Positions 1 through 64,000 are shown, counted from the first letter of the stretch. The stretch: 64,000 nt of DNA from Ignavibacteriota bacterium (GCA_963790045.1 CAWBMS010000008.1:133126-197125); one strand, 5' to 3'. Numbers and translations: made by a program. The notes: a model not told the origin generated them from the sequence alone.

Positions 1-342
1 AGCAATATCTACCAGCGCTATATCCCGTGGTACGGTAGAGCGTGGTTTTACTGAAGTTGTATTTTACTTTCAATGCCGCGTCGTTATTCACATTGGCGTA
101 CACGATGAACCTGCCGCCCACTGTGATCATCGATGTCACGAGGGCATGCTCGGCCGCACTTTTCGTGTCGGTCGTTCCTGCCGTGGAATCGGTTACTTGT
201 TTATCGGCGTTTGTAATTTGAGCAAGCAGCGTTTTGAAATCCGCTACGAACTCTACCAGCGCATCGATCAATGCAATCTTCACAGCATTGAGCGTGAAGA
301 ACGCATCCAATCCGGTGTACATAGTGTATTTGTTTGTTAAAT
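1..342 (-). CDS. hypothetical protein, 3'-partial at the window edge (N-terminal 114 codons visible)
   Basis: The minus-strand frame is open from an ATG (plus-strand cat at 340-342), preceded by a GGAGGA RBS, to position 1 with no stop. It is absent from the ORF track because it has no stop. I recognise no family. Confidence 0.4.
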
Positions 343-454
343 CGATTCTCATAAAATCCTCCTTTGGTTTTTATGTTTTCGAAACGGCTGATCCTTTCTT
401 TCTTGATACATTCAAAAATATTTTCTGTGTGTCATCATGCGAACAAGAACCATC

Positions 455-750
455 ATGGTGGGACACGCATTTGGCTATGCCATCCCATTGGGACCTGCGT
501 GTCACCATACCATGTTATCTGGTAGGACACGCATTTGCCGAAGGCATCCCTTTGGGACCTGCGTGTCACCATGCGAACAAGAACCATCATGGTGGGATAC
601 GCATTTGGCTATGCCATCCCTTTGGGACCTGTGTGTCTCCATGGAGACATCCAAGAATGGATGTCCTACCAATGAGATTGATGATAAACAAACTTTCTGG
701 TTGGACACGCATTTGGCTATGCCATCACGTTGTGACCTGCGTGTCCTTAA
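455..750. repeat. REP-like palindromic repeat cluster with about 5 units (core GGTGGGACACGCA ... TGCGTGTCACCAT)
   Basis: Units of about 55 bp recur and contain the inverted repeat gacacgca/tgcgtgtc. The same family recurs at 1258-1492 on the other side of the RAYT gene. Confidence 0.7.
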
Positions 751-788
751 CAAAAACAAATCTGTGTGTCATAACAACCATGCAATAA

Positions 789-1244
789 TCATCCACATAT
801 ATTTTCATTACACCACCATCCCACATATTTTTCCGGATACTCTGTGAATCCCTTCCTCACGGGATTGTTATACATATACTGTAGTTTTTCATGCACCTCA
901 TCGCTGTCTCTCATAATTCTGTCATAAGATTCTTTCTGCCAGATCCTTCCACGAGTGTTCCGATGCAGATTGATTGTATGTGCCGTCGTACCTTTGATGC
1001 CATGCATAACACGGCTGAGTGTCATTCCTTTTTTCGTCTGCAACAATACATGCACGTGATCCGGCATCACCACCACCGCATAACAATCATAATATTTTCC
1101 ATCTCCATTTTTGATGTGTTCCAACACGAGACCTTGTTCATCCTCGTTCAACATATCACCCTCAACACAAAAGGTGACGAAATAAATGCATTCATCCATA
1201 CTCCAATGCGGTAAATGCCGCCGTGTAATTTTTATTTCATCCAT
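789..1244 (-). CDS. REP-associated tyrosine transposase (RAYT; IS200-like Y1 HUH transposase)
   Basis: It carries the HUH motif MPDHVHVLL and an N-terminal RRHLPHW-type motif, and is flanked on both sides by the same REP palindromes. The tracked ORF start (1310) reads through REP sequence, so I trimmed the start to the MDEIKITRRHLPHW methionine. Confidence 0.7.
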   Translation of the reverse strand: MDEIKITRRHLPHWSMDECIYFVTFCVEGDMLNEDEQGLVLEHIKNGDGKYYDCYAVVVMPDHVHVLLQTKKGMTLSRVMHGIKGTTAHTINLHRNTRGRIWQKESYDRIMRDSDEVHEKLQYMYNNPVRKGFTEYPEKYVGWWCNENICG

Positions 1245-1257
1245 AAAACAACCTTTC

Positions 1258-1492
1258 TGGTGGAACACGCATTTGGCTATGCCATCACATTGTGACCTGT
1301 GTGTCACCATACCATGTTATCTGGTAGGACACGCATTTGCCGAAGGCATCCCATTGGGACCTGCGTGTCACCCTGAAGACATCCAAGAATGGATGTCCTA
1401 CCGCAGGATTTTTGATATTGTAATAAAAAAGAAGACCTCTGGTGGGACACACATTTGGCTATGCCATCACATTGTGACCTGCGTGTCACCAT
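1258..1492. repeat. REP-like palindromic repeat cluster, same family as 455-750
   Basis: It contains tggaacacgcatttggctatgccatcacattgtgacctg(t/c)gtgtcaccat units. Confidence 0.7.
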
Positions 1493-1539
1493 GAAGACAT
1501 CCAAGAATGCTTGCCTGCCGACAGGCAGGAATGTCCTAC

Positions 1540-1860
1540 CTGCATATTTTTTAAAAATTTCGCCATTGCTTCACTCCCATCGGTCATTGTTTCCTATCCC
1601 TATGACATTGCTTCAGTCCGGTATGTCATTGCTTCAATCCGTTTTGTAATTGTTTCCATGCCCGTTCCCATTGTTTCATCCGGTTTTGTAATTGTTTCTA
1701 TACCGCCTGCCATTGCTTCATACCGTGCTGTCATTGTTTCCATCGGAGGCATCATTGTTTGCTCTGGTTTTGTAATTGCTTCAAGACTTGCGCTCATTGT
1801 TTCGTTCCGAGAAGCCATTGTTTGATGCCATGAGCCCATTGTTTCACCCCGAATATTCAT
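1540..1860. repeat. degenerate tandem minisatellite with a period of about 24-27 nt (core CATTG(C/T)TTC), about 12 copies
   Basis: CATTGTTTC/CATTGCTTC recurs at regular spacing. Both strands carry repeat-derived ORFs: 1511-1825 on the plus strand, and 1600-2070 on the minus strand with ETM/EAM 8-aa periodicity. Confidence 0.6.
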
Positions 1861-2338
1861 TGCTTTGCAGCCATAAGGTAATGCTGAAAAAATTATTGCC
1901 GATGTGGAGAGAATGAAAATGATTGTGCCGCATCCCGAATGCGCTGCTTGAAATTGTAATTGCGTTGATAGATTTTGTAATGTGATGGCGCGAAGCGATG
2001 TATTCCGATTGCATCGCGTAAAGCGGATTGCGTTCCAGAATTTTTTCCATGCACACCTTCCCATGAGCATAGAGCAACCTTCTACTATATTATTATCTTT
2101 TAAATTGAAGTTTGAATCGCGGGCCGAATCTGCTTTTCAATGTTATCCATTCTATTAAAACCATCCGTTGTATAACAGCGAATCTTGGTTTCCCTTATGG
2201 CCGTTGACTGCAAATCTCTATTGCAATTATACAACTGCCGTTCATAAAAAGCAAGCATTTTTTTAAAAAAAAAGATAATGCCTACCCGTGTGTGCCGTGG
2301 TTGCACATTGTCGCAGTTCGTTGCTTCAGGCAAAGTCG

Positions 2339-3085
2339 TTACCGAAAAAACATCCCCAGTAATTTTTCGCTGAGGTAAAACAAGAGCATCCCCGCAAACA
2401 CTAAAAACGGCGGCCAGCGGCTTTCGGTTTTGTTCACTTCGGGAATCAAATCGCTCGCACCGACGTATGTCACTGTGCCTGCAGAAAATGCAAACGCAAT
2501 ACCCACCATGCGCGAGTCCACGTTTTCAAGGAAGAAAACAGAGCTGGCGCCAAGCAGCGTGGCAAACGCAATGCCGACAGCAGAGTATAAAACGATCTTC
2601 TTCGGAAATCCGGCGCTCGTCATAATCGAGCCGATGGTCAACCCTTCGGGGAATTTGTGCAGAAGAATGGCAAAGAAAATGAGCAAGCCGAGGAAAAAAT
2701 TATATTGCAGCCCGACAGAAATAGAAAGCCCGTCAAAAAATGCATGGATGCACAACCCGACGAATGCCGAGTAGCCCGTTTTTTTTGTCATCATCACATC
2801 GTGGTGCGTCTCTTCGCCGAAATGCAAGTGCCCGACAACGGTGTGTTCAAAGAAATGGATCGTTGCAAAACCGATGAGAATCCAGATTGCCGCCGTCGTA
2901 TCTAACATCTTAAAGCTGGAAGGAACAAGTTCGATGAACACGAGCGAAAGGATGAAGCCCGCGCCGAGTGCGAGCAGTGTTTCCTGCGCGCGCGCCGGCC
3001 AGTTCTTTTTGTACACGATGAGCGCACCGCCGAACACGACGGCAAGCGAAGCGATAAGAGCGAGAAGAAGAATTTGAACTTTCAT
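2339..3085 (-). CDS. zupT: ZIP family zinc/metal transporter (ZupT-like)
   Basis: It has multiple transmembrane segments, the HHDVMM motif and the HAFFDGLSISVG signature typical of ZIP/ZupT. Confidence 0.8.
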   Translation of the reverse strand: MKVQILLLALIASLAVVFGGALIVYKKNWPARAQETLLALGAGFILSLVFIELVPSSFKMLDTTAAIWILIGFATIHFFEHTVVGHLHFGEETHHDVMMTKKTGYSAFVGLCIHAFFDGLSISVGLQYNFFLGLLIFFAILLHKFPEGLTIGSIMTSAGFPKKIVLYSAVGIAFATLLGASSVFFLENVDSRMVGIAFAFSAGTVTYVGASDLIPEVNKTESRWPPFLVFAGMLLFYLSEKLLGMFFR

Positions 3086-4269
3086 TTCGTCATCGTATAG
3101 GGAACACGGCGATATTTTTTTGCGTCGCTGTGAGAGTTTTCATAATCTTTCATATCGAGCACTTTTTCATACTGTTCAAGCGCCTGCGGACGCTGTCCGC
3201 GCACATCGTAGATCATCCCGATCAACAGATTCGCCTGCGCCATAAATCCGGATGAGCCGTCTTTATCTATTTTGTGACTCAACACATCACATTGATACAA
3301 ATAATTTAGCGCTGTGTCAAATCGATTTGCCATAAAATCAAATTTGCCGAGATAGAACAAGGCTTCGCGTTTATCATAGGTATCGTACCCGAACACTTTT
3401 TCATCGCAATACTGATCGATGTCCGTAAAAATATCACGTGCTTCTCCTATTCTTCCTAAACTCACTAAGCATCGTCCAAGGAATCGATAAAAAATAGAGT
3501 TGCGGGGAAACCGTTCGTGCAACCGCATGGCAATATAATATGCTTTCGGATAATTTTTTTCAAACATATAATAGCTTTGCATCAAAAAGTACGACGCTTC
3601 GACGCCTGCATACTTTGCATGTTCCGAAGCCAGACGGAGTTGTTCCAGCCCTTTCGACCTATCGCCGCTGGGAAAGAACAGCATGAACGGCTTTGCCACC
3701 GGATAATGATCGGGAATGACTTCGGCATAATAATTATAAATACCGATGCCGAGCAGCACATCGTAATTGTTCGGCTCTAACGCATACGCTTTGCGTACTA
3801 ACGGTAATGCGACCATCCCATCGTTTGCAGCGCCAAGCCATTTGCCGCGATTTGCACGCAGACGCCCGCGGAATCCTACGGCGCCGCCCTTGAAAAACAT
3901 CGCCGTAACATCCTTGGAGTTTTCATCTAACCGCTTCTCGCACATATCGATAACAACTTCAAGGTCATTATAGAGCTTGTCGTCTTGCGATTCATCGTCG
4001 AAGTTGCACAGAATCCGTTCCCACTGAATCATTGCCTTAAAAAAATATCCAACGGGATGATCCGGGCGCAGGCGGATGACTTCCGCAAAGTCGCTTTCTG
4101 CTTTCTCGAATTCAAAATTATAAACATGCTGAATGCCGGCCTGTACCCGCCGGTCAATTGTGGAATCCTGAATCCATTGTGCGTGTACCGGTGTGAAGAA
4201 ACACAAAATGAAAAGCGTCAGAAAAAATATCTTCATTCCGACGCTTTGTATAAATCTCGTTACAACCAT
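3082..4269 (-). CDS. TPR-repeat protein with an N-terminal signal peptide
   Basis: Hydrophobic leader MKIFFLTLFILCFFTPVHAQ; the Y/F/A-rich periodicity is TPR-like. Confidence 0.6.
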   Translation of the reverse strand: MVVTRFIQSVGMKIFFLTLFILCFFTPVHAQWIQDSTIDRRVQAGIQHVYNFEFEKAESDFAEVIRLRPDHPVGYFFKAMIQWERILCNFDDESQDDKLYNDLEVVIDMCEKRLDENSKDVTAMFFKGGAVGFRGRLRANRGKWLGAANDGMVALPLVRKAYALEPNNYDVLLGIGIYNYYAEVIPDHYPVAKPFMLFFPSGDRSKGLEQLRLASEHAKYAGVEASYFLMQSYYMFEKNYPKAYYIAMRLHERFPRNSIFYRFLGRCLVSLGRIGEARDIFTDIDQYCDEKVFGYDTYDKREALFYLGKFDFMANRFDTALNYLYQCDVLSHKIDKDGSSGFMAQANLLIGMIYDVRGQRPQALEQYEKVLDMKDYENSHSDAKKYRRVPYTMTK

Positions 4270-4310
4270 ACTGCTTTGTGCTACCGCACGACGATAACAC
4301 AGTCCTCCCG

Positions 4311-5798
4311 TTATAAAAATTTCACCGCAAAATATTCTTTCAATCGCGCAGCGGCAATGCGTTCCTGCTGCATGGAGTCGCGTTCACGCACGGTGACCGT
4401 TTGATCCTGCAACGTCTGTGAATCCACCGTAATGCAGAATGGCGTTCCTGCTTCATCTTGCCGTCGATAGCGCCGCCCAACGGCTCCACTATCATCATAG
4501 AATACACGGAATTGATTTCGCAGATCCGCTTCGATTTTGTGCGAAAGTTCCGGCATTCCGTCGCGATTGACAAGCGGAAAGATTGCCGCTTTGATTGGCG
4601 CAAGTTTCGGATGCAGTTTGAGGACTACACGAGTTTCAGTTGCACCTTCTTCTGCTGTCGGTGCTTCTTCTTCGTGATACGAAGCGGTCAGGAAAGCCAT
4701 GAACGAGCGGCTCGCGCCCGCAGATGTTTCGATCACGAATGGCGTGTATTTTTCTTTCGTCTCTTCATCGAAATATTTTAACGACTTGCCGGAAAATTCT
4801 TCGTGCCGCGAAAGATCGAAATTCGTACGGTTGTGCACTCCTTCAATTTCTCCCCAGCCGAACGGGAACAAAAATTCGATGTCATAGGCATCCTTCGCAT
4901 AATGCGCTAATTTATCTTTGGGATGTTGATGCCATTGTAGTTGTTCGCGCTTCATGCCGAGATCGACAAACCACTGCATACGTTCGCCGCGCCAGTATTC
5001 AAAAAATTGATCGTCAGTTCCCGGCTTGCAAAAGAATTGCATTTCCATTTGTTCGAATTCGCGCGTGCGGAACAAAAAGTTTTTCGTATTGATCTCGTTG
5101 CGGAATGCTTTTCCGATCTGCGCAATACCGAACGGCAATTTCTGGCGCGATGCATTCATCACGTTCTGGAAATTCACGAAAATCCCCTGCGCTGTTTCAG
5201 GACGAAGGAACACCACCGACGATGCATCCTCCACCGGGCCGACAAATGTCTTGAACATGAGATTAAACTTGCGTGCGTCGGTGAACGTGCCTTTATTGCC
5301 GCACGCGGGACACGAAAGCATCGGAACGATCTTTGCTGCCTGCTCATCGGTTGCCGTCAATGCTGCAAATTCCGATGCAATGAATTCATCTTTCTGCTGT
5401 CCGCCGTACTTTTGCGCATCGATCTCTCGCAACACATCTTTTTTCTTCTTTAAGGACATTTCGTCAAACAGCACATCGATGCGATAGCGCGCTTTGCACT
5501 GCTTGCAATCTACCATCGGGTCGGTAAAATTCTCGACATGTCCGGATGCTTCCCACACGCGTGGGTGCATCAGAATCGATGCATCGATGCCTTCCACGTT
5601 CTCGCGGTAGGTCATGCTCTTCCACCATTGCTGTTTCAAATTGTTCAGCATCTCTACGCCAAGCGGGCCGTAATCCCAGCAGCCGTTCAAGCCGCCGTAA
5701 ATTTCGCTGGATTGAAATACAAAGCCGCGCCGTTTTGCCAGCGAGACAATTTTATCCATCACCTTTACTTGATCGTTATTCGATTTATTCTGTGCCAT
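4311..5798 (-). CDS. glyQS: glycine--tRNA ligase (class II dimeric GlyRS)
   Basis: The N-terminus MAQNKSN...FVFQSSEIYGGLNGCWDYGPLGVE is diagnostic. The start is set at the internal ATG at 5798. Confidence 0.9.
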   Translation of the reverse strand: MAQNKSNNDQVKVMDKIVSLAKRRGFVFQSSEIYGGLNGCWDYGPLGVEMLNNLKQQWWKSMTYRENVEGIDASILMHPRVWEASGHVENFTDPMVDCKQCKARYRIDVLFDEMSLKKKKDVLREIDAQKYGGQQKDEFIASEFAALTATDEQAAKIVPMLSCPACGNKGTFTDARKFNLMFKTFVGPVEDASSVVFLRPETAQGIFVNFQNVMNASRQKLPFGIAQIGKAFRNEINTKNFLFRTREFEQMEMQFFCKPGTDDQFFEYWRGERMQWFVDLGMKREQLQWHQHPKDKLAHYAKDAYDIEFLFPFGWGEIEGVHNRTNFDLSRHEEFSGKSLKYFDEETKEKYTPFVIETSAGASRSFMAFLTASYHEEEAPTAEEGATETRVVLKLHPKLAPIKAAIFPLVNRDGMPELSHKIEADLRNQFRVFYDDSGAVGRRYRRQDEAGTPFCITVDSQTLQDQTVTVRERDSMQQERIAAARLKEYFAVKFL

Positions 5799-5838
5799 AA
5801 TCTTTAACCTTTTACCTTCCAAATTCTAACTTCTAATC

Positions 5839-6903
5839 TTAAACCACTTCCACCCTGCTCTGATCGCCGATCATAAAGCGATGCACCTGCGGCTTACCTG
5901 CGGCTTTCACGATTTCCACGTCATTGCCAAGAATGCTTCCTTCGATTCGCAATCCCACTTTAGAAATTTTGCAATCACGCAAGATGATGCTGTATTCCAC
6001 TTCGCTGTCTTCGATGACCGTTCGATCTCCGACCGATGTGAACGGACCGACATAACTGTTTTCAATCACACAATTTTTACCGATGATGACGGGGCCGCGC
6101 ACGATGCTGTTGATGATCTTTGCGCCTTCTTCGATCACGACGCGTCCCGCGACGTTAGAGTGTGCATCGATTTTGCCATCAATACGCGGATCGATGTTAT
6201 CTAAGATCAATCGATTGGCTTCGAGTAAATCCACGGGCTTACCGGTATCTTTCCACCAGCCGGTAATTTCCGTGTAACCGACTTTGTAGCCCTTCTTGAT
6301 TAAATACGTGTGTGCATCAGAAATTTCTAGTTCACCGCGATCACTCGCTTTGATATTTTTTACCGCTTCAAAAATATGTTTGTCGTACAGATAAATTCCT
6401 GCAACAGCAAAATTGCTTTTGGGCTTCTTCGGTTTTTCTTCTACGCGAAGAATCCTGCCGTTTTTTATTTCAGGAACACCGAAGCGTTCCGGATCTTTCA
6501 CACGCGACAAGGTTAAATAGCAGTTGCAGCCGCTCTGTTCAAATTCTTCCACGAACCGTTTAATGCCGCCCACCAGCATGTTGTCGCCAAGATAAAATAC
6601 AAATTTATCGTCGCCGACAAATTTTTCTGCAAGCTGCACCACCTGCGCCAAACCGCCGGGCACTTCCTGCGGAATGTACGTGATCTTCACGCCCCAGCGC
6701 GAACCATCGCCGACATAGTTTGGCACTTCCAAACTATCTGCCGTATGCACAATGCCAATTTCTTTGATACCGGCATTCACTGCCGCTTCAATGGCATAAT
6801 ACAATATCGGTTTGTTGGCAATGGGAATGAGATGTTTATTTTGTGTATGCGTAATGGGGCGCAATCTCGTTCCGCGTCCGCCGCTTGCAATCAGTGCTTT
6901 CAC
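5839..6903 (-). CDS. sugar-phosphate nucleotidyltransferase, long-form glucose-1-phosphate thymidylyltransferase-like with C-terminal hexapeptide repeats
   Basis: It has the GGRGTRLRPIT motif at the N-terminus and left-handed beta-helix repeats at the C-terminus. Confidence 0.75.
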   Translation of the reverse strand: MKALIASGGRGTRLRPITHTQNKHLIPIANKPILYYAIEAAVNAGIKEIGIVHTADSLEVPNYVGDGSRWGVKITYIPQEVPGGLAQVVQLAEKFVGDDKFVFYLGDNMLVGGIKRFVEEFEQSGCNCYLTLSRVKDPERFGVPEIKNGRILRVEEKPKKPKSNFAVAGIYLYDKHIFEAVKNIKASDRGELEISDAHTYLIKKGYKVGYTEITGWWKDTGKPVDLLEANRLILDNIDPRIDGKIDAHSNVAGRVVIEEGAKIINSIVRGPVIIGKNCVIENSYVGPFTSVGDRTVIEDSEVEYSIILRDCKISKVGLRIEGSILGNDVEIVKAAGKPQVHRFMIGDQSRVEVV

Positions 6904-7880
6904 TTTTTCCTCTCGTTCGTATTTTCCTGTAACAATTTTTTAATCTCTCGCGCGGTGTGTGCTGAAATCTTATTGTCTTCTACCGCCATTTCAAGCGCTT
7001 GCATTCCTAGTACCTGATATAAATTCAAAATCTTTTTATCGAATCGTTGTAACGCTACTGTATGTTTTCGTATCAACAGTTCATCGCCGCGTGCAGCGGG
7101 GCCCGTCAATGCATGGCGAGCACCGATGCTGATGGCATTTTCTATGCTTGCGGTTACCAGCGGCTGCAATTGCCGCAACGATAATTGTAAAGTCGTGTTC
7201 TGCAAAAGTTTTTCTACCGCACCGAGTAATGCAACGGTGTAGTTCGATGCCAGAACACACGCAATATGATACAAAATTTTCTCTTCTTTTGGAATGATGA
7301 TCGCATTGCCGCCTAATTCTTTCACCAAGTTCTTTGCGAATCGAATCGCTTTAGAATTTCCTTCAATCCCGTACCATATACCCTGCATACGCTGTAATTG
7401 CCGATTCGTGTTCATTCCTTTTGGAAATGTTTGTATAGGATGCAGCGAGAAAACCGTCACTCCTTGTACTTGCAACGGACGCAATTCATCGCTCGTCAAT
7501 GAACCGGATGTATGACAAACGATGAGCGATTTGAAATTGAGTTTTGAATTTTGTACTATCTGCATTGCAACTTCGGCAATCGAAGAATCCGAAACGGTGA
7601 GTAGTATAATTGATGTATCAGGATGAATATCAGCAACATCATTTGAAAAATTCTTACAATGCACTAATCGTGCAAGTTGACACGCTGATGTTTTTTTCCT
7701 GCTGATAACAGAGACAATGGGAAAGTGTGACTTGCGTAAAAGCAGTGCAAGCGTTGTTCCCACGACTCCAGCACCAACTACGGTAATAGCCGCTTTATTT
7801 TGAGGAGATTGAGATTTGACGTTTCGTTTCATCATTAATACGTTCGTGTCTTTCATTCTTTCAATAAGGTAACGAGCCAT
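6900..7880 (-). CDS. NAD(P)-binding Rossmann-fold protein (DUF2520-like)
   Basis: It has a VVGAGVVGTTLA dinucleotide-binding motif. The start codon is uncertain. Confidence 0.5.
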   Translation of the reverse strand: MARYLIERMKDTNVLMMKRNVKSQSPQNKAAITVVGAGVVGTTLALLLRKSHFPIVSVISRKKTSACQLARLVHCKNFSNDVADIHPDTSIILLTVSDSSIAEVAMQIVQNSKLNFKSLIVCHTSGSLTSDELRPLQVQGVTVFSLHPIQTFPKGMNTNRQLQRMQGIWYGIEGNSKAIRFAKNLVKELGGNAIIIPKEEKILYHIACVLASNYTVALLGAVEKLLQNTTLQLSLRQLQPLVTASIENAISIGARHALTGPAARGDELLIRKHTVALQRFDKKILNLYQVLGMQALEMAVEDNKISAHTAREIKKLLQENTNERKK

Positions 7881-7957
7881 TGAGTGACTTTCAACGGGAA
7901 TCTTGCATCTCCAAACGTTTCTGTGTAGATTAACGCGCAGAAATTAAGGAATAGTTC

Positions 7958-9334
7958 ATGGCATTAATGGTTAGCATTTCAGGAATTCGCGGCACCATCG
8001 GCGATTCACTTACACCGGAAACAATTGTGAAATATGCGGCAGCGTATGCGGAATATTGCAAACGCGGACACATTATTATTGGACGGGATGGAAGAATCAC
8101 CGGTAAGAATGTTGAGGATATTGTTGTTTCAACATTGGTACAAATGGGCTGCGAGGTAACAACGCTGGGCATTTGTCCCACACCGACTGTTGCTCTTGCT
8201 GTGGAAAAGCTTAAAGCTGCGGGCGGCATCTCCATTACCGCAAGCCACAATCCGATGATCTGGAACGGATTGAAATTTTTTGCATCCACCGGTTTATTTT
8301 TGGATGCTGATGAGAATCATGCGTTCTGGAAATTAGCCGGTGTTTCATCGCACACATACGTCCCGTGGGATAAACAAGGCAAGCATCAATCACTCGAATC
8401 ATTTATTGATGATCACAACAATGCTGTTCTTTCTCTTCCTTTTTTAAAAGTTGCAGACATTCGCAAACGGCATTTCAAAATTGTATTAGATTGTGTGAAT
8501 GCTGCCGGCGGGGCAATCGTTCCAAAACTTTTAGCGGAATTCGGCTGCGAAGTTATTCCGTTGAGCTGCGATATTTCCGGTGTTTTTTCTCATACGCCGG
8601 AGCCGATCCCAGAAAATCTTACCGATTTATGCCATGCCGTGAAGATGCATAAAGCCGATCTTGGCATTGCCGTCGATCCTGATGTTGATCGATTGGTGCT
8701 GATCAATGAAAAAGGCGAACCATACGGCGAAGAATACACCATCGCAACGTGCGTGGATTTTGTTTTGAAAAAATTAAAATCGCTTCCATCGACAACCGAC
8801 AATCAAAAATTTCAAGTCGTCGTTAATCTTTCTACAACGCGTGCTGTTGAAGATATCGCAGCAAAGTATGGTGCGAGCGCGACACGAACGCCTGTTGGAG
8901 AAATTAATGTTGCAAAGAGAATGAAAGAATTGAACGCGGTGGTCGGCGGTGAAGGAAGCGGTGGAATAATTTTACCTGCCGTGCATCTTGGTAGAGATGC
9001 CATGGTCGGTATTGCACTTGTCTTGCAGCATCTCACAGAATTCGGCGGAACATTGTCTGCATTGAAAGCGACGCTGCCGCAGTATCTCATTACGAAAGGA
9101 AAAGTCGCACTCGGCACCTTGAATGCCGATGGCATTCTGAAACGCCTTCAACAACAATATGCTGCCGGCGGAAAAATCAATACCGATGACGGATTAAAAA
9201 TTGATTTTGCGGATTCGTGGGTTCATCTTCGTAAATCGAACACCGAGCCCATCATCCGCATCATCGCCGAAGCGCATTCCAAGTCCGAAGCAGATGCGCT
9301 CGTTCAAAGATTTACCAAGGAAATTTTTTCATAA
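7958..9334 (+). CDS. glmM: phosphoglucosamine mutase / phosphomannomutase family protein
   Basis: It has the active-site TASHNP motif and the GIRGT N-terminal motif of the PGM/PMM family. Confidence 0.8.
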   Translation: MALMVSISGIRGTIGDSLTPETIVKYAAAYAEYCKRGHIIIGRDGRITGKNVEDIVVSTLVQMGCEVTTLGICPTPTVALAVEKLKAAGGISITASHNPMIWNGLKFFASTGLFLDADENHAFWKLAGVSSHTYVPWDKQGKHQSLESFIDDHNNAVLSLPFLKVADIRKRHFKIVLDCVNAAGGAIVPKLLAEFGCEVIPLSCDISGVFSHTPEPIPENLTDLCHAVKMHKADLGIAVDPDVDRLVLINEKGEPYGEEYTIATCVDFVLKKLKSLPSTTDNQKFQVVVNLSTTRAVEDIAAKYGASATRTPVGEINVAKRMKELNAVVGGEGSGGIILPAVHLGRDAMVGIALVLQHLTEFGGTLSALKATLPQYLITKGKVALGTLNADGILKRLQQQYAAGGKINTDDGLKIDFADSWVHLRKSNTEPIIRIIAEAHSKSEADALVQRFTKEIFS

Positions 9335-9355
9335 TTTCTAATTCAGAATAGGAGA

Positions 9356-10456
9356 ATGGTGCAAAACATTCGCGATCTTCTTCGGCTTGCTTCTGTTCCG
9401 AAAATCGGCGCACAGAAAATTCGCGCGCTTGTTGCCCATTTCAAATCTGTCGAAAATGTTTTCGGCGCTTCGATAAAGGAACTTGCCCAAGTTTCCGGTA
9501 TCGATAAAAAAATCGCGTCGCACATTCTCCACCATACCGACGGTGAAAAATTTGCCGATGAACAGCTTAAACGATTGAATCGAATCAACGGACGTATTCT
9601 CACCATCTGGGATAAAGAATATCCTGAATTACTGAAGAAGATTTACGATCCACCGGCATTACTTTTTGTGCTGGGAAATTTTAACAACGCCGATCTTCGT
9701 TCCATCGGCATGGTCGGCACACGGCATCCGACATCCTATGGACAAACTGTGACCGAGCAATTATTTACCGAACTCGCCCGCCAGCAAATCACCATCGTCA
9801 GCGGATTGGCGCGCGGCATCGACACCATCGCCCACACAACGGCGCTCCATGCCAACACGCGAACGATTGCTGTGATCGGATCGGGAATCGATGTTCCCTA
9901 TCCGCCGGAAAATAAAAAATTGATGGACCGTATTGTGGAACACGGCGTAGTCGTTTCGGAATTTTTTATGGGCACAAAACCCGATGCACCGAATTTTCCA
10001 CGGCGCAACCGCATCATCAGCGGATTATCTGTCGGCACGGTTGTGATTGAATCTGCGGAAGACGGCGGCGCAATGATTACCGCTTCTACCGCATTGGATC
10101 AAGACCGCGAAGTGTTTGCTATTCCCGGCAACATCACCGAGAAACGCAGCGCAGGGACCAACAAACTGATCCGCGAGGGGCGTGCAAAACTTATCACCAA
10201 TGTCGAAGATATTTTTGCTGAGTTACAACTTCAATTGAGTTTGCCACTTGATGATGCAGCACCGACACGTGTCACGCTCAATCTGTCCTCGGCGGAACAA
10301 CAGATTTTTAATCTTCTTGCATCGGATCCAACACACATCGATGCACTTGCTGAACAAGCAAACGCTGCCACTTCCGACGTTCTCGTCTCATTGCTTTCGT
10401 TGGAATTCAAAGGCATCGTCCGGCAGTTACCCGGCAAACTGTTTATGAAGCTATGA
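9356..10456 (+). CDS. dprA: DNA processing protein DprA (Smf)
   Basis: It has the conserved GLARGIDTIAHTTAL Rossmann core of DprA. Confidence 0.85.
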   Translation: MVQNIRDLLRLASVPKIGAQKIRALVAHFKSVENVFGASIKELAQVSGIDKKIASHILHHTDGEKFADEQLKRLNRINGRILTIWDKEYPELLKKIYDPPALLFVLGNFNNADLRSIGMVGTRHPTSYGQTVTEQLFTELARQQITIVSGLARGIDTIAHTTALHANTRTIAVIGSGIDVPYPPENKKLMDRIVEHGVVVSEFFMGTKPDAPNFPRRNRIISGLSVGTVVIESAEDGGAMITASTALDQDREVFAIPGNITEKRSAGTNKLIREGRAKLITNVEDIFAELQLQLSLPLDDAAPTRVTLNLSSAEQQIFNLLASDPTHIDALAEQANAATSDVLVSLLSLEFKGIVRQLPGKLFMKL

Positions 10457-10552
10457 TCGACAAAGTCGGTCAAGAACATTTTAGTCCAATCTCTTTTCAT
10501 GTTTTTTCTCCCTTTGCTCTCGAAGAATTTTTCTTTATACTTCTTATGCAGT

Positions 10553-11143
10553 ATGATGAACGTTGATACCATACAAATAGAGGAATCGTTACCGCGCATA
10601 AAATTCGCATGCAATGTGAATGCATGCCGCGGTGCGTGCTGTACGCTTCCCGGCGGACTGGGCGCGCCGCTGCTCGATGAAGAATTAGCAGAAATTGATA
10701 AAGCATTGCCCATCGTCGAATCGATGCTGCCAAGCGAACATCGCGATGTTATTTATCAGCACGGAAAATACGAAGGCACATCCGGTTCGTACACAACCAT
10801 GTGCATCAATCATCATGCATGCATATTCGTTTTGTATGAAAACGGCGTTGCAAAATGCGCGTTTGAAAAAGCATATTTCGAGAAAAAACTTTCTTGGCGT
10901 AAACCGATTTCATGCCAGCTTTTTCCCATTCGTGTCGATCGCGGATGGACGCAGCGCTTGCGATATGAACGAATCTCGGAATGCGATCCGGCAATCGAGA
11001 ACGGCATCGACAACAATATTTTTTTAGACGATTTTTTAAAAGACGCGTTGATACGCGCTTATGGCGAACGATGGTACCGGCAATTCAAAGAAGTCTGCGA
11101 ATGGCATCGTGCGCAAGGCAACAAGTTTTTATTCAACCAATGA
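10553..11143 (+). CDS. cysteine-rich conserved hypothetical protein (DUF3109-like)
   Basis: It has a CNVNACRGACC cysteine cluster. Its stop overlaps the rpoN start (ATGA). Confidence 0.45.
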   Translation: MMNVDTIQIEESLPRIKFACNVNACRGACCTLPGGLGAPLLDEELAEIDKALPIVESMLPSEHRDVIYQHGKYEGTSGSYTTMCINHHACIFVLYENGVAKCAFEKAYFEKKLSWRKPISCQLFPIRVDRGWTQRLRYERISECDPAIENGIDNNIFLDDFLKDALIRAYGERWYRQFKEVCEWHRAQGNKFLFNQ

Positions 11144-12602
11144 TCAATCTTCAACAACAACTTCGTCTCGGGCTTAAGCTCACTCCGCAGCAAATTCAAT
11201 ATTTAAAATTGCTGCAATTACCGACGCTTGCCTTGGAACAGCGTATTAAATTAGAATTAGAAATGAATCCGATGTTAGAGTTGAGCGAAGAACAGGAACC
11301 GACTCTGGAACAAGAAGCACCGGAGACCGATTCCCAGGAGGATGAAGAGGTTCAAGCAAAACAAGAAGAAGACAAAGTCAAGCAAGAAGAAGACAGTTAT
11401 ACGCTTGACGATTATATGAACGACGATCTTGCAGGATTCAAAAGCCCCGAGACAACAAAAAACAGTAATGATGACGACGAATCCTACGAATCCCCTTTGC
11501 CGTCCACGATTCCGTTAACCGAACGATTACTGAGTCAATTCCGTTTTCTTTCCATCGATGACGAAGACATTCTTCTTGCTGAAGAAATATTGGGGAATGT
11601 CGATGAGGATGGATATCTCCGGCGGGAATTAGAACTCATCGTTCAGGATCTAAATTTAAGTTTCGGATTGAACATCAGCGTGGAAAAAGCAACCGCTGTT
11701 CAGCAAAAAATCTTGCACTCGATCCGCCCGGTATCGCCGCACGCAATCTTCAAGAGTGTTTGGTCGTGCAGCTTAAAGCCAGCACACAGCCGCAGGCGCT
11801 CAAAGAACTCGCCATCAAAATTCTCACCACATATTTTGAAGATTTCAAATTGAAGCGCTTCGATAAGCTTGAAAAGAATATCGGTGTCAGTCATGACACA
11901 TTTAAAAAAGCAGTTGAACTCATTCAACATTTAAACCCCAAGCCCGGCGAAGGCGAATTTTCCGTACAAGAGAACTATATCATCCCTGATTTTATCGTCG
12001 AGAAAGATGAAGATGATTTCATCATTACGCTGAACGACCGTAATATTCCACCGCTGCATCTTAACAATGCATACAAAGAATTGGTGACGCCGAAAGGAAA
12101 AAATGTCTCCGCGGAAGCAAAAGATTTTGTCAAGAAAAAATTTGAATCAGCCAAGTGGTTTATTGCTTCCATCCATCAACGGCGCGAAACACTTTTAAAA
12201 GTCATGAGAGTCATTGTGGAAAAACAGCGGCTGTGGTTCACTGAAGGTGAAATATTAAAACCGATGATTTACAAAGATATATCTGAAGTTGTTGGCGTGG
12301 ATATTTCCACCATTAGCCGAGTGGTGAATAGCAAATATGTTCAGACAGAATTCGGCGTACACTCGTTGCGTTTCTTTTTCACATCGGGATTGGAATCTGA
12401 AGGCGGCGATGATGTCTCAAACCAAGAAGTGAAACAGCGCGTTCGGGATATTATTGCTGCCGAAGAATCAAAGCATCCGCTCAACGATGATAAGATTGCC
12501 GAGATGTTAAAACAAAGCGGCTTGCACATCGCTCGACGCACGGTTGCAAAATATCGCGAACAATTGGGGCTACCTATTGCTCGTCTTAGAAGAAAAGTAT
12601 AA
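11140..12602 (+). CDS. rpoN: RNA polymerase sigma-54 factor RpoN, with an apparent -1 frameshift in an A6 run (11705-11710)
   Basis: The N-terminus MINLQQQLRLGLKLTPQQIQYLKLLQLPTLALEQ is the sigma-54 region I. The core motif LDPPGIAARNLQECL continues in frame 0, and an RpoN box (ARRTVAKYRE) lies at the C-terminus. Adding one A to the A6 run restores a single ORF reading VQQKNLALDPPG. Confidence 0.85.
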
Positions 12603-12616
12603 CATGAAAGCTACCT

Positions 12617-13159
12617 ATGGAATCAACTTATAAAATTCATGGAACGACCATTATCGGATTGCGTCATAACGGCAAGGTTGCTGTTGGCGGCGATGGTCAG
12701 GTAACGTTGGGCAGCACGGTGATGAAACAGTCGTCCAACAAAATTCGGAAACTGTACAACAATTCTGTGCTCGTTGGATTTGCCGGCTCTGCTGCCGATG
12801 CATTCAGTTTACTAGAACGGTTTGAAGAAAAGCTGGAACAGCATCAAGGACAAATCGTTCGTTCTGCGGTCGAGCTTGCAAAGCTCTGGCGTACCGATAA
12901 ATATTTACGGCAGCTTGAAGCATTGCTTGCCGTTGTCGATAAAGAACATGCGCTTATTGTTTCCGGTACTGGTGATGTAATCGAACCGGATGACGGTATT
13001 GTCGCGGTCGGCTCCGGCGGTATGTATGCGCTTGCAGCGGCGCGTATGTTAGTGCAACATACAAAATTTGAAGCAAAAGAAATTGTCCGTGAATCGCTGA
13101 ACGCTGCTTCCAATATCTGTATCTATACAAATAAAAATTTTACTATTGAAGAATTATAA
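12617..13159 (+). CDS. hslV: ATP-dependent protease subunit HslV
   Basis: It has an N-terminal Thr ([19 protein letters not shown]) and is 180 aa long. Confidence 0.9.
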
Positions 13160-13162
13160 CCT

Positions 13163-14551
13163 GTGAAGAAAAAAGAAATCATTAAACCGACACGAGAATT
13201 AACACCACGAGAAATTGTTCGCGAATTAGATAAATATATTATCGGGCAGCAAGCTGCAAAAAAAGCCGTTGCCATCGCCTTGCGTAATCGCTGGCGGCGA
13301 CTCCACGCTCCGGAAACAATTCGGGAAGATATTATGCCGAATAATATTATTCTCATCGGCCCAACGGGCGTTGGAAAAACAGAAATCGCACGGCGGCTGG
13401 CAAAACTTTCCGGAGCTCCTTTTCTCAAAGTGGAAGCGTCTAAATTTACGGAAGTCGGTTATGTCGGCCGCGATGTTGAATCGATGATTCGCGATCTCAC
13501 CGAAATCGCTGTAAATATTGTGAAAGCCGAAAAGGCATCGGAAGTGGAAGCAAAGGCACGAGTGCTTTCCGAAGAACATATTCTCGATCTTCTCATTCCA
13601 CCTGTTAAACACCGCAACACACCAGATTCATCCAACCATGATGTTCCTACGCTGGAAGATGAAAATGCAAAAACGCGGAATAAGTTTCGCGAGAAGTTGC
13701 GCAAAGGCGAACTGGATGAACGAACAGTAGAGATCGAAGTGCATTCTTCGCAAATGCCGTTGATGCAGGTGATGGGGCCTTTTTCTATGGAAGAAATGGG
13801 CATCAACTTGCAAGAGATGCTTGGAAGCATCGCTCCGCAAAAACAAAAGCAACGGAAACTCACTGTTGCTGAAGCGCGGCAGGTATTGATGCAGGAAGAA
13901 TCGCAAAAGTTGATTGACATGGAAAAGGTTGTGAAGGAAGCATTAGAACGAGTAGAAAATTCCGGCATCGTCTTCATCGATGAAATCGATAAAATCGCCA
14001 GCGCGCGCGGACAATCTTCCGGCCCTGATGTTTCACGCGAAGGCGTTCAACGCGATTTGCTTCCCATCGTTGAAGGATCCAGCGTGTTAACCAAACATGG
14101 CATGGTGAAAACGGATCATATTTTATTTATCGCTTCTGGTGCATTTCATATTTCAAAACCATCTGATTTAATTCCTGAGTTGCAAGGACGTTTTCCCATT
14201 CGTGTTGAATTAAATAGTTTAACAGAAGATGATTTCGTTAAAATCCTAACGCTTCCACAAAATGCACTCATCAAACAATACACGGCATTGTTGGAAACGG
14301 AAAATATTTCGCTGGAGTTCGAGGAAGGCGCTATTCAAGAAGTTGCGAAGATCGCTTATGAAGTGAACGACCAAGTGGAAAACATCGGCGCACGAAGATT
14401 ACATACGATTTTGACAACTTTATTAGAAGAAGTTTTGTATGATGCGCCCGATGAAATAAAAGATTCACATATTCGTATCTCTCAGACAAATGTGCAGGAA
14501 AAACTTCAGGCAATTGTTAGAAACCGCGACTTGAGTAGATACATCTTATAA
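13163..14551 (+). CDS. hslU: ATP-dependent protease ATPase subunit HslU
   Basis: It has a [15 protein letters not shown] Walker A motif and the HslU I-domain. Confidence 0.9.
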
Positions 14552-14573
14552 CTCCCCATTCACCTAAAATGAA

Positions 14574-14610
14574 AAAGGCGCAACGTTAACACATTGCGCC
14601 TTTTGTTTTA
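14574..14610. terminator. bidirectional rho-independent terminator between convergent hslU and an OMP gene
   Basis: It is a GGCGCAA...TTGCGCC hairpin followed by TTTTGTTTT. Confidence 0.6.
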
Positions 14611-14629
14611 TACAACACTTTTCGATTAA

Positions 14630-16039
14630 CTAAAGTCGAATCTTCATACCGACAGCAACGGTAAGAGCGTTGAAACTTTTTGGTGAAAATGCTGAACCGA
14701 AAGTGTCGGTTGCAAAATCAAGATCGATCACCCAGAAATCGAGCCCGAATCCGAATGCCCAACGCGTTTTGTCATCTCCTCCCATAATAAGCCCCGTGCG
14801 TAACGGTAATAACGGAATGAGCCGGTATTCGGTGCCGAGAGAAAACCTCGGCTTGGTGGTATTGCCAAACGAGTCGTTAAATCCTTGCGCATATTCAAAC
14901 GCGAGCAAGAGATGGCCGGGGAGAAATGATAATCCCGGAATATTTTGCGCCTCCATACTTGTGCCCAAACGCATAATGGTCGGTAAGGATGTTTTAAACG
15001 ACTGCCCGGGTTGATTCTTTCCTTTAAAAATATTTTTTGCGCTGTCTTGAATCGATGCCGAATATCCAGTAAAGACATAATAACCGTTCCCCATCGTTTC
15101 AATGACATTCTTATCCCATGTAATACTTCCGATATCGGTCAAGCTCCATGAAACGATCATACCGTTTTTTAATTCTGCCGTGACACCGAAATCAAGCCCT
15201 GTCCCAGTACCAACAGGGTCAGGAAATGGTTTAGCTTTCGGTTTCGTTGTATCGTCGTTATTAAAGAAATCGACACCAGCACGCTGTGCAGCAAAATCGG
15301 TACTTGCAGTAATAGTATTTAAGCCGAGATCATCTGTGGTAGAATTTGTAATGGAAGAATGATTCTTCGTCATCTGGAATATTCCGTACCCGCGAATAAG
15401 TTTTACTCCGGCGCCGACATACAACGATTTGATCACGGGAAGAATGTTGGGAATTTTTCTCGCATAGGAAATATTATATTCGCGGTACCACCATGCGTTA
15501 AATGATGTTCCATCTAAATTATACATCGAGTTCGAAGGCATGCCGACTAAAAAGAGATCAACATAACCACGTGTAAGCGTAATCGTGGCACCGGCATGAT
15601 CCATAATTGCAAAGCCGAAACTTCCAAGGACTCCTGCTTGCAACGAAACGCCGCCAAACATCTCATCGACATTAACGGTCGTCCGCGGGTTATCCGGCAT
15701 TTGATTGCGAATAGTATTTTTATCTGCATCCGTCAACGGATACGAGATGCGATTTCCACCGCCGGTATCGATGCCGGTAAAATATTTTTGATAAATATCA
15801 TAGGACATCAGCTCCGTACTCACACGGGCATCCGTTTGTCCGAGATTAATCACAAACGGTGCTACACCCGGCGCAGCTAAGTTTGCAGGATTCACACCGA
15901 TGGCATCGGTGCCGCGGGTGACCGATACTGCGGTACGCCCCATGCCGAGTGTGGTCAAGCTGGTTCTATCTCCGGCAAAAGCAAAAGAAGATACAACCAC
16001 CGTCAATGTAACAAGCGAAGATATGATCGTCGTTTTCAT
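14630..16039 (-). CDS. putative outer-membrane beta-barrel protein (FadL/PorV-like); family not certain
   Basis: It has a signal peptide MKTTIISSLVTLTVVVSSFAFAG and alternating amphipathic strands. An AGGAGA RBS lies at the trimmed start, immediately after the stop of the upstream gene. Confidence 0.5.
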   Translation of the reverse strand: MKTTIISSLVTLTVVVSSFAFAGDRTSLTTLGMGRTAVSVTRGTDAIGVNPANLAAPGVAPFVINLGQTDARVSTELMSYDIYQKYFTGIDTGGGNRISYPLTDADKNTIRNQMPDNPRTTVNVDEMFGGVSLQAGVLGSFGFAIMDHAGATITLTRGYVDLFLVGMPSNSMYNLDGTSFNAWWYREYNISYARKIPNILPVIKSLYVGAGVKLIRGYGIFQMTKNHSSITNSTTDDLGLNTITASTDFAAQRAGVDFFNNDDTTKPKAKPFPDPVGTGTGLDFGVTAELKNGMIVSWSLTDIGSITWDKNVIETMGNGYYVFTGYSASIQDSAKNIFKGKNQPGQSFKTSLPTIMRLGTSMEAQNIPGLSFLPGHLLLAFEYAQGFNDSFGNTTKPRFSLGTEYRLIPLLPLRTGLIMGGDDKTRWAFGFGLDFWVIDLDFATDTFGSAFSPKSFNALTVAVGMKIRL

Positions 16040-16049
16040 GGCTGTTCTC

Positions 16050-18206
16050 CTATTTCGATTTGATGGTGTAAGTGATGTTGCCGATACCGACAATGCGAAT
16101 ATAATTCGATCCTAGCACACGCACTGTTTGACCATTCGTCGATTGTAGATTATAAAGTGTAACACGAATCGAATCGGTCTGGTTAAAATATCCCATATCC
16201 GTACTATTAAGCGACACTGTCGATGTGGATTGTGTAGTACCGCTCGCCCATCCGCTCGAAACAGTTACAGGTGCAGCAGCAATACGCATCACATCTGTTT
16301 TATTGATTGAAGTATCGGGTAAAGTGAACAGGATATCATTCTTCCGAGTCGTTTTATTGTATTTCAAAAATTCCGCCTTCATTTGCATTTGAAGCGGCAA
16401 GTTGTTGACCACCGTGAACGATGCTGATCCTTGCCCGACATTTTTAGTAAAGTCCGTGGGAATTTGAGAACTATCGAATGCCATCGTCTGCGCATACGTG
16501 CTATTGCCGATCTGGACTCTGAGTGGAAGATGGATATCGAATGTTGGATAAATTCCACTGGTATCATTGAAAGTATAATTCACTTGTTTCGTCACAAAGT
16601 TCGGATCAAGCGTGACCGATCCACGCACGTAAAATGAATCAGGAACATTGGGGAAATATCGCGTAAGCGAATTAAAGAACGCCGAATCGGTTTTACTTCG
16701 TAAAATAATTTGTGTACCAACACCCGGTTCAATAAGTTTATAATCGGGACTCGTACCTGAAATAATCACGAGCGAATCGCTGCGATGCTGTTGTGTATTT
16801 TTGGCGATAATGGTGAGATGATAATTCGCTTCGCATCCGTCATTCCCGCCCATCGGTAAATTCATTGCAAGGTAGATGCTGTCGAGCGCAATCGATCCGT
16901 TATATCCTTTTAAATCTCTTACATCGATGTTCGATGGGAATCGTTGATCGATATTGACAACGGTTGTTCTGATTCTGCCGGTAATAGATTTCAAAACGAA
17001 ATCAGAATTATGGATAAGAGCCGCTTTGATGTTGTCGCTCTTCCCGACTAATTTTTTTGCACCTTCTGAATTCAATGTCGTAATGGTTGCCGTATAAGAA
17101 AGCTGTGTGCCAAATTGATTTGAACCTGTACCGCCTCCTTCAATTTTATATTTAGTCATATCAAACGGCAACGTTAACGAATCTTTCCCCGCTACTGTAG
17201 TATTAACGGTATAGGATGAATTTGTCGTAAGATCAATCAATTTGTCGATCTTCAACGTCATTCCCACTTTGATGTTCAAGTTATTATAGAACTTCAATTG
17301 AAACAATCCTGCATCGAACGTTGCAGAGCTTAAAACAGTTGAATCATCAATCTGCCATGCAGAAGAACCAGGAGAATAAACCACTTGTGTCGGCACAACA
17401 GCTAATGCGCTATCGGCAACCAAATTCGAAGCAGTCAAAGCAAATGAAACTTTTGAATTGATATCAACGGTAAACGCCTTCGTTGTGCCCGGTGTATAAA
17501 TTTTGATCGAATCCATTTTCATTGCACCGCGCAGTATTTTTTTTCTGATAGAAGATGTCTTTGTCATCGTAACGCCGGAAGCAATGGTATCGTTGCGTCC
17601 GAAGAATGCCGCAACTTTATTGGTATCGAATGGACTGGAGGAATTATTTCGCAGCACGACGGAATCTGTGAATACAATCGGAAGACCGAGTGTATTGGTG
17701 ACACTCATAGACATTGAATTCGTGGCTGTATCGGTTAGAAGGACGAAATCGAACTGAGAACTATTATCGAATGCCGAGCCGACTGTTTTAAAATTTTGCG
17801 GAGTAAATCCTGGATATGTGCCATTCGGAAGAAGAGAACTGACATTGCTTGCAGCTACCGATTGAGAAGCCGACAATGAACCAATTGAAAACGTTCCGAC
17901 AGCAACGCGGATGCTGGTGTCGGTCGCTGATGCAGTCGGCAGTGCGATGGTTTGTTTTGCCGCCGATTGTTTGTTCACATAATCGTAAACACCGACCGTA
18001 CTGTCAACGACAAGAAAGTTGTTTGCACTTTTCTGCTCATACTCGCTGAAGTATTTTGTAATATCCACCAGAGGAATATTCCCCAGCGAAACAGTCGATG
18101 CAGGCGCAACCGGTGAGAGCGGCATTTCAATACATTGCCACGACACGACGGCTATGACAATAAAAACAAGTGGCATAACCAACAATATTAGCGATTTATT
18201 TTTCAT
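16050..18206 (-). CDS. large S/T-rich secreted or cell-surface protein
   Basis: It has a signal peptide (MKNKSLILLVMPLVFIVIAVVS), is rich in low-complexity S/T/N and beta-strands, and appears co-transcribed with the downstream OMP. Confidence 0.5.
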   Translation of the reverse strand: MKNKSLILLVMPLVFIVIAVVSWQCIEMPLSPVAPASTVSLGNIPLVDITKYFSEYEQKSANNFLVVDSTVGVYDYVNKQSAAKQTIALPTASATDTSIRVAVGTFSIGSLSASQSVAASNVSSLLPNGTYPGFTPQNFKTVGSAFDNSSQFDFVLLTDTATNSMSMSVTNTLGLPIVFTDSVVLRNNSSSPFDTNKVAAFFGRNDTIASGVTMTKTSSIRKKILRGAMKMDSIKIYTPGTTKAFTVDINSKVSFALTASNLVADSALAVVPTQVVYSPGSSAWQIDDSTVLSSATFDAGLFQLKFYNNLNIKVGMTLKIDKLIDLTTNSSYTVNTTVAGKDSLTLPFDMTKYKIEGGGTGSNQFGTQLSYTATITTLNSEGAKKLVGKSDNIKAALIHNSDFVLKSITGRIRTTVVNIDQRFPSNIDVRDLKGYNGSIALDSIYLAMNLPMGGNDGCEANYHLTIIAKNTQQHRSDSLVIISGTSPDYKLIEPGVGTQIILRSKTDSAFFNSLTRYFPNVPDSFYVRGSVTLDPNFVTKQVNYTFNDTSGIYPTFDIHLPLRVQIGNSTYAQTMAFDSSQIPTDFTKNVGQGSASFTVVNNLPLQMQMKAEFLKYNKTTRKNDILFTLPDTSINKTDVMRIAAAPVTVSSGWASGTTQSTSTVSLNSTDMGYFNQTDSIRVTLYNLQSTNGQTVRVLGSNYIRIVGIGNITYTIKSK

Positions 18207-18299
18207 CGGATTTCCCTCATTAATCTGGTTCATATTTATTACAATATAACTACACAGGTATGCTTTGTCAAGAAAATGCCTGCATCACACGTCGCATTA

Positions 18300-18365
18300 T
18301 AAACACATTGTGCGTTGCCGCACAAACAACAAGGGCTGATGCAGAATTGTTTCAACATCAGCCCT
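18300..18365 (-). terminator. possible terminator hairpin downstream of the 18392-18727 gene
   Basis: It is a GGGCTGATG...CATCAGCCC hairpin followed on the minus strand by a T-rich tract. Confidence 0.35.
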
Positions 18366-18391
18366 CAATAATCAATGATTATGCAATACCG

Positions 18392-18727
18392 TTAATGAAA
18401 TTTTTCATCTTTTGGCGGAGCTTGAAAACCTAATGGTGCTGTTCCAAGAATGTCTCCCTGCAATTTTATCTCGCCAAATTTCTTTTCATATTTATCAACA
18501 TTATCGCGCAGTGCATTCAAAAGCATTTTGGCATGCTGCGGCGTCATGATAATGCGCGCGTGCACTCTTGCTTTAGGAACACCCGGCAAGACGCGAGTAA
18601 AATCAATAATGAATTCTGCCGGTGAATGGGTAATGATTGCAAGATTGGAATAAATCCCTTCCGCCTCTTTTTCACCAAGCTCGATATTGATTTGTTGTTG
18701 AACAGGTTCGCTCATATCATTTTTCAT
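18392..18727 (-). CDS. small conserved hypothetical protein (DUF3467-like)
   Basis: 111 aa with IDFTR-type motifs. Confidence 0.45.
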   Translation of the reverse strand: MKNDMSEPVQQQINIELGEKEAEGIYSNLAIITHSPAEFIIDFTRVLPGVPKARVHARIIMTPQHAKMLLNALRDNVDKYEKKFGEIKLQGDILGTAPLGFQAPPKDEKFH

Positions 18728-18732
18728 CTAAA

Positions 18733-20202
18733 TTATTTCCCATTCTTCCGGATTTTATCCGCTTCATCCAATGCCGTTGCGGCTTTGTCTGCTTGCCCAA
18801 GGCGCGCATAGATAGTTCCCAGCGTATTCCAGATGACAGCATCGTTCGAGCGCAATTCTGTTTCAACTGCTGCACCATTCTTTATCGCTGCTTGAGCGCT
18901 TTTCCATTTTGAATCGGCAACTTTTTCGAGCCACGGAAGCGCTTCCTGAAATTTCTGTTTATATGCTACCGACTCATCGCCCTTTTCTTCCGCCGCTTTC
19001 TTCATCTCGACGCCCCAGTTGTACAACGTTGCACCAAGATCGTACAAAGCATCGTTATACTCAGGATCGATTTTTAGTGCTGCATTGTATTCCGCAATCG
19101 CATCATCATAGTTTGCAACTGTTCGGTATAACACACCGAGGATAAAATGATTTAATTTATTAGTCGGGTCGTTCACTATTGCCTGCTTAAACGCAACCGT
19201 TGCTTCCTTAATTCTATCGGCACCCACGTATGCTTGAAGCAGAAAACTCAGATTTTCGTTGTCTTTTGGATCAACGTTCTTAATCGTTTCAAACACATCC
19301 ACTGCTTTATTGAATTCAACAACAGCCGCAAAATAGCTCGTTGAATCGATGTGCGGATTATACGGTTGGGAAAATACTTTCGAGATCACTTTATCGTTCT
19401 CAATTGTAAACGTTACATTATATTTGTTGTACACCCACTGGACTTTTTGGGAATCATCCTTTTTAACGGCTTTCCCTTTTTTCTTCGCTACCTTCTCTTC
19501 ATCAGGAGCGCCTAATTCTCTTGTAACATCGGACTTATAACTTCCTTTATCTAATTCTGAAAGAGATTTAACGGAACGAATTTTTTCCGCATTATCCGAT
19601 TCAAATTTATTTTTCAATATCAATCCTTGTGAAGCATAAATTCTTCCTCCTAGTTTATAGCTCTCGGCATCTTTCCCCAATTCCCATGCTTTTGTATAGA
19701 CCCCGATCGCATTGGCATAGTCGCCTTTGCCACTGTATGCAATACCGATGTACTTATAGGTAATCGATGTTTCCGGCCATGCTGTTGCTGCTTTCAACAA
19801 TTCTGTCAGGGCTTTATCATAATACATCAGACTGTCGGCAGAAGCTTTTTTCAGAAAATCGATACCTTCGTTCGTCAATTTGCCCCACGTGTTATATTTG
19901 ATTCCATAAATTTCTTTCGCATGCTCATTGGAAATTTTCAGCGCCTCCCTAAAGGCCTTATTCATATTTTCATAGTCTCCGGTCTCTGATCTCAACGTCC
20001 CTAACAAATACCACGCTTCTTCATTGGCTGGATTTTTTTGTGTTTCTTTTTCAAGCGATGCAATTGCTGCCGGATAGTTTTTTTGTTGAATATAGACTTT
20101 TGCTCCCGTTAGTTCTGGTGAACCGCATTGAAATGCTTGCGTCATCAATCCAATGACTGTGAGTGTCATAATCATTGTAAAGAAGTTGTGTCTCATGGCC
20201 AT
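18733..20202 (-). CDS. TPR-repeat protein with a signal peptide
   Basis: It has an N-terminal hydrophobic leader and multiple TPR-like AxxxYxxG repeats. Confidence 0.7.
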   Translation of the reverse strand: MAMRHNFFTMIMTLTVIGLMTQAFQCGSPELTGAKVYIQQKNYPAAIASLEKETQKNPANEEAWYLLGTLRSETGDYENMNKAFREALKISNEHAKEIYGIKYNTWGKLTNEGIDFLKKASADSLMYYDKALTELLKAATAWPETSITYKYIGIAYSGKGDYANAIGVYTKAWELGKDAESYKLGGRIYASQGLILKNKFESDNAEKIRSVKSLSELDKGSYKSDVTRELGAPDEEKVAKKKGKAVKKDDSQKVQWVYNKYNVTFTIENDKVISKVFSQPYNPHIDSTSYFAAVVEFNKAVDVFETIKNVDPKDNENLSFLLQAYVGADRIKEATVAFKQAIVNDPTNKLNHFILGVLYRTVANYDDAIAEYNAALKIDPEYNDALYDLGATLYNWGVEMKKAAEEKGDESVAYKQKFQEALPWLEKVADSKWKSAQAAIKNGAAVETELRSNDAVIWNTLGTIYARLGQADKAATALDEADKIRKNGK

Positions 20203-20456
20203 GCCCTTCGTAATAATCTATTGGTGATATATAATTTTGTGTATAAAAATATACCAAAAGCTCGTACGAGATGCAAGATGTTGATAGACATAAAGATTGT
20301 AGAGCATCGGAAAAACAAATGCGCATGCTGCTTTTTATTCCAAAAAAGAATAGAATGGCGATACAACTAATGGAACTTGTTTCGATAAAAGCTGTTATTC
20401 AACAATATTCCATTGATGAATCGTTGCAACAGCTTCGTGAGCGGTCCATAACGACG

Positions 20457-20891
20457 TTATCGTTTTCCGGTAATATAATTTTCCAGATGCTGGATGGTCT
20501 GCTGCTGGTCGGAGATAATTTCTTTCACGACATCGCCGATGGAAATCAATCCCACTAATTGTTTATGGTCGAATACCGGCAGATGACGGACTCGTTTTTG
20601 CGTCATCAAAGCCATACATTCTTCAATAGATTGATCCGGATGCACAAACATGACAACCGAAGTCATAATATCTTTTACCACCGTCATTTTGGAGGATTCC
20701 CCCTTTAAAATAATTTTCCGCGCATAGTCGCGTTCAGAAAATATTCCTGCAAGTTGTTCCCCGGACATCACAAGAAGTGCACCGACATTTTTTTCTGCCA
20801 TCACGCGCAAGGCATCATACACCAATGTGTCAGGCGTAACCGACCAGACGTCTTTTCCTTTTGTTTGAAGAATGTGCCGAACGGTTGCCAT
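20457..20891 (-). CDS. CBS-domain pair protein
   Basis: It has two CBS motifs. The start is trimmed to MATVRHIL, which has a strong GGAGAGAGG RBS. Confidence 0.8.
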   Translation of the reverse strand: MATVRHILQTKGKDVWSVTPDTLVYDALRVMAEKNVGALLVMSGEQLAGIFSERDYARKIILKGESSKMTVVKDIMTSVVMFVHPDQSIEECMALMTQKRVRHLPVFDHKQLVGLISIGDVVKEIISDQQQTIQHLENYITGKR

Positions 20892-21031
20892 ACCTCTCTC
20901 CTTTTCTGAACTGCCATACTCTCTCATTTGTACCTGACAAAACATAAAACAACCGTCTCGCAGGAATAGTTCTAAGATTTTTTTGGAACCCGCGCCTGCA
21001 AGGAAGATACCATCGAATGGATATATATGCC

Positions 21032-21373
21032 TTACGAGCGAAAAATAAAATACACCGCACCGAGAATGCACAACCCCGCCCAAAGATAATCCCACTTCAT
21101 CGGCTGGTTCATATACAACACAGCGAACGGTACGAACACCGACAGCGTGATAACTTCCTGCAAAATTTTTAACTGTGCTAAACTTAGCGTGGTGTAACCG
21201 ATGCGATTGGCGGGAACTTGCAGTAAATATTCAAACAGCGCAATTCCCCAGCTTGCAACTGCCGCAACGTACCATTTCCGATCACTGAGATTTTTCAGGT
21301 GCGCATACCACGCAAATGTCATAAAGACGTTCGAGCAAATTAATAGCAATGTTGTCTGGACAATGACAGGCAT
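21032..21373 (-). CDS. small DMT-superfamily membrane protein (DUF486-like)
   Basis: It has four predicted transmembrane helices. The start is trimmed to MPVIVQ. Confidence 0.55.
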   Translation of the reverse strand: MPVIVQTTLLLICSNVFMTFAWYAHLKNLSDRKWYVAAVASWGIALFEYLLQVPANRIGYTTLSLAQLKILQEVITLSVFVPFAVLYMNQPMKWDYLWAGLCILGAVYFIFRS

Positions 21374-21485
21374 ATAAAATATTCTTTCTGAATGTTTCGG
21401 GAATTGAATGACAACAAACGAGGAAGCCAGTCTTCGACTCCGCTCGGACTGCACTTCCTCGTTTTCAAATCGATTTACAATGGTG

Positions 21486-23534
21486 TTACCAGATTTTTAT
21501 CTGCACACTATCTGCACGATACATCGGTTCACCGGATTGAATGCCGAACGTCGAATAAAATTCCGGCATATTGACCAATGGCCCGTTCACGCGGAACTTC
21601 GCCGGCGAATGTTCGTTGCTGCGCACCTGATTCGCCGTCATTTCCGGACGCTCGTTCACCATCCATCCAAGTGCATACCCAAGGAAAAATCGTTTGTCTG
21701 GATTTAATCCCGCAAGCGATTCATGATTTTTGTATTGATTCGTTTTCTTGAATGCCTCGTACGCCATCATCGTTCCGCCAAGGTCGGCAATGTTCTCACC
21801 TTGCGTCAATTCGCCGTTAATGTGCAAACTATCGACAGCAATATAACCGTTAAATTGCCGGACGATCATTTTTGTTTTTGCCGTGAACTTGATACTATCG
21901 TCCATCGTCCACCAGTTGTTCAAATTTCCCGATGCATCGTATTTACATCCCTGGTCATCGAAGCCGTGTGTAATTTCATGCCCAAACGTTGCGCCGATAA
22001 TCGAATACAGCAGCGCATCGTCCGCCAGCACATGTTCGTAGCCGGGAATAATAATATTGCAGCCGGGAATCACGATCTCGTTGTTGGAAGGATTATAATA
22101 CGCATTGTACGTTTGCGGCGTCATATCCCATTCCGTACGATCAACGGGCTTGCCGTATTTCGCAATCATATAATGGAACGCCCACGCATTTGCGTTAATG
22201 CCGTTATGCACATACGAAGATCGGTCGATCTTCATACTGCTCAAGTTTTTCCATTTATCGGGGTAACCGACTTTCATCACAATCGCATCGAGTTTCTTCA
22301 GCGCTTTTACTTTTGTCGCATCGCTCATCCAATCCAATGTTTTGATGCGTTCGGTATATACTTCTTTAATGGCTTTACCGATTTCAACTAATTTCGCTTT
22401 TGTTCCTTTCGGAAGATAATCCGACACATACACCTGTCCGATTAATTCTCCGAGCGACCCATCGGTTTGTTCCACCACGCGCTTCCATCGTGGTTTAGGT
22501 TCTTGCACTCCGCGTAACGTACCGGAATAGAAATTGAATGTTTCGAGATACGTTTTGTCATCTAAATATCGTGCAAGTCCGCGCACAAGATGATACTTAA
22601 GGTAATCTTTCCAATCGGCAAGCGGAACGGTTTTCAAATATCCATTGAGCGCTTCAAGAAATTCCGGTTGACCGACGATAACCGTATCCACTTTTTGCAA
22701 TCCGACGCCATCGATGAAAGTTGTCCAGTTGAGGTTCGCGGTGGATGCTTGCAATTGTTTGAAGGACATCTTGTGATAATTGGTAAGCGGATCGCGCGTG
22801 TCTTCCCGCTTGCGCATGACGCCGGCAAGCGCTGTTTCTAATTTCATCATGCGTTCGGCAGATTGTTTTGCCTGCGCATCATTGTAGCCAATAATTTTGA
22901 ACATGCGTTCAACGTGTTCCACAAATTTTTGCCGGATAGCGATGGCGCGTGCATCGGTATCAAAATAATAATTGCGATCCGGCATGCTGATACCGCCCTG
23001 CCAGATAAAGATTGCATTTTTACTGCTGATCTTATCGTCCTGCCCTACGCCGAATGAAAACATCGGATCGCCGGAAACGACATGCACATACGCAGCCGTT
23101 TGTAACAAATCATTGACAGATTTTATTTCATCGATCCTCTTCAAATCGTAGTGCAGCGGTTTCAATCCATTTTTATTCAATGCAACGCTATCCATGCCGG
23201 TGAAAAAGAAATCGCCGATCTTTTGTTTGTTGCTTCCTTTCGCTGCATGCTTCAACGCCGACAACGATTCACACAAATTCCGAATCTGTGCGTTGATCGT
23301 ATCCTGTATAATCTGCCAGATACCGTTGCTCTGCTCGCTGGCAGGAATTGGATTTTCTTTAAACCATTTTCCGTTGGCATATAAAAAGAAATCTGTTCCC
23401 GGCTTCACCGTCGTATCGATATGAGCAACTAAGGGATCGACCCAGAGCGTGTTGTTTGTTGTTTGACCGAACACCAGAGATGGAATGAAGATCAACATTA
23501 TTCCGATGGAACAATGAACGATTCGTTTTTTCAT
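21486..23534 (-). CDS. pepO: M13 family zinc metallopeptidase (PepO/neprilysin-like)
   Basis: It has the HEITHGFD zinc motif, is 682 aa long and has a signal peptide. Confidence 0.9.
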   Translation of the reverse strand: MKKRIVHCSIGIMLIFIPSLVFGQTTNNTLWVDPLVAHIDTTVKPGTDFFLYANGKWFKENPIPASEQSNGIWQIIQDTINAQIRNLCESLSALKHAAKGSNKQKIGDFFFTGMDSVALNKNGLKPLHYDLKRIDEIKSVNDLLQTAAYVHVVSGDPMFSFGVGQDDKISSKNAIFIWQGGISMPDRNYYFDTDARAIAIRQKFVEHVERMFKIIGYNDAQAKQSAERMMKLETALAGVMRKREDTRDPLTNYHKMSFKQLQASTANLNWTTFIDGVGLQKVDTVIVGQPEFLEALNGYLKTVPLADWKDYLKYHLVRGLARYLDDKTYLETFNFYSGTLRGVQEPKPRWKRVVEQTDGSLGELIGQVYVSDYLPKGTKAKLVEIGKAIKEVYTERIKTLDWMSDATKVKALKKLDAIVMKVGYPDKWKNLSSMKIDRSSYVHNGINANAWAFHYMIAKYGKPVDRTEWDMTPQTYNAYYNPSNNEIVIPGCNIIIPGYEHVLADDALLYSIIGATFGHEITHGFDDQGCKYDASGNLNNWWTMDDSIKFTAKTKMIVRQFNGYIAVDSLHINGELTQGENIADLGGTMMAYEAFKKTNQYKNHESLAGLNPDKRFFLGYALGWMVNERPEMTANQVRSNEHSPAKFRVNGPLVNMPEFYSTFGIQSGEPMYRADSVQIKIW

Positions 23535-23689
23535 GATACGTTCCTTTGTAAGTTTTTTTCATGTTGTATTTTAAAATATAAAAAAAGAACGAAGGATGCC
23601 AAGGTACACGGTCAAAGAAGAAATGGGAACCGTGAAAGCACATTGTCTATTTCCATCTCTATTATGCTGTGAGGAAAATGCTTAATCTT

Positions 23690-24010
23690 TCCCCGAATGG
23701 CTTTTCCCCTGCTCGTGCATGTTTTTCCTTCACAATTTTTATAAAAAGTTCATGCGTCTGTGCTTTCGCCCTTCTCCCGAACGTAATTTCCCAACGCCCA
23801 ATATCATTTTCCCTTCTCTTTTTTGTAATTATTTTACACCGGATGGCTTTTTCCTAATCCCGATTACAATTTCCCAACCCACGGACGGCGTTTCCCTTCT
23901 CCCGAACGCGTTTTCCCATCCCCCGACTGGTTTTTCTCTTCTCTTTTTTGTAAAAATTTCAGCCCGAACGTCTTTTCCCTAATCCCGGACATTCATTTTT
24001 TGCCCCCGTG
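23690..24010. repeat. degenerate tandem repeats (units of about 25-30 nt, CCCGAACG...TTTTCCC)
   Basis: The motifs cccgaacg / tttccc(t/a) recur in the non-coding tract upstream of the REP cluster. Confidence 0.5.
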
Positions 24011-24027
24011 GAGGTATTTCCCTGAAT

Positions 24028-24257
24028 GTGACCGTCACCCACTCCGTTTAATCTAAGCTGGTGACGGTCACATGCTCTGTTCTCAATTCGTGACCGTCAC
24101 CTACTCCGTCTAAGCCAAGCTGGTGACAGTCACATGCTCTGTTCTCGATTCGTGACATTCACCTACTCCGTTTAAGCCAAGCTGGTGACGACCACACCCC
24201 CGGCTTAAATTGTGACCGTCACTCGCGCTGTTTTAGCTTGGTAAGTGATGGTCACAT
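24028..24257. repeat. REP palindrome array (GTGACCGTCAC / GTGACGGTCAC alternating, about 4 units)
   Basis: Perfect 11-nt palindromic cores alternate in orientation at spacings of about 30 nt. Confidence 0.8.
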
Positions 24258-24267
24258 AATCCTTTTG

Positions 24268-24843
24268 TTACGAAAAAATATATTTCTCTATTTTGTATTT
24301 ATCCTCCGCCTGATACAATTCAACAAATTGTTGATACGTATTATTTTGAGAGAACTGTTCCAATACAATTTCCGGATGGATGAATTGTATCGGTATATCT
24401 CCGTAATATTCTTTGCAACTGCTAAATTGCCAATGCTGTGGCTGGGAAACAAGTTTCGCCCGAACAGGATTCAGATGGATATACCGCGAAAGATGAAGAA
24501 GATACTCGTTCTCTTCAATCTGTCGTAATTTATATTTTCCATCGAACAAATGCCCCGTCCGCTGCTGTTCCAAATTAACGGCCTTCACATATCCGTTACA
24601 AAGTTTTGCAATAAATTGCGACAACCCGTTTGCGTCGAGTTGTTGAAGAATGAAATGATAATGATTGGGCATAAGACAGTAGGCGATCATTTTGACAGCA
24701 GCTGGAGCGAGTGCATTTTGCATGCGTTCGAGGAACATTTGATATTGGTAGGGATGGAAAAATATAGAAGAATGATTGTTACCACGATTATACACATGGA
24801 AGTAAGAATCAACAGAAGCAAGATATTTTGTTTTGATGGACAT
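24268..24843 (-). CDS. REP-associated tyrosine transposase (RAYT, IS200-like Y1/HUH)
   Basis: It has the HUH motif CLMPNHYHFIL and a conserved Tyr region, and is flanked on both sides by GTGACCGTCAC REP arrays. Confidence 0.8.
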   Translation of the reverse strand: MSIKTKYLASVDSYFHVYNRGNNHSSIFFHPYQYQMFLERMQNALAPAAVKMIAYCLMPNHYHFILQQLDANGLSQFIAKLCNGYVKAVNLEQQRTGHLFDGKYKLRQIEENEYLLHLSRYIHLNPVRAKLVSQPQHWQFSSCKEYYGDIPIQFIHPEIVLEQFSQNNTYQQFVELYQAEDKYKIEKYIFS

Positions 24844-24870
24844 CGACTAAATCTCCTCACCTGCTCATCT

Positions 24871-25180
24871 GTGACCGTCACCTACTCTGTTCAAGCTTAG
24901 CTGGTGACGGTCACATGCTCTGTTCTCAATTCGTGACATTCACCCACTCCGTTTAATCTAAGCTGGTGACGGTCACATGCTCTGTTCTCAATTCGTGACC
25001 GTCACCCACTCCGTTTAAGCCAAGCTGGTGACAGTCACATGCTCTGTTCTCGATTCGTGACCGTCACCTACTCTGTTCAAGCTTTGCCGGTGACGGTCAC
25101 ACTCCACCGGCTTAGCTCGTGACCGTCACTTGCTCTATTTCAACTTGGTAAGTGACGGTCACATGATCCGGTCACATAAC
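24871..25180. repeat. REP palindrome array, same family as 24028-24257 (about 5 units)
   Basis: It has the same GTGAC(C/G)GTCAC cores. Confidence 0.8.
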
Positions 25181-25182
25181 AT

Positions 25183-25911
25183 CTATTTTTTTGTCGTATC
25201 TGTCGATGGAGATGTAGATGAGGATGTATTGCCCTTGTCGTCCGTCTTTTTGGATTTATGCGGCGGGGCGGTGTAGCGCGTTTTTCTTGCTGTTTCTAAT
25301 TTGGCAAGAAGATCGGGCTTGCCTTCAAACGCCAGAGTTGCGGCATTCTGGAAAGCATCGGCAAGCGTAATGGTTGCTTCGATGGAGGCATCGAACGCTT
25401 CAGTGGCTTGCTTCGCATCCGTTTTGCATTCCTCCTGCACTTTGTTAGCGGCGGTAAGCGCAACGCTATCGGTTTGCAGCGCCGCAATATCCGCAGGCAG
25501 CACGCCCTGTTTGGCAAGCCGCTCCTGATACGTCGGGAATCCCTTGCCGTAATCCGACGCCCAGCCGATCAGCACGGGCGAAGATCCCTTATGGTCTTCG
25601 CCCACATGGAAGACTTTTCCTTCCGGACTACTTTTGCCGAACTCCTTCTTCACCGCATTTTTAGTCTTTTTGATGCGGGATGCAACGGGTGTGCGCGCTG
25701 CTTCTTCATTCCGTGTAAGGTTCTTCAATTTTTCGTGGATTACTCCGGCAGCCGACCGCTTCACCTCCATATCTGCTTTTGCCGCCGTGTACTCGGCAAA
25801 CCGGCTTTCGGGAAAACGCTCCGTGAACAGAGCTTTGTTGTCGGTATAAAGAGCTTCTTTCAGATCGTACTCTTCTGCAAGCCCTTCGGAATAAACTGTT
25901 TGTGCTGCCAT
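25183..25911 (-). CDS. hypothetical protein, compositionally GC-rich, embedded between REP arrays
   Basis: The 242-aa ORF has a GGAGGT RBS. Its C-terminus is Ala/Lys/Glu-rich with an S/T/K-rich tail. I recognise no family. Confidence 0.5.
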   Translation of the reverse strand: MAAQTVYSEGLAEEYDLKEALYTDNKALFTERFPESRFAEYTAAKADMEVKRSAAGVIHEKLKNLTRNEEAARTPVASRIKKTKNAVKKEFGKSSPEGKVFHVGEDHKGSSPVLIGWASDYGKGFPTYQERLAKQGVLPADIAALQTDSVALTAANKVQEECKTDAKQATEAFDASIEATITLADAFQNAATLAFEGKPDLLAKLETARKTRYTAPPHKSKKTDDKGNTSSSTSPSTDTTKK

Positions 25912-26043
25912 ACCATACCTCCATAAAATTGATGTGTAAGATTATGAAGGGTCCCCATTTTATTTAAGACGATTCGTGGGGGCCCCGCTTGGTTATGTGA
26001 ATCGTTTGTTTATTTATGCGTGTGTGTTTCCTTTATTTTTTAT

Positions 26044-26115
26044 TTATGCATGTGACCGTCACCTACTCGTGCATGTGACCGTCACTCGCTTTGCGTTGAC
26101 AGAGTTAGTGACGGT
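26044..26115. repeat. REP palindromes (GTGACCGTCAC family), isolated pair
   Basis: The sequence reads gtgaccgtcacctactcgtgcatgtgaccgtcactcgc...agtgacggtcac. Confidence 0.7.
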
Positions 26116-26135
26116 CACAAACTTTGTCCGTTTTC

Positions 26136-26195
26136 TGTAAGGGTTGAAAATTTTCAACCCTTACAAAGTATTGTTCGGGAGATCATCTCCCGAAC
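26136..26195. terminator. two strong stem-loops at the distal end of the CRISPR array (possible array terminator)
   Basis: One has a 13-bp stem (tgtaagggttgaa aatt ttcaacccttaca) and the other a 10-bp stem (gttcgggaga tca tctcccgaac). Neither is followed by a clean U-tract. Confidence 0.35.
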
Positions 26196-26234
26196 AGCGA
26201 GGGCAATTACATCGAATTAAAAGTTACAACGTCT

Positions 26235-26790
26235 GTTTCAACTTCCTTTCAAATGGAATAACTGTCAGCGGCAGAGGCAACAAAAGTTGATTGCGAAACG
26301 TTTCAACTTCCTTTCAAATGGAATAACTGTCAGCATGACTTGCAATGATAACATCGTTTTCTTTGTTTCAACTTCCTTTCAAATGGAATAACTGTCAGCC
26401 ATAAATAATCATCGCTTTGATATTGTACTGTTTCAACTTCCTTTCAAATGGAATAACTGTCAGCACAATTCCGGAGCGGGAAGAACCTATAGCGGTTTCA
26501 ACTTCCTTTCAAATGGAATAACTGTCAGCAGAGGGCAAAGAGAAGAATTGCGATTGCTAGTTTCAACTTCCTTTCAAATGGAATAACTGTCAGCCGCTCA
26601 AGATGTTAAGCCGCTACTTAATCGGTTTCAACTTCCTTTCAAATGGAATAACTGTCAGCATGCTCGAAGTTCTTCTTCGTTCGCGCCTGTGTTTCAACTT
26701 CCTTTCAAATGGAATAACTGTCAGCCGCATAGGTCGTGAGCAACGTTGCTTGTAAGTTTCAACTTCCTTTCAAATGGAATAACTGTCAGC
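26235..26790. CRISPR. CRISPR array with 9 identical 35-nt repeats (GTTTCAACTTCCTTTCAAATGGAATAACTGTCAGC) and 8 unique spacers of 30-31 nt
   Basis: Repeats start at 26235, 26300, 26365, 26430, 26495, 26560, 26625, 26691 and 26756, and all are identical. The spacers are unique and non-repetitive. The minus-strand reading of the repeat ends in GTTGAAAC. Confidence 0.95.
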
Positions 26791-26908
26791 TTAGTACCAT
26801 GCAAATCCCAGTTCTTCATAGGGTTAGAGAATAAATAGTATAGAAATAAACGGGAAGAACGCAGTTTATTGAAGGGGAGATACCAAAAAATCCATTGTAC
26901 TTGGAATT

Positions 26909-26931
26909 GGTGAGTGGGCAAGCCCCTCACC
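26909..26931. ncRNA. stem-loop within the 250-bp cas12-like/array spacer region (candidate tracrRNA or scaffold element)
   Basis: The hairpin ggtgag tgggcaagccc ctcacc lies in the non-coding region between the gene stop (27040) and the array (26790). Confidence 0.25.
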
Positions 26932-27039
26932 TTCCGGATGATGTCGGCGAACGCCGCCATTCTTGCTATATCGGCAGCAAGATGAAACCACCCGTACCGT
27001 CTTCCGTTTTCACAGAAGAAAATGATTCTCTCTTAATTT

Positions 27040-28485
27040 TCAAAGAACAGTGCCGCCAGTATACTTGTGATACCATTCACATTCATCTTTGCGGGTTACC
27101 ACTTTAGTACTTTTGGCTATATTGCATGCGGCATTATAATCCGCATTGACGATTGTATCAAAATTTTTGCACGAGGGATTCTTACATTTAAATTCCGATT
27201 GACTGATACGTTGTTCTTCTGCTTCACTGCCACATTCGGTACATCGCTGGCTGGTATGATACGGATCAATACAGACCACTTCCATTCCTTTGCGGGCAGC
27301 TTTATCTTTGATCATCGTTTGTAATTCAAAGTACGACCAATTACGTAGAACAAAATCTCCCTGCAATGATTTTCCGTTTTCGTCTTTACCGTATCCTTCA
27401 AGAAGTTCTAATTTAATAACACCTGCGCGATACTTTTCTGCGAACTCGATAATGCGTCGCGAAACAGTGTGGTTATAAGTGCGAACAAAATGACGCTCTT
27501 TGTCCTTTAACGCTTCCATAGCTTTCAATTTCTTCCCGCGGCCTTTTCCGCCTTGCGTATTGCGCAAAGCAATTTGTAAATGCTTTCTGCGTTGCTGCAT
27601 TTGTGTACGCACACGTAAGAATTCGTTGCGGCTGCCAATTGCCAGACGGGCAAGCCCATCTGATAATGCACAATATGCCGGAACATTCAAGCCGAGATCG
27701 ACGCCAACCGAACGCGCTGTATCTAATACCAGCTTTTCTTCTTCAAATTTTATTGCGAGCAGTAAGAATATTTTTCTATCCTGCACCTGCATCTGGGAAT
27801 CACACATTTGGTAATCACCGGCAAGCACACGATCCATAATAATTTCGTTGCCACTACGGTCCCGTCCGAACCGTAATTCAAAATTCAACCCTTCTAACCA
27901 ATGCAACAGAACTTTTCCATCCTTCTTTTCAAACCGGAGACTTTCTTTCATAAACGGAATCGGCATGCCTTTTCGGAAACTACTAATTGCTCGTTGACCG
28001 CGGCGAACATCGAGGAGTTCCTTTTTAAACTTATCTACCACCGCATTATTTAATGCAGCTTTAATATAGGAAGGCATATCAGGGAATTCATCGGCAAGCA
28101 TTTGGTAGGTGGAGTTCTTTTCCCCTGTAACATAAAATGCTTCTGCTTCCGTGCGTGCCTCTAATGTTAAAGTGGCTTTTGCTTTGGTAAGTTTCTCTAA
28201 TTTTTTCTGTAATTTTTCTGCCGCGGCTTCGTCGGCTTCTTTCTTTTTTGCTTCTAAAGTTTTTTTATAATCTTCTTTAATTTCCTGCGCCTTTTCGGAA
28301 AGTTTTTCATCTGTCCATACGATTCGTTGTTTGAATGTGTCGTTAAAGTATTGATTGCTAACAATGAGATTTGCTGCACGGAAAACATCGTTGCTTAGTT
28401 GCCGTAAATACCGCCACGCCAAATTACGTTTTTCAGCATCTTGTTCATCTATCCATAATTCTATTTTACGGGTTATGATCGGCAT
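27040..28485 (-). CDS. TnpB/Cas12-like RuvC nuclease (481 aa), a candidate compact type V CRISPR effector
   Basis: RuvC-I is GVDLGLNVPAYCALSDG, RuvC-II is IKLELLEGYGKDENG and RuvC-III is NADYNAACNIAKS. A zinc finger CTECGS...FKCKNPSCKNF lies between RuvC-II and RuvC-III, the same arrangement as in Cas12f/TnpB. A Lys/Glu-rich coiled-coil insertion of about 60 aa follows the N-terminal WED-like region. It has the same orientation as the array and lies 250 bp upstream of it. Confidence 0.8.
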   Translation of the reverse strand: MPIITRKIELWIDEQDAEKRNLAWRYLRQLSNDVFRAANLIVSNQYFNDTFKQRIVWTDEKLSEKAQEIKEDYKKTLEAKKKEADEAAAEKLQKKLEKLTKAKATLTLEARTEAEAFYVTGEKNSTYQMLADEFPDMPSYIKAALNNAVVDKFKKELLDVRRGQRAISSFRKGMPIPFMKESLRFEKKDGKVLLHWLEGLNFELRFGRDRSGNEIIMDRVLAGDYQMCDSQMQVQDRKIFLLLAIKFEEEKLVLDTARSVGVDLGLNVPAYCALSDGLARLAIGSRNEFLRVRTQMQQRRKHLQIALRNTQGGKGRGKKLKAMEALKDKERHFVRTYNHTVSRRIIEFAEKYRAGVIKLELLEGYGKDENGKSLQGDFVLRNWSYFELQTMIKDKAARKGMEVVCIDPYHTSQRCTECGSEAEEQRISQSEFKCKNPSCKNFDTIVNADYNAACNIAKSTKVVTRKDECEWYHKYTGGTVL

Positions 28486-28526
28486 ACTGCATGCTTCCGT
28501 GTTAAATTATTTCTTTGTCTCTTCAT

Positions 28527-28608
28527 CTCACTCCGCCGACTTCCCCAAACGCACTCCTTGGAGAAGCACATTATATCCAACCGTTTTAAACTTGCTGTAA
28601 AGTTACAT
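28527..28608. repeat. copy A of an 80-bp conserved element, located 40-120 bp upstream of the cas12-like start
   Basis: It is near-identical to 29667-29747, which lies upstream of the RAYT gene. It contains gttttaaacttg, resembling the 5' end of the CRISPR repeat (gtttcaacttcc), and on the minus strand a TATAAT-like box (ggatataatg). Confidence 0.7.
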
Positions 28609-28914
28609 GAACGCCTTATTAAAAGCAAATAAATTACTTCTGCTTCGATCATAATATTGTATTTCCCAATAATCCATTATCCTCATGCCTGCGCTCGGTA
28701 TCGGTTGCCCAACATTGAATGTCCTCACCATGAATTTAATTCATTGCTCCATGTTGTGGGCACGTTCCGCCAAATAGACTGCGGATAAACGCAACGTGCC
28801 CCTGCCGATTTTAATCAATACAACAATATTCTGAAAATAATTTTCCATCGTAGGGACGTGATTCATCACGTCCATTTTATTTATTATATCCCTTTCTTGC
28901 ATCACGTCCTCATA

Positions 28915-29010
28915 ACGAATTTATGAATCAAATTAATGGATTTGATGAATCAAATTAATGGATTTGATAAATCAAATTAATGGATTTGATGAATCAAATC
29001 CCTACGATGA
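28915..29010. repeat. tandem array of a 22-bp unit containing the perfect palindrome GGATTTGATGAATCAAATCC (about 4 copies)
   Basis: The unit aatggatttgatgaatcaaatt is repeated. It overlaps the 3' end of the RAYT ORF, and a further copy occurs at about 29340-29380 inside the ORF. Confidence 0.7.
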
Positions 29011-29643
29011 TATATCTGCGTTGAACAATCGTTGTACACTGTCGGGATGTTCATGATCCATTGCCCACATCACAGGGTTTCCGGCAATATATTTACGAAT
29101 GTTGTTCAATTCTTTATCGCTGCGAATAACATGTTCGTAGAAACGGGATTGCCAACGGAAATTATCATATCCCGCATCGTGAATAAATTTCGTCGTCCGC
29201 GCTTTATAATGGCGAACAATTTTACCTAAGGTCAATTTTGGATTTTTCATCAATCCCCATTCATTCGTAGGGACGTGATTTATCACGTCCTGATTTATAT
29301 CCGCATGATTAACCACGTCCGAATGGTTCATCGCATCCCCGTTTAGGATTTGATGAATCAAATCCCTACGATGGTCATATTCCAACAATACCAATATTCC
29401 ATGAACGTGATTGGGCATTATGATATATTCATCCAATTGCACATTTGCAAAATGTTTTGTTATATCGTTCCAACAACGCTCTGCAATTATTCCAATCGGC
29501 AACAAATGGATTGCTTCGTCATTTATTTCACCAAACATATTTTCATGATTATGCGTGCAAATCGTAATAAAATATCCGCCCGGCATCGAGTAGTCGTACT
29601 CTTTTAATCGAATGGATTTTCTCTGACAACGTGTTGCAATCAT
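29002..29643 (-). CDS. REP-associated tyrosine transposase (RAYT, IS200-like Y1/HUH), third family
   Basis: It has the HUH motif IIMPNHVHGILVL and the conserved RWQSRFYEHVIR (Y-motif) region. It is flanked by GGGACGTGAT..ATCACGTCCC palindromes at about 28850-28880 and 29270-29300. Confidence 0.8.
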   Translation of the reverse strand: MIATRCQRKSIRLKEYDYSMPGGYFITICTHNHENMFGEINDEAIHLLPIGIIAERCWNDITKHFANVQLDEYIIMPNHVHGILVLLEYDHRRDLIHQILNGDAMNHSDVVNHADINQDVINHVPTNEWGLMKNPKLTLGKIVRHYKARTTKFIHDAGYDNFRWQSRFYEHVIRSDKELNNIRKYIAGNPVMWAMDHEHPDSVQRLFNADISS

Positions 29644-29666
29644 CGTATGTATCTCTTTGTTTTTAT

Positions 29667-29747
29667 TCCACCGACTTCCCCAAACGCACTCCTTGGAGAA
29701 GCACTTTGTATCTACCTAACCGTTTTAAACTTGGTTTAAAGTTACAT
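29667..29747. repeat. copy B of the 80-bp conserved element, upstream of the RAYT gene
   Basis: It is about 90% identical to copy A (28527-28608). Confidence 0.7.
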
Positions 29748-29989
29748 TATCAAATATTAAAACGCAAGGGGAAGAAGAGAAAAGAGGCAATTGCTATGAA
29801 TTTTTTAGGGAATCAGGTAGAAACATAACCAAAATAGGTTTGAGTAAACAGTTTCAGAAGGTTCTCTTCACGACGATTAAACCGATATTCAACGTCTTTC
29901 GTTGTGCGCAAAATCCCTGATGCAAGCCCACAACGTGAAGAACTCTATAAAAAAGAAAAGGCAGTCACAAAAGTTGTGACTGCCGAGAG

Positions 29990-30062
<73 letters not shown>

Positions 30063-30289
30063 ATCATTATATACATTAATATAACGATTGCTTGCCCCGT
30101 AATCAAGGTAATTCTTTTTTCATTTTTTGCATCATTTCCTCATCATTCTTCCATTGACTTCTCAAATAACCTTTGCGATATTATCGCCACGAAATATTGT
30201 TTAGTTCAAAGCTTTTGCTTTGGAACCTGCCCGGCTGCTGCCATCAAGTGCAACGGCGGCAGATCTACAAACCAGTTTTAGGAGTTCCT

Positions 30290-31619
30290 ATGAAACGGAC
30301 CAGAGTCATTATTATGGGCGCCGCGGGACGGGACTTCCACAATTTCAATACCGTCTTCCGCATAGACGACCGATACGAAGTCGTCGCTTTCACCGCAACA
30401 CAAATTCCCAACATCGATGGACGCAAGTACCCGGCAGAACTTGCCGGTGCATTGTATCCGCACGGCATTCCCATTTTTCCCGAAACGGAATTAACGCGCC
30501 TCATTAAAGAGATGCATGCCGATGAAGTGATCTTTGCTTACAGCGATGTTCCCTTTCAGTATGTGATGAGTAAGGCAGCGCTTGTGATGGCGGCAGGCGC
30601 TGATTTCAAAGTTCAAGGTGCGGCGCCAACGATGTTGAAAAGTAAAGTTCCGGTAATTGCCGTTGTTGCCGTGCGAACCGGAGCCGGCAAAAGTCAAACG
30701 TCGCGTAAAGTGTGTAATATTTTGAGAGCCGCGGGAAAACGTGTTGTGGCAATCAGGCATCCGATGCCGTACGGAGATTTGGTAAAGCAAAAAGTGCAGC
30801 GGTATTCTTCGTTAGAAGATTTGAAAACGTACGAATGCACAGTAGAAGAAATGGAAGAATACGAACCGCATATCGTGAACGGCACGATGATTTATGCCGG
30901 TGTTGATTATGAAGCGATCTTACGGCAAGCGGAACAAGAAGCCGATGTGATCGTGTGGGATGGCGGCAATAACGACATGTCATTCTATCAACCCGATCTC
31001 ACTATTCTCGTCGCCGATCCCCATCGTCCCGGGGCATGAAATTTCCTATTATCCCGGCGCCGTTAATTTATATCTTGCAGATGTGGTCATCATCAACAAA
31101 GTGGAAACGGCAGCACGTGAAAACATCGATGCTGTTCGAAAAAATATCGTTACAATCAATCCGAAGGCAGTCATCATCGAAGCAGCTTCACCCATTACGG
31201 TGGATGATGAATCCATCATTCGCAATAAACGTGTGCTCGTTGTGGAAGATGGTCCAACGCTCACACACGGCGAAATGACATACGGCGCAGGAGTGGTTGC
31301 CGCGCGTATGTTCGGCGCAAAAGAACTTGTCGATCCACGGCCGTGGGTTGTAAATTCTATTGCTGAAACTTTCCAAAAATATCCGCACATTGGTATATTA
31401 CTGCCTGCGATGGGCTATGGTGGAAAACAAATCAAAGATTTGGAAACCACCATTAATCGTGTTGAATGCGATTCGGTAATCATCGGCACGCCGATCGATC
31501 TGCGCCGCATCATCAACATCAACAAACCGTCCACGCGTGTGCGATATGAATTAGATGAAATTGCAAAGCCCGATTTGCACGACATCCTGCAAACATTTTT
31601 ACAGAAACACGGATTGACA
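30290..31619 (+). CDS. P-loop NTPase with an N-terminal Rossmann-like domain (DUF1611 / cyclic-2,3-diphosphoglycerate-synthetase-like), with a +1 frameshift at GGGG 31031-31034
   Basis: It has [10 protein letters not shown] at the N-terminus and a [12 protein letters not shown]-loop. Two ORFs (30290-31039 and 30960-31622) rejoin as ...[14 protein letters not shown] if one G is removed. Confidence 0.45.
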
Positions 31620-31640
31620 TAACTTGAAGGAGAGCTACAC

Positions 31641-32589
31641 ATGAAACGAGATTTTCTAAGTATCAACGATTGGTCCACCAAAGAGCTGTTGGAAGTTTTA
31701 AAAATTTCCCGGCAAATGAAAGCCAATCCAAAAAAGTTTTCCAAAGCGCTTGCCGGAAAATCAGTCGCATTGATTTTTGAAAAACAATCGCTGCGCACGC
31801 ACGTAACGTTTGAAATCGGTGCAAAGCAAATGGGAGCGAACACCACATACCTCACGAATGCGGACATCAGTCTGGGCAAACGCGAAACGATCTATGATGT
31901 GGCAAAAAATTTGGAACGCTGGGTGGATGCTGTCGTCATCCGTACGTATGCGCAGCAAAATGTTGTCGAGCTTGCCAAGTTACGGTTCTCATGTCGTCAT
32001 CAATGCGCTGACGGATCACGAACATCCATGTCAAGCAGTTGGCGATTTCATGACCATACAGGAACATCTTAAAACATTCAAGGGGAAAAAATTTGTATGG
32101 ATCGGCGATGGCAACAATGTCTGTCATTCGTTGATGCTGCTTGCGGCAAAAGTCGGAATGAATTTTACTGCTGTTACACCGCCGACACATAAACCGGATA
32201 CACAGGTTGTTGCGGCTGCAATCGAAGAGGCAAAAAAGACAGGCGCTGTTATTGAAATCATTCACGATCCGGTTGCCGGCGCAACAAATGCCGATGTGAT
32301 TTATACAGATGTCTGGATTAGCATGGGACAGGAAGCCGAACGTGAAACAAAGATGCAGGCGTTTCGTGCATATCAAGTGAATGCAGATTTGATGAAGCGT
32401 GCAAAACCGACCGCCATCTTCCTGCATTGTTTACCGGCACATCGCGGTGAAGAAGTTACCGCAGCTGTGATCGACTCTCCGCAATCAGCAGTGTTTGATG
32501 AAGCGGAGAATCGCCTGCATTCTCAAAAGGCAATTTTGTATTACGCATTGCAGAAAAGCAAGCGCAGTAAGAAATTACGTCGCAGATAA
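31641..32589 (+). CDS. argF: ornithine carbamoyltransferase, with a +1 frameshift near 31977
   Basis: It has the SLRTHVTFE (STRTR) and HCLPAHRGEEV (HCLP) motifs. The frame switches at aagttacgg, and removing one T gives ELAKYGSHVVINALTDHEHP. Confidence 0.85.
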
Positions 32590-32652
32590 TTTATGATAGA
32601 TTTTTCACCTTGCTCCTGAAACCAATTTCAGCAGCAAGGTGATAGATAGAAT
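32493..32652. repeat. direct repeat copy 1 (argF 3' end plus downstream hairpin), duplicated at 33767-33926
   Basis: About 160 bp are near-identical; the last 120 bp, including the caccttgctcctgaaaccaatttcagcagcaaggtga hairpin, are identical. Confidence 0.8.
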
Positions 32653-32766
32653 TCAAACAGCTCTTGATCATACTCAATTCAGGATTACAAATTTTTTCAT
32701 GATGCGGATAAATTATTTCAATAAGTATAGAACGATGATGGAGTAGCCCAGAAATTGTTCTGGTTT

Positions 32767-33563
32767 TTATTTGCAGATACCTCCTTGTCCCACATATTGG
32801 AAAGCTTCTATTGGCATTTGGGTAATTTTGGACACATAAAAGAAATTATCGATATACGCTTCGGTTAAAAATTTATCATTCGTCGAATAGGTGAGAAATG
32901 TGCGGAATGATATTGGAGTAGAGATCGTATTAAATTCTGAATACAAAAGAGTAAATTTTTTAGGTACAAATTCATTATTTAGATCTGGCAACCATTTCCC
33001 AGATTGATTATCCAAGTAAAAAACAGTAGGAAAAGGCAATGAAGTATCCTTCATTGATGCTATGCCGGGTTGAAGATCTTCAACCTTCTTCTCTGCAATA
33101 GTATGCATCGCCATGGAGATGATAGTGCCGGGCGGGATAAAGGTAATCCTCTCTGGTTTCGTGATTTGTGATATTGATGACCATGTGGTAGATCGATTTG
33201 CAAAATCTTCAAGTGTTGTAAATGCAGAACCATTGGTTGTCATGGTCGTCAGTACCATCCCAATAATCATGTCTTTGTCTCTCCGGTAATAAAAGAACAT
33301 TTTTTCCAATCGATATAGATCGGTTGATTCAATTTATTGCGAATCAACATCTCAATCGTTCCATTCATCTCCCAAAAAGAATATGTAACTGAGATGGTGT
33401 CATTTTCATATTCAAAATATTGTCCGATTTTTGGACAATTCGTTGATCGTACATCCATCAGTAATACATTGGTTTGTTGGATAGAAGAGGGCATGCATCC
33501 GCTCCACAAACAACCAAACAAAAGGAAGAAGAAACCTGCAAACAATTTCAATACCGTTTTCAT
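32767..33563 (-). CDS. hypothetical lipoprotein or secreted protein, split by a frameshift near a T6 run (about 33290)
   Basis: A 98-aa ORF with a signal peptide/lipobox-like MKTVLKLFAGFFFLLFGCLWSGC and a 180-aa ORF overlap by 43 nt in different frames. The gene lies between the two 160-bp direct repeats. Confidence 0.4.
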
Positions 33564-33766
33564 CTTTAACCTCCTGATACTTAATAATTATAACTTTCAT
33601 TGTTGCTTTTATGTATTGTGAGATCACAAGTAATATGCCAAAGAAGTTGTGGATTTTCAAGACGATATCTCATTAATTAAACTTGAATTGTCTGGAATTC
33701 TATTCATTGTGTCTATTTGAAAGTACATCAGAACGATGAATGGTGAACAATAACAATAAACCTTTT

Positions 33767-33926
33767 GTCTTCGATGAAGCAGAAAATCGTTTGCATTTTC
33801 AAAAGGCAATTTTGTATTACGCATTGCAGAAAAGCAAGCGCAGTAAAAAATTACGTCGCAGATAATTTATGATAGATTTTTCACCTTGCTCCTGAAACCA
33901 ATTTCAGCAGCAAGGTGATAGACAAC
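33767..33926. repeat. direct repeat copy 2 (pseudo 3' fragment of argF plus hairpin)
   Basis: It encodes ...VFDEAENRLHFQKAILYYALQKSKRSKKLRRR* and the same hairpin. Confidence 0.8.
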
Positions 33927-34114
33927 GATTCATATCAAAAGGGCTGGTTGATGGAACTCACCATTCAAGCCGTGCTCGGGCAAAGAATGTATCATAGCAT
34001 CATCAGCCGGCTGCTGTAACACCATACATTTCCATAAACTTTACCCATTCAAAATTTCATAAAATTATTTTATTGCCTTGCATCCTCAGTTTTTGTATAT
34101 TAGGAATGTTATAT

Positions 34115-34187
34115 TGCCCTGTGGTGTAATTGGCAACACGTCTGACTCTGGATCAGAAGAGTCCAGGTTCGATTCCTGGCGGGGCAG
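34115..34187 (+). tRNA. tRNA-Gln (CTG)
   Basis: It has a U1:A72 pair, the anticodon loop CUCUGGA, a TTCGATT T-loop and a cloverleaf of 73 nt. Confidence 0.85.
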
Positions 34188-34255
34188 CAAATTATTGAAA
34201 ATTGATACAATTTCGAGTAATTGAGACTCGAACGCATTACTTTACAATCTGTAAT

Positions 34256-34328
34256 GGCCCTATCGTCTAAGGGTTTAGGACGTGACCCTCTCAAGGTCGA
34301 AATACGGGTTCGAATCCCGTTGGGGCTA
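34256..34328 (+). tRNA. tRNA-Glu (CTC)
   Basis: Its D-arm TCGTCTAAGGGTTTAGGAC matches bacterial tRNA-Glu. The anticodon loop is CUCUCAA and the T-loop is TTCGAAT. Confidence 0.85.
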
Positions 34329-34461
34329 CGTTACAATAGTCAAGGCATGAATCTGGGAGGGCAGCTGTTATCAATTTTTCAATTATTTTCATTTCATGTA
34401 ATTTTTTTGTTGCTCCTTTCGTTAAGAATTTCTATTTTCAGCCATCTAATTTGTCCCATCA

Positions 34462-37400
34462 ATGAGAAACGCTATGGCATTAGATCTATTAGAACAAATT
34501 TTGCCTTTTATTAAAAACGCAATTTATCCACAGCGGCTTGCGCTTACCGACTGGCGCATCAAAGAAGGCAATCACCCGGAATCGGCGGCAACAACATACA
34601 ACGATAAATCGTGGACAGCGATTCAATTTCCATTTCAATTGGAAAAAACCGATAAAACATTTTGGGTGCGCAAAACAATTGCCGTTCCCGAATCATTTGC
34701 CGATCATCCTATTGCTTTACTTTTAAATTTTCAAGATGGGTTATTATATGTGAACGGCAAACCGTATTGCGGTATCGATCAATACCACAACGAAATCTTT
34801 TTAACTGAAAAAGCTAAAGCAGGAGAAAAATTTATTTTTGCATTGGATGCCTTCAGCGGCAAAAGACAAGATCGTTCACTGTTTGAATCTGCTGAATTAG
34901 TTGTATTGGATGCCACTGCACGTAGATTATATAACGGTTTGATAATTTTGCATGAACTGGAAACGTTCTTCGACGGTACGCAAGAAGAAAAAGAAATTCA
35001 TGAACTAATCCGGCGAACGCTGATCTATTTAAAATATTTTCGTCCCGGCGGAGAAGAATATCCCAACGCCATCAAGCGCGCCTATAGCTTTTTATTAAAC
35101 ACGTTGGAGACAGAATTCAAAACGACCGTTGCCGGTATTGTCCATCTCATCGGCCACGCACATATCGATGTTGCATGGTTGTGGACATTGAAAGATACTG
35201 CACGCAAATGCGGCAAAACATTTGCCACGACATTACGCTTGATGGAAGAGTTTCCCGAATTTAAATTCGCGCAAAGCCAGCCATATCTTTATGAATTGAC
35301 GAAGCAACAGTATCCTGAAATATATAAACTCATCAAACAACGAATTACCGAAGGACGATGGGAACCCGTCGGCGCGATGTGGGTTGAAACAGATTGCAAT
35401 TTGCCGAACGGAGAATCGTTGGTACGACAAATTTTGTTTGGGAAGAAATTTTTTAAGGAGGAATTCGGCATCAATGCCAAGATAGCGTGGCTGCCGGATT
35501 CATGCGGTTTTGTGTGGTCGCTTCCGCAAATTCTCAAAAAGTCCGGTATCGATTATTTTTATACCTCCAAGCTCTTAGGGAACGATACAAACAAATTTCC
35601 TTACACCTCTTTTTGGTGGCAAGGTATCGATGGAACAAAAATATTAACACATCACTCCCCTGTCGGATTGGAAGGAATCGTTTCACCATTACACATTCAA
35701 AAAAATACATTTTCCAATCCTGAAGAAGCACCTGCACCACTTAATCTCCAAACGTACGGATGTAACATCGGCGGCAGCGGAATCACAAAAGAGCAATTGG
35801 AATATGCCGCAGTCTTAAAAACTATCACCGGTATCCCCTCTTCAAAATTATCGACAGTGCAAGAATTTTTCCAGCAGCTTGAACAACAAGCGGCTGAGTT
35901 TCCAATATGGAACAACGAACTCTATCTTGAAACTCATCGCGGAACGTACACGACGCATGCAAAAATCAAAAAAGATAATCGGGAATGTGAAACACTCCTT
36001 TACAACGCAGAATTACTCATCACATTGGCGATGCTTTATGCTGGCAAATCTGCGGCACGGAAATATCCGCAGCAAGCATTGGCGGCTGCATGGCAACGAT
36101 TATTGCTCAACCAATTTCATGATATTCTAACGGGAACGTCTATCTCTGCTGTCTATGAGGACGCAGCAAACGATAATGCCGCGATTCGGAAAACTACGGA
36201 CACACTTATTACAGCCGCACTTGCCGGCATTACAACACCTGTAAAGAAAAGTTCAAAAGAATTTTCATGCGTTGTATTCAATCCGCTCGGCTGGATGCAT
36301 AGTGAATACGTCGAAATAACGGTGCCGACAATCGCAAAACATTTTGTTATGACTGATGAAATGGGAAAGACGATTGCATGCCAAATAGTCAACCAATCTG
36401 AACAAGAACTGCGACTATTGTGCTATATTGAAAACATCCCCGCTTTCGGAACAAAGAATCTCACGATAAGACCCGCCGAATCAATCAATCCCATCAGCAC
36501 CATTTGGAAGATAACGTTGCATAGTGTTGAAACGCCGTTTTACAAACTGCGGTTCGATAACAAAGGCACAATCACTTCTTTATATGCACGGCATCTTAAA
36601 CGCGATCTCATCGAAAAAGGAAAACGCGGCAATGTCTTGCAAACCTTTCATGATGCACCGCGGGAATGGGAAGCTTGGAATATCAACAGCGATGTTGAAA
36701 AATTAAAACTTGAGCTTTGGCACTTCAAACAAATCCGGATCGAGGAAGAAGGTCCGTTGCGTGCAACGTTGCGTTTGGATTTTAAAACCGACAATGGATC
36801 GACCTTGTCTCAACACATTCATTTTTATCATAAATCACCGCGCATCGATTTTCGGACGCACCTTAAATGGCGAGAGCGGCAAACGTTATTGAAAGTTGCT
36901 TTCCCGCTTAATATTAAATCGCGTTTTGCTTCGTACAAAATTCCGTTCGGCGTCATTCAACGGCCGACAAAATCTTCGGAGCCATTCGAGCGTGCAAAAT
37001 TTGAAGTGCCGGCACAACAATGGGCAGATGTCTCGGATAAAAAATGCGGCGTCAGTCTTTTGAATGATTGCAAGTACGGTTACGATGTCAAAGACAATGT
37101 GCTGCGGTTAACGCTCCTTCGCTCACCGCATGCGCCTAATCCCCACGATCCATCAAAAGCGGATAGCGCGACAATCGATTTGGGCGATCACACGTTTTCG
37201 TATGCATTATATCCACACACCGGAACATGGGCAGACGGAAATATACAACAACATGCTGTTGAGTTTAACAATCATCTCATAACAACACCCCATGCCGTCA
37301 AGGTGCTTATGCCAAGCTTGGTGGTAAGTTCTCAATCCAATGTTATTGTGAGTTTTGTGAAAAAAGCTGAAGAGGGACATGAAATCGTGTTACGGCTGTA

Positions 37401-37590
37401 CGAGTCCCATGGCACAGCGACAGAAACCGTATTGCAATTTGGTTTTGATGCAAAACGTGCGACGGAATGCGACCTTTTAGAAAACGGGATCAAAGATTAT
37501 AACGTGAAGAAAGCAAAACTTGCGCTCAAATTTAAACCGTTCGAAATTAAAACGATTAAAGTAGCTGCAATATCGAAGAAGCGTAAATAG
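34462..37590 (+). CDS. glycoside hydrolase family 38 alpha-mannosidase
   Basis: It is 1042 aa long with a GH38 N-terminal catalytic core (HAHIDVAWLWT) and a C-terminal beta-sandwich. Confidence 0.85.
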   Translation: MRNAMALDLLEQILPFIKNAIYPQRLALTDWRIKEGNHPESAATTYNDKSWTAIQFPFQLEKTDKTFWVRKTIAVPESFADHPIALLLNFQDGLLYVNGKPYCGIDQYHNEIFLTEKAKAGEKFIFALDAFSGKRQDRSLFESAELVVLDATARRLYNGLIILHELETFFDGTQEEKEIHELIRRTLIYLKYFRPGGEEYPNAIKRAYSFLLNTLETEFKTTVAGIVHLIGHAHIDVAWLWTLKDTARKCGKTFATTLRLMEEFPEFKFAQSQPYLYELTKQQYPEIYKLIKQRITEGRWEPVGAMWVETDCNLPNGESLVRQILFGKKFFKEEFGINAKIAWLPDSCGFVWSLPQILKKSGIDYFYTSKLLGNDTNKFPYTSFWWQGIDGTKILTHHSPVGLEGIVSPLHIQKNTFSNPEEAPAPLNLQTYGCNIGGSGITKEQLEYAAVLKTITGIPSSKLSTVQEFFQQLEQQAAEFPIWNNELYLETHRGTYTTHAKIKKDNRECETLLYNAELLITLAMLYAGKSAARKYPQQALAAAWQRLLLNQFHDILTGTSISAVYEDAANDNAAIRKTTDTLITAALAGITTPVKKSSKEFSCVVFNPLGWMHSEYVEITVPTIAKHFVMTDEMGKTIACQIVNQSEQELRLLCYIENIPAFGTKNLTIRPAESINPISTIWKITLHSVETPFYKLRFDNKGTITSLYARHLKRDLIEKGKRGNVLQTFHDAPREWEAWNINSDVEKLKLELWHFKQIRIEEEGPLRATLRLDFKTDNGSTLSQHIHFYHKSPRIDFRTHLKWRERQTLLKVAFPLNIKSRFASYKIPFGVIQRPTKSSEPFERAKFEVPAQQWADVSDKKCGVSLLNDCKYGYDVKDNVLRLTLLRSPHAPNPHDPSKADSATIDLGDHTFSYALYPHTGTWADGNIQQHAVEFNNHLITTPHAVKVLMPSLVVSSQSNVIVSFVKKAEEGHEIVLRLYESHGTATETVLQFGFDAKRATECDLLENGIKDYNVKKAKLALKFKPFEIKTIKVAAISKKRK

Positions 37591-37637
37591 TATTTACCGC
37601 CTCCAATATTTTCAATCGAGCAAAAGGAAATAAGTTC

Positions 37638-38510
37638 ATGCAGCTTGTCGATCTGTTAAAACGATTTCGGAAAGGGATTTCTTTTGCAATTGGGCTGGTC
37701 GTGCTGGAACAAGTTGCTTGGATCCTTGAACCAGCCGTTTTCGGAAAAGCAATCGATGCGTTGATTGATCAGGCGCGGGGCGATGTTTCAAAATTTTCGG
37801 ATATCTTTCTCCCTTTGGGATTGTGGATCGGCGTCTTTCTCGTCAATTCGGGAACCGGTGTGATCCGTCGTGTGGTCGATGAAAAAATATTTCTCGCCTT
37901 ATTTTCCCAACTCGCATTTGAAATTTCAACGACAGCAAAAGAGAAGAACCTGCGCCCATCGAAGACGGCTGCACTTGCACAGCTTTCGGAACAATATGTA
38001 ACATTTTTTCAATATCGTGTGCCTGAAATTATTGAACAAGCAATTGAAATCAGCGGCGCAGTCATCGCCCTCGCGGCTTTTGATTGGCGCATTTCTCTAA
38101 CATGCCTCACGATTATTTTGCCACTGATCTTGATGAATCGTTTTTATAACCGTCACGTCAGCACGTTACAAACAACGTTGCACGACACGTTTGAAAGTAC
38201 CTACGACGTCTTTTCCACACAAAACCCGGAATCAATACGCGCGTATTACAATTCGACATCGGTCATCAAACAAAAGATTGCCAACTGGGGAGCTTTTAAT
38301 TTTGGAATTATGCGAATGACGTTGCTTGCTATTTTTATAGTCGTGTTGTTTATCGCTATCGACCTTGACAACTTTACTACCGGTAATATTTATTCTATCG
38401 TAGCTTACATCTGGACATTTATCACATCATCAGAATATTTACCGGAGTTGATGGAAAGCTGGACATCGCTTCGAGATATTTCCAAACGCCTGCAAAAAGC
38501 ATCGCTCTAG
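37638..38510 (+). CDS. membrane protein resembling an ABC-exporter transmembrane domain (no ATPase domain)
   Basis: It has six predicted transmembrane helices; the N-terminus resembles MsbA-type transmembrane domains. Confidence 0.45.
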   Translation: MQLVDLLKRFRKGISFAIGLVVLEQVAWILEPAVFGKAIDALIDQARGDVSKFSDIFLPLGLWIGVFLVNSGTGVIRRVVDEKIFLALFSQLAFEISTTAKEKNLRPSKTAALAQLSEQYVTFFQYRVPEIIEQAIEISGAVIALAAFDWRISLTCLTIILPLILMNRFYNRHVSTLQTTLHDTFESTYDVFSTQNPESIRAYYNSTSVIKQKIANWGAFNFGIMRMTLLAIFIVVLFIAIDLDNFTTGNIYSIVAYIWTFITSSEYLPELMESWTSLRDISKRLQKASL

Positions 38511-38523
38511 CAGAGACCGTGAG

Positions 38524-38919
38524 TTATTCAGCAACATCGATGAGTTGTCGAATTTTTATGAGCACATCGGGCGGTTGGTAGGGTTTTTGAACAAAATGTT
38601 TTGCGCCCGATTTGATAATTTCTTGTTTCAATTCGGGATCAAAATAGCCGCTCGCCAAAATAGCTTTCACACGAGGATTGATCGCTTTCATCTGAAGAAA
38701 CGCTTCCCAACCTCCAAGCTTCGGCAAACCCAAATCAGACAGCACAACGGCAATTTCATTACTATGCTTACGAAATATTTCTACCGCAGTTTCTCCATCC
38801 GAAGCCGTTATAATGCGATATCCATTTTCTTCGAGAAACATTTCTAACAAAACACGCAATTGTTCTTCATCTTCAACGAGAAGAACCGTTTCACCTTTTC
38901 CCGGTGTTTCTGAATCCAT
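38524..38919 (-). CDS. single-domain response regulator (CheY-like receiver)
   Basis: It has the VLLVEDEEQLR...SDLGLP...KAILASGY receiver motifs, including the phospho-accepting Asp. Confidence 0.8.
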   Translation of the reverse strand: MDSETPGKGETVLLVEDEEQLRVLLEMFLEENGYRIITASDGETAVEIFRKHSNEIAVVLSDLGLPKLGGWEAFLQMKAINPRVKAILASGYFDPELKQEIIKSGAKHFVQKPYQPPDVLIKIRQLIDVAE

Positions 38920-39055
38920 CGTACCAACTTTCGTTTAAGATTATGGTATTCATTGTTCAAACGAGTTGTGACAATCTACTATAGATTTTTTTATCGATCA
39001 AGAAAAAATATTTCTCTTGCTCACCTTTTGGACTAAGCTTCAACGTACCCGTTCA

Positions 39056-40591
39056 TCAAAATGGAAAATCTTGATTGCTGTCAAAGACCTTTTGTGGTTT
39101 TTGTTCTTGCGGCTTTTTCGCTTTGAGATGCACAGCATTTGCCACGACATAAATTGCCTTGTCCGGTTTTACCGGACACGCATGTTCGCAAGCACCGCAC
39201 CCGATACAAATATCATCGTTCACTTCTGGCAGAAAGAGGCCTTCGTACGGAACCATGTGAACAGCTTTCGTGGGGCAATGTTCCGAACAAGCGCCGCAGT
39301 CTGCTTTTTTCGTTACGACAATGCAATCGGTTTTTATGAATGTGGCTTTCCCAAGTTGAGTTTCTTTTTTCTCGGCAATGTTTAACGGCAACAATGCGCC
39401 TGTCGGACACACGTGGCTGCATTCGACACAATCGTAATTGCAATAACTGGCATTGTAATTCATCTTCGGCTGCAGCATGCCTGCCATACCGTAATCAAAC
39501 AATGAAGGTGCAAGCACTTGAGTCGGACATGCGGTAACGCACAGATGGCATGCCGTGCACAAATTGGAAAATCGCTGCACACTGATCGACCCTGGCGGCG
39601 AAATGGGATGCGAACGATTTTCTTCATAATTATTTTTTTTTTCAGATATTCCCGGTATCATACGTAAGCCAAGTGCCGGCACAAGCAGTGTGGCAAAAAA
39701 TTTCCTTCTGCTTTTGTTTGTCGGAATGCTTCGGTTTTTAAATCGCCAGGAAAATTCATACTTCATTCCTGAAGTAGGACAGGCATCAAAACAATTGAAG
39801 CATCCGACACATGACGAAAAATCGAGTTTCTTCGTTTCCGTTTCGATGCACGATGCCTTGCATTTGTTTTCACACATCCGGCAACTTTTACATGTGTTTT
39901 CATCGATTCGAATTTTGAATGCAGAAAACCGAGACAACAAACTTAGCAATGCTCCGGTGGGGCATAATAAATTACAGAACAATCTGCCTTGTGTATAGGA
40001 CAAATAGCCGATGAATGCTGTGAACACAACAGCAAAAAGTACAGAACTGACCATGAATCGGAGCACGGGAATGTGGTACACGGCAAACACACCGAATTGT
40101 TCCAGCAATACCGAAACGCCGTTGTTCAACGATACGGCAAGAAAGCCAAGCACATTTGAAGCGACGCGGCCAAAGTTGGTGAAGGGTTCAAATAAATTCA
40201 GCAACAATGGGCTGCCGACTGCAAAGAGAATAAACGTAACGGCAAATAATGAATAATGAATAAGCGTCAGGGGCTTCCGGTATTTCGATTTTTTTCTTCG
40301 ATCAAGTTTCCTGGACAGATGAATAAATAAATCCTGAAATGTTCCTAACGGACAAATCGTTGAACAGTACACCCTGCCGAATAATAACGTCAGCACCACT
40401 GAAAAGATCAGACCTATCGATACGACGCTGAGAATTTTCAACGTGCGCAACAACGCAGGAAGTACTTGGATGCTCGTGAAACCGATGCTCCACGTAGAGG
40501 GTACCACATACCAAATATCCAAAAACAAACTACACGTAAGAAGAAAAAATATCAGCGATGCGATAATGCGAACGCGTTTCAGCCAATGCAC
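39056..40591 (-). CDS. NapH/MauN-family membrane polyferredoxin (4Fe-4S)
   Basis: It has a CSTICPLGTFQD motif, multiple CxxCxxCxxxCP clusters and several transmembrane helices. Confidence 0.7.
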   Translation of the reverse strand: MHWLKRVRIIASLIFFLLTCSLFLDIWYVVPSTWSIGFTSIQVLPALLRTLKILSVVSIGLIFSVVLTLLFGRVYCSTICPLGTFQDLFIHLSRKLDRRKKSKYRKPLTLIHYSLFAVTFILFAVGSPLLLNLFEPFTNFGRVASNVLGFLAVSLNNGVSVLLEQFGVFAVYHIPVLRFMVSSVLFAVVFTAFIGYLSYTQGRLFCNLLCPTGALLSLLSRFSAFKIRIDENTCKSCRMCENKCKASCIETETKKLDFSSCVGCFNCFDACPTSGMKYEFSWRFKNRSIPTNKSRRKFFATLLVPALGLRMIPGISEKKNNYEENRSHPISPPGSISVQRFSNLCTACHLCVTACPTQVLAPSLFDYGMAGMLQPKMNYNASYCNYDCVECSHVCPTGALLPLNIAEKKETQLGKATFIKTDCIVVTKKADCGACSEHCPTKAVHMVPYEGLFLPEVNDDICIGCGACEHACPVKPDKAIYVVANAVHLKAKKPQEQKPQKVFDSNQDFPF

Positions 40592-40600
40592 ATCGTCACC

Positions 40601-41536
40601 TTAGATTGAAATACGTTTAATGTTCAGGTTCTCGATATCCATTCTGCCGACTTTTTTATCGGCGGCAATTTTAATATGCCGGACATCCACAGGATTTTCG
40701 CCGAACAATTTGGCTGCCGCTGTATCGATAGCAACAATATCGGTGGAGATCAACTGAGACTTCATTAACACCACATCATTCTGCGACACTCCGCGCGGAC
40801 CGTTCTGTTTCATAACATAATACGCATCCACAACATTTAATGTCGGCTTTCGATAGCCAGCAAAATCAGCAATACATTGATGCACATCGTTCCCATGCCA
40901 GAACCGGCGATCCCATACATTCCCCATCATGTTTTTCATCGAAATGGTGATACGGGTGCTGTTATGATTTTTGAGAATCGGTACATTGATGAAGACATCG
41001 GATTCCAGTATCAATTCATGTTCTTTCACCGTCTTTAAATTTTTTGCATTGGGAAGAGAAACTTCGTGATAATAATTTTCAGAATGAGCAGGTGCCATTT
41101 TTCCACCGGCATCTTTCACTGCTGATTCAATGCCGCTGTTCTTATAGCATTGTTGCCAGTTATCGCACGTGTGATCGAAGACATACACCTCTTTTGCTCC
41201 GGCATGCAAACATTGTTTGACGATTTCGGCAACGAGTTTCGGGTTGGTATTGCCGCCGCGATCGGGCGTTACATCCCAACCAATATTTGGCTTTATAACA
41301 ACCTTTTGTCCTTTTTTCACAAACGCACGAATTCCACCAAGCGCTTCTATTCCTTTTTGAAACATAACATCGGGCTCACCGCCTTTAATCGCTACCATGT
41401 GATATGGAAGCGGAGCAGCTTTTGCAGTTGAAGAAAATATTTTTTCGTATCCCGTAACGATGGATGTTCCGGCAAGTACACCAGCGCCGACACCCCACTT
41501 CATAAATTCACGTCGATCCATGTTCTTTCCTTTCAC
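40601..41536 (-). CDS. DUF362 family protein with a Tat signal peptide
   Basis: It has the twin-arginine motif MDRREFMKWGVGAGVLAG and a DUF362-like core. Confidence 0.55.
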   Translation of the reverse strand: MKGKNMDRREFMKWGVGAGVLAGTSIVTGYEKIFSSTAKAAPLPYHMVAIKGGEPDVMFQKGIEALGGIRAFVKKGQKVVIKPNIGWDVTPDRGGNTNPKLVAEIVKQCLHAGAKEVYVFDHTCDNWQQCYKNSGIESAVKDAGGKMAPAHSENYYHEVSLPNAKNLKTVKEHELILESDVFINVPILKNHNSTRITISMKNMMGNVWDRRFWHGNDVHQCIADFAGYRKPTLNVVDAYYVMKQNGPRGVSQNDVVLMKSQLISTDIVAIDTAAAKLFGENPVDVRHIKIAADKKVGRMDIENLNIKRISI

Positions 41537-41634
41537 AAAATGAACAACATTGAGTAAATTGATTTCCCCAAAACAAAAGCCATCTCAACGTACCGTTAAG
41601 ATGGCCTCTCCCAGAATATTTCAACAGTATATTT

Positions 41635-42201
41635 TTATTGTACGTTACTAAAATAGTAGTATGCAATAGTTGTCGCAGCGATCAGCTTTACCGCATCCCA
41701 CCAAGAAAAAATGAGGAAGCCGGATGCAATGGCATTCCACCAATTATTAAAAAAGACGAAATTGAGTTGGATCGTGCCGAATGAAAAAACAATCAAGAGT
41801 CCAACGGTCATCGTCAACAACATCCACCAATATTCTTTTCGAAGGCGAATCAAATATCCCACAACAAACGCTGCGATGGGAAATGCAAATAAATATCCGC
41901 CTGTTGGTCCAAGAAGTTTAGCAATACCAAAAGCGCCGCCAGCAAATGCAGGCAGTCCAAACAATCCTAATGCTAAATAGAATGCCATAGACAAGGCACC
42001 GTTTTGAGCGCCAAGAAAGACGCCGGCGCAAAGCACAAAAAATGTCTGTGTTGTGAATGGTACTGGATAATGCGGAATTTCTAACTGCGCGGCAAGAGCC
42101 ATAACGACAGCATAGCCCGCGATCCAAAGAGATTGAAGGGCAACGCCGGATACCATGGTGCCATTGGCTTTTTTTACCAGACTTTTTTGTGCTATATGCA
42201 T
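41635..42201 (-). CDS. bioY: biotin transporter BioY
   Basis: It has a GGYLFAFPIAAFVVGYL motif and five transmembrane helices. Confidence 0.75.
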   Translation of the reverse strand: MHIAQKSLVKKANGTMVSGVALQSLWIAGYAVVMALAAQLEIPHYPVPFTTQTFFVLCAGVFLGAQNGALSMAFYLALGLFGLPAFAGGAFGIAKLLGPTGGYLFAFPIAAFVVGYLIRLRKEYWWMLLTMTVGLLIVFSFGTIQLNFVFFNNWWNAIASGFLIFSWWDAVKLIAATTIAYYYFSNVQ

Positions 42202-42359
42202 TTCTTTTCCATTATAGAACATCGATAAGATAGAAAAATGTAAGACGAAAATCAATGAAAGAGAAGTGTATTTCTGATTGACTTACTTTCGATTTTTCAA
42301 TATATTGATAAGCCAACTCAATAATGGGTTGGTCTTTTTTTGTAGTGTTACACCATTAT

Positions 42360-42431
<72 letters not shown>

Positions 42432-42517
42432 CAAAATTATTGTCGTATGTTCCAATACAAAATTGAAAGTCGAGTTTTGAGCAAGCATCATCAACCGGAT
42501 TGCAAAAAGGATTTGCG

Positions 42518-43462
42518 ATGAGCGAGTTAATGATATTTTCCGGACGTTCAAACCGTTCGTTAGCAGAACGTATTTGTGCCGAAGCAACTATCCCGTTGGG
42601 CAATGCCCTCATTCAAACATTTAGCGACGGTGAGTTGTGGGTGAAGTATTCGCAAAACATTCGCGGTGCGGATGTTTTTATTATTCAATCCACACAAGCG
42701 CCGGCAGAAAATATTATGGAACTTCTGATGTTGATCGATGCTGCTATGCGTTCATCAGCAAAGCGTGTCACGGCAGTCATCCCGTATTTTGGTTATGCAC
42801 GGCAAGATCGAAAAGATCAACCGCGCGTATCGATCAGCGCAAAGTTAGTTGCGAATTTGCTGACGGAAGCTGGAGCCGATCGTGTGATTACTATGGATTT
42901 GCATACGCCGCAAATTCAAGGGTTCTTTGATATTCCGATGGATCACTTATATTCATCGGTGGTACTGGTTGATTATTTCCGCAAAATGGATATGTCCAAT
43001 TTTGTGGTAGCATCTCCGGATTTAGGCAGCATTAAGATGGCGCGTTCGTATGCAAAACGATTGGGATGCGATCTTGCTGTTATCGACAAACGACGCCCGA
43101 GGCCGAATGAAGCTGAAGTGATGAACATCATCGGTTCGGTCGAAGGAAAGAATATATTGATTGTGGACAACCTGCTTGATACAGGCGGCACCTTTGTGAA
43201 CGCTGCCGAAGCATTGAAAAAAAGCGGCGCATTAGAAATTTACGGCGCTTGCACGCATCCGATTCTTTCGGGAAAAGCGTACGAACGCTTAGAAGCATCT
43301 GTTGTATCCAAACTCATTGTGACGGATACGATTCCGTTGAAACGTACATCGCCAAAGATTGAAGTACATTCCATTTCAAAAATTTTTGCAGAAGCGATCT
43401 TGCGAACACATCGCAATGAATCGATTAGTTCGCTATTTGATATTGATAAAGATAAGATTTAA
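42518..43462 (+). CDS. prs: ribose-phosphate pyrophosphokinase
   Basis: It has the PRPP synthetase motifs (DLHTPQIQGFFDIP, VDNLLDTGGT). Confidence 0.9.
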   Translation: MSELMIFSGRSNRSLAERICAEATIPLGNALIQTFSDGELWVKYSQNIRGADVFIIQSTQAPAENIMELLMLIDAAMRSSAKRVTAVIPYFGYARQDRKDQPRVSISAKLVANLLTEAGADRVITMDLHTPQIQGFFDIPMDHLYSSVVLVDYFRKMDMSNFVVASPDLGSIKMARSYAKRLGCDLAVIDKRRPRPNEAEVMNIIGSVEGKNILIVDNLLDTGGTFVNAAEALKKSGALEIYGACTHPILSGKAYERLEASVVSKLIVTDTIPLKRTSPKIEVHSISKIFAEAILRTHRNESISSLFDIDKDKI

Positions 43463-43477
43463 CCAAGGAGAACAACG

Positions 43478-44185
43478 ATGTCAGAAATAACCTTGACGGC
43501 TGAAGTGCGCAAAGCATTTGGAAGACGCGCAAAAACTCTTCGCACCGTCGGAAAAGTCCCCGGCATTTATTATGGTCACGGGCAACAAAATATCGCGGTG
43601 TCGCTTCTGGAGGCATCCCTCCGCCCGCTCTACACGACCACGGCAACACATGTCATCAACTTAAAACTTGATGATGGTTCAACACACCTGTGTGTGCTGC
43701 GCGATGTGCAGCTCGATCCAGTAACAGAAAAGCCGGTACATTTCGATTTATTCGGACTCAGCGAAAACGAGGCAGTAACAATCGAAATCCCTGTTAAATT
43801 AACGGGTGGAATTCCGAAAGGTGTTCGTGACGGCGGTATCTTACAGCAAGTGTTGCATAAACTTCGTGTTTCGTGTTTACCAAAAAATATTCCCGATCAT
43901 ATCGAGATCAATGTCAGCGATTTAGCGATCAACCACTCGGTACACGTGAAGAATATTTCTATTCCCAATGTAACAATTGTGGAAAACGAAACCAGTACTA
44001 TCGTTGGTGTTGTTCCGCCGACAGTTCAGAAAGAAGCTGAAGTCGCCGCAACGACAACCGCGGCAGTTCCTGTTGAAGGAGCCGCACCTGCTGCTGAACC
44101 CGAAGTTATTGCCAAAGGCAAGAAACCGGAAGAAGGCGCAGAAGAAAAACCTGCGGCTCAAAAACCTGCTACTCAGAAAAAGTAA
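43478..44185 (+). CDS. rplY: 50S ribosomal protein L25 / general stress protein Ctc
   Basis: It has the L25 N-terminal domain plus an Ala/Glu/Pro/Lys-rich C-terminal tail. Confidence 0.85.
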   Translation: MSEITLTAEVRKAFGRRAKTLRTVGKVPGIYYGHGQQNIAVSLLEASLRPLYTTTATHVINLKLDDGSTHLCVLRDVQLDPVTEKPVHFDLFGLSENEAVTIEIPVKLTGGIPKGVRDGGILQQVLHKLRVSCLPKNIPDHIEINVSDLAINHSVHVKNISIPNVTIVENETSTIVGVVPPTVQKEAEVAATTTAAVPVEGAAPAAEPEVIAKGKKPEEGAEEKPAAQKPATQKK

Positions 44186-44208
44186 CAGTTTCGAGCGATC
44201 ACTGAGCG

Positions 44209-44742
44209 ATGCATCTCATTGTCGGTCTTGGAAATCCCGGCAGGCGGTATGAATACACCCGCCACAATGTTGGGTTTCTTGTTGTTGACCAGCTTGCTGC
44301 ATCGCTCAAAGCAACCTTTCGTCCGGCACAGGGCGACTATTGGTTTGCATCTTGTTCTTTGAATGGTCTTGATGTCGTTTTGATGAAGCCGACAACGTAT
44401 ATGAATAATAGCGGTATCGCCGTGCAACAATTTTTGGAATCACATGCCTTGCCGTTGGAACAAGTGTTGATTGTTTGTGATGATTTTCAACTGCCGCTTG
44501 GCTCCTTGCGAATCCGCGAAAGCGGATCGGATGGCGGACATAACGGTTTAGCATCCATGATCTATCACGTTCAATCGGAAAATATTCCGCGCATGCGGTG
44601 CGGAATCGGTTCAGAACATCTTCCAACAGATAAATCATTGATGGCAGATTTTGTTCTTTCGGAATTTGAAAAAGATGAACATGAAGTTGTCAGCACAATG
44701 TTGCAGCAGGCAGGAGATGCATGCCCGCATCTTCATCACTGA
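44209..44742 (+). CDS. pth: peptidyl-tRNA hydrolase
   Basis: It has MHLIVGLGNPGRRYEYTRHNVGF. Confidence 0.9.
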   Translation: MHLIVGLGNPGRRYEYTRHNVGFLVVDQLAASLKATFRPAQGDYWFASCSLNGLDVVLMKPTTYMNNSGIAVQQFLESHALPLEQVLIVCDDFQLPLGSLRIRESGSDGGHNGLASMIYHVQSENIPRMRCGIGSEHLPTDKSLMADFVLSEFEKDEHEVVSTMLQQAGDACPHLHH

Positions 44743-44883
44743 AGGCATTGTCAACGCGATGAATCAGTTCAACAACATCAAGCCGACAATCTCAGAAATT
44801 TAATTAACCCTGCCCTGCTGTTTGAAGGTTGCCTTCAAAAAAAAGCGGGGCCATTTATTCAACACAAGTCCAAAGGGAATCTT

Positions 44884-45330
44884 ATGGCACAACAACAAAA
44901 GAATTACGAGGTTACGTTTATCGTGAACGCTGCCCTCGATGATCCGCAGATCGATACCGCGATTGAAAAGGTGAAAGAATTCATCGTCAAGAACGGCGGC
45001 GAAATTGTGGAACTCACCAAATGGGGACGCAAGCGATTTGCATATCCCATTAAAAAGAAAAATAACGGCTTTTATGTCGTTATCGTCTTCAAATCTGTCG
45101 GCGATCTCGTTGCAAAACTTGAACGCGCTTTTCAACTCGATGAAAACTTCTTGCGCTATCTTGTCATCTATCTCGACAAGAAAGCTACAGCAGGGAGAAT
45201 CCCGGGTAGTGAACTATTAAAATTAGGCACTGCTGCTCCAATCATACCCAGCGGTGTACCATTGGTTACACCGGCCGTCACCGAGGAAATACCCGCGGAC
45301 GATGCTGAAGTTGAAAAATTAGAATTGTAG
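44884..45330 (+). CDS. rpsF: 30S ribosomal protein S6
   Basis: It has YEVTFIVNAALDD...WGRKRFAYPI. Confidence 0.9.
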   Translation: MAQQQKNYEVTFIVNAALDDPQIDTAIEKVKEFIVKNGGEIVELTKWGRKRFAYPIKKKNNGFYVVIVFKSVGDLVAKLERAFQLDENFLRYLVIYLDKKATAGRIPGSELLKLGTAAPIIPSGVPLVTPAVTEEIPADDAEVEKLEL

Positions 45331-45342
45331 AAAAGGAATATT

Positions 45343-45693
45343 ATGGCACAGCAAAATCAAAATTCACGTTCCGGCGGTGGAAGATCATTCTCAGGGCGAC
45401 CAACATCCGACGGACGACAGCCCTATGGCAGACAAACAAACGGCAGGCAATCGCCGAACGCACGTCAACAACAACAGCATAAAAAACGTACATGCCGTTT
45501 TTGCGATTCCAAAGATGTTTATATCGATTTCAAAAACGAAAAACGTCTTGCGCGCTTTGTCAATGAACAGGGCAAAATTATTCCACGCCGCATTACCGGC
45601 ACGTGCGCCCGGCATCAACGCCAACTGCAAATCGCCATTAAACGCGCGCGGCACCTGGCATTGCTTTCATTCGTCAACGAAGCAGTGAGTTAA
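45343..45693 (+). CDS. rpsR: 30S ribosomal protein S18 (with an N-terminal R/Q/G-rich extension)
   Basis: It has the CRFC...[26 protein letters not shown] core. Confidence 0.9.
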
Positions 45694-45705
45694 GGAGAGA
45701 GCACT

Positions 45706-46149
45706 ATGAAAATCATTTTACGGCAAAACCATGAAAAGCTTGGCGCCATCGGCGAAGTTGTATCTGTAAAAGATGGCTACGCACGCAATTATCTTATTCC
45801 GCGCGGCATTGCCTACGAAGCAACACGGGGCAGTCTTCAACAATTAGAAGAAGAAAAGAAAACGGCTACACGCCGTTCGGATCGCGAAAAGAAAAACGCC
45901 GAAGCTTTGGCGGCTGAAGTCGAAAAAATCTCTCTCACCATCAAAATGAAAGTTGGCGAGGACGATAAATTGTTCGGGTCGGTCACATCGCAGCAAATTG
46001 CTGAGTCGCTTGCCGCGAAGAACATTACGCTCGATAAACGCAGCATTGAACTTGAAGAACCGCTGAAAGCGCTCGGCACATTTGAAGTGCCTGTAAAACT
46101 TTCGGCCGGCGTATCAAGCAAAATCAAAGTGTGGATCGTGCGCGAATAA
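45706..46149 (+). CDS. rplI: 50S ribosomal protein L9
   Basis: It has MKIILRQNHEKLGAIGEVVSVKDGYARNYLIPRG. Confidence 0.9.
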   Translation: MKIILRQNHEKLGAIGEVVSVKDGYARNYLIPRGIAYEATRGSLQQLEEEKKTATRRSDREKKNAEALAAEVEKISLTIKMKVGEDDKLFGSVTSQQIAESLAAKNITLDKRSIELEEPLKALGTFEVPVKLSAGVSSKIKVWIVRE

Positions 46150-46174
46150 TCATCGCTTCAACACTGTATCGTCA

Positions 46175-46205
46175 AAAGGCAGCATTCGTGCTGCCTTTTT
46201 ATTTT
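46175..46205 (+). terminator. rho-independent terminator after rplI
   Basis: It is a GGCAGCA ttcg TGCTGCC hairpin followed by TTTTTATTTT. Confidence 0.7.
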
Positions 46206-46356
46206 CTGCATCTCAACAAAACAACCATCAGGAACTCCATCTCTTTTCTTACTGTTTTAATGACAGAATGAACTATGCCAATGTTGGCTTCCACTAATTC
46301 ATAGCTGTTATTGGCAACTGTTCACACGGTCATGACGAAAAAAAAAGGGAGATAGA

Positions 46357-48199
46357 ATGACACGAAAGACGAAGAACGTCGAAGATGTCACCATTCGCTT
46401 TGCCGGAGATTCCGGCGATGGCATGCAACTTACCGGGACACAATTTACCAACACTACAGCAATTTTTGGAAACGATTTAAGCACCTTGCCGGATTATCCC
46501 GCAGAAATTCGTGCGCCGCAAGGTACGACGATTCGGCGTCAGCGGATTCCAAATTCATTTCGGAGGTACCGAAATCAACACACCGGGCGATACTACGACG
46601 TGTTGGTTGCGATGAACGCTGCGGCGTTACAAGTCAATCTCCGCTCACTCATCAAAGGCGGCTCCATCATTGTCAACACGGACGGCTTTAATGAAAAGAA
46701 TTTAAAGCTTGCAGGATATTCGGAAAATCCTTTACATAACCAATCGCTGGCGGATTATTTGGTGTACGAAGTGGATATCACAGAACTGACATCACTCGCC
46801 CTGCAAGATCTAGGGCTTACAACAAAAATTATCGATCGTTCCAAAAACTTTTTCGCGCTCGGCATGATGTATTCGGATGTGCCAATCGTTCCTTAGAACC
46901 GACACTGAAATGGCTGAAAGAAAAATTTGCCTCCAAGCCGGACGTGCTGGAAGCAAACACGCGCGTCTTGAAAGCAGGTTGGAATTTCAGCGAGACAACG
47001 GAAATATTCAGAGTGCGGTATGATATTGCTCCTGCAAAACTCCATCCAGGCAAATACAGAAACATTACCGGCAATCAGGCAACAGCTTGGGGATTCTTGC
47101 CGCGGCAAAGAAAGCAAACTTGGAATTGTTTCTCGGCAGTTATCCTATCACTCCTGCAAGCGATATTTTGCATGAACTTGCGAAGTATAAAAACTTTGGC
47201 GTGAAAACATTTCAGGCAGAAGATGAAATTGCCGGCATCTCCTCGGCAATCGGCGCAGCGTTTTCCGGTTCGCTTGGCGTTACGACAACCAGCGGACCGG
47301 GGCTTGCATTAAAAACTGAAGCGCTGGGATTAGCGGTGATGGTGGAATTACCTCTTATCGTCGTCAACGTGCAGCGCGGCGGGCCAAGCACAGGGCTTCC
47401 GACAAAGACCGAACAAGCGGATTTATTTCAAGCGTTGTATGGACGCAACGGTGAAGCTCCGATCCCTGTTATCGCCGCATCGACGCCTTCCGATTGTTTC
47501 AATGCAGTCTTTGAATCCGCACGCATCGCAATCAAATATATGACGCCCGTCATTTGTCTGACCGACGGATATCTTGGCAACGGTTCAGAACCGTGGCTCA
47601 TTCCCGATTACAATCAATTGCCCAATATCGCTCCCACATTCCGAACAAACCCGGAAGGATTCCTTCCCTATCTGCGTGATGAAACAACGCTTGCACGCCC
47701 GTGGGCAATTCCCGGTACACCGGGATTAGAACATCGCATCGGCGGATTAGAAAAACAAAATATCTCAGGCAACGTAAATTACGAACCCGAAAATCATGAA
47801 CTAATGGTAAAGCTCCGAGCCGATAAAATCGCTCGCATTGTGAATGATCTTCCGTTGGCAAAAGTGGACGGCGATGCAAGCGGTGATCTTCTTATCGTCG
47901 GTTGGGGAAGCACGTACGGGGCTATTCGCACAGCGGTACAACGGCATCGCGCAAAAGGCCATTCCGTTGCTCATCTCCATCTTACATATTTAAATCCTCT
48001 GCAAAAAAATATCGGCGAACTATTATATCATTACAAAAAAATTCTTGTGCCGGAAATCAATAACGGCCAACTGATTCACATTCTTCGTTCAAATTATCTT
48101 GTCCCTGCAACCGGACTCAATAAAATCCAAGGGCTTCCCTTCCGTGCGGAAGAAATTGAACACAAAATGGATGAACTGCTGAAAGGCAACAACGAATGA
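46357..48199 (+). CDS. korA: 2-oxoglutarate/2-oxoacid:ferredoxin oxidoreductase alpha subunit, interrupted by at least 4 indels (three frames)
   Basis: The N-terminus [20 protein letters not shown] is diagnostic. The expected [20 protein letters not shown] is readable only in an alternate frame between two compensating indels (about 46545-46610). Further frame switches occur at about 46880 and about 47095 (AWGFL|AAAKKANLE). Confidence 0.75.
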
Positions 48200-49248
48200 C
48201 AACTCTCGTGGACAACATCATCGCACAAGCGCGTTCTATCGAAACGCCCAAATACATATCCAAGGATTTTCAAAGCGATCAAGACGTACGTTGGTGTCCA
48301 GGCTGCGGCGATTATTCCATTCTTGCGCAAGTACAGCGCATTATGCCTGATCTTGGTATTCCGCGGCATAACATCGTATTCGTTTCCGGCATCGGCTGCT
48401 CCAGCCGCTTTCCGTATTATATGGATACGTACGGCTTTCACAGCATTCACGGCAGAGCAACCGCTATTGCCTCCGGTGTTAAGCTGGCACGCCCCGATCT
48501 TTCCGTGTGGGTTGTCACTGGCGATGGCGACGGCATGAGCATCGGCGGGAATCATCTGATTCATTTGCTTCGAAGAAATGTCGATGTGAACGTCCTTCTC
48601 TTCAACAACCAAATTTATGGATTGACAAAAGGACAATACTCGCCGACATCGGAAAAAGGAAAAGTTACAAAATCAACGCCGTACGGTTCAATTGATTATC
48701 CATTCAATCCTGCGGCATTGGCGCTCGGCGCAGGTGCAACATTCGTGGCACGTACATTGGACCGCGATCCAAAACATTTACAGCAAATGCTTAAAAGAGC
48801 AGCCGGCCATGTTGGAACATCGTTCGTGGAAGTGTACCAAAACTGCAACGTATTTAACGACGGTGCGTTTTCGCATCTCACAGATAAAGAAACAAAAGAC
48901 GATTATGTTGTTTTTTTGGAACATGGCAAACCGCTTATCTTCGGCAAAAATAATGATAAGGGTGTTCGCTTGAGCGGCTTTACGCCGGAAGTCGTTTCTC
49001 TAACTGATGGAAAATATTCTGCCAACGATTTGATGATCCACAATGAACATGACACCACGCTTTCTTTTATTCTTGCCAATATGACGTACAACGAATTTCT
49101 TCCGCGTCCACTCGGAATTTTTTTAGATATTGCACGCCCTTCCTACGATGCCGAAATGCAGCGACAGATTGAATTCGCCAAACAAAAACGCGGCGAAGGC
49201 GATATGATGGCACTGTTAAATTCCGGCGAGACTTGGATAATTCGATAA
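48196..49248 (+). CDS. korB: 2-oxoacid:ferredoxin oxidoreductase beta subunit (TPP-binding)
   Basis: It has a [11 protein letters not shown] motif, the GDGD TPP fold, and an ATGA overlap with korA. Confidence 0.9.
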
Positions 49249-49274
49249 TAATTCTATATTGAATATTAGTAAGT

Positions 49275-50327
49275 ATGGTTCTGGAGTGGGGGGAAAATCC
49301 ATATTTACGTTTTACAACGACAACAATTCATGAGGAAGCAGTGCCAATTCAGTTTGAAAAATTTCGACAAATGATTGAATCGCATCAGCGGTTTCTTCTC
49401 ACCACGCATATCAATCCCGATGGCGACGGACTGGGAACCGAAGTTGCACTCGCACTCTACATACAAAAGCTCGGCAAGCAGGCAACAATTCTCAATTGCA
49501 GTGCAACGCCCTATAACTATTTGTTTCTCGATAAACTTTTTCCAATTCAGCATTTTCAAAATCCGACAGATGCACACTTGATCGAAGAGACAGAAGTAGT
49601 TTTAGTAATCGACACGAATCATTTAGACCGTGTTGCAGCAATGAAGCCGTTTATTGAAAAATGCAAAGCCCTCAAGATTTGTATCGACCATCATTTGGAC
49701 CCGGCAGAGTTTGCCGACATTTATATTTTAGACGAACCTTCTTCTGCAACGGGAGAAATTGTGTATCGCTTGTTAAGTTATCTCAACGGACGCACTATCG
49801 ACCGAGAAACCGCCATTGCACTTTACACGGCAATTATGACCGACACGGGCGGCTTTCGGTATCCGCGTACAAGTCCTGAAGTACATAAAATTGTTGCCAA
49901 CTTAATTCAAATGGGCGCTGATCCCGTCGCCATTCATGAGTATGTGTACGAACGCGGGCAGATCAATCGGCTACAATTGCTCGGCATGGCGCTTGCGACA
50001 CTTCAGCTTGCGCATAACGGCAAGGTGGCATATATGATTTTGACAAAACACATGTTCGATGTAACCAACACATCGGAAGCCGATACCGACGCTTTTGTTC
50101 CTTACACGCTTTCCATCGATGGTGTGAAAGTTGGATTGATGTTCACCGAAATGGAAAGCGGCATTAAAATAAATTTTCGTTCCAAAGGCGATATTCGGAT
50201 TAACCAGCTTGCAAAAGAATTCGGCGGCAACGGACACAAGAATGCAGCAGGCGCTCGTATTGCCAACGGCACGTTAGAAGAATATGTACCCCAGGTCATT
50301 GACCATGTCGGCGCATACACACCGTAA
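49275..50327 (+). CDS. nrnA: DHH/DHHA1 family phosphoesterase (NrnA-like oligoribonuclease/pAp phosphatase)
   Basis: It has the DHH motif (CIDHHLD) and a DHHA1 GGGH-like C-terminus (GGNGHKNAAGA). Confidence 0.75.
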   Translation: MVLEWGENPYLRFTTTTIHEEAVPIQFEKFRQMIESHQRFLLTTHINPDGDGLGTEVALALYIQKLGKQATILNCSATPYNYLFLDKLFPIQHFQNPTDAHLIEETEVVLVIDTNHLDRVAAMKPFIEKCKALKICIDHHLDPAEFADIYILDEPSSATGEIVYRLLSYLNGRTIDRETAIALYTAIMTDTGGFRYPRTSPEVHKIVANLIQMGADPVAIHEYVYERGQINRLQLLGMALATLQLAHNGKVAYMILTKHMFDVTNTSEADTDAFVPYTLSIDGVKVGLMFTEMESGIKINFRSKGDIRINQLAKEFGGNGHKNAAGARIANGTLEEYVPQVIDHVGAYTP

Positions 50328-50420
50328 GTTTCCTTTTTCTCCCATTTGACTCAACTTCTTGCACAGCCCTATACAAAGACATCGTATAGACAATGGAATT
50401 GGCATCAACGAAATATCCGT

Positions 50421-50987
50421 TTACTTCAATCCCAGACGCTCTGCATCCTGCTTCATTGCCTCGATCACGAAAGTTATATGCTCTTCAAGCAGAACACCTA
50501 ACTCCTCTGCTCCCTGCGTGATATCTTCCCTGCTGACATTTTTTGCGAACGCTTTGTCTTTCATTTTTTTCTTCACCGATGACGCCGCCAGATCCATAAT
50601 CTTATTCGGACGTACAACCGCAACCGCCGTAATGAAACCGCAAAGTTCATCGCACGCATACAACACTTTCGCCATTTGTGTTTCGCGCGGTACGCCGGAA
50701 TAATTTGCATGCCCAAGAATGGCAATAACAATATCTTCCGGCCAACCTTTCTGCCGCAAAATCTCCGCGCCTTTTGTCGTATGTTCCGGTATGGTGGGAA
50801 ACTGTTCATAATCGAAGTCGTGCAGCAATCCGGTTATAGCCCAGAGTTCTTCATCTTCATTGTACTTGCGAGCGTACGCCCGCATTGCCGCTTCCACAGA
50901 ATACATGTGTTTGCGCAGTGCTTCATTCTTAACATATTCGTGCATTAATTCTAAAGCATCTTGATAATTCATACTCTTATTTTGCAT
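50421..50987 (-). CDS. HD-domain phosphohydrolase
   Basis: It has the H..HD motif (LLHDFD). The start is trimmed to MQNKSMNYQ. Confidence 0.7.
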   Translation of the reverse strand: MQNKSMNYQDALELMHEYVKNEALRKHMYSVEAAMRAYARKYNEDEELWAITGLLHDFDYEQFPTIPEHTTKGAEILRQKGWPEDIVIAILGHANYSGVPRETQMAKVLYACDELCGFITAVAVVRPNKIMDLAASSVKKKMKDKAFAKNVSREDITQGAEELGVLLEEHITFVIEAMKQDAERLGLK

Positions 50988-51804
50988 GTTGAATGTTTGC
51001 TTGATACTCTTTGATATACTTTGCAACATCGACCATCGGCGCAATCCAAATATTTTGTTCATGCTGTTTGAGGTATTGCAACAACAATCGGTGATCTTCC
51101 AACGAAACATTGATATTGTGTTCACCGCCGACGCCATGGAATAAAAAGACAATCAGCGCCTGGTGCGCTTCGGCATTTTTTACTAATTGAATCATCTGTT
51201 CGGCAGTGTTTCCATTGATCATATAACAGCCGATATCGTATAAATTAATTTCGCCGATGTGCTGTGTTTTTCCTTCCACACCGCGCGCAGCAACAAATTC
51301 TTTTTTGATATCCGGCACATACGACGAATCGCCGAACTTCGTATCGCCGCATGGATACGCAAACGTGCGCTCTTTTTTCCCGTCAAGCATGTTCAATATG
51401 ACATTATTCAGCGTGATCTCATCGATTAACCGTGAACGCGTATAATGGTTCAGATTGTAATCTGCCGGCACCCATTCCCGTCCTGGCGCATCGCCTGCGC
51501 ACGGATGAAAAAGCGAATGATTGCCTAATTCGTGCCCATGTTGCGCGAGCGTTTTCCAATCGGTAGGTCGTGCTCGAAATCCTGGAAAATTTCCGGAGAC
51601 ATAAAACGTCGCTTTTAATCCCAGTGAATCCAGCAATGGTGCGACATGATCAATATCCGTATTTAAGGCATCGTCGTATGTCAACACGACGGCACATTTT
51701 TTATGATTCCAGATATTATCATCCTGCGCATACAATGGATAGCAACAAACGGCCAAAAGAATAATGGGAAATATTTTTTTAATCGATTCAAAAGAACAAC
51801 ACAT
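50977..51804 (-). CDS. polysaccharide deacetylase (NodB-homology) family protein, secreted
   Basis: It has a signal peptide and a TYDDALNTD NodB motif. Confidence 0.75.
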   Translation of the reverse strand: MCCSFESIKKIFPIILLAVCCYPLYAQDDNIWNHKKCAVVLTYDDALNTDIDHVAPLLDSLGLKATFYVSGNFPGFRARPTDWKTLAQHGHELGNHSLFHPCAGDAPGREWVPADYNLNHYTRSRLIDEITLNNVILNMLDGKKERTFAYPCGDTKFGDSSYVPDIKKEFVAARGVEGKTQHIGEINLYDIGCYMINGNTAEQMIQLVKNAEAHQALIVFLFHGVGGEHNINVSLEDHRLLLQYLKQHEQNIWIAPMVDVAKYIKEYQANIQHAK

Positions 51805-51849
51805 GACATTACCTTTCGTGAATATGTTTAATCGCGATATAAATCTTTT

Positions 51850-52515
51850 CTACATATAACTTTTTCGTGAGGGGCATATATTTGCTAATCTGCATTGACC
51901 GCATAGCGGCTTCCGCGCATTGCAAGTTTTTCGTCCATGCAAAATTAAAAGATTGCTGAAAAGGTACCAATCTTTTTTCGGAATGATCTTCAACAAATCC
52001 TGTTCAACTTTTTCGGGCGTATCTTCTGCCGTTAATCCGAGTCGCTTTGAGAGACGCAGAACATGCGTATCGACAACGATGCCGCTTTGAATGCCGAACG
52101 CTCCTCCGAGAACGCAATTTGCCGTCTTGCGCCCCACGCCGGGCAATTGCAAAAGTTCTTCCATCGTTTGCGGAACCGTACTGCCGAACTTTTCCATAAT
52201 TGTTTGTGCCGCACCGATAATGTTTTTTGCTTTGTTGTGGTAAAAGCCGGTGGATTTAATGTCCATCTCCAATTCATGCCGCTCGGCATGCGCAAAATAT
52301 TTTACAGTAGGGTATTTTGCAAAGAGCGCGGGCGTCACCATATTCACTCTCACATCGGTACATTGTGCGGAGAGAATGGTGGATATTAAAAGTTCCAATG
52401 GATTGGAAAATTGCAGCGCCGTTTTGGCTTCGGGAAATTCTTTCTTCAACTGTTTGAGAATTTCCTTTTCACGCTCTCCATTCTTTTCCTGATAAACCTT
52501 CGGCATATCAACCAA
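51850..52515 (-). CDS. nth: endonuclease III
   Basis: It has the HhH-GPD motif LPGVGRKTANCVL and a C-x6-C-x2-C-x5-C 4Fe-4S cluster. Confidence 0.9.
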   Translation of the reverse strand: MVDMPKVYQEKNGEREKEILKQLKKEFPEAKTALQFSNPLELLISTILSAQCTDVRVNMVTPALFAKYPTVKYFAHAERHELEMDIKSTGFYHNKAKNIIGAAQTIMEKFGSTVPQTMEELLQLPGVGRKTANCVLGGAFGIQSGIVVDTHVLRLSKRLGLTAEDTPEKVEQDLLKIIPKKDWYLFSNLLILHGRKTCNARKPLCGQCRLANICPSRKSYM

Positions 52516-53419
52516 GAATTTCTTTGGAGAATGCGTATTCGATTGTTACTGGAATTTTATTTTTCTTCACGGCTTTTATGAAATACGCAGCTGTCTCTTG
52601 CAGCAATATTTTATCTTTTCCGCGAAGGGTTAAGCGGAACTCTAATTCATCCCCGATGCCTAATTTCCTCTGCCATAACGAGACATGTGAAAGTTTTGCA
52701 TCCGTCAGAATATCGGAAAGAATCGATGTGGCGCCGGATTTTATTTCTTCATACGTTCCATTCGTTTTGCTGAATGCGACACTCAATTCTGTCTTTTCGT
52801 GAGTTCGAACCAATTCATTTTTAGAGTAAAGGAGATTGAAGACTGTGAATTTTGCACCGCTGAACACACGGAGATGTTTCCCATGCGCGCCAGCTCGAAT
52901 GCCGATTCTACTTTTTATAATAAATTCAAGAATATCAAGATTCGAACCGCCTTCAAAAATAAAAAAAGATTCATGCACATCTTTTGCAGGAAACTCTAAA
53001 TTGCGCAAAAACTTTCTTCCAGCCGTGATCCATTTATTGAATCCCGCTTCCGCGCTGTCGAACAAAAGTTCCTGCTCTGAAGAAGATGCGACACCATAGG
53101 ATATTTTCGGCAGCAGCTGCTCCGATATTTGACTTACCTGATCGCCGATAATTTGTTCAATGTCAGATGTATCAGACTGGATCGGCGTTGAAAGAAATTG
53201 AGAAAGCGCACCGCGCATAGTCTGCACGGTCTTTGATTTCACATCGGCAAGATGGGCACTCCATTCCTGTTGAATCTTTTGTGATTCTTCATGAACGGCT
53301 TCGTGCAGTTGAAGAATTGTCCGAACATATTCTTTATTGGTAACATTTTTACCGGGGTAATGCAAGACCGAATAACCAATCACCGGAATTTCTGTCGATA
53401 ACACGTTATAGATGCTCAT
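52508..53419 (-). CDS. hypothetical protein
   Basis: It is a 303-aa ORF in an operon-like arrangement with nth. I cannot confidently assign a family. Confidence 0.4.
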   Translation of the reverse strand: MSIYNVLSTEIPVIGYSVLHYPGKNVTNKEYVRTILQLHEAVHEESQKIQQEWSAHLADVKSKTVQTMRGALSQFLSTPIQSDTSDIEQIIGDQVSQISEQLLPKISYGVASSSEQELLFDSAEAGFNKWITAGRKFLRNLEFPAKDVHESFFIFEGGSNLDILEFIIKSRIGIRAGAHGKHLRVFSGAKFTVFNLLYSKNELVRTHEKTELSVAFSKTNGTYEEIKSGATSILSDILTDAKLSHVSLWQRKLGIGDELEFRLTLRGKDKILLQETAAYFIKAVKKNKIPVTIEYAFSKEILG

Positions 53420-53455
53420 AATTTATTCTCTTCCCTGTCTATTTATAAAACTAAG

Positions 53456-55204
53456 TTACGCTTCTTTGAAGTATTTATCAACTGCCTCTGCAGAGATTGT
53501 GTTTAGCACATCGCTTGCTTCAAGCCAGCCCTTGCGTGCAATGCCGATGCCGTATTGTACATCGCGCAATCCTTCCGTATTATGTGCATCAGGATTGATG
53601 GCGATGCGAACGCCTTTTTCTTTTGCGAACTTTACATACCGCCAATCGAGGTCCAATCGCATTGGATGCGCGTTGATCTCGATACATTTTCCAAGATCAC
53701 CTGCGACAGAAATAATTTCGTTGAGATTCAACGGATACGCTTCTCGTTCCAGCAATAATCGTCCTGTCGGATGCCCGAGCATCGTGACATATTTGTTTTT
53801 TAATGCTTTCACGATACGCTGCGTTGCTTCTGCTTCCGTCATTTTAAATTTACTATGGATCGATGCAACGACATAATCAAACTGCGCCAGCAACGTATCA
53901 TCATAATCCATGGAACCATCAGGCAAAATATCGCATTCCACTCCGGCAAAAATTCGGAAACCGTTTACTTGTTCATTAAGCTTTGCAATGGTTTGTATCT
54001 GTGCACGCGCTCGTTCAGGTTTCAAACCTCGTGCATACGCTGCCGCCTGACTGTGATCGGCAATGCCAAGATATTCCCATCCGATTTGTTTTGCAGCATT
54101 CACCATTTCTTCCAGCGAATTATTACCGTCGCTGCTTGTTGTATGGCAATGGAACGTTCCGCGCAAATCTTTTTCTTCAATAAGTTTTGGAATATTTTTC
54201 TTTTTTGCTGCTTCGATCTCTCCAGTATTCTCACGCAGTTCAGGCGGAACAAATTCCAATTTCAAAGCAGCATATATATCTGCTTCGTTCTTGCAAACAG
54301 GAAGCTTTTGGGCTTTGCGTTTTTCTGATAGATCAGCAATCATTGAAAAATTGTATTCGTTCAAACTCCAGCCAAACATTCGAGCAAGGGATCGCATTTC
54401 TACATTATGCTCTTTGCTGCCCGTAAAATAATTTAATGCAAATGGAAACTCTTTTTCTTGTACCACGCGCAAGTCACAATGAATTCCTGATTTGAGTATC
54501 ACGCTTGACTTGGTATCGCCTGCCGCAATCGTACTTGCCACATCGGGATGTGAAAGAAATGTTTGAAAGATAATTTTGCGATCTTTTTCTTCCGCCGTAA
54601 TTAAAATATCAATATCGCCAATAATTTCTTTTCGTCGCCGCAAACTGCCGGCAATTTCACATTGCTTTACTTGCTTTAATGCTTTTAGAGCAGCGACAAC
54701 CCTATCGGCGGCATCTTTTGCTTTGGGATAGAGAAATTTATCGCTGGAATGCTCAAGATGTTCGATACCTTTCAAGATGTTTGTTTCTGTCTTTTCTCCA
54801 AAACCTTCGACCTTGAGCAAACGATGTTCAAGGCATGCAGTTTTCAAATCGCTAATCGATTGAATTTTTAATTTCTCGAAAAGCACTTTGACCTTCTTAG
54901 GCCCCAGCCCCTGAATGCGCAGCATTTCTAAAACGCCTTTTGGAAAACTTGCGCGCAGTTCTTCATATTGTTGAGAGTGCTCTTTCGTGTAAAGATCGGT
55001 TATGATTTCCGATAATCCTGAACCGATGCCTTTTACCGATGTTAATTTTTTCTCGCCGATTAATTTGCCAAGGTCATCGGTCAACGATCCGATCACTTGT
55101 GCTGCATTATGATATGCGCGGGAACGAAACGGATTTTCGCCTTTGAGTTCCAAGAGCGTTCCCATTTCATCCAAGATGCCAGCTATTTCTTTTTTGTTCA
55201 TCAC
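53456..55204 (-). CDS. polX: DNA polymerase X family protein with a C-terminal PHP domain
   Basis: It has the N-terminal HhH/8-kDa domain (NPFRSRAYHNAA), pol beta-like palm motifs and PHP histidines. Confidence 0.85.
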   Translation of the reverse strand: MMNKKEIAGILDEMGTLLELKGENPFRSRAYHNAAQVIGSLTDDLGKLIGEKKLTSVKGIGSGLSEIITDLYTKEHSQQYEELRASFPKGVLEMLRIQGLGPKKVKVLFEKLKIQSISDLKTACLEHRLLKVEGFGEKTETNILKGIEHLEHSSDKFLYPKAKDAADRVVAALKALKQVKQCEIAGSLRRRKEIIGDIDILITAEEKDRKIIFQTFLSHPDVASTIAAGDTKSSVILKSGIHCDLRVVQEKEFPFALNYFTGSKEHNVEMRSLARMFGWSLNEYNFSMIADLSEKRKAQKLPVCKNEADIYAALKLEFVPPELRENTGEIEAAKKKNIPKLIEEKDLRGTFHCHTTSSDGNNSLEEMVNAAKQIGWEYLGIADHSQAAAYARGLKPERARAQIQTIAKLNEQVNGFRIFAGVECDILPDGSMDYDDTLLAQFDYVVASIHSKFKMTEAEATQRIVKALKNKYVTMLGHPTGRLLLEREAYPLNLNEIISVAGDLGKCIEINAHPMRLDLDWRYVKFAKEKGVRIAINPDAHNTEGLRDVQYGIGIARKGWLEASDVLNTISAEAVDKYFKEA

Positions 55205-56205
55205 GCAATAACTTTTTGTGCAGAAAATTTTTCGCGCCGTTCCATCAATTGCATTTTAAAATGATATAACGTGTCGATGATCGGTTGAGGTTCCGTGTAA
55301 TTCATCAATTCCTGCCGAACACGCGATGCGTTGGGAAAACCTTTTAAGTAACCGGAGTAATGTTTCCGAAATTCAAAAATCCCTTTTCGCTCTCCTTTGA
55401 GTTCTAACGAAAGCTGAAAATGTTCGATTAGCAATCGGAATCGTTCTTCGATTGAAGGGTCAAAAACACTTTGCGGATTTATCCGGTATTGTTTTGCTTG
55501 CTGAAATATCCATGGATTTTCTATCGCGCCTCGTCCAATCATGACGCCGTCACAGCCGGTCTCACGAAATGCTTGTTCAATTTTTTCCGATGTATCTAAT
55601 GATCCGTTGACGATAATTGGAATCGAGACGGCAGATTTTATTTTCGGAATCCAGCTAAAATCCGGATCGCCTGTATGAGCTTGCGTCCGTGTCCGGCAAT
55701 GGATCGTCAATGCCGCGATACCGGTCTGTTCCAGCATCTTTGCCACTTCCACAATGTGGATCGATTCCGCATCCCAGCCGAGGCGTGTTTTGACGGTTAC
55801 CGGCAGCTGAACCGTTTTTACAACAGCGGCAACAATTTTTTCCATTCGCGGAAGATCGCGCAGCAAATCGGAACCGGCGCCGTTGCCCACAACTTTACGC
55901 ACCCAGCATCCGCAATTAATGTCAATCAAGTCCGGGTGCATGCTTTCGGCAATTCGCGCTGCGCCCTCCATAGAATTTTCGATGCCACCGTAAATTTGAA
56001 TTCCGCATGGGCGTTCTTCGTCTGTAAAATTCATTTTCAATTTTGTTTTTTCTGAATCGCGTATCAATCCCTCGGAATTTACAAACTCGGTAAAGACCAC
56101 ATCGGCACCAAGCCGCTTGCATACAATACGGAATGCCCGATCTGTTACGTCCTCCATCGGCGCAAGCAATAACGGCTTATCGATATTATAAGAACCGATC
56201 TTCAT
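55201..56205 (-). CDS. dus: tRNA-dihydrouridine synthase
   Basis: It has LLAPMEDVTDRAFR and a TIM-barrel with a catalytic Cys region. Confidence 0.85.
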   Translation of the reverse strand: MKIGSYNIDKPLLLAPMEDVTDRAFRIVCKRLGADVVFTEFVNSEGLIRDSEKTKLKMNFTDEERPCGIQIYGGIENSMEGAARIAESMHPDLIDINCGCWVRKVVGNGAGSDLLRDLPRMEKIVAAVVKTVQLPVTVKTRLGWDAESIHIVEVAKMLEQTGIAALTIHCRTRTQAHTGDPDFSWIPKIKSAVSIPIIVNGSLDTSEKIEQAFRETGCDGVMIGRGAIENPWIFQQAKQYRINPQSVFDPSIEERFRLLIEHFQLSLELKGERKGIFEFRKHYSGYLKGFPNASRVRQELMNYTEPQPIIDTLYHFKMQLMERREKFSAQKVIA

Positions 56206-56303
56206 ACTGGAAAATATACAAAACCCCGCAGGCAGTTACAACTACTTGTTTGATAGATGGTAAATAATTTTAACGAACAAATAACTTTCGCGATGAAACG
56301 TGT

Positions 56304-57308
56304 TTATTTCTTTAAGACCGTTCGATAAAAATCTGTCTTATACTGAAGAATTTGTTTGCCGTATTCTTCGCGAACAAACACATAACATGCGGAACCAAGA
56401 AATGACAATAACAGCGATGTCAAGACGATGATACTGCGTTTGGGTTTATCCTTTTTCGCAGCCGGACGAGCATAATCCATCACGCTAATTAATGGAATAT
56501 TTTTTATTTCTTCGATCTTAATAATTTCATATTGTTTTTTCAATTCGGTGTACAGCGTCGTATTGATTTGCACTTCCCGCAACAATCGTTCCTGTTCCAA
56601 AATTAATTGCGGAGAAGATGCAATAATTCTATTGGTCTCTCGAAAATCTTTTAATCGATTTTCTGATTGCTCAAGATCGCTTTTAACTTCTGATAAACGA
56701 CCTTCAATAAACTTACGTTGCTCGGAGGCATTCGTTTTCTTTTTTGTGCGGATGAATTTATCTAATTCATTGATCACAGTATTGAGAATATCGGCGGATA
56801 ACTGCGGCTCATTCGTTTCTATTTCCAAACTAACGACATTTAATTTGATATTGCTGGAAACAGATAATCCATCCTGCAAACTTTTTAGTCCGATTTCATA
56901 ACACAGTTCCGGTGTTTTGGCTTTGATCTTCCAGTATTGAATCAGATCGACAGAATCTGCAAAAGCGTTTGTTTTATATTTTTTATAAAGAACGTTTTTT
57001 AGAACCGATTCACTTTTTATGATCGTCGGATATAATTTCACGATAGAAACATCGCCAGAGCTCACACCCGCCATCGCTGCAAGATCGGACAATCCGCCCA
57101 GTGACGAGAGTTTAGATTTATCGGTGTCCGGAAGAATCGTGGCAGTTGACTTAAAGGATTCGGGCAGCAACAGACTAATGATGACTGCGGCAACGGTTAT
57201 ACATCCGGTCACGATGCCGATAATTTTTTTCTGCGACCAAAGAATGGCCAAAAATTTCATGACATCAAAATTCATTTTCGATTGCTGTTGTTCGATTTCT
57301 TGATCCAT
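56304..57308 (-). CDS. polysaccharide chain-length determinant (Wzz-domain) protein
   Basis: It has two transmembrane helices flanking a coiled-coil periplasmic domain, and is adjacent to a Wza-like exporter. Confidence 0.7.
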   Translation of the reverse strand: MDQEIEQQQSKMNFDVMKFLAILWSQKKIIGIVTGCITVAAVIISLLLPESFKSTATILPDTDKSKLSSLGGLSDLAAMAGVSSGDVSIVKLYPTIIKSESVLKNVLYKKYKTNAFADSVDLIQYWKIKAKTPELCYEIGLKSLQDGLSVSSNIKLNVVSLEIETNEPQLSADILNTVINELDKFIRTKKKTNASEQRKFIEGRLSEVKSDLEQSENRLKDFRETNRIIASSPQLILEQERLLREVQINTTLYTELKKQYEIIKIEEIKNIPLISVMDYARPAAKKDKPKRSIIVLTSLLLSFLGSACYVFVREEYGKQILQYKTDFYRTVLKK

Positions 57309-57370
57309 TATTTTATTCTTTGACTAAATATATATAGTGATGGAATTCTCTTATACCGCTTCAATCTGTT

Positions 57371-59746
57371 CTATTTTGTGATTTGAATAATACCAACAAT
57401 CATCGTTGCAATGCTTGCCATTACCGTTGCCCATGATGTTAAAATCGGCAACGTTTTATCTTCCGTTTCAATTTTCTTCGGCACATAGACTGTACTTCCC
57501 CCCAAGATGTCTGGATTAGGAAAAAACCCCCAACTTGGTTCCCATTTGCGGCCGTTGGGTAAAGTTACAATTGTTTTTCCATCATCTGCATTATCGGTAT
57601 ATCCACCAGCTTGATGAATATAGTATTTCAAGCTCGCACCTTTTTTATAAACGACCGCAGCAGGAACAAATACTTCGCCTCTCACTAAAACCACATTTTG
57701 TTCCACAGGAATACTAATGATGTCTCCTTCCATCATCGTAATATTTTGAGATGATTCCGTATCTGCAAGGGCTTCTTTGAAATCAATTGGTACCAATCCC
57801 AAAGCTTTCCATCTTCGTATCATCGTTGCTCCCTCTAAATATGCACCGCTGCGTAAACCACCTGCACGTTTAATAAAGCTTGCCAAACGTTCACCTTCAC
57901 TTTGAATTACATACGCGCCGGGATACATTACATACCCTTGCATGGTGACTAATTGGGGTAAATTAAACTTAGGATTTGTCGGAACGACTACATGATCATA
58001 ATCCTTAAGATAAATCGGCCGATTCGATTGATCATCCCAGTAATGATCGGTAACATCAAATTTCCTGATGGTACTAAATTTCCCAAGGTGATCAGTATCA
58101 AGCTTGGCAAGTTCCCAGTTGTTTTTTGAGGCGCCATCCGTCAATCCTCCCGCCATAACGACGAGGTCTGTAACGGTCATACTATCCATACGGACATAAC
58201 TGCCGGGTTTTTGAACCGCTCCTGCAATAGACACAGTACGCTCTGGAAAGAAAAAGTTTTGATTATAGATTATTACTTCATCTTCCGATTCAAGTTCCAT
58301 ATTATTTTCAGGATCGTTCATCATGGCTTTGTTGAGATTGAACGGAAGTATCTCACGACGACGATTGGGCAATACGCGAGTAATATCGGCACGTTCACCA
58401 AATGTATCGCTGAGCAAACTATCTGCTTCGATGATCAAATCACGAATCTTCATCCCTTGGCATAGTTCAAAAGTTCCCGGCTTTTTTACATTCCCTGAAA
58501 TTTGAATTCGATTCTGTAAAAAATTATTGATCTTCAGCACCGAAACGATGTCACCATTTTCCAATTCGAACGTACTATTCAACAACGCATCGACGGAATT
58601 AAAGGGGACATCGATATCGAGAATGTTTTTAGAAAACAATTTCCTTTGCGCGAAAGGAATAATTCGTTCGACATGAATTCGATCGCTATATGCCTCGGCC
58701 TGCAATCCGCCTGCCATGGTGATGATATCCTTCAGAATTTCTTTGGATTTCATTTCATAGATTGCCGGATGGATGACGTCGCCGGTTAATGCCACACGTT
58801 TTCCAGCAGGATGCACAAATACGACATCGCCATCTTGCAAACGGATATCTTTGGATTTATCGCCGCGCAATGCATAATCATAAAAATCAATTTGTGAAAA
58901 TATTTTATTATTCCGGAGTACATCAATCGAACGAAGAGAGCCGTTCATCGTTGGGCCACCGGCAACATACAGAGCCAAAAACGATGTTGACATGGAAGAA
59001 ATAGCATATCCACCCGGCTTCGTTACTTCGCCCAATACAAAAACTTGAATGGTGCGCAACTTGCCTGTCGATACATCTAACCACGTATTGGCATTTGATG
59101 CACCGCCTCTTAATCCGGAATAAATTGCCGTCATGCGCTGCATCAACCGGCTTTTCAATGCTTCAATAGTTACGCCCTGAGCGACAACCGGACCGACATT
59201 GGGAATAACGATATTGCCTTCGCGGTTAATCGTCAATTGCAGATATAACTGTGTTTCTCCCCACATCGTTAAAAGTATTTCATCCCCCGGGCCTAAAAGA
59301 TAATTCGATGCCGTCGGTAAATTTAATACCGGCTCAAAAGTCGATGTTGGGAATTGAAAAATATTATACCCGAATGGCAATAGCTCTGCAGGTATATCCC
59401 TTCCTTCAAACCCCGGAACACTCAATGCCATCTTTTGTATTTCAGGTGTGTTTATAAGAAGACTATCTGCCTTATGTTTTTTCCCGACAGTAGAACTATC
59501 AAGCTCAGTTTGCGATTGACCGGCAGAATTTAAATACTGTTGGAGATATATTCCTAGTGCATTAGCTCTCTCTGTCGCTTCTTTTTCCGACATTCCCGCT
59601 TCTTTTATTTTTGTTCTTATCTGATCCGGCGGAGCAGCTTGAAGCTCTTGTTGTGCCTGTTGTTTTACTGCTTCTTTCTCTTGAGAAAAAGCAAAGGTAT
59701 AAAGTAAAATCGAGAAAAGAAGTAAAATATAAAATTGTTTTTTCAT
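57371..59746 (-). CDS. polysaccharide export protein (Wza-like, multiple SLBB domains)
   Basis: It has a Poly_export N-terminal motif plus repeated SLBB beta-grasp units, and is 791 aa long. Confidence 0.8.
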   Translation of the reverse strand: MKKQFYILLLFSILLYTFAFSQEKEAVKQQAQQELQAAPPDQIRTKIKEAGMSEKEATERANALGIYLQQYLNSAGQSQTELDSSTVGKKHKADSLLINTPEIQKMALSVPGFEGRDIPAELLPFGYNIFQFPTSTFEPVLNLPTASNYLLGPGDEILLTMWGETQLYLQLTINREGNIVIPNVGPVVAQGVTIEALKSRLMQRMTAIYSGLRGGASNANTWLDVSTGKLRTIQVFVLGEVTKPGGYAISSMSTSFLALYVAGGPTMNGSLRSIDVLRNNKIFSQIDFYDYALRGDKSKDIRLQDGDVVFVHPAGKRVALTGDVIHPAIYEMKSKEILKDIITMAGGLQAEAYSDRIHVERIIPFAQRKLFSKNILDIDVPFNSVDALLNSTFELENGDIVSVLKINNFLQNRIQISGNVKKPGTFELCQGMKIRDLIIEADSLLSDTFGERADITRVLPNRRREILPFNLNKAMMNDPENNMELESEDEVIIYNQNFFFPERTVSIAGAVQKPGSYVRMDSMTVTDLVVMAGGLTDGASKNNWELAKLDTDHLGKFSTIRKFDVTDHYWDDQSNRPIYLKDYDHVVVPTNPKFNLPQLVTMQGYVMYPGAYVIQSEGERLASFIKRAGGLRSGAYLEGATMIRRWKALGLVPIDFKEALADTESSQNITMMEGDIISIPVEQNVVLVRGEVFVPAAVVYKKGASLKYYIHQAGGYTDNADDGKTIVTLPNGRKWEPSWGFFPNPDILGGSTVYVPKKIETEDKTLPILTSWATVMASIATMIVGIIQITK

Positions 59747-59763
59747 AGGTTGACCGATAAATA

Positions 59764-60270
59764 TTATTTTTGAGATACTTTTTTAAACTGCTTTATTAGA
59801 GCAGCCAGTGTTGTCTCGATAGATTCCGAGACTATTTTCACATCGGCGAGCACCGGCATAAAATTCGCGTCGCCATTCCATCTTGGCACGACATGAAAAT
59901 GAATATGCTTGTCGATGCCGGCACCCGCTACTCTGCCGATATTCGCGCCGACGTTAAATCCTTCCGGATGGCTAACGGCTTTCAGTGCTGTGATGCATTG
60001 TGTTATGACCTTCATACATTCAAGCTGCTCGTTGTCTTCAAAATCTTCCATCGATGATGTGTGCCGGTACGGAACAACCATCACATGCCCGCTGTTGTAC
60101 GGAAACCGATTCATCACCACAAAACAAGATTGTCCCCGCCAAACGATTAAATTTTTCACATCGTTCTTTTTATCTTTTGCAATAGAACAAAAAAGACACC
60201 GATCCTTTTTCTTCTTTTCATTAAACGTTTTGATATAGGCCGAACGCCACGGCGAAAATATTTTCTTCAC
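59764..60270 (-). CDS. HIT-family (histidine triad) nucleotide hydrolase/phosphorylase
   Basis: It has the HIT motif HIHFHVVPR. Confidence 0.8.
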   Translation of the reverse strand: MKKIFSPWRSAYIKTFNEKKKKDRCLFCSIAKDKKNDVKNLIVWRGQSCFVVMNRFPYNSGHVMVVPYRHTSSMEDFEDNEQLECMKVITQCITALKAVSHPEGFNVGANIGRVAGAGIDKHIHFHVVPRWNGDANFMPVLADVKIVSESIETTLAALIKQFKKVSQK

Positions 60271-60395
60271 GAACGTTTCATCTTCACATGGTTGTGCATC
60301 ATAGCTCTATCAATGAACGTGGAGTTTCGTTTTATTGAATTTTATATTTCAATATAGGAAACATCTTGTTCGTATTCAAGAAAATCAAAATCGAT

Positions 60396-61394
60396 CTAAA
60401 ATTCTACTTGAAGATTCATGGTGTATGCCAGTTCCACATGATAGCCATCGACATTTCTCGGTTGAACACCTGAAGATGCATGTAATGTTGAATTGAGATG
60501 CGCTGCATTCCATGCTGCTTCTAATGCATTCAACACATGGTTGGCTACGAGGATATAAGACATTGACGATGCAATATTATAATAATTATTTGCATCACCG
60601 CGCATATTCCGGTAATAAAGAAAATGTGGCGTTACCTTATCATTGACAACATCCACATTCGTAAGAGTAGGTATTCCGTTTGACCATGCATCATCCCATC
60701 CGCCGGCAAATTGCGGATACTTGCCAATGAGTTCATAATATTGTTGCTGCGGGCGCAACGGCAACTGATGTGAAAACCCGGTGACAACATTATCGGAATT
60801 ACCCCCGATCAACGTTTCGCATTGATTCAATGCATTCCAATTTACCAATTCCCATGGGGGAAGAGAACTTGCAGCATAACCATCTTTCAATATGGCACCA
60901 TTGTTGGATACCGCTGTTGAATAATATGTGGGATAATAATACTGGATCCATTTAACATATCTTACTACGGAATATTTTGCATCTACATAAGATCCATTAA
61001 CATATCCATCGGCATAATTTTGGAAATCCTGCGTTTGTTGATCTCCTTTGTTTGTATATTTGGAGTAAAGAATCCACAATGCTACTTCGGCGCCGGCAAA
61101 CAAGGCGCTTTGCAAATAACTTTTTGTATAAAATTGTCCTGCTCCGGGAATAACAGCAGAATATAACCCGGCACGCATGGGCGAATATCGATTGTGATGT
61201 TGAGCAATATGACTGCTGTCAATATTGCTTAACAATGAATTTGCATCCGGCATCATCATCAAATCGGTGCGAAGATCGCCGGTATTGATTGATAAAGTCC
61301 CAGTTTCATTTTGGCCGAGATATTGTGCTTGCGCAGTTGAACAAGCCAGAATCAATATCACTGTGAGAACAAATAGAATTTTCGAGTGTTTCAT
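60396..61394 (-). CDS. hypothetical secreted protein, Tyr/Asn-rich
   Basis: It has a signal peptide MKHSKILFVLTVILILACSTAQA. Confidence 0.5.
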   Translation of the reverse strand: MKHSKILFVLTVILILACSTAQAQYLGQNETGTLSINTGDLRTDLMMMPDANSLLSNIDSSHIAQHHNRYSPMRAGLYSAVIPGAGQFYTKSYLQSALFAGAEVALWILYSKYTNKGDQQTQDFQNYADGYVNGSYVDAKYSVVRYVKWIQYYYPTYYSTAVSNNGAILKDGYAASSLPPWELVNWNALNQCETLIGGNSDNVVTGFSHQLPLRPQQQYYELIGKYPQFAGGWDDAWSNGIPTLTNVDVVNDKVTPHFLYYRNMRGDANNYYNIASSMSYILVANHVLNALEAAWNAAHLNSTLHASSGVQPRNVDGYHVELAYTMNLQVEF

Positions 61395-64000
61395 TGGTAC
61401 CTCATTTGTGTTTTCGGCATAAGTTCGTTGATATCAAATCCAAATAATATTCCGAGATAGAATCGCCATTCTTTTCCATATTCAACCGAACTTACAGTCG
61501 TGCTATTGACTTTTGTGCTAAAGGTATCGAACCCGTATGCGCCGGAAAAAAAGATTCTTGTCGGATACGAATAAAATGAAAATGATTCAAGGCGCAATTC
61601 AAATCCCATATCATGTTTCCACGTTGAGTAATTCGGTACTTCGCCCGACCATGCATTGCCAACATCGTAGAATACGGATGCAAACAACTTCGTAAAATAA
61701 AATTGCAGAAAGCGGTAGTTGAGTTGCGTGGAAATAGGAAAGCGATAGGTGGCATTAGCTGTCAACATTTCGTTGCCGCCAAGAGAATAAAATGTATAGC
61801 CGCGCATGCCAGTAAAGCCGCCGGCATAAAAATCAAAAAAATCATCAACCGTCGGTCCTAAAATACTGCCGCCGTGCAGCGAGAGCGACAACGTTTGTTT
61901 GTAAAACGGCAACGGCAAATATTCATTCCACAATAATTCGAGGCGATGTAATCGATATGGCGTAAAGACCGAAACAACTGCTCCACTATTATCCACTGAA
62001 AGAGAATCCGATGGATTAAAGTCATCGACTTCATAACTATATCGGAATAAAAACGAACGTCCGGTGGGATTAATATCACGATCCAGTGTCGGTAGAATAC
62101 CGTTATATTTTATTTGCATTGAAAAAGTACTGCCCTTAAAATATGTCGCCCGCGTAGCTGGTTGATATTGGTTGTTAAAGACAGGATCATACCAGCCGCC
62201 GATTGATTCATCGTATTTGCTCCATGAATATCCCAGTTTGAGTTCGGTATTTTCAGTAAATATTTTTTGACGGAACGATCCATCAAATTCAAACATAGAG
62301 TATGTTACATCGATGTTAACGGGATCTGGTGGCGGATTACCCGGTAGCGCGAATAAATTATTGGTTTCCCTGCTAATACTGTACACTTCCAATGAAAGCG
62401 TTGGCTCTAATCCCAATTGATACAATAACGGAATACGGTCAGAATAATCAACGGTAAAAAATAAATCACGTTCCAATTTTCTGTTAATCGCTGCACCGCC
62501 GACGAGATCCACTTTATCTAAAACATCCGACGAAGTAAAATACAATCCAGGTTTAATAACATCAATACCGCTGTTATGCGTGTTGTAATTGTCAACACGT
62601 AATAACGGAATCAGTGAGATGCTCGTAAAGACAGAATGATACGGTTTTGAAAGATATGTTACATTCGATAGTTCAGCCGAGGAAGAATCAAGATGCGATT
62701 GAAATAACGGACGAATTGATGTGATCGAAACTGATTGCACCAGTTGCAACGCATCTTTTGGAATATTAGAAACAGAATAATGCTGCGCTGTAGAATCAGC
62801 GAGATAGGAGATTTTAAATCCCGACGATGTATATGTTGAATAAACAAGATTACCCGCACTATCGACAGCCGGATAAAAGGCGCCGCCAAGTACATTGGTC
62901 AGTTGCCGAGACGAACTATCGTCAAAGAAATATTTATAGATATTAAAAATATGTGTTTGGTCGGAAGCATACACCAACGATTTTCCATCCGGAGAAAAAC
63001 TTGGATTACGCGAGTCGCCTTTGATGGAAAGAAATTTTAGATTCGCACCACTGGTATCGACGATGCCGATAGATTGATTCTGACCAATCGAGTAACCGAA
63101 TGCAGTTTTTTTGCCGTCAGGTGAACATGTCGGCGTATAAACTTGCTCGCCATTTTCAAAATGCGTTACCTGACGGATATTTTTTCCATCAGCATTTGCC
63201 ATACCAACATTCAGGGTTCCGTCATGCCCGTAAGCAAAAACAATGTGGTTGCCATCAGAAGAAAGTTTAGGATTCAGCGCGCGCAGTCCGAAGGTTAAGC
63301 GTGTTTCTTTTTCCGTTGCAATTTCCAATCGATATAAATCGCTGTATGACGACCAATGCGGATTATTGTGATCAAGTTTGGCATAATACATATACCTTCC
63401 ATCCGGTGAAAAAGATATTGTAGAATGGACAAGTATATCTCTCGATGTAATCATTTTTGTTTTTTTGTTCTGACAATCATAAAGATAGACACTGCTGGTG
63501 CTAAAATAATCCTGACCTTGATTGGAAACGTATGCGATATATTTTCCATCCGGGCTAAATATTGGAAAGAAATTTCCAAACCCTTCTTTTTCAATCAACG
63601 TGCCTTCGCGTAAATTTGGACGAAGCGAATCAGCAATGGCTTTATATTTTTTTGTCTTTTCTTCTTTCCATTGCGCGTACAATTCTTCTCCCGTGACGCC
63701 CAGCGTTGCTTGAATTGCACCATCAACCGTGAGGCGATATGGCACTGCAAGATTTCGTGAAATTTTTTGGAGTTTATCCACACCATATTTTTCTGCAATG
63801 AAATCGATAATGGAAAAACCGGCATTGTAAGAAGATTCATTTCCCAAACTGGTTTTCCCAAATACCGCCATCTCTTCCCACGAAAGCGGATTGCCATCTA
63901 ACATATACATTCGCAAAATCATATCACGATGTGTATCCCAATAATCGAACTTCAACGATGGATTGTTGTATTGCGCAATGCCTTCTGCGAACCAACTGGG
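61391..64000 (-). CDS. TolB-like PD40 beta-propeller protein with a C-terminal putative outer-membrane beta-barrel; 5'-partial (runs off the window)
   Basis: It has FSPDGK PD40 repeats. The tracked start at 63955 is a TTG, but the same frame is open up to position 64000, so the true start lies beyond the window. Confidence 0.6.
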   Translation of the reverse strand, partial: PSWFAEGIAQYNNPSLKFDYWDTHRDMILRMYMLDGNPLSWEEMAVFGKTSLGNESSYNAGFSIIDFIAEKYGVDKLQKISRNLAVPYRLTVDGAIQATLGVTGEELYAQWKEEKTKKYKAIADSLRPNLREGTLIEKEGFGNFFPIFSPDGKYIAYVSNQGQDYFSTSSVYLYDCQNKKTKMITSRDILVHSTISFSPDGRYMYYAKLDHNNPHWSSYSDLYRLEIATEKETRLTFGLRALNPKLSSDGNHIVFAYGHDGTLNVGMANADGKNIRQVTHFENGEQVYTPTCSPDGKKTAFGYSIGQNQSIGIVDTSGANLKFLSIKGDSRNPSFSPDGKSLVYASDQTHIFNIYKYFFDDSSSRQLTNVLGGAFYPAVDSAGNLVYSTYTSSGFKISYLADSTAQHYSVSNIPKDALQLVQSVSITSIRPLFQSHLDSSSAELSNVTYLSKPYHSVFTSISLIPLLRVDNYNTHNSGIDVIKPGLYFTSSDVLDKVDLVGGAAINRKLERDLFFTVDYSDRIPLLYQLGLEPTLSLEVYSISRETNNLFALPGNPPPDPVNIDVTYSMFEFDGSFRQKIFTENTELKLGYSWSKYDESIGGWYDPVFNNQYQPATRATYFKGSTFSMQIKYNGILPTLDRDINPTGRSFLFRYSYEVDDFNPSDSLSVDNSGAVVSVFTPYRLHRLELLWNEYLPLPFYKQTLSLSLHGGSILGPTVDDFFDFYAGGFTGMRGYTFYSLGGNEMLTANATYRFPISTQLNYRFLQFYFTKLFASVFYDVGNAWSGEVPNYSTWKHDMGFELRLESFSFYSYPTRIFFSGAYGFDTFSTKVNSTTVSSVEYGKEWRFYLGILFGFDINELMPKTQMRYQ

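Follow-up and report, generated by a model that had tools for sequence, protein, structure and literature searches.

Putative mobile promoters (PMPs) have been described as highly similar regions found upstream of unrelated genes in the same genome (Matus-Garcia, Nijveen, van Passel 2012; commentary PMC3575422). As characterized in that commentary, such regions are 80% or more identical across a minimum of 50 nt, located roughly between -150 and -50 of the unrelated genes, and most of the families it describes are pairs with approximately 92% identity (PMC3575422). Here, we examined a pair of similar upstream regions in a 64,000-nt stretch of DNA from an Ignavibacteriota bacterium (GCA_963790045.1 CAWBMS010000008.1:133126-197125), hereafter "the window", in which the relevant features are all encoded on the minus strand (Table 1). 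One copy of the element precedes a cas12f gene and the other precedes a RAYT gene. Compared at the sequence level, the pair fits the operational definition of PMPs: the copies are 80% identical overall and 89% identical over ungapped columns (101 matches in 126 alignment columns, MAFFT and local alignment), and the downstream genes are not paralogous. Like PMPs, the pair has no match to an Rfam family or to an IS. However, 1.1 kb separates the copies, which flank a strain-variable segment as direct repeats, and the duplication may be a product of recombination rather than an independently mobile promoter; any promoter activity here is putative. Our main reading, to which we assign a probability of approximately 0.7, is that the element is the region just upstream of cas12f, doubled around a segment of 1,135 bp, and that it serves as a leader module in cis.

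Table 1. Features of the RAYT-cas12f locus, in window positions counted from the first letter of the stretch
Feature	Position	Strand	Remarks
tRNA-Met and terminator hairpin	30062-29989	minus	
Element copy 2	29767-29650	minus	Directly upstream of the RAYT gene; local alignment
34-nt core, copy 2	29671-29704	minus	Contains the crossover interval of the RAYT-bearing versus RAYT-less alleles
Strain-variable segment, 1,135 bp	28570-29704	minus	Present in the window, absent from contig L014; boundaries slidable within the 34-nt core
RAYT gene, 213 aa	29643-29002	minus	NCBIfam, Pfam, motif alignment
REP cluster	29009-28843		GTAG-headed hairpins GTAGGGACGTGATTCATCACGTCC and GTAGGGATTTGATTCATCAAATCC, plus 22-nt tandem units; downstream of the RAYT gene
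Spacer with hairpin, 214 bp	28842-28629	minus	
Element copy 1	28628-28508	minus	Directly upstream of cas12f; local alignment
34-nt core, copy 1	28536-28569	minus	Minus-strand sequence GTGCTTCTCCAAGGAGTGCGTTTGGGGAAGTCGG
cas12f gene, 481 aa	28485-27040	minus	Structure and domain homology
tracrRNA (predicted), conserved core	~27001-26885	minus	Downstream of cas12f; kept in 7 loci; hexamer covaries
CRISPR array	26790-26235	minus	9 repeats of 35 nt, GCTGACAGTTATTCCATTTGAAAGGAAGTTGAAAC, and 8 spacers of 30-31 nt

The initial annotation reported one element of about 80 nt upstream of both the cas12-like and the RAYT gene. The two direct copies were borne out by the alignment, in which the duplicated unit extends to approximately 120 nt and encloses the intervals first given (28527-28608 and 29667-29747). 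The alignment score of the copies was 119, compared with 17.5 for shuffled sequences (z = 43). Copy 1 spans -23 to -143 of cas12f and copy 2 spans -7 to -124 of the RAYT gene, both in the same orientation; the element as first delimited lies 41 nt from the start codon of cas12f and 23 nt from that of RAYT, distances that had been called similar and are indeed similar but not equal. A core of 34 nt is perfectly identical in both copies, and this run of identities is longer than those obtained by column shuffling (P = 0.003, or 0.0135 for the confident part of the alignment), whereas 12 substitutions and 5 indels separate the copies outside the core. A 24-mer from the core had exactly two matches in the window even when up to 3 mismatches were allowed, with 0 expected. 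Similarity continuing into codons 1-5 of the RAYT gene, which would have pointed to the direction of copying, was not significant (P = 0.27-0.67). Plus-strand ORFs running across the copies (28355-28600 and 29631-29828) were rejected because a 4-nt indel shifts the frame, leaving no conserved product. On the gene strand, a six-codon mini-ORF that follows AAGGAG is kept in both copies (TTG GGG AAG TCG GCG GAG TGA in copy 1, ending GTG GAA TAA in copy 2), these two sequences being the whole comparison.

The Cas12f protein of the window falls into a 90%-identity cluster with four members, one of which is encoded on the ENA contig L014. Positions 1-9954 of this contig correspond to window positions 39620-29667 at 99.7% identity (9.96 kb), and from 9874 onward it matches the window from 28608 downward, with L014 9874-9954 aligning to both copies. 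The order on L014 is tRNA-Met, terminator, a 220-nt spacer, a single element, and then directly cas12f; neither the RAYT gene, the REP cluster, nor the spacer at 28629-28842 occurs at this locus. In a three-way alignment, the single element was a chimera, identical to copy 2 on the 5' side of the core and to copy 1 on its 3' side. The two alleles differ by 1,135 bp, comprising the 5' part of copy 1, the 214-bp spacer, the REP cluster, the RAYT gene, and the 3' part of copy 2, and the switch point lies inside the core. Because the L014 element is chimeric at the core, the alleles differ by one homologous recombination event inside it. These alignments show that the copies form direct repeats bracketing a strain-variable RAYT/REP segment, the RAYT-less allele being known from one assembly, L014. 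The L014 array shares 7 of its 9 spacers with the window and has a different tracr-proximal spacer and one extra internal spacer. This spacer content indicates a distinct strain rather than a re-assembly, and the polarity of the difference, at the tracr-proximal end, supports the minus-strand reading of the array. Furthermore, because the copies differ from each other by the changes counted above while the strains differ by 0.3%, the homologous upstream regions predate the strain split; judged by the divergence of the copies outside the core (approximately 11-20%), the original duplication is much older than that split.

Homologous recombination between short direct repeats accounts for this arrangement in two respects: the alleles differ by exactly the DNA between the repeats, and the single-copy allele is chimeric, with its switch in the only long identical stretch. 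The difference is that the repeats here had already diverged outside the core. In E. coli, RecA-dependent exchange requires a minimum of roughly 25 nt, which the 34-nt core exceeds. A deletion between the direct repeats in the L014 lineage would be the simpler explanation of the event. Alternatively, a circular fragment carrying the RAYT gene may have integrated in the window lineage by a Campbell-type single crossover.

It had also been proposed that a TATAAT-like box and an AAGGAG-containing leader could make the element a promoter or 5'-UTR module shared by the two genes. A sigma-70 promoter scan detected no promoter in either copy, where no candidate reached 9/12 matches, and detected none on the plus strand within either copy. 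A -35/-10 pair with 16-18 nt spacing was not found at homologous positions of both copies; a relaxed scan returned TATAAT without a -35 box in copy 1 and GATAAT at a non-homologous position in copy 2. The TATAAT-like box is thus present in copy 1 (28575-28570), but the homologous hexamer of copy 2 is TACAAA. AAGGAG occurs in both copies, but it precedes the start codon by 68 nt in copy 1 and by 45 nt in copy 2, and therefore cannot be the Shine-Dalgarno sequence of either gene. Of the proposed module, the homologous upstream regions stand, but the sigma-70-like pair at homologous positions is missing and AAGGAG is too far away. A single candidate cas12f promoter with 9/12 matches was found at 28837-28808, upstream of copy 1 and inside the strain-variable segment, and the tRNA genes of this organism have sigma-70-like boxes upstream. 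A Bacteroidetes-type promoter (TTTG...TAnnTTTG) considered at the 5' edge of the element was rejected, TAnnTTTG being found upstream of 0 of 51 window ORFs. A shared promoter or 5'-leader role for the element is plausible, given the hairpin that its core is predicted to form in sense RNA only.

The core is predicted to form an 11-bp hairpin in sense RNA, with 8 Watson-Crick and 3 G-U pairs and a predicted folding energy of -13.5 kcal/mol, compared with -6.6 kcal/mol for the antisense strand. For the fold of the whole element, the z-scores were not significant (-0.2 to -1.6). We infer that the element may be a reused upstream or 5'-leader module of the "putative mobile promoter" type, working in cis on the gene strand, and that the core hairpin, formed in the sense transcript only, would be its constrained part. 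Its likely effect would be on leader stability or on the translation of whichever gene follows. In IS200, a 5'-UTR stem-loop occludes the ribosome-binding site of tnpA. The present element is comparable in that the leader of a Y1-transposase-family gene is predicted to carry a hairpin in its sense RNA, together with a Shine-Dalgarno-like AAGGAG; however, AAGGAG here is located 45-68 nt from the start codons and cannot be a ribosome-binding site, no sequence similarity is seen, and the same hairpin also precedes cas12f.

The RAYT protein matched the NCBIfam model REP_Tyr_transpos (E = 3e-14) and Pfam Y1_Tnp; its score of 53 bits against REP_Tyr_transpos is below the curated cut-off of 80 owing to an internal insert. 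The HUH motif (HVHGI) and the Tyr motif (RFYEHVIR) were conserved in an alignment with 9 homologues. REPs of this RAYT were located at 28854, 28982, 29271, and 29346; they occur downstream only, and none was found on the upstream side of the RAYT gene. As a member of the Y1 HUH family with both motifs and associated REPs, the protein can be assigned to the RAYTs on sequence criteria. The segment between the copies thereby resembles REP/RAYT systems (REPINs), as a typical RAYT locus with neighbouring GTAG-headed hairpins. In contrast, no GTAG-headed palindrome was found in the 120-nt element, which differs from these systems in lacking the GTAG-hairpin anatomy and is not itself a REP or REPIN.

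A two-copy profile (nhmmer) detected no further copies of the element, either elsewhere in the window or across 8 related loci. It does not precede cas12f in six orthologous loci (L001, L008, L010, L011, L012, and L013), nor does it precede the nearest RAYT homologue (L004, 61% identity). Exact searches with the 24-mer and a 22-mer of the core gave 0 matches in one-genome-per-species bacterial and archaeal, JGI metagenome, and viral contigs, and the 143-nt element had no BLAST match in plasmids or phages; the metagenome negatives are weak because a CRISPR repeat known to occur on a JGI contig (L002) likewise went undetected there. At the gathering threshold, Rfam 15 identified only 4 tRNAs in the window and no match to the element, and a permissive Rfam 15 scan of 26780-29990 gave nothing on the element. 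The core seemed to resemble promoter sequence of L010 and L008 (common TGCTTCTCCA...TTTGG), but homology was discarded as not significant against shuffled sequences. Within the collections searched, the element is, on these comparisons, lineage-specific.

In the Cas12f-MG119/Al3Cas12f family, the tracrRNA is intergenic, next to the nuclease gene, has a length of 110-135 nt, and pairs with the repeat via two segments, and the guide RNAs have been experimentally validated (PMC13186708). The best solved relatives of the window protein are Al3Cas12f (PDB 9nzo/9nzr, E = 1.3e-93) and 8hr5 (E = 2e-70). Its domains match Pfam Cas12f1-like_TNB and NCBIfam guided_TnpB, and the catalytic motifs GVDLG, IKLELLEG, and NADYNAACNIA were read by eye only. 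From its homology to Al3Cas12f, its TNB domain, its size within the range of 400-700 aa, and the adjoining array and predicted tracrRNA, the protein is clearly assignable to Cas12f, the type V-F effector. Downstream of cas12f, a stretch of approximately 115 nt is conserved across 7 loci (the window, L001, L008, L010, L011, L012, and L013), whose Cas12f proteins are 50-72% identical to that of the window. Within this stretch, anti-repeat 1, GUUUCA (26983-26988 on the plus strand), stands immediately 3' of an invariant GGGUG (26989-26993), and in each locus this hexamer is complementary to the six bases that end the local repeat; the combinations GUUUCA/UGAAAC, GUUGCA/UGCAAC, and GUUGUG/CACAAC show covariation. 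Anti-repeat 2, AAUGGA (26891-26896), is at the 3' end of the tracrRNA, just before a U-run (26885-26890); as read from the alignment, it also changes with the repeat, from AAUGGA/UCCAUU in the window to CAAAUAAC/GUUAUUUG in L011. Conservation and covariation thus show a predicted tracrRNA with its anti-repeats downstream of cas12f, with the same two-segment design as the Al3Cas12f/MG119 guide RNA.

This placement bears on the proposal in the initial annotation that a plus-strand transcript of the element may serve as an alternative anti-repeat or tracrRNA by pairing with the crRNA repeat at its 3' end, or that the element is a relic of repeat-derived sequence. [quoted passage not shown] The supposed pairing of the element RNA with the crRNA had duplex energies of -5 to -13.6 kcal/mol on either strand (RNAduplex, 40-nt windows), inside the bulk of a background with a mean of -10.5 and an sd of 3.1 kcal/mol (25,344 windows, minus-strand crRNA), in which a fraction of 0.15-0.98 of the windows paired at least as well. 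Moreover, the 12-mer is antisense to both genes, with no sigma-70-like promoter for that strand within the copies, and the spacers and a terminal pseudo-spacer gave only chance 9-nt matches to the element. In comparison with a type V-F tracrRNA, the element shares only this chance-level resemblance to the repeat, is located upstream of cas12f, is not conserved in the six orthologous loci, and does not covary, while the conserved RNA with the covarying anti-repeat is located downstream. These comparisons show no relationship between the element and the CRISPR repeat beyond chance, and we regard the anti-repeat proposal, in either form, as almost certainly wrong. It is also improbable that the element belongs to a dispersed multi-copy family (MITE-, REP-, or Correia-like), of which two members happen to lie here. 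In favor of such a family, repeat families abound in the window, among them two REP types and other arrays; the first base of the short-read contig L003 coincides with that of the core, as would be expected at an assembly-graph branch; and the copy count covers the 64-kb window only. Nevertheless, 64 kb contained two copies only, none was present in L014 14815-21014, a stretch that does not align to the window (read directly), and the element has neither terminal inverted repeats nor the anatomy of a REP. The missing matches in the three large contig collections and among plasmids and phages also argue against dispersal, and two copies exist because they bracket the strain-variable segment. 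Extremely improbable, in our judgment, is a function of the core as an attachment-like site where a discrete RAYT/REP cassette integrates and excises, possibly through the single-strand hairpin chemistry of the RAYT itself, or as a leader coupling the expression of RAYT and Cas12f, although the latter would echo the TnpA-TnpB partnership of IS605, with RAYT as a domesticated TnpA-like protein and Cas12f as a domesticated TnpB-like protein.

An assembly artefact, in which copy 2 and the RAYT gene of the window are a chimeric join or the single copy of L014 is a collapsed repeat, is very improbable. Repeats are classic sites of misassembly, and L014 appears to be error-prone, with cas12f split by frameshift into fragments of 337 aa and 70 aa; however, the substitutions and indels outside the core are unlike an assembler duplication, a shared core of this length hardly seems sufficient for the collapse of 1.1 kb of unique sequence in long contigs, and the spacer content of L014 differs independently. 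A weightier alternative, although a less likely one than the main reading, is that the copies are a neutral scar, left behind when recombination or duplication brought the RAYT segment to its position upstream of cas12f, with no regulatory function. It is consistent with the failure of any promoter consensus to be conserved at homologous positions, with the insignificant fold z-scores, and with the absence of the element from every orthologous cas12f or RAYT locus compared. A second structure in the window, with 156-bp direct repeats of 95% identity around a 1.1-kb insert, points in the same direction, since it indicates that bracketed insertions arise here without promoter logic. The repeats of that structure duplicate the 3' end of a carbamoyltransferase gene and its terminator. 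Against a neutral origin, the differences between the element copies are non-uniform, with the 34-nt perfect run, the copies share their orientation and have similar distances to the start codons, and the hairpin is strong on the gene-sense strand only. The neutral explanation is a serious rival: under it, the perfect identity of the core would reflect gene conversion or the recent crossover, and with two copies and one chimera, constraint on the core is inseparable from gene conversion. The feature is an ordinary one, a duplicated upstream region or a pair of direct repeats prone to recombination, and its one informative twist is the RAYT presence/absence allele.

These results remove a false tracrRNA lead and, with support from covariation, place the predicted guide-RNA components of a Cas12f related to the genome-editing nuclease Al3Cas12f. 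They also show that short similarities to a CRISPR repeat need a background test before they are named as anti-repeats. The element pair adds one further case of a reused upstream region, with a putative leader function, before unrelated genes. Furthermore, the comparison with L014 documents a natural RAYT presence/absence polymorphism between near-identical strains, which arises via recombination in the 34-nt core.

The tracrRNA of the window's Cas12f system is identified by its conservation and its covariation with the CRISPR repeat. It is kept in seven orthologous loci. The hexamer 3' of an invariant GGGUG changes from locus to locus in step with the final 6 nt of the local repeat, and a second anti-repeat directly precedes the terminal U-run. 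The best sigma-70-like match of the region lies within the 3' end of cas12f, and a weaker promoter-like site occurs just upstream of the array; judged by their sequences, these two sites are candidate promoters of the tracrRNA and the array.

When duplex energies with the crRNA repeat were calculated with RNAduplex, a few coding-region windows (9071-9110, 44006-44055 on the minus strand, and others) reached -27 to -29 kcal/mol, whereas the true tracrRNA reached only -18.9 kcal/mol. According to a rough extreme-value estimate, these strong coding-region duplexes are compatible with chance. Because they outscore the true tracrRNA, anti-repeats are not identifiable from duplex energy alone. The duplex energy of the element duplicated upstream of cas12f and the RAYT gene was far poorer than that of the coding-region windows.

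Coordinates of features in and around the Cas12f and RAYT loci
Feature	Position	Strand	Remarks
RAYT-2 gene	24268-24843		191 aa
Arrays of 62-nt units	23966-24264; 24866-25171		flank RAYT-2
Further 62-nt-type unit	26050-26127		just past CRISPR array
tracrRNA	26885-27001	minus	conservation and covariation with repeat
Weaker promoter-like site	26921-26894	minus	TTGCCC-16-TACAAT; within tracrRNA
Sigma-70-like site	27161-27133	minus	TTGATA-17-TATAAT, 11/12; upstream of tracrRNA
REP hairpins, two types	28843-29009		flank RAYT gene
REP hairpins, same two types	29266-29375		inside RAYT ORF, in frame
Overlapping ORFs	30173-31622	plus	288 and 220 aa
Direct repeat pair, 156 bp	32491-32646; 33767-33922		95% identical
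ORFs between 156-bp repeats	32767-33563	minus	no family match

Both of the REP hairpin types flanking the RAYT gene recur within its ORF, where they encode the peptides RDLIHQI and DVINHVPT. The first of these, as the motif RDLI[N/H]QI, was present in all nine aligned RAYT homologues, and the second was conserved in some of the nine; the length of the HUH-to-Tyr interval varies widely among homologues.

A second bracketed insertion shares the architecture of the RAYT segment and was found in both strains, that is, in the window and in L014, the contig of the sister strain. Its 156-bp repeats are the duplicated 3' end and terminator hairpin of a carbamoyltransferase gene, and the approximately 1.1 kb between them bears the minus-strand ORFs. 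The overlapping 288-aa and 220-aa ORFs lie at the position of one 443-aa gene in L014, indicating either a frameshift in the window or an error in L014.

The second RAYT gene, RAYT-2, is unrelated to the first, and the arrays flanking it are built on GTGACCGTCAC...GTGACGGTCAC palindromes. Collinearity between the window and L014 stops at window position 23736, adjoining these arrays. Repeat families of two kinds also occur at 435-1510 and 1564-1865: in one, units with GGACACGCATTTGGCTATGCCATCCC...GGGACCTGCGTGTC recur approximately every 64-70 nt, whereas the other has a 21-nt periodicity (CATTG[C/T]TTC...) and mostly overlaps an ORF at 1600-2070.

Neither cas1 nor cas2 was noticed in the ORFs that adjoin the CRISPR array. 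The degenerate CRISPR-repeat pattern was matched in two species-representative genome contigs (L009 and L010). It had no match in the metagenome contig collection, although an identical array is present on JGI contig Ga0427935_0000371 (L002), so negatives from that collection are not exhaustive. The short-read contig L003 displays only one repeat, probably owing to assembly collapse. When the array of the window (26235-26790) was compared with that of L014 (11695-12317), the two differed at the tracr-proximal spacer and at one internal spacer; because the strains are 99.7% identical, these differences indicate recent spacer turnover.
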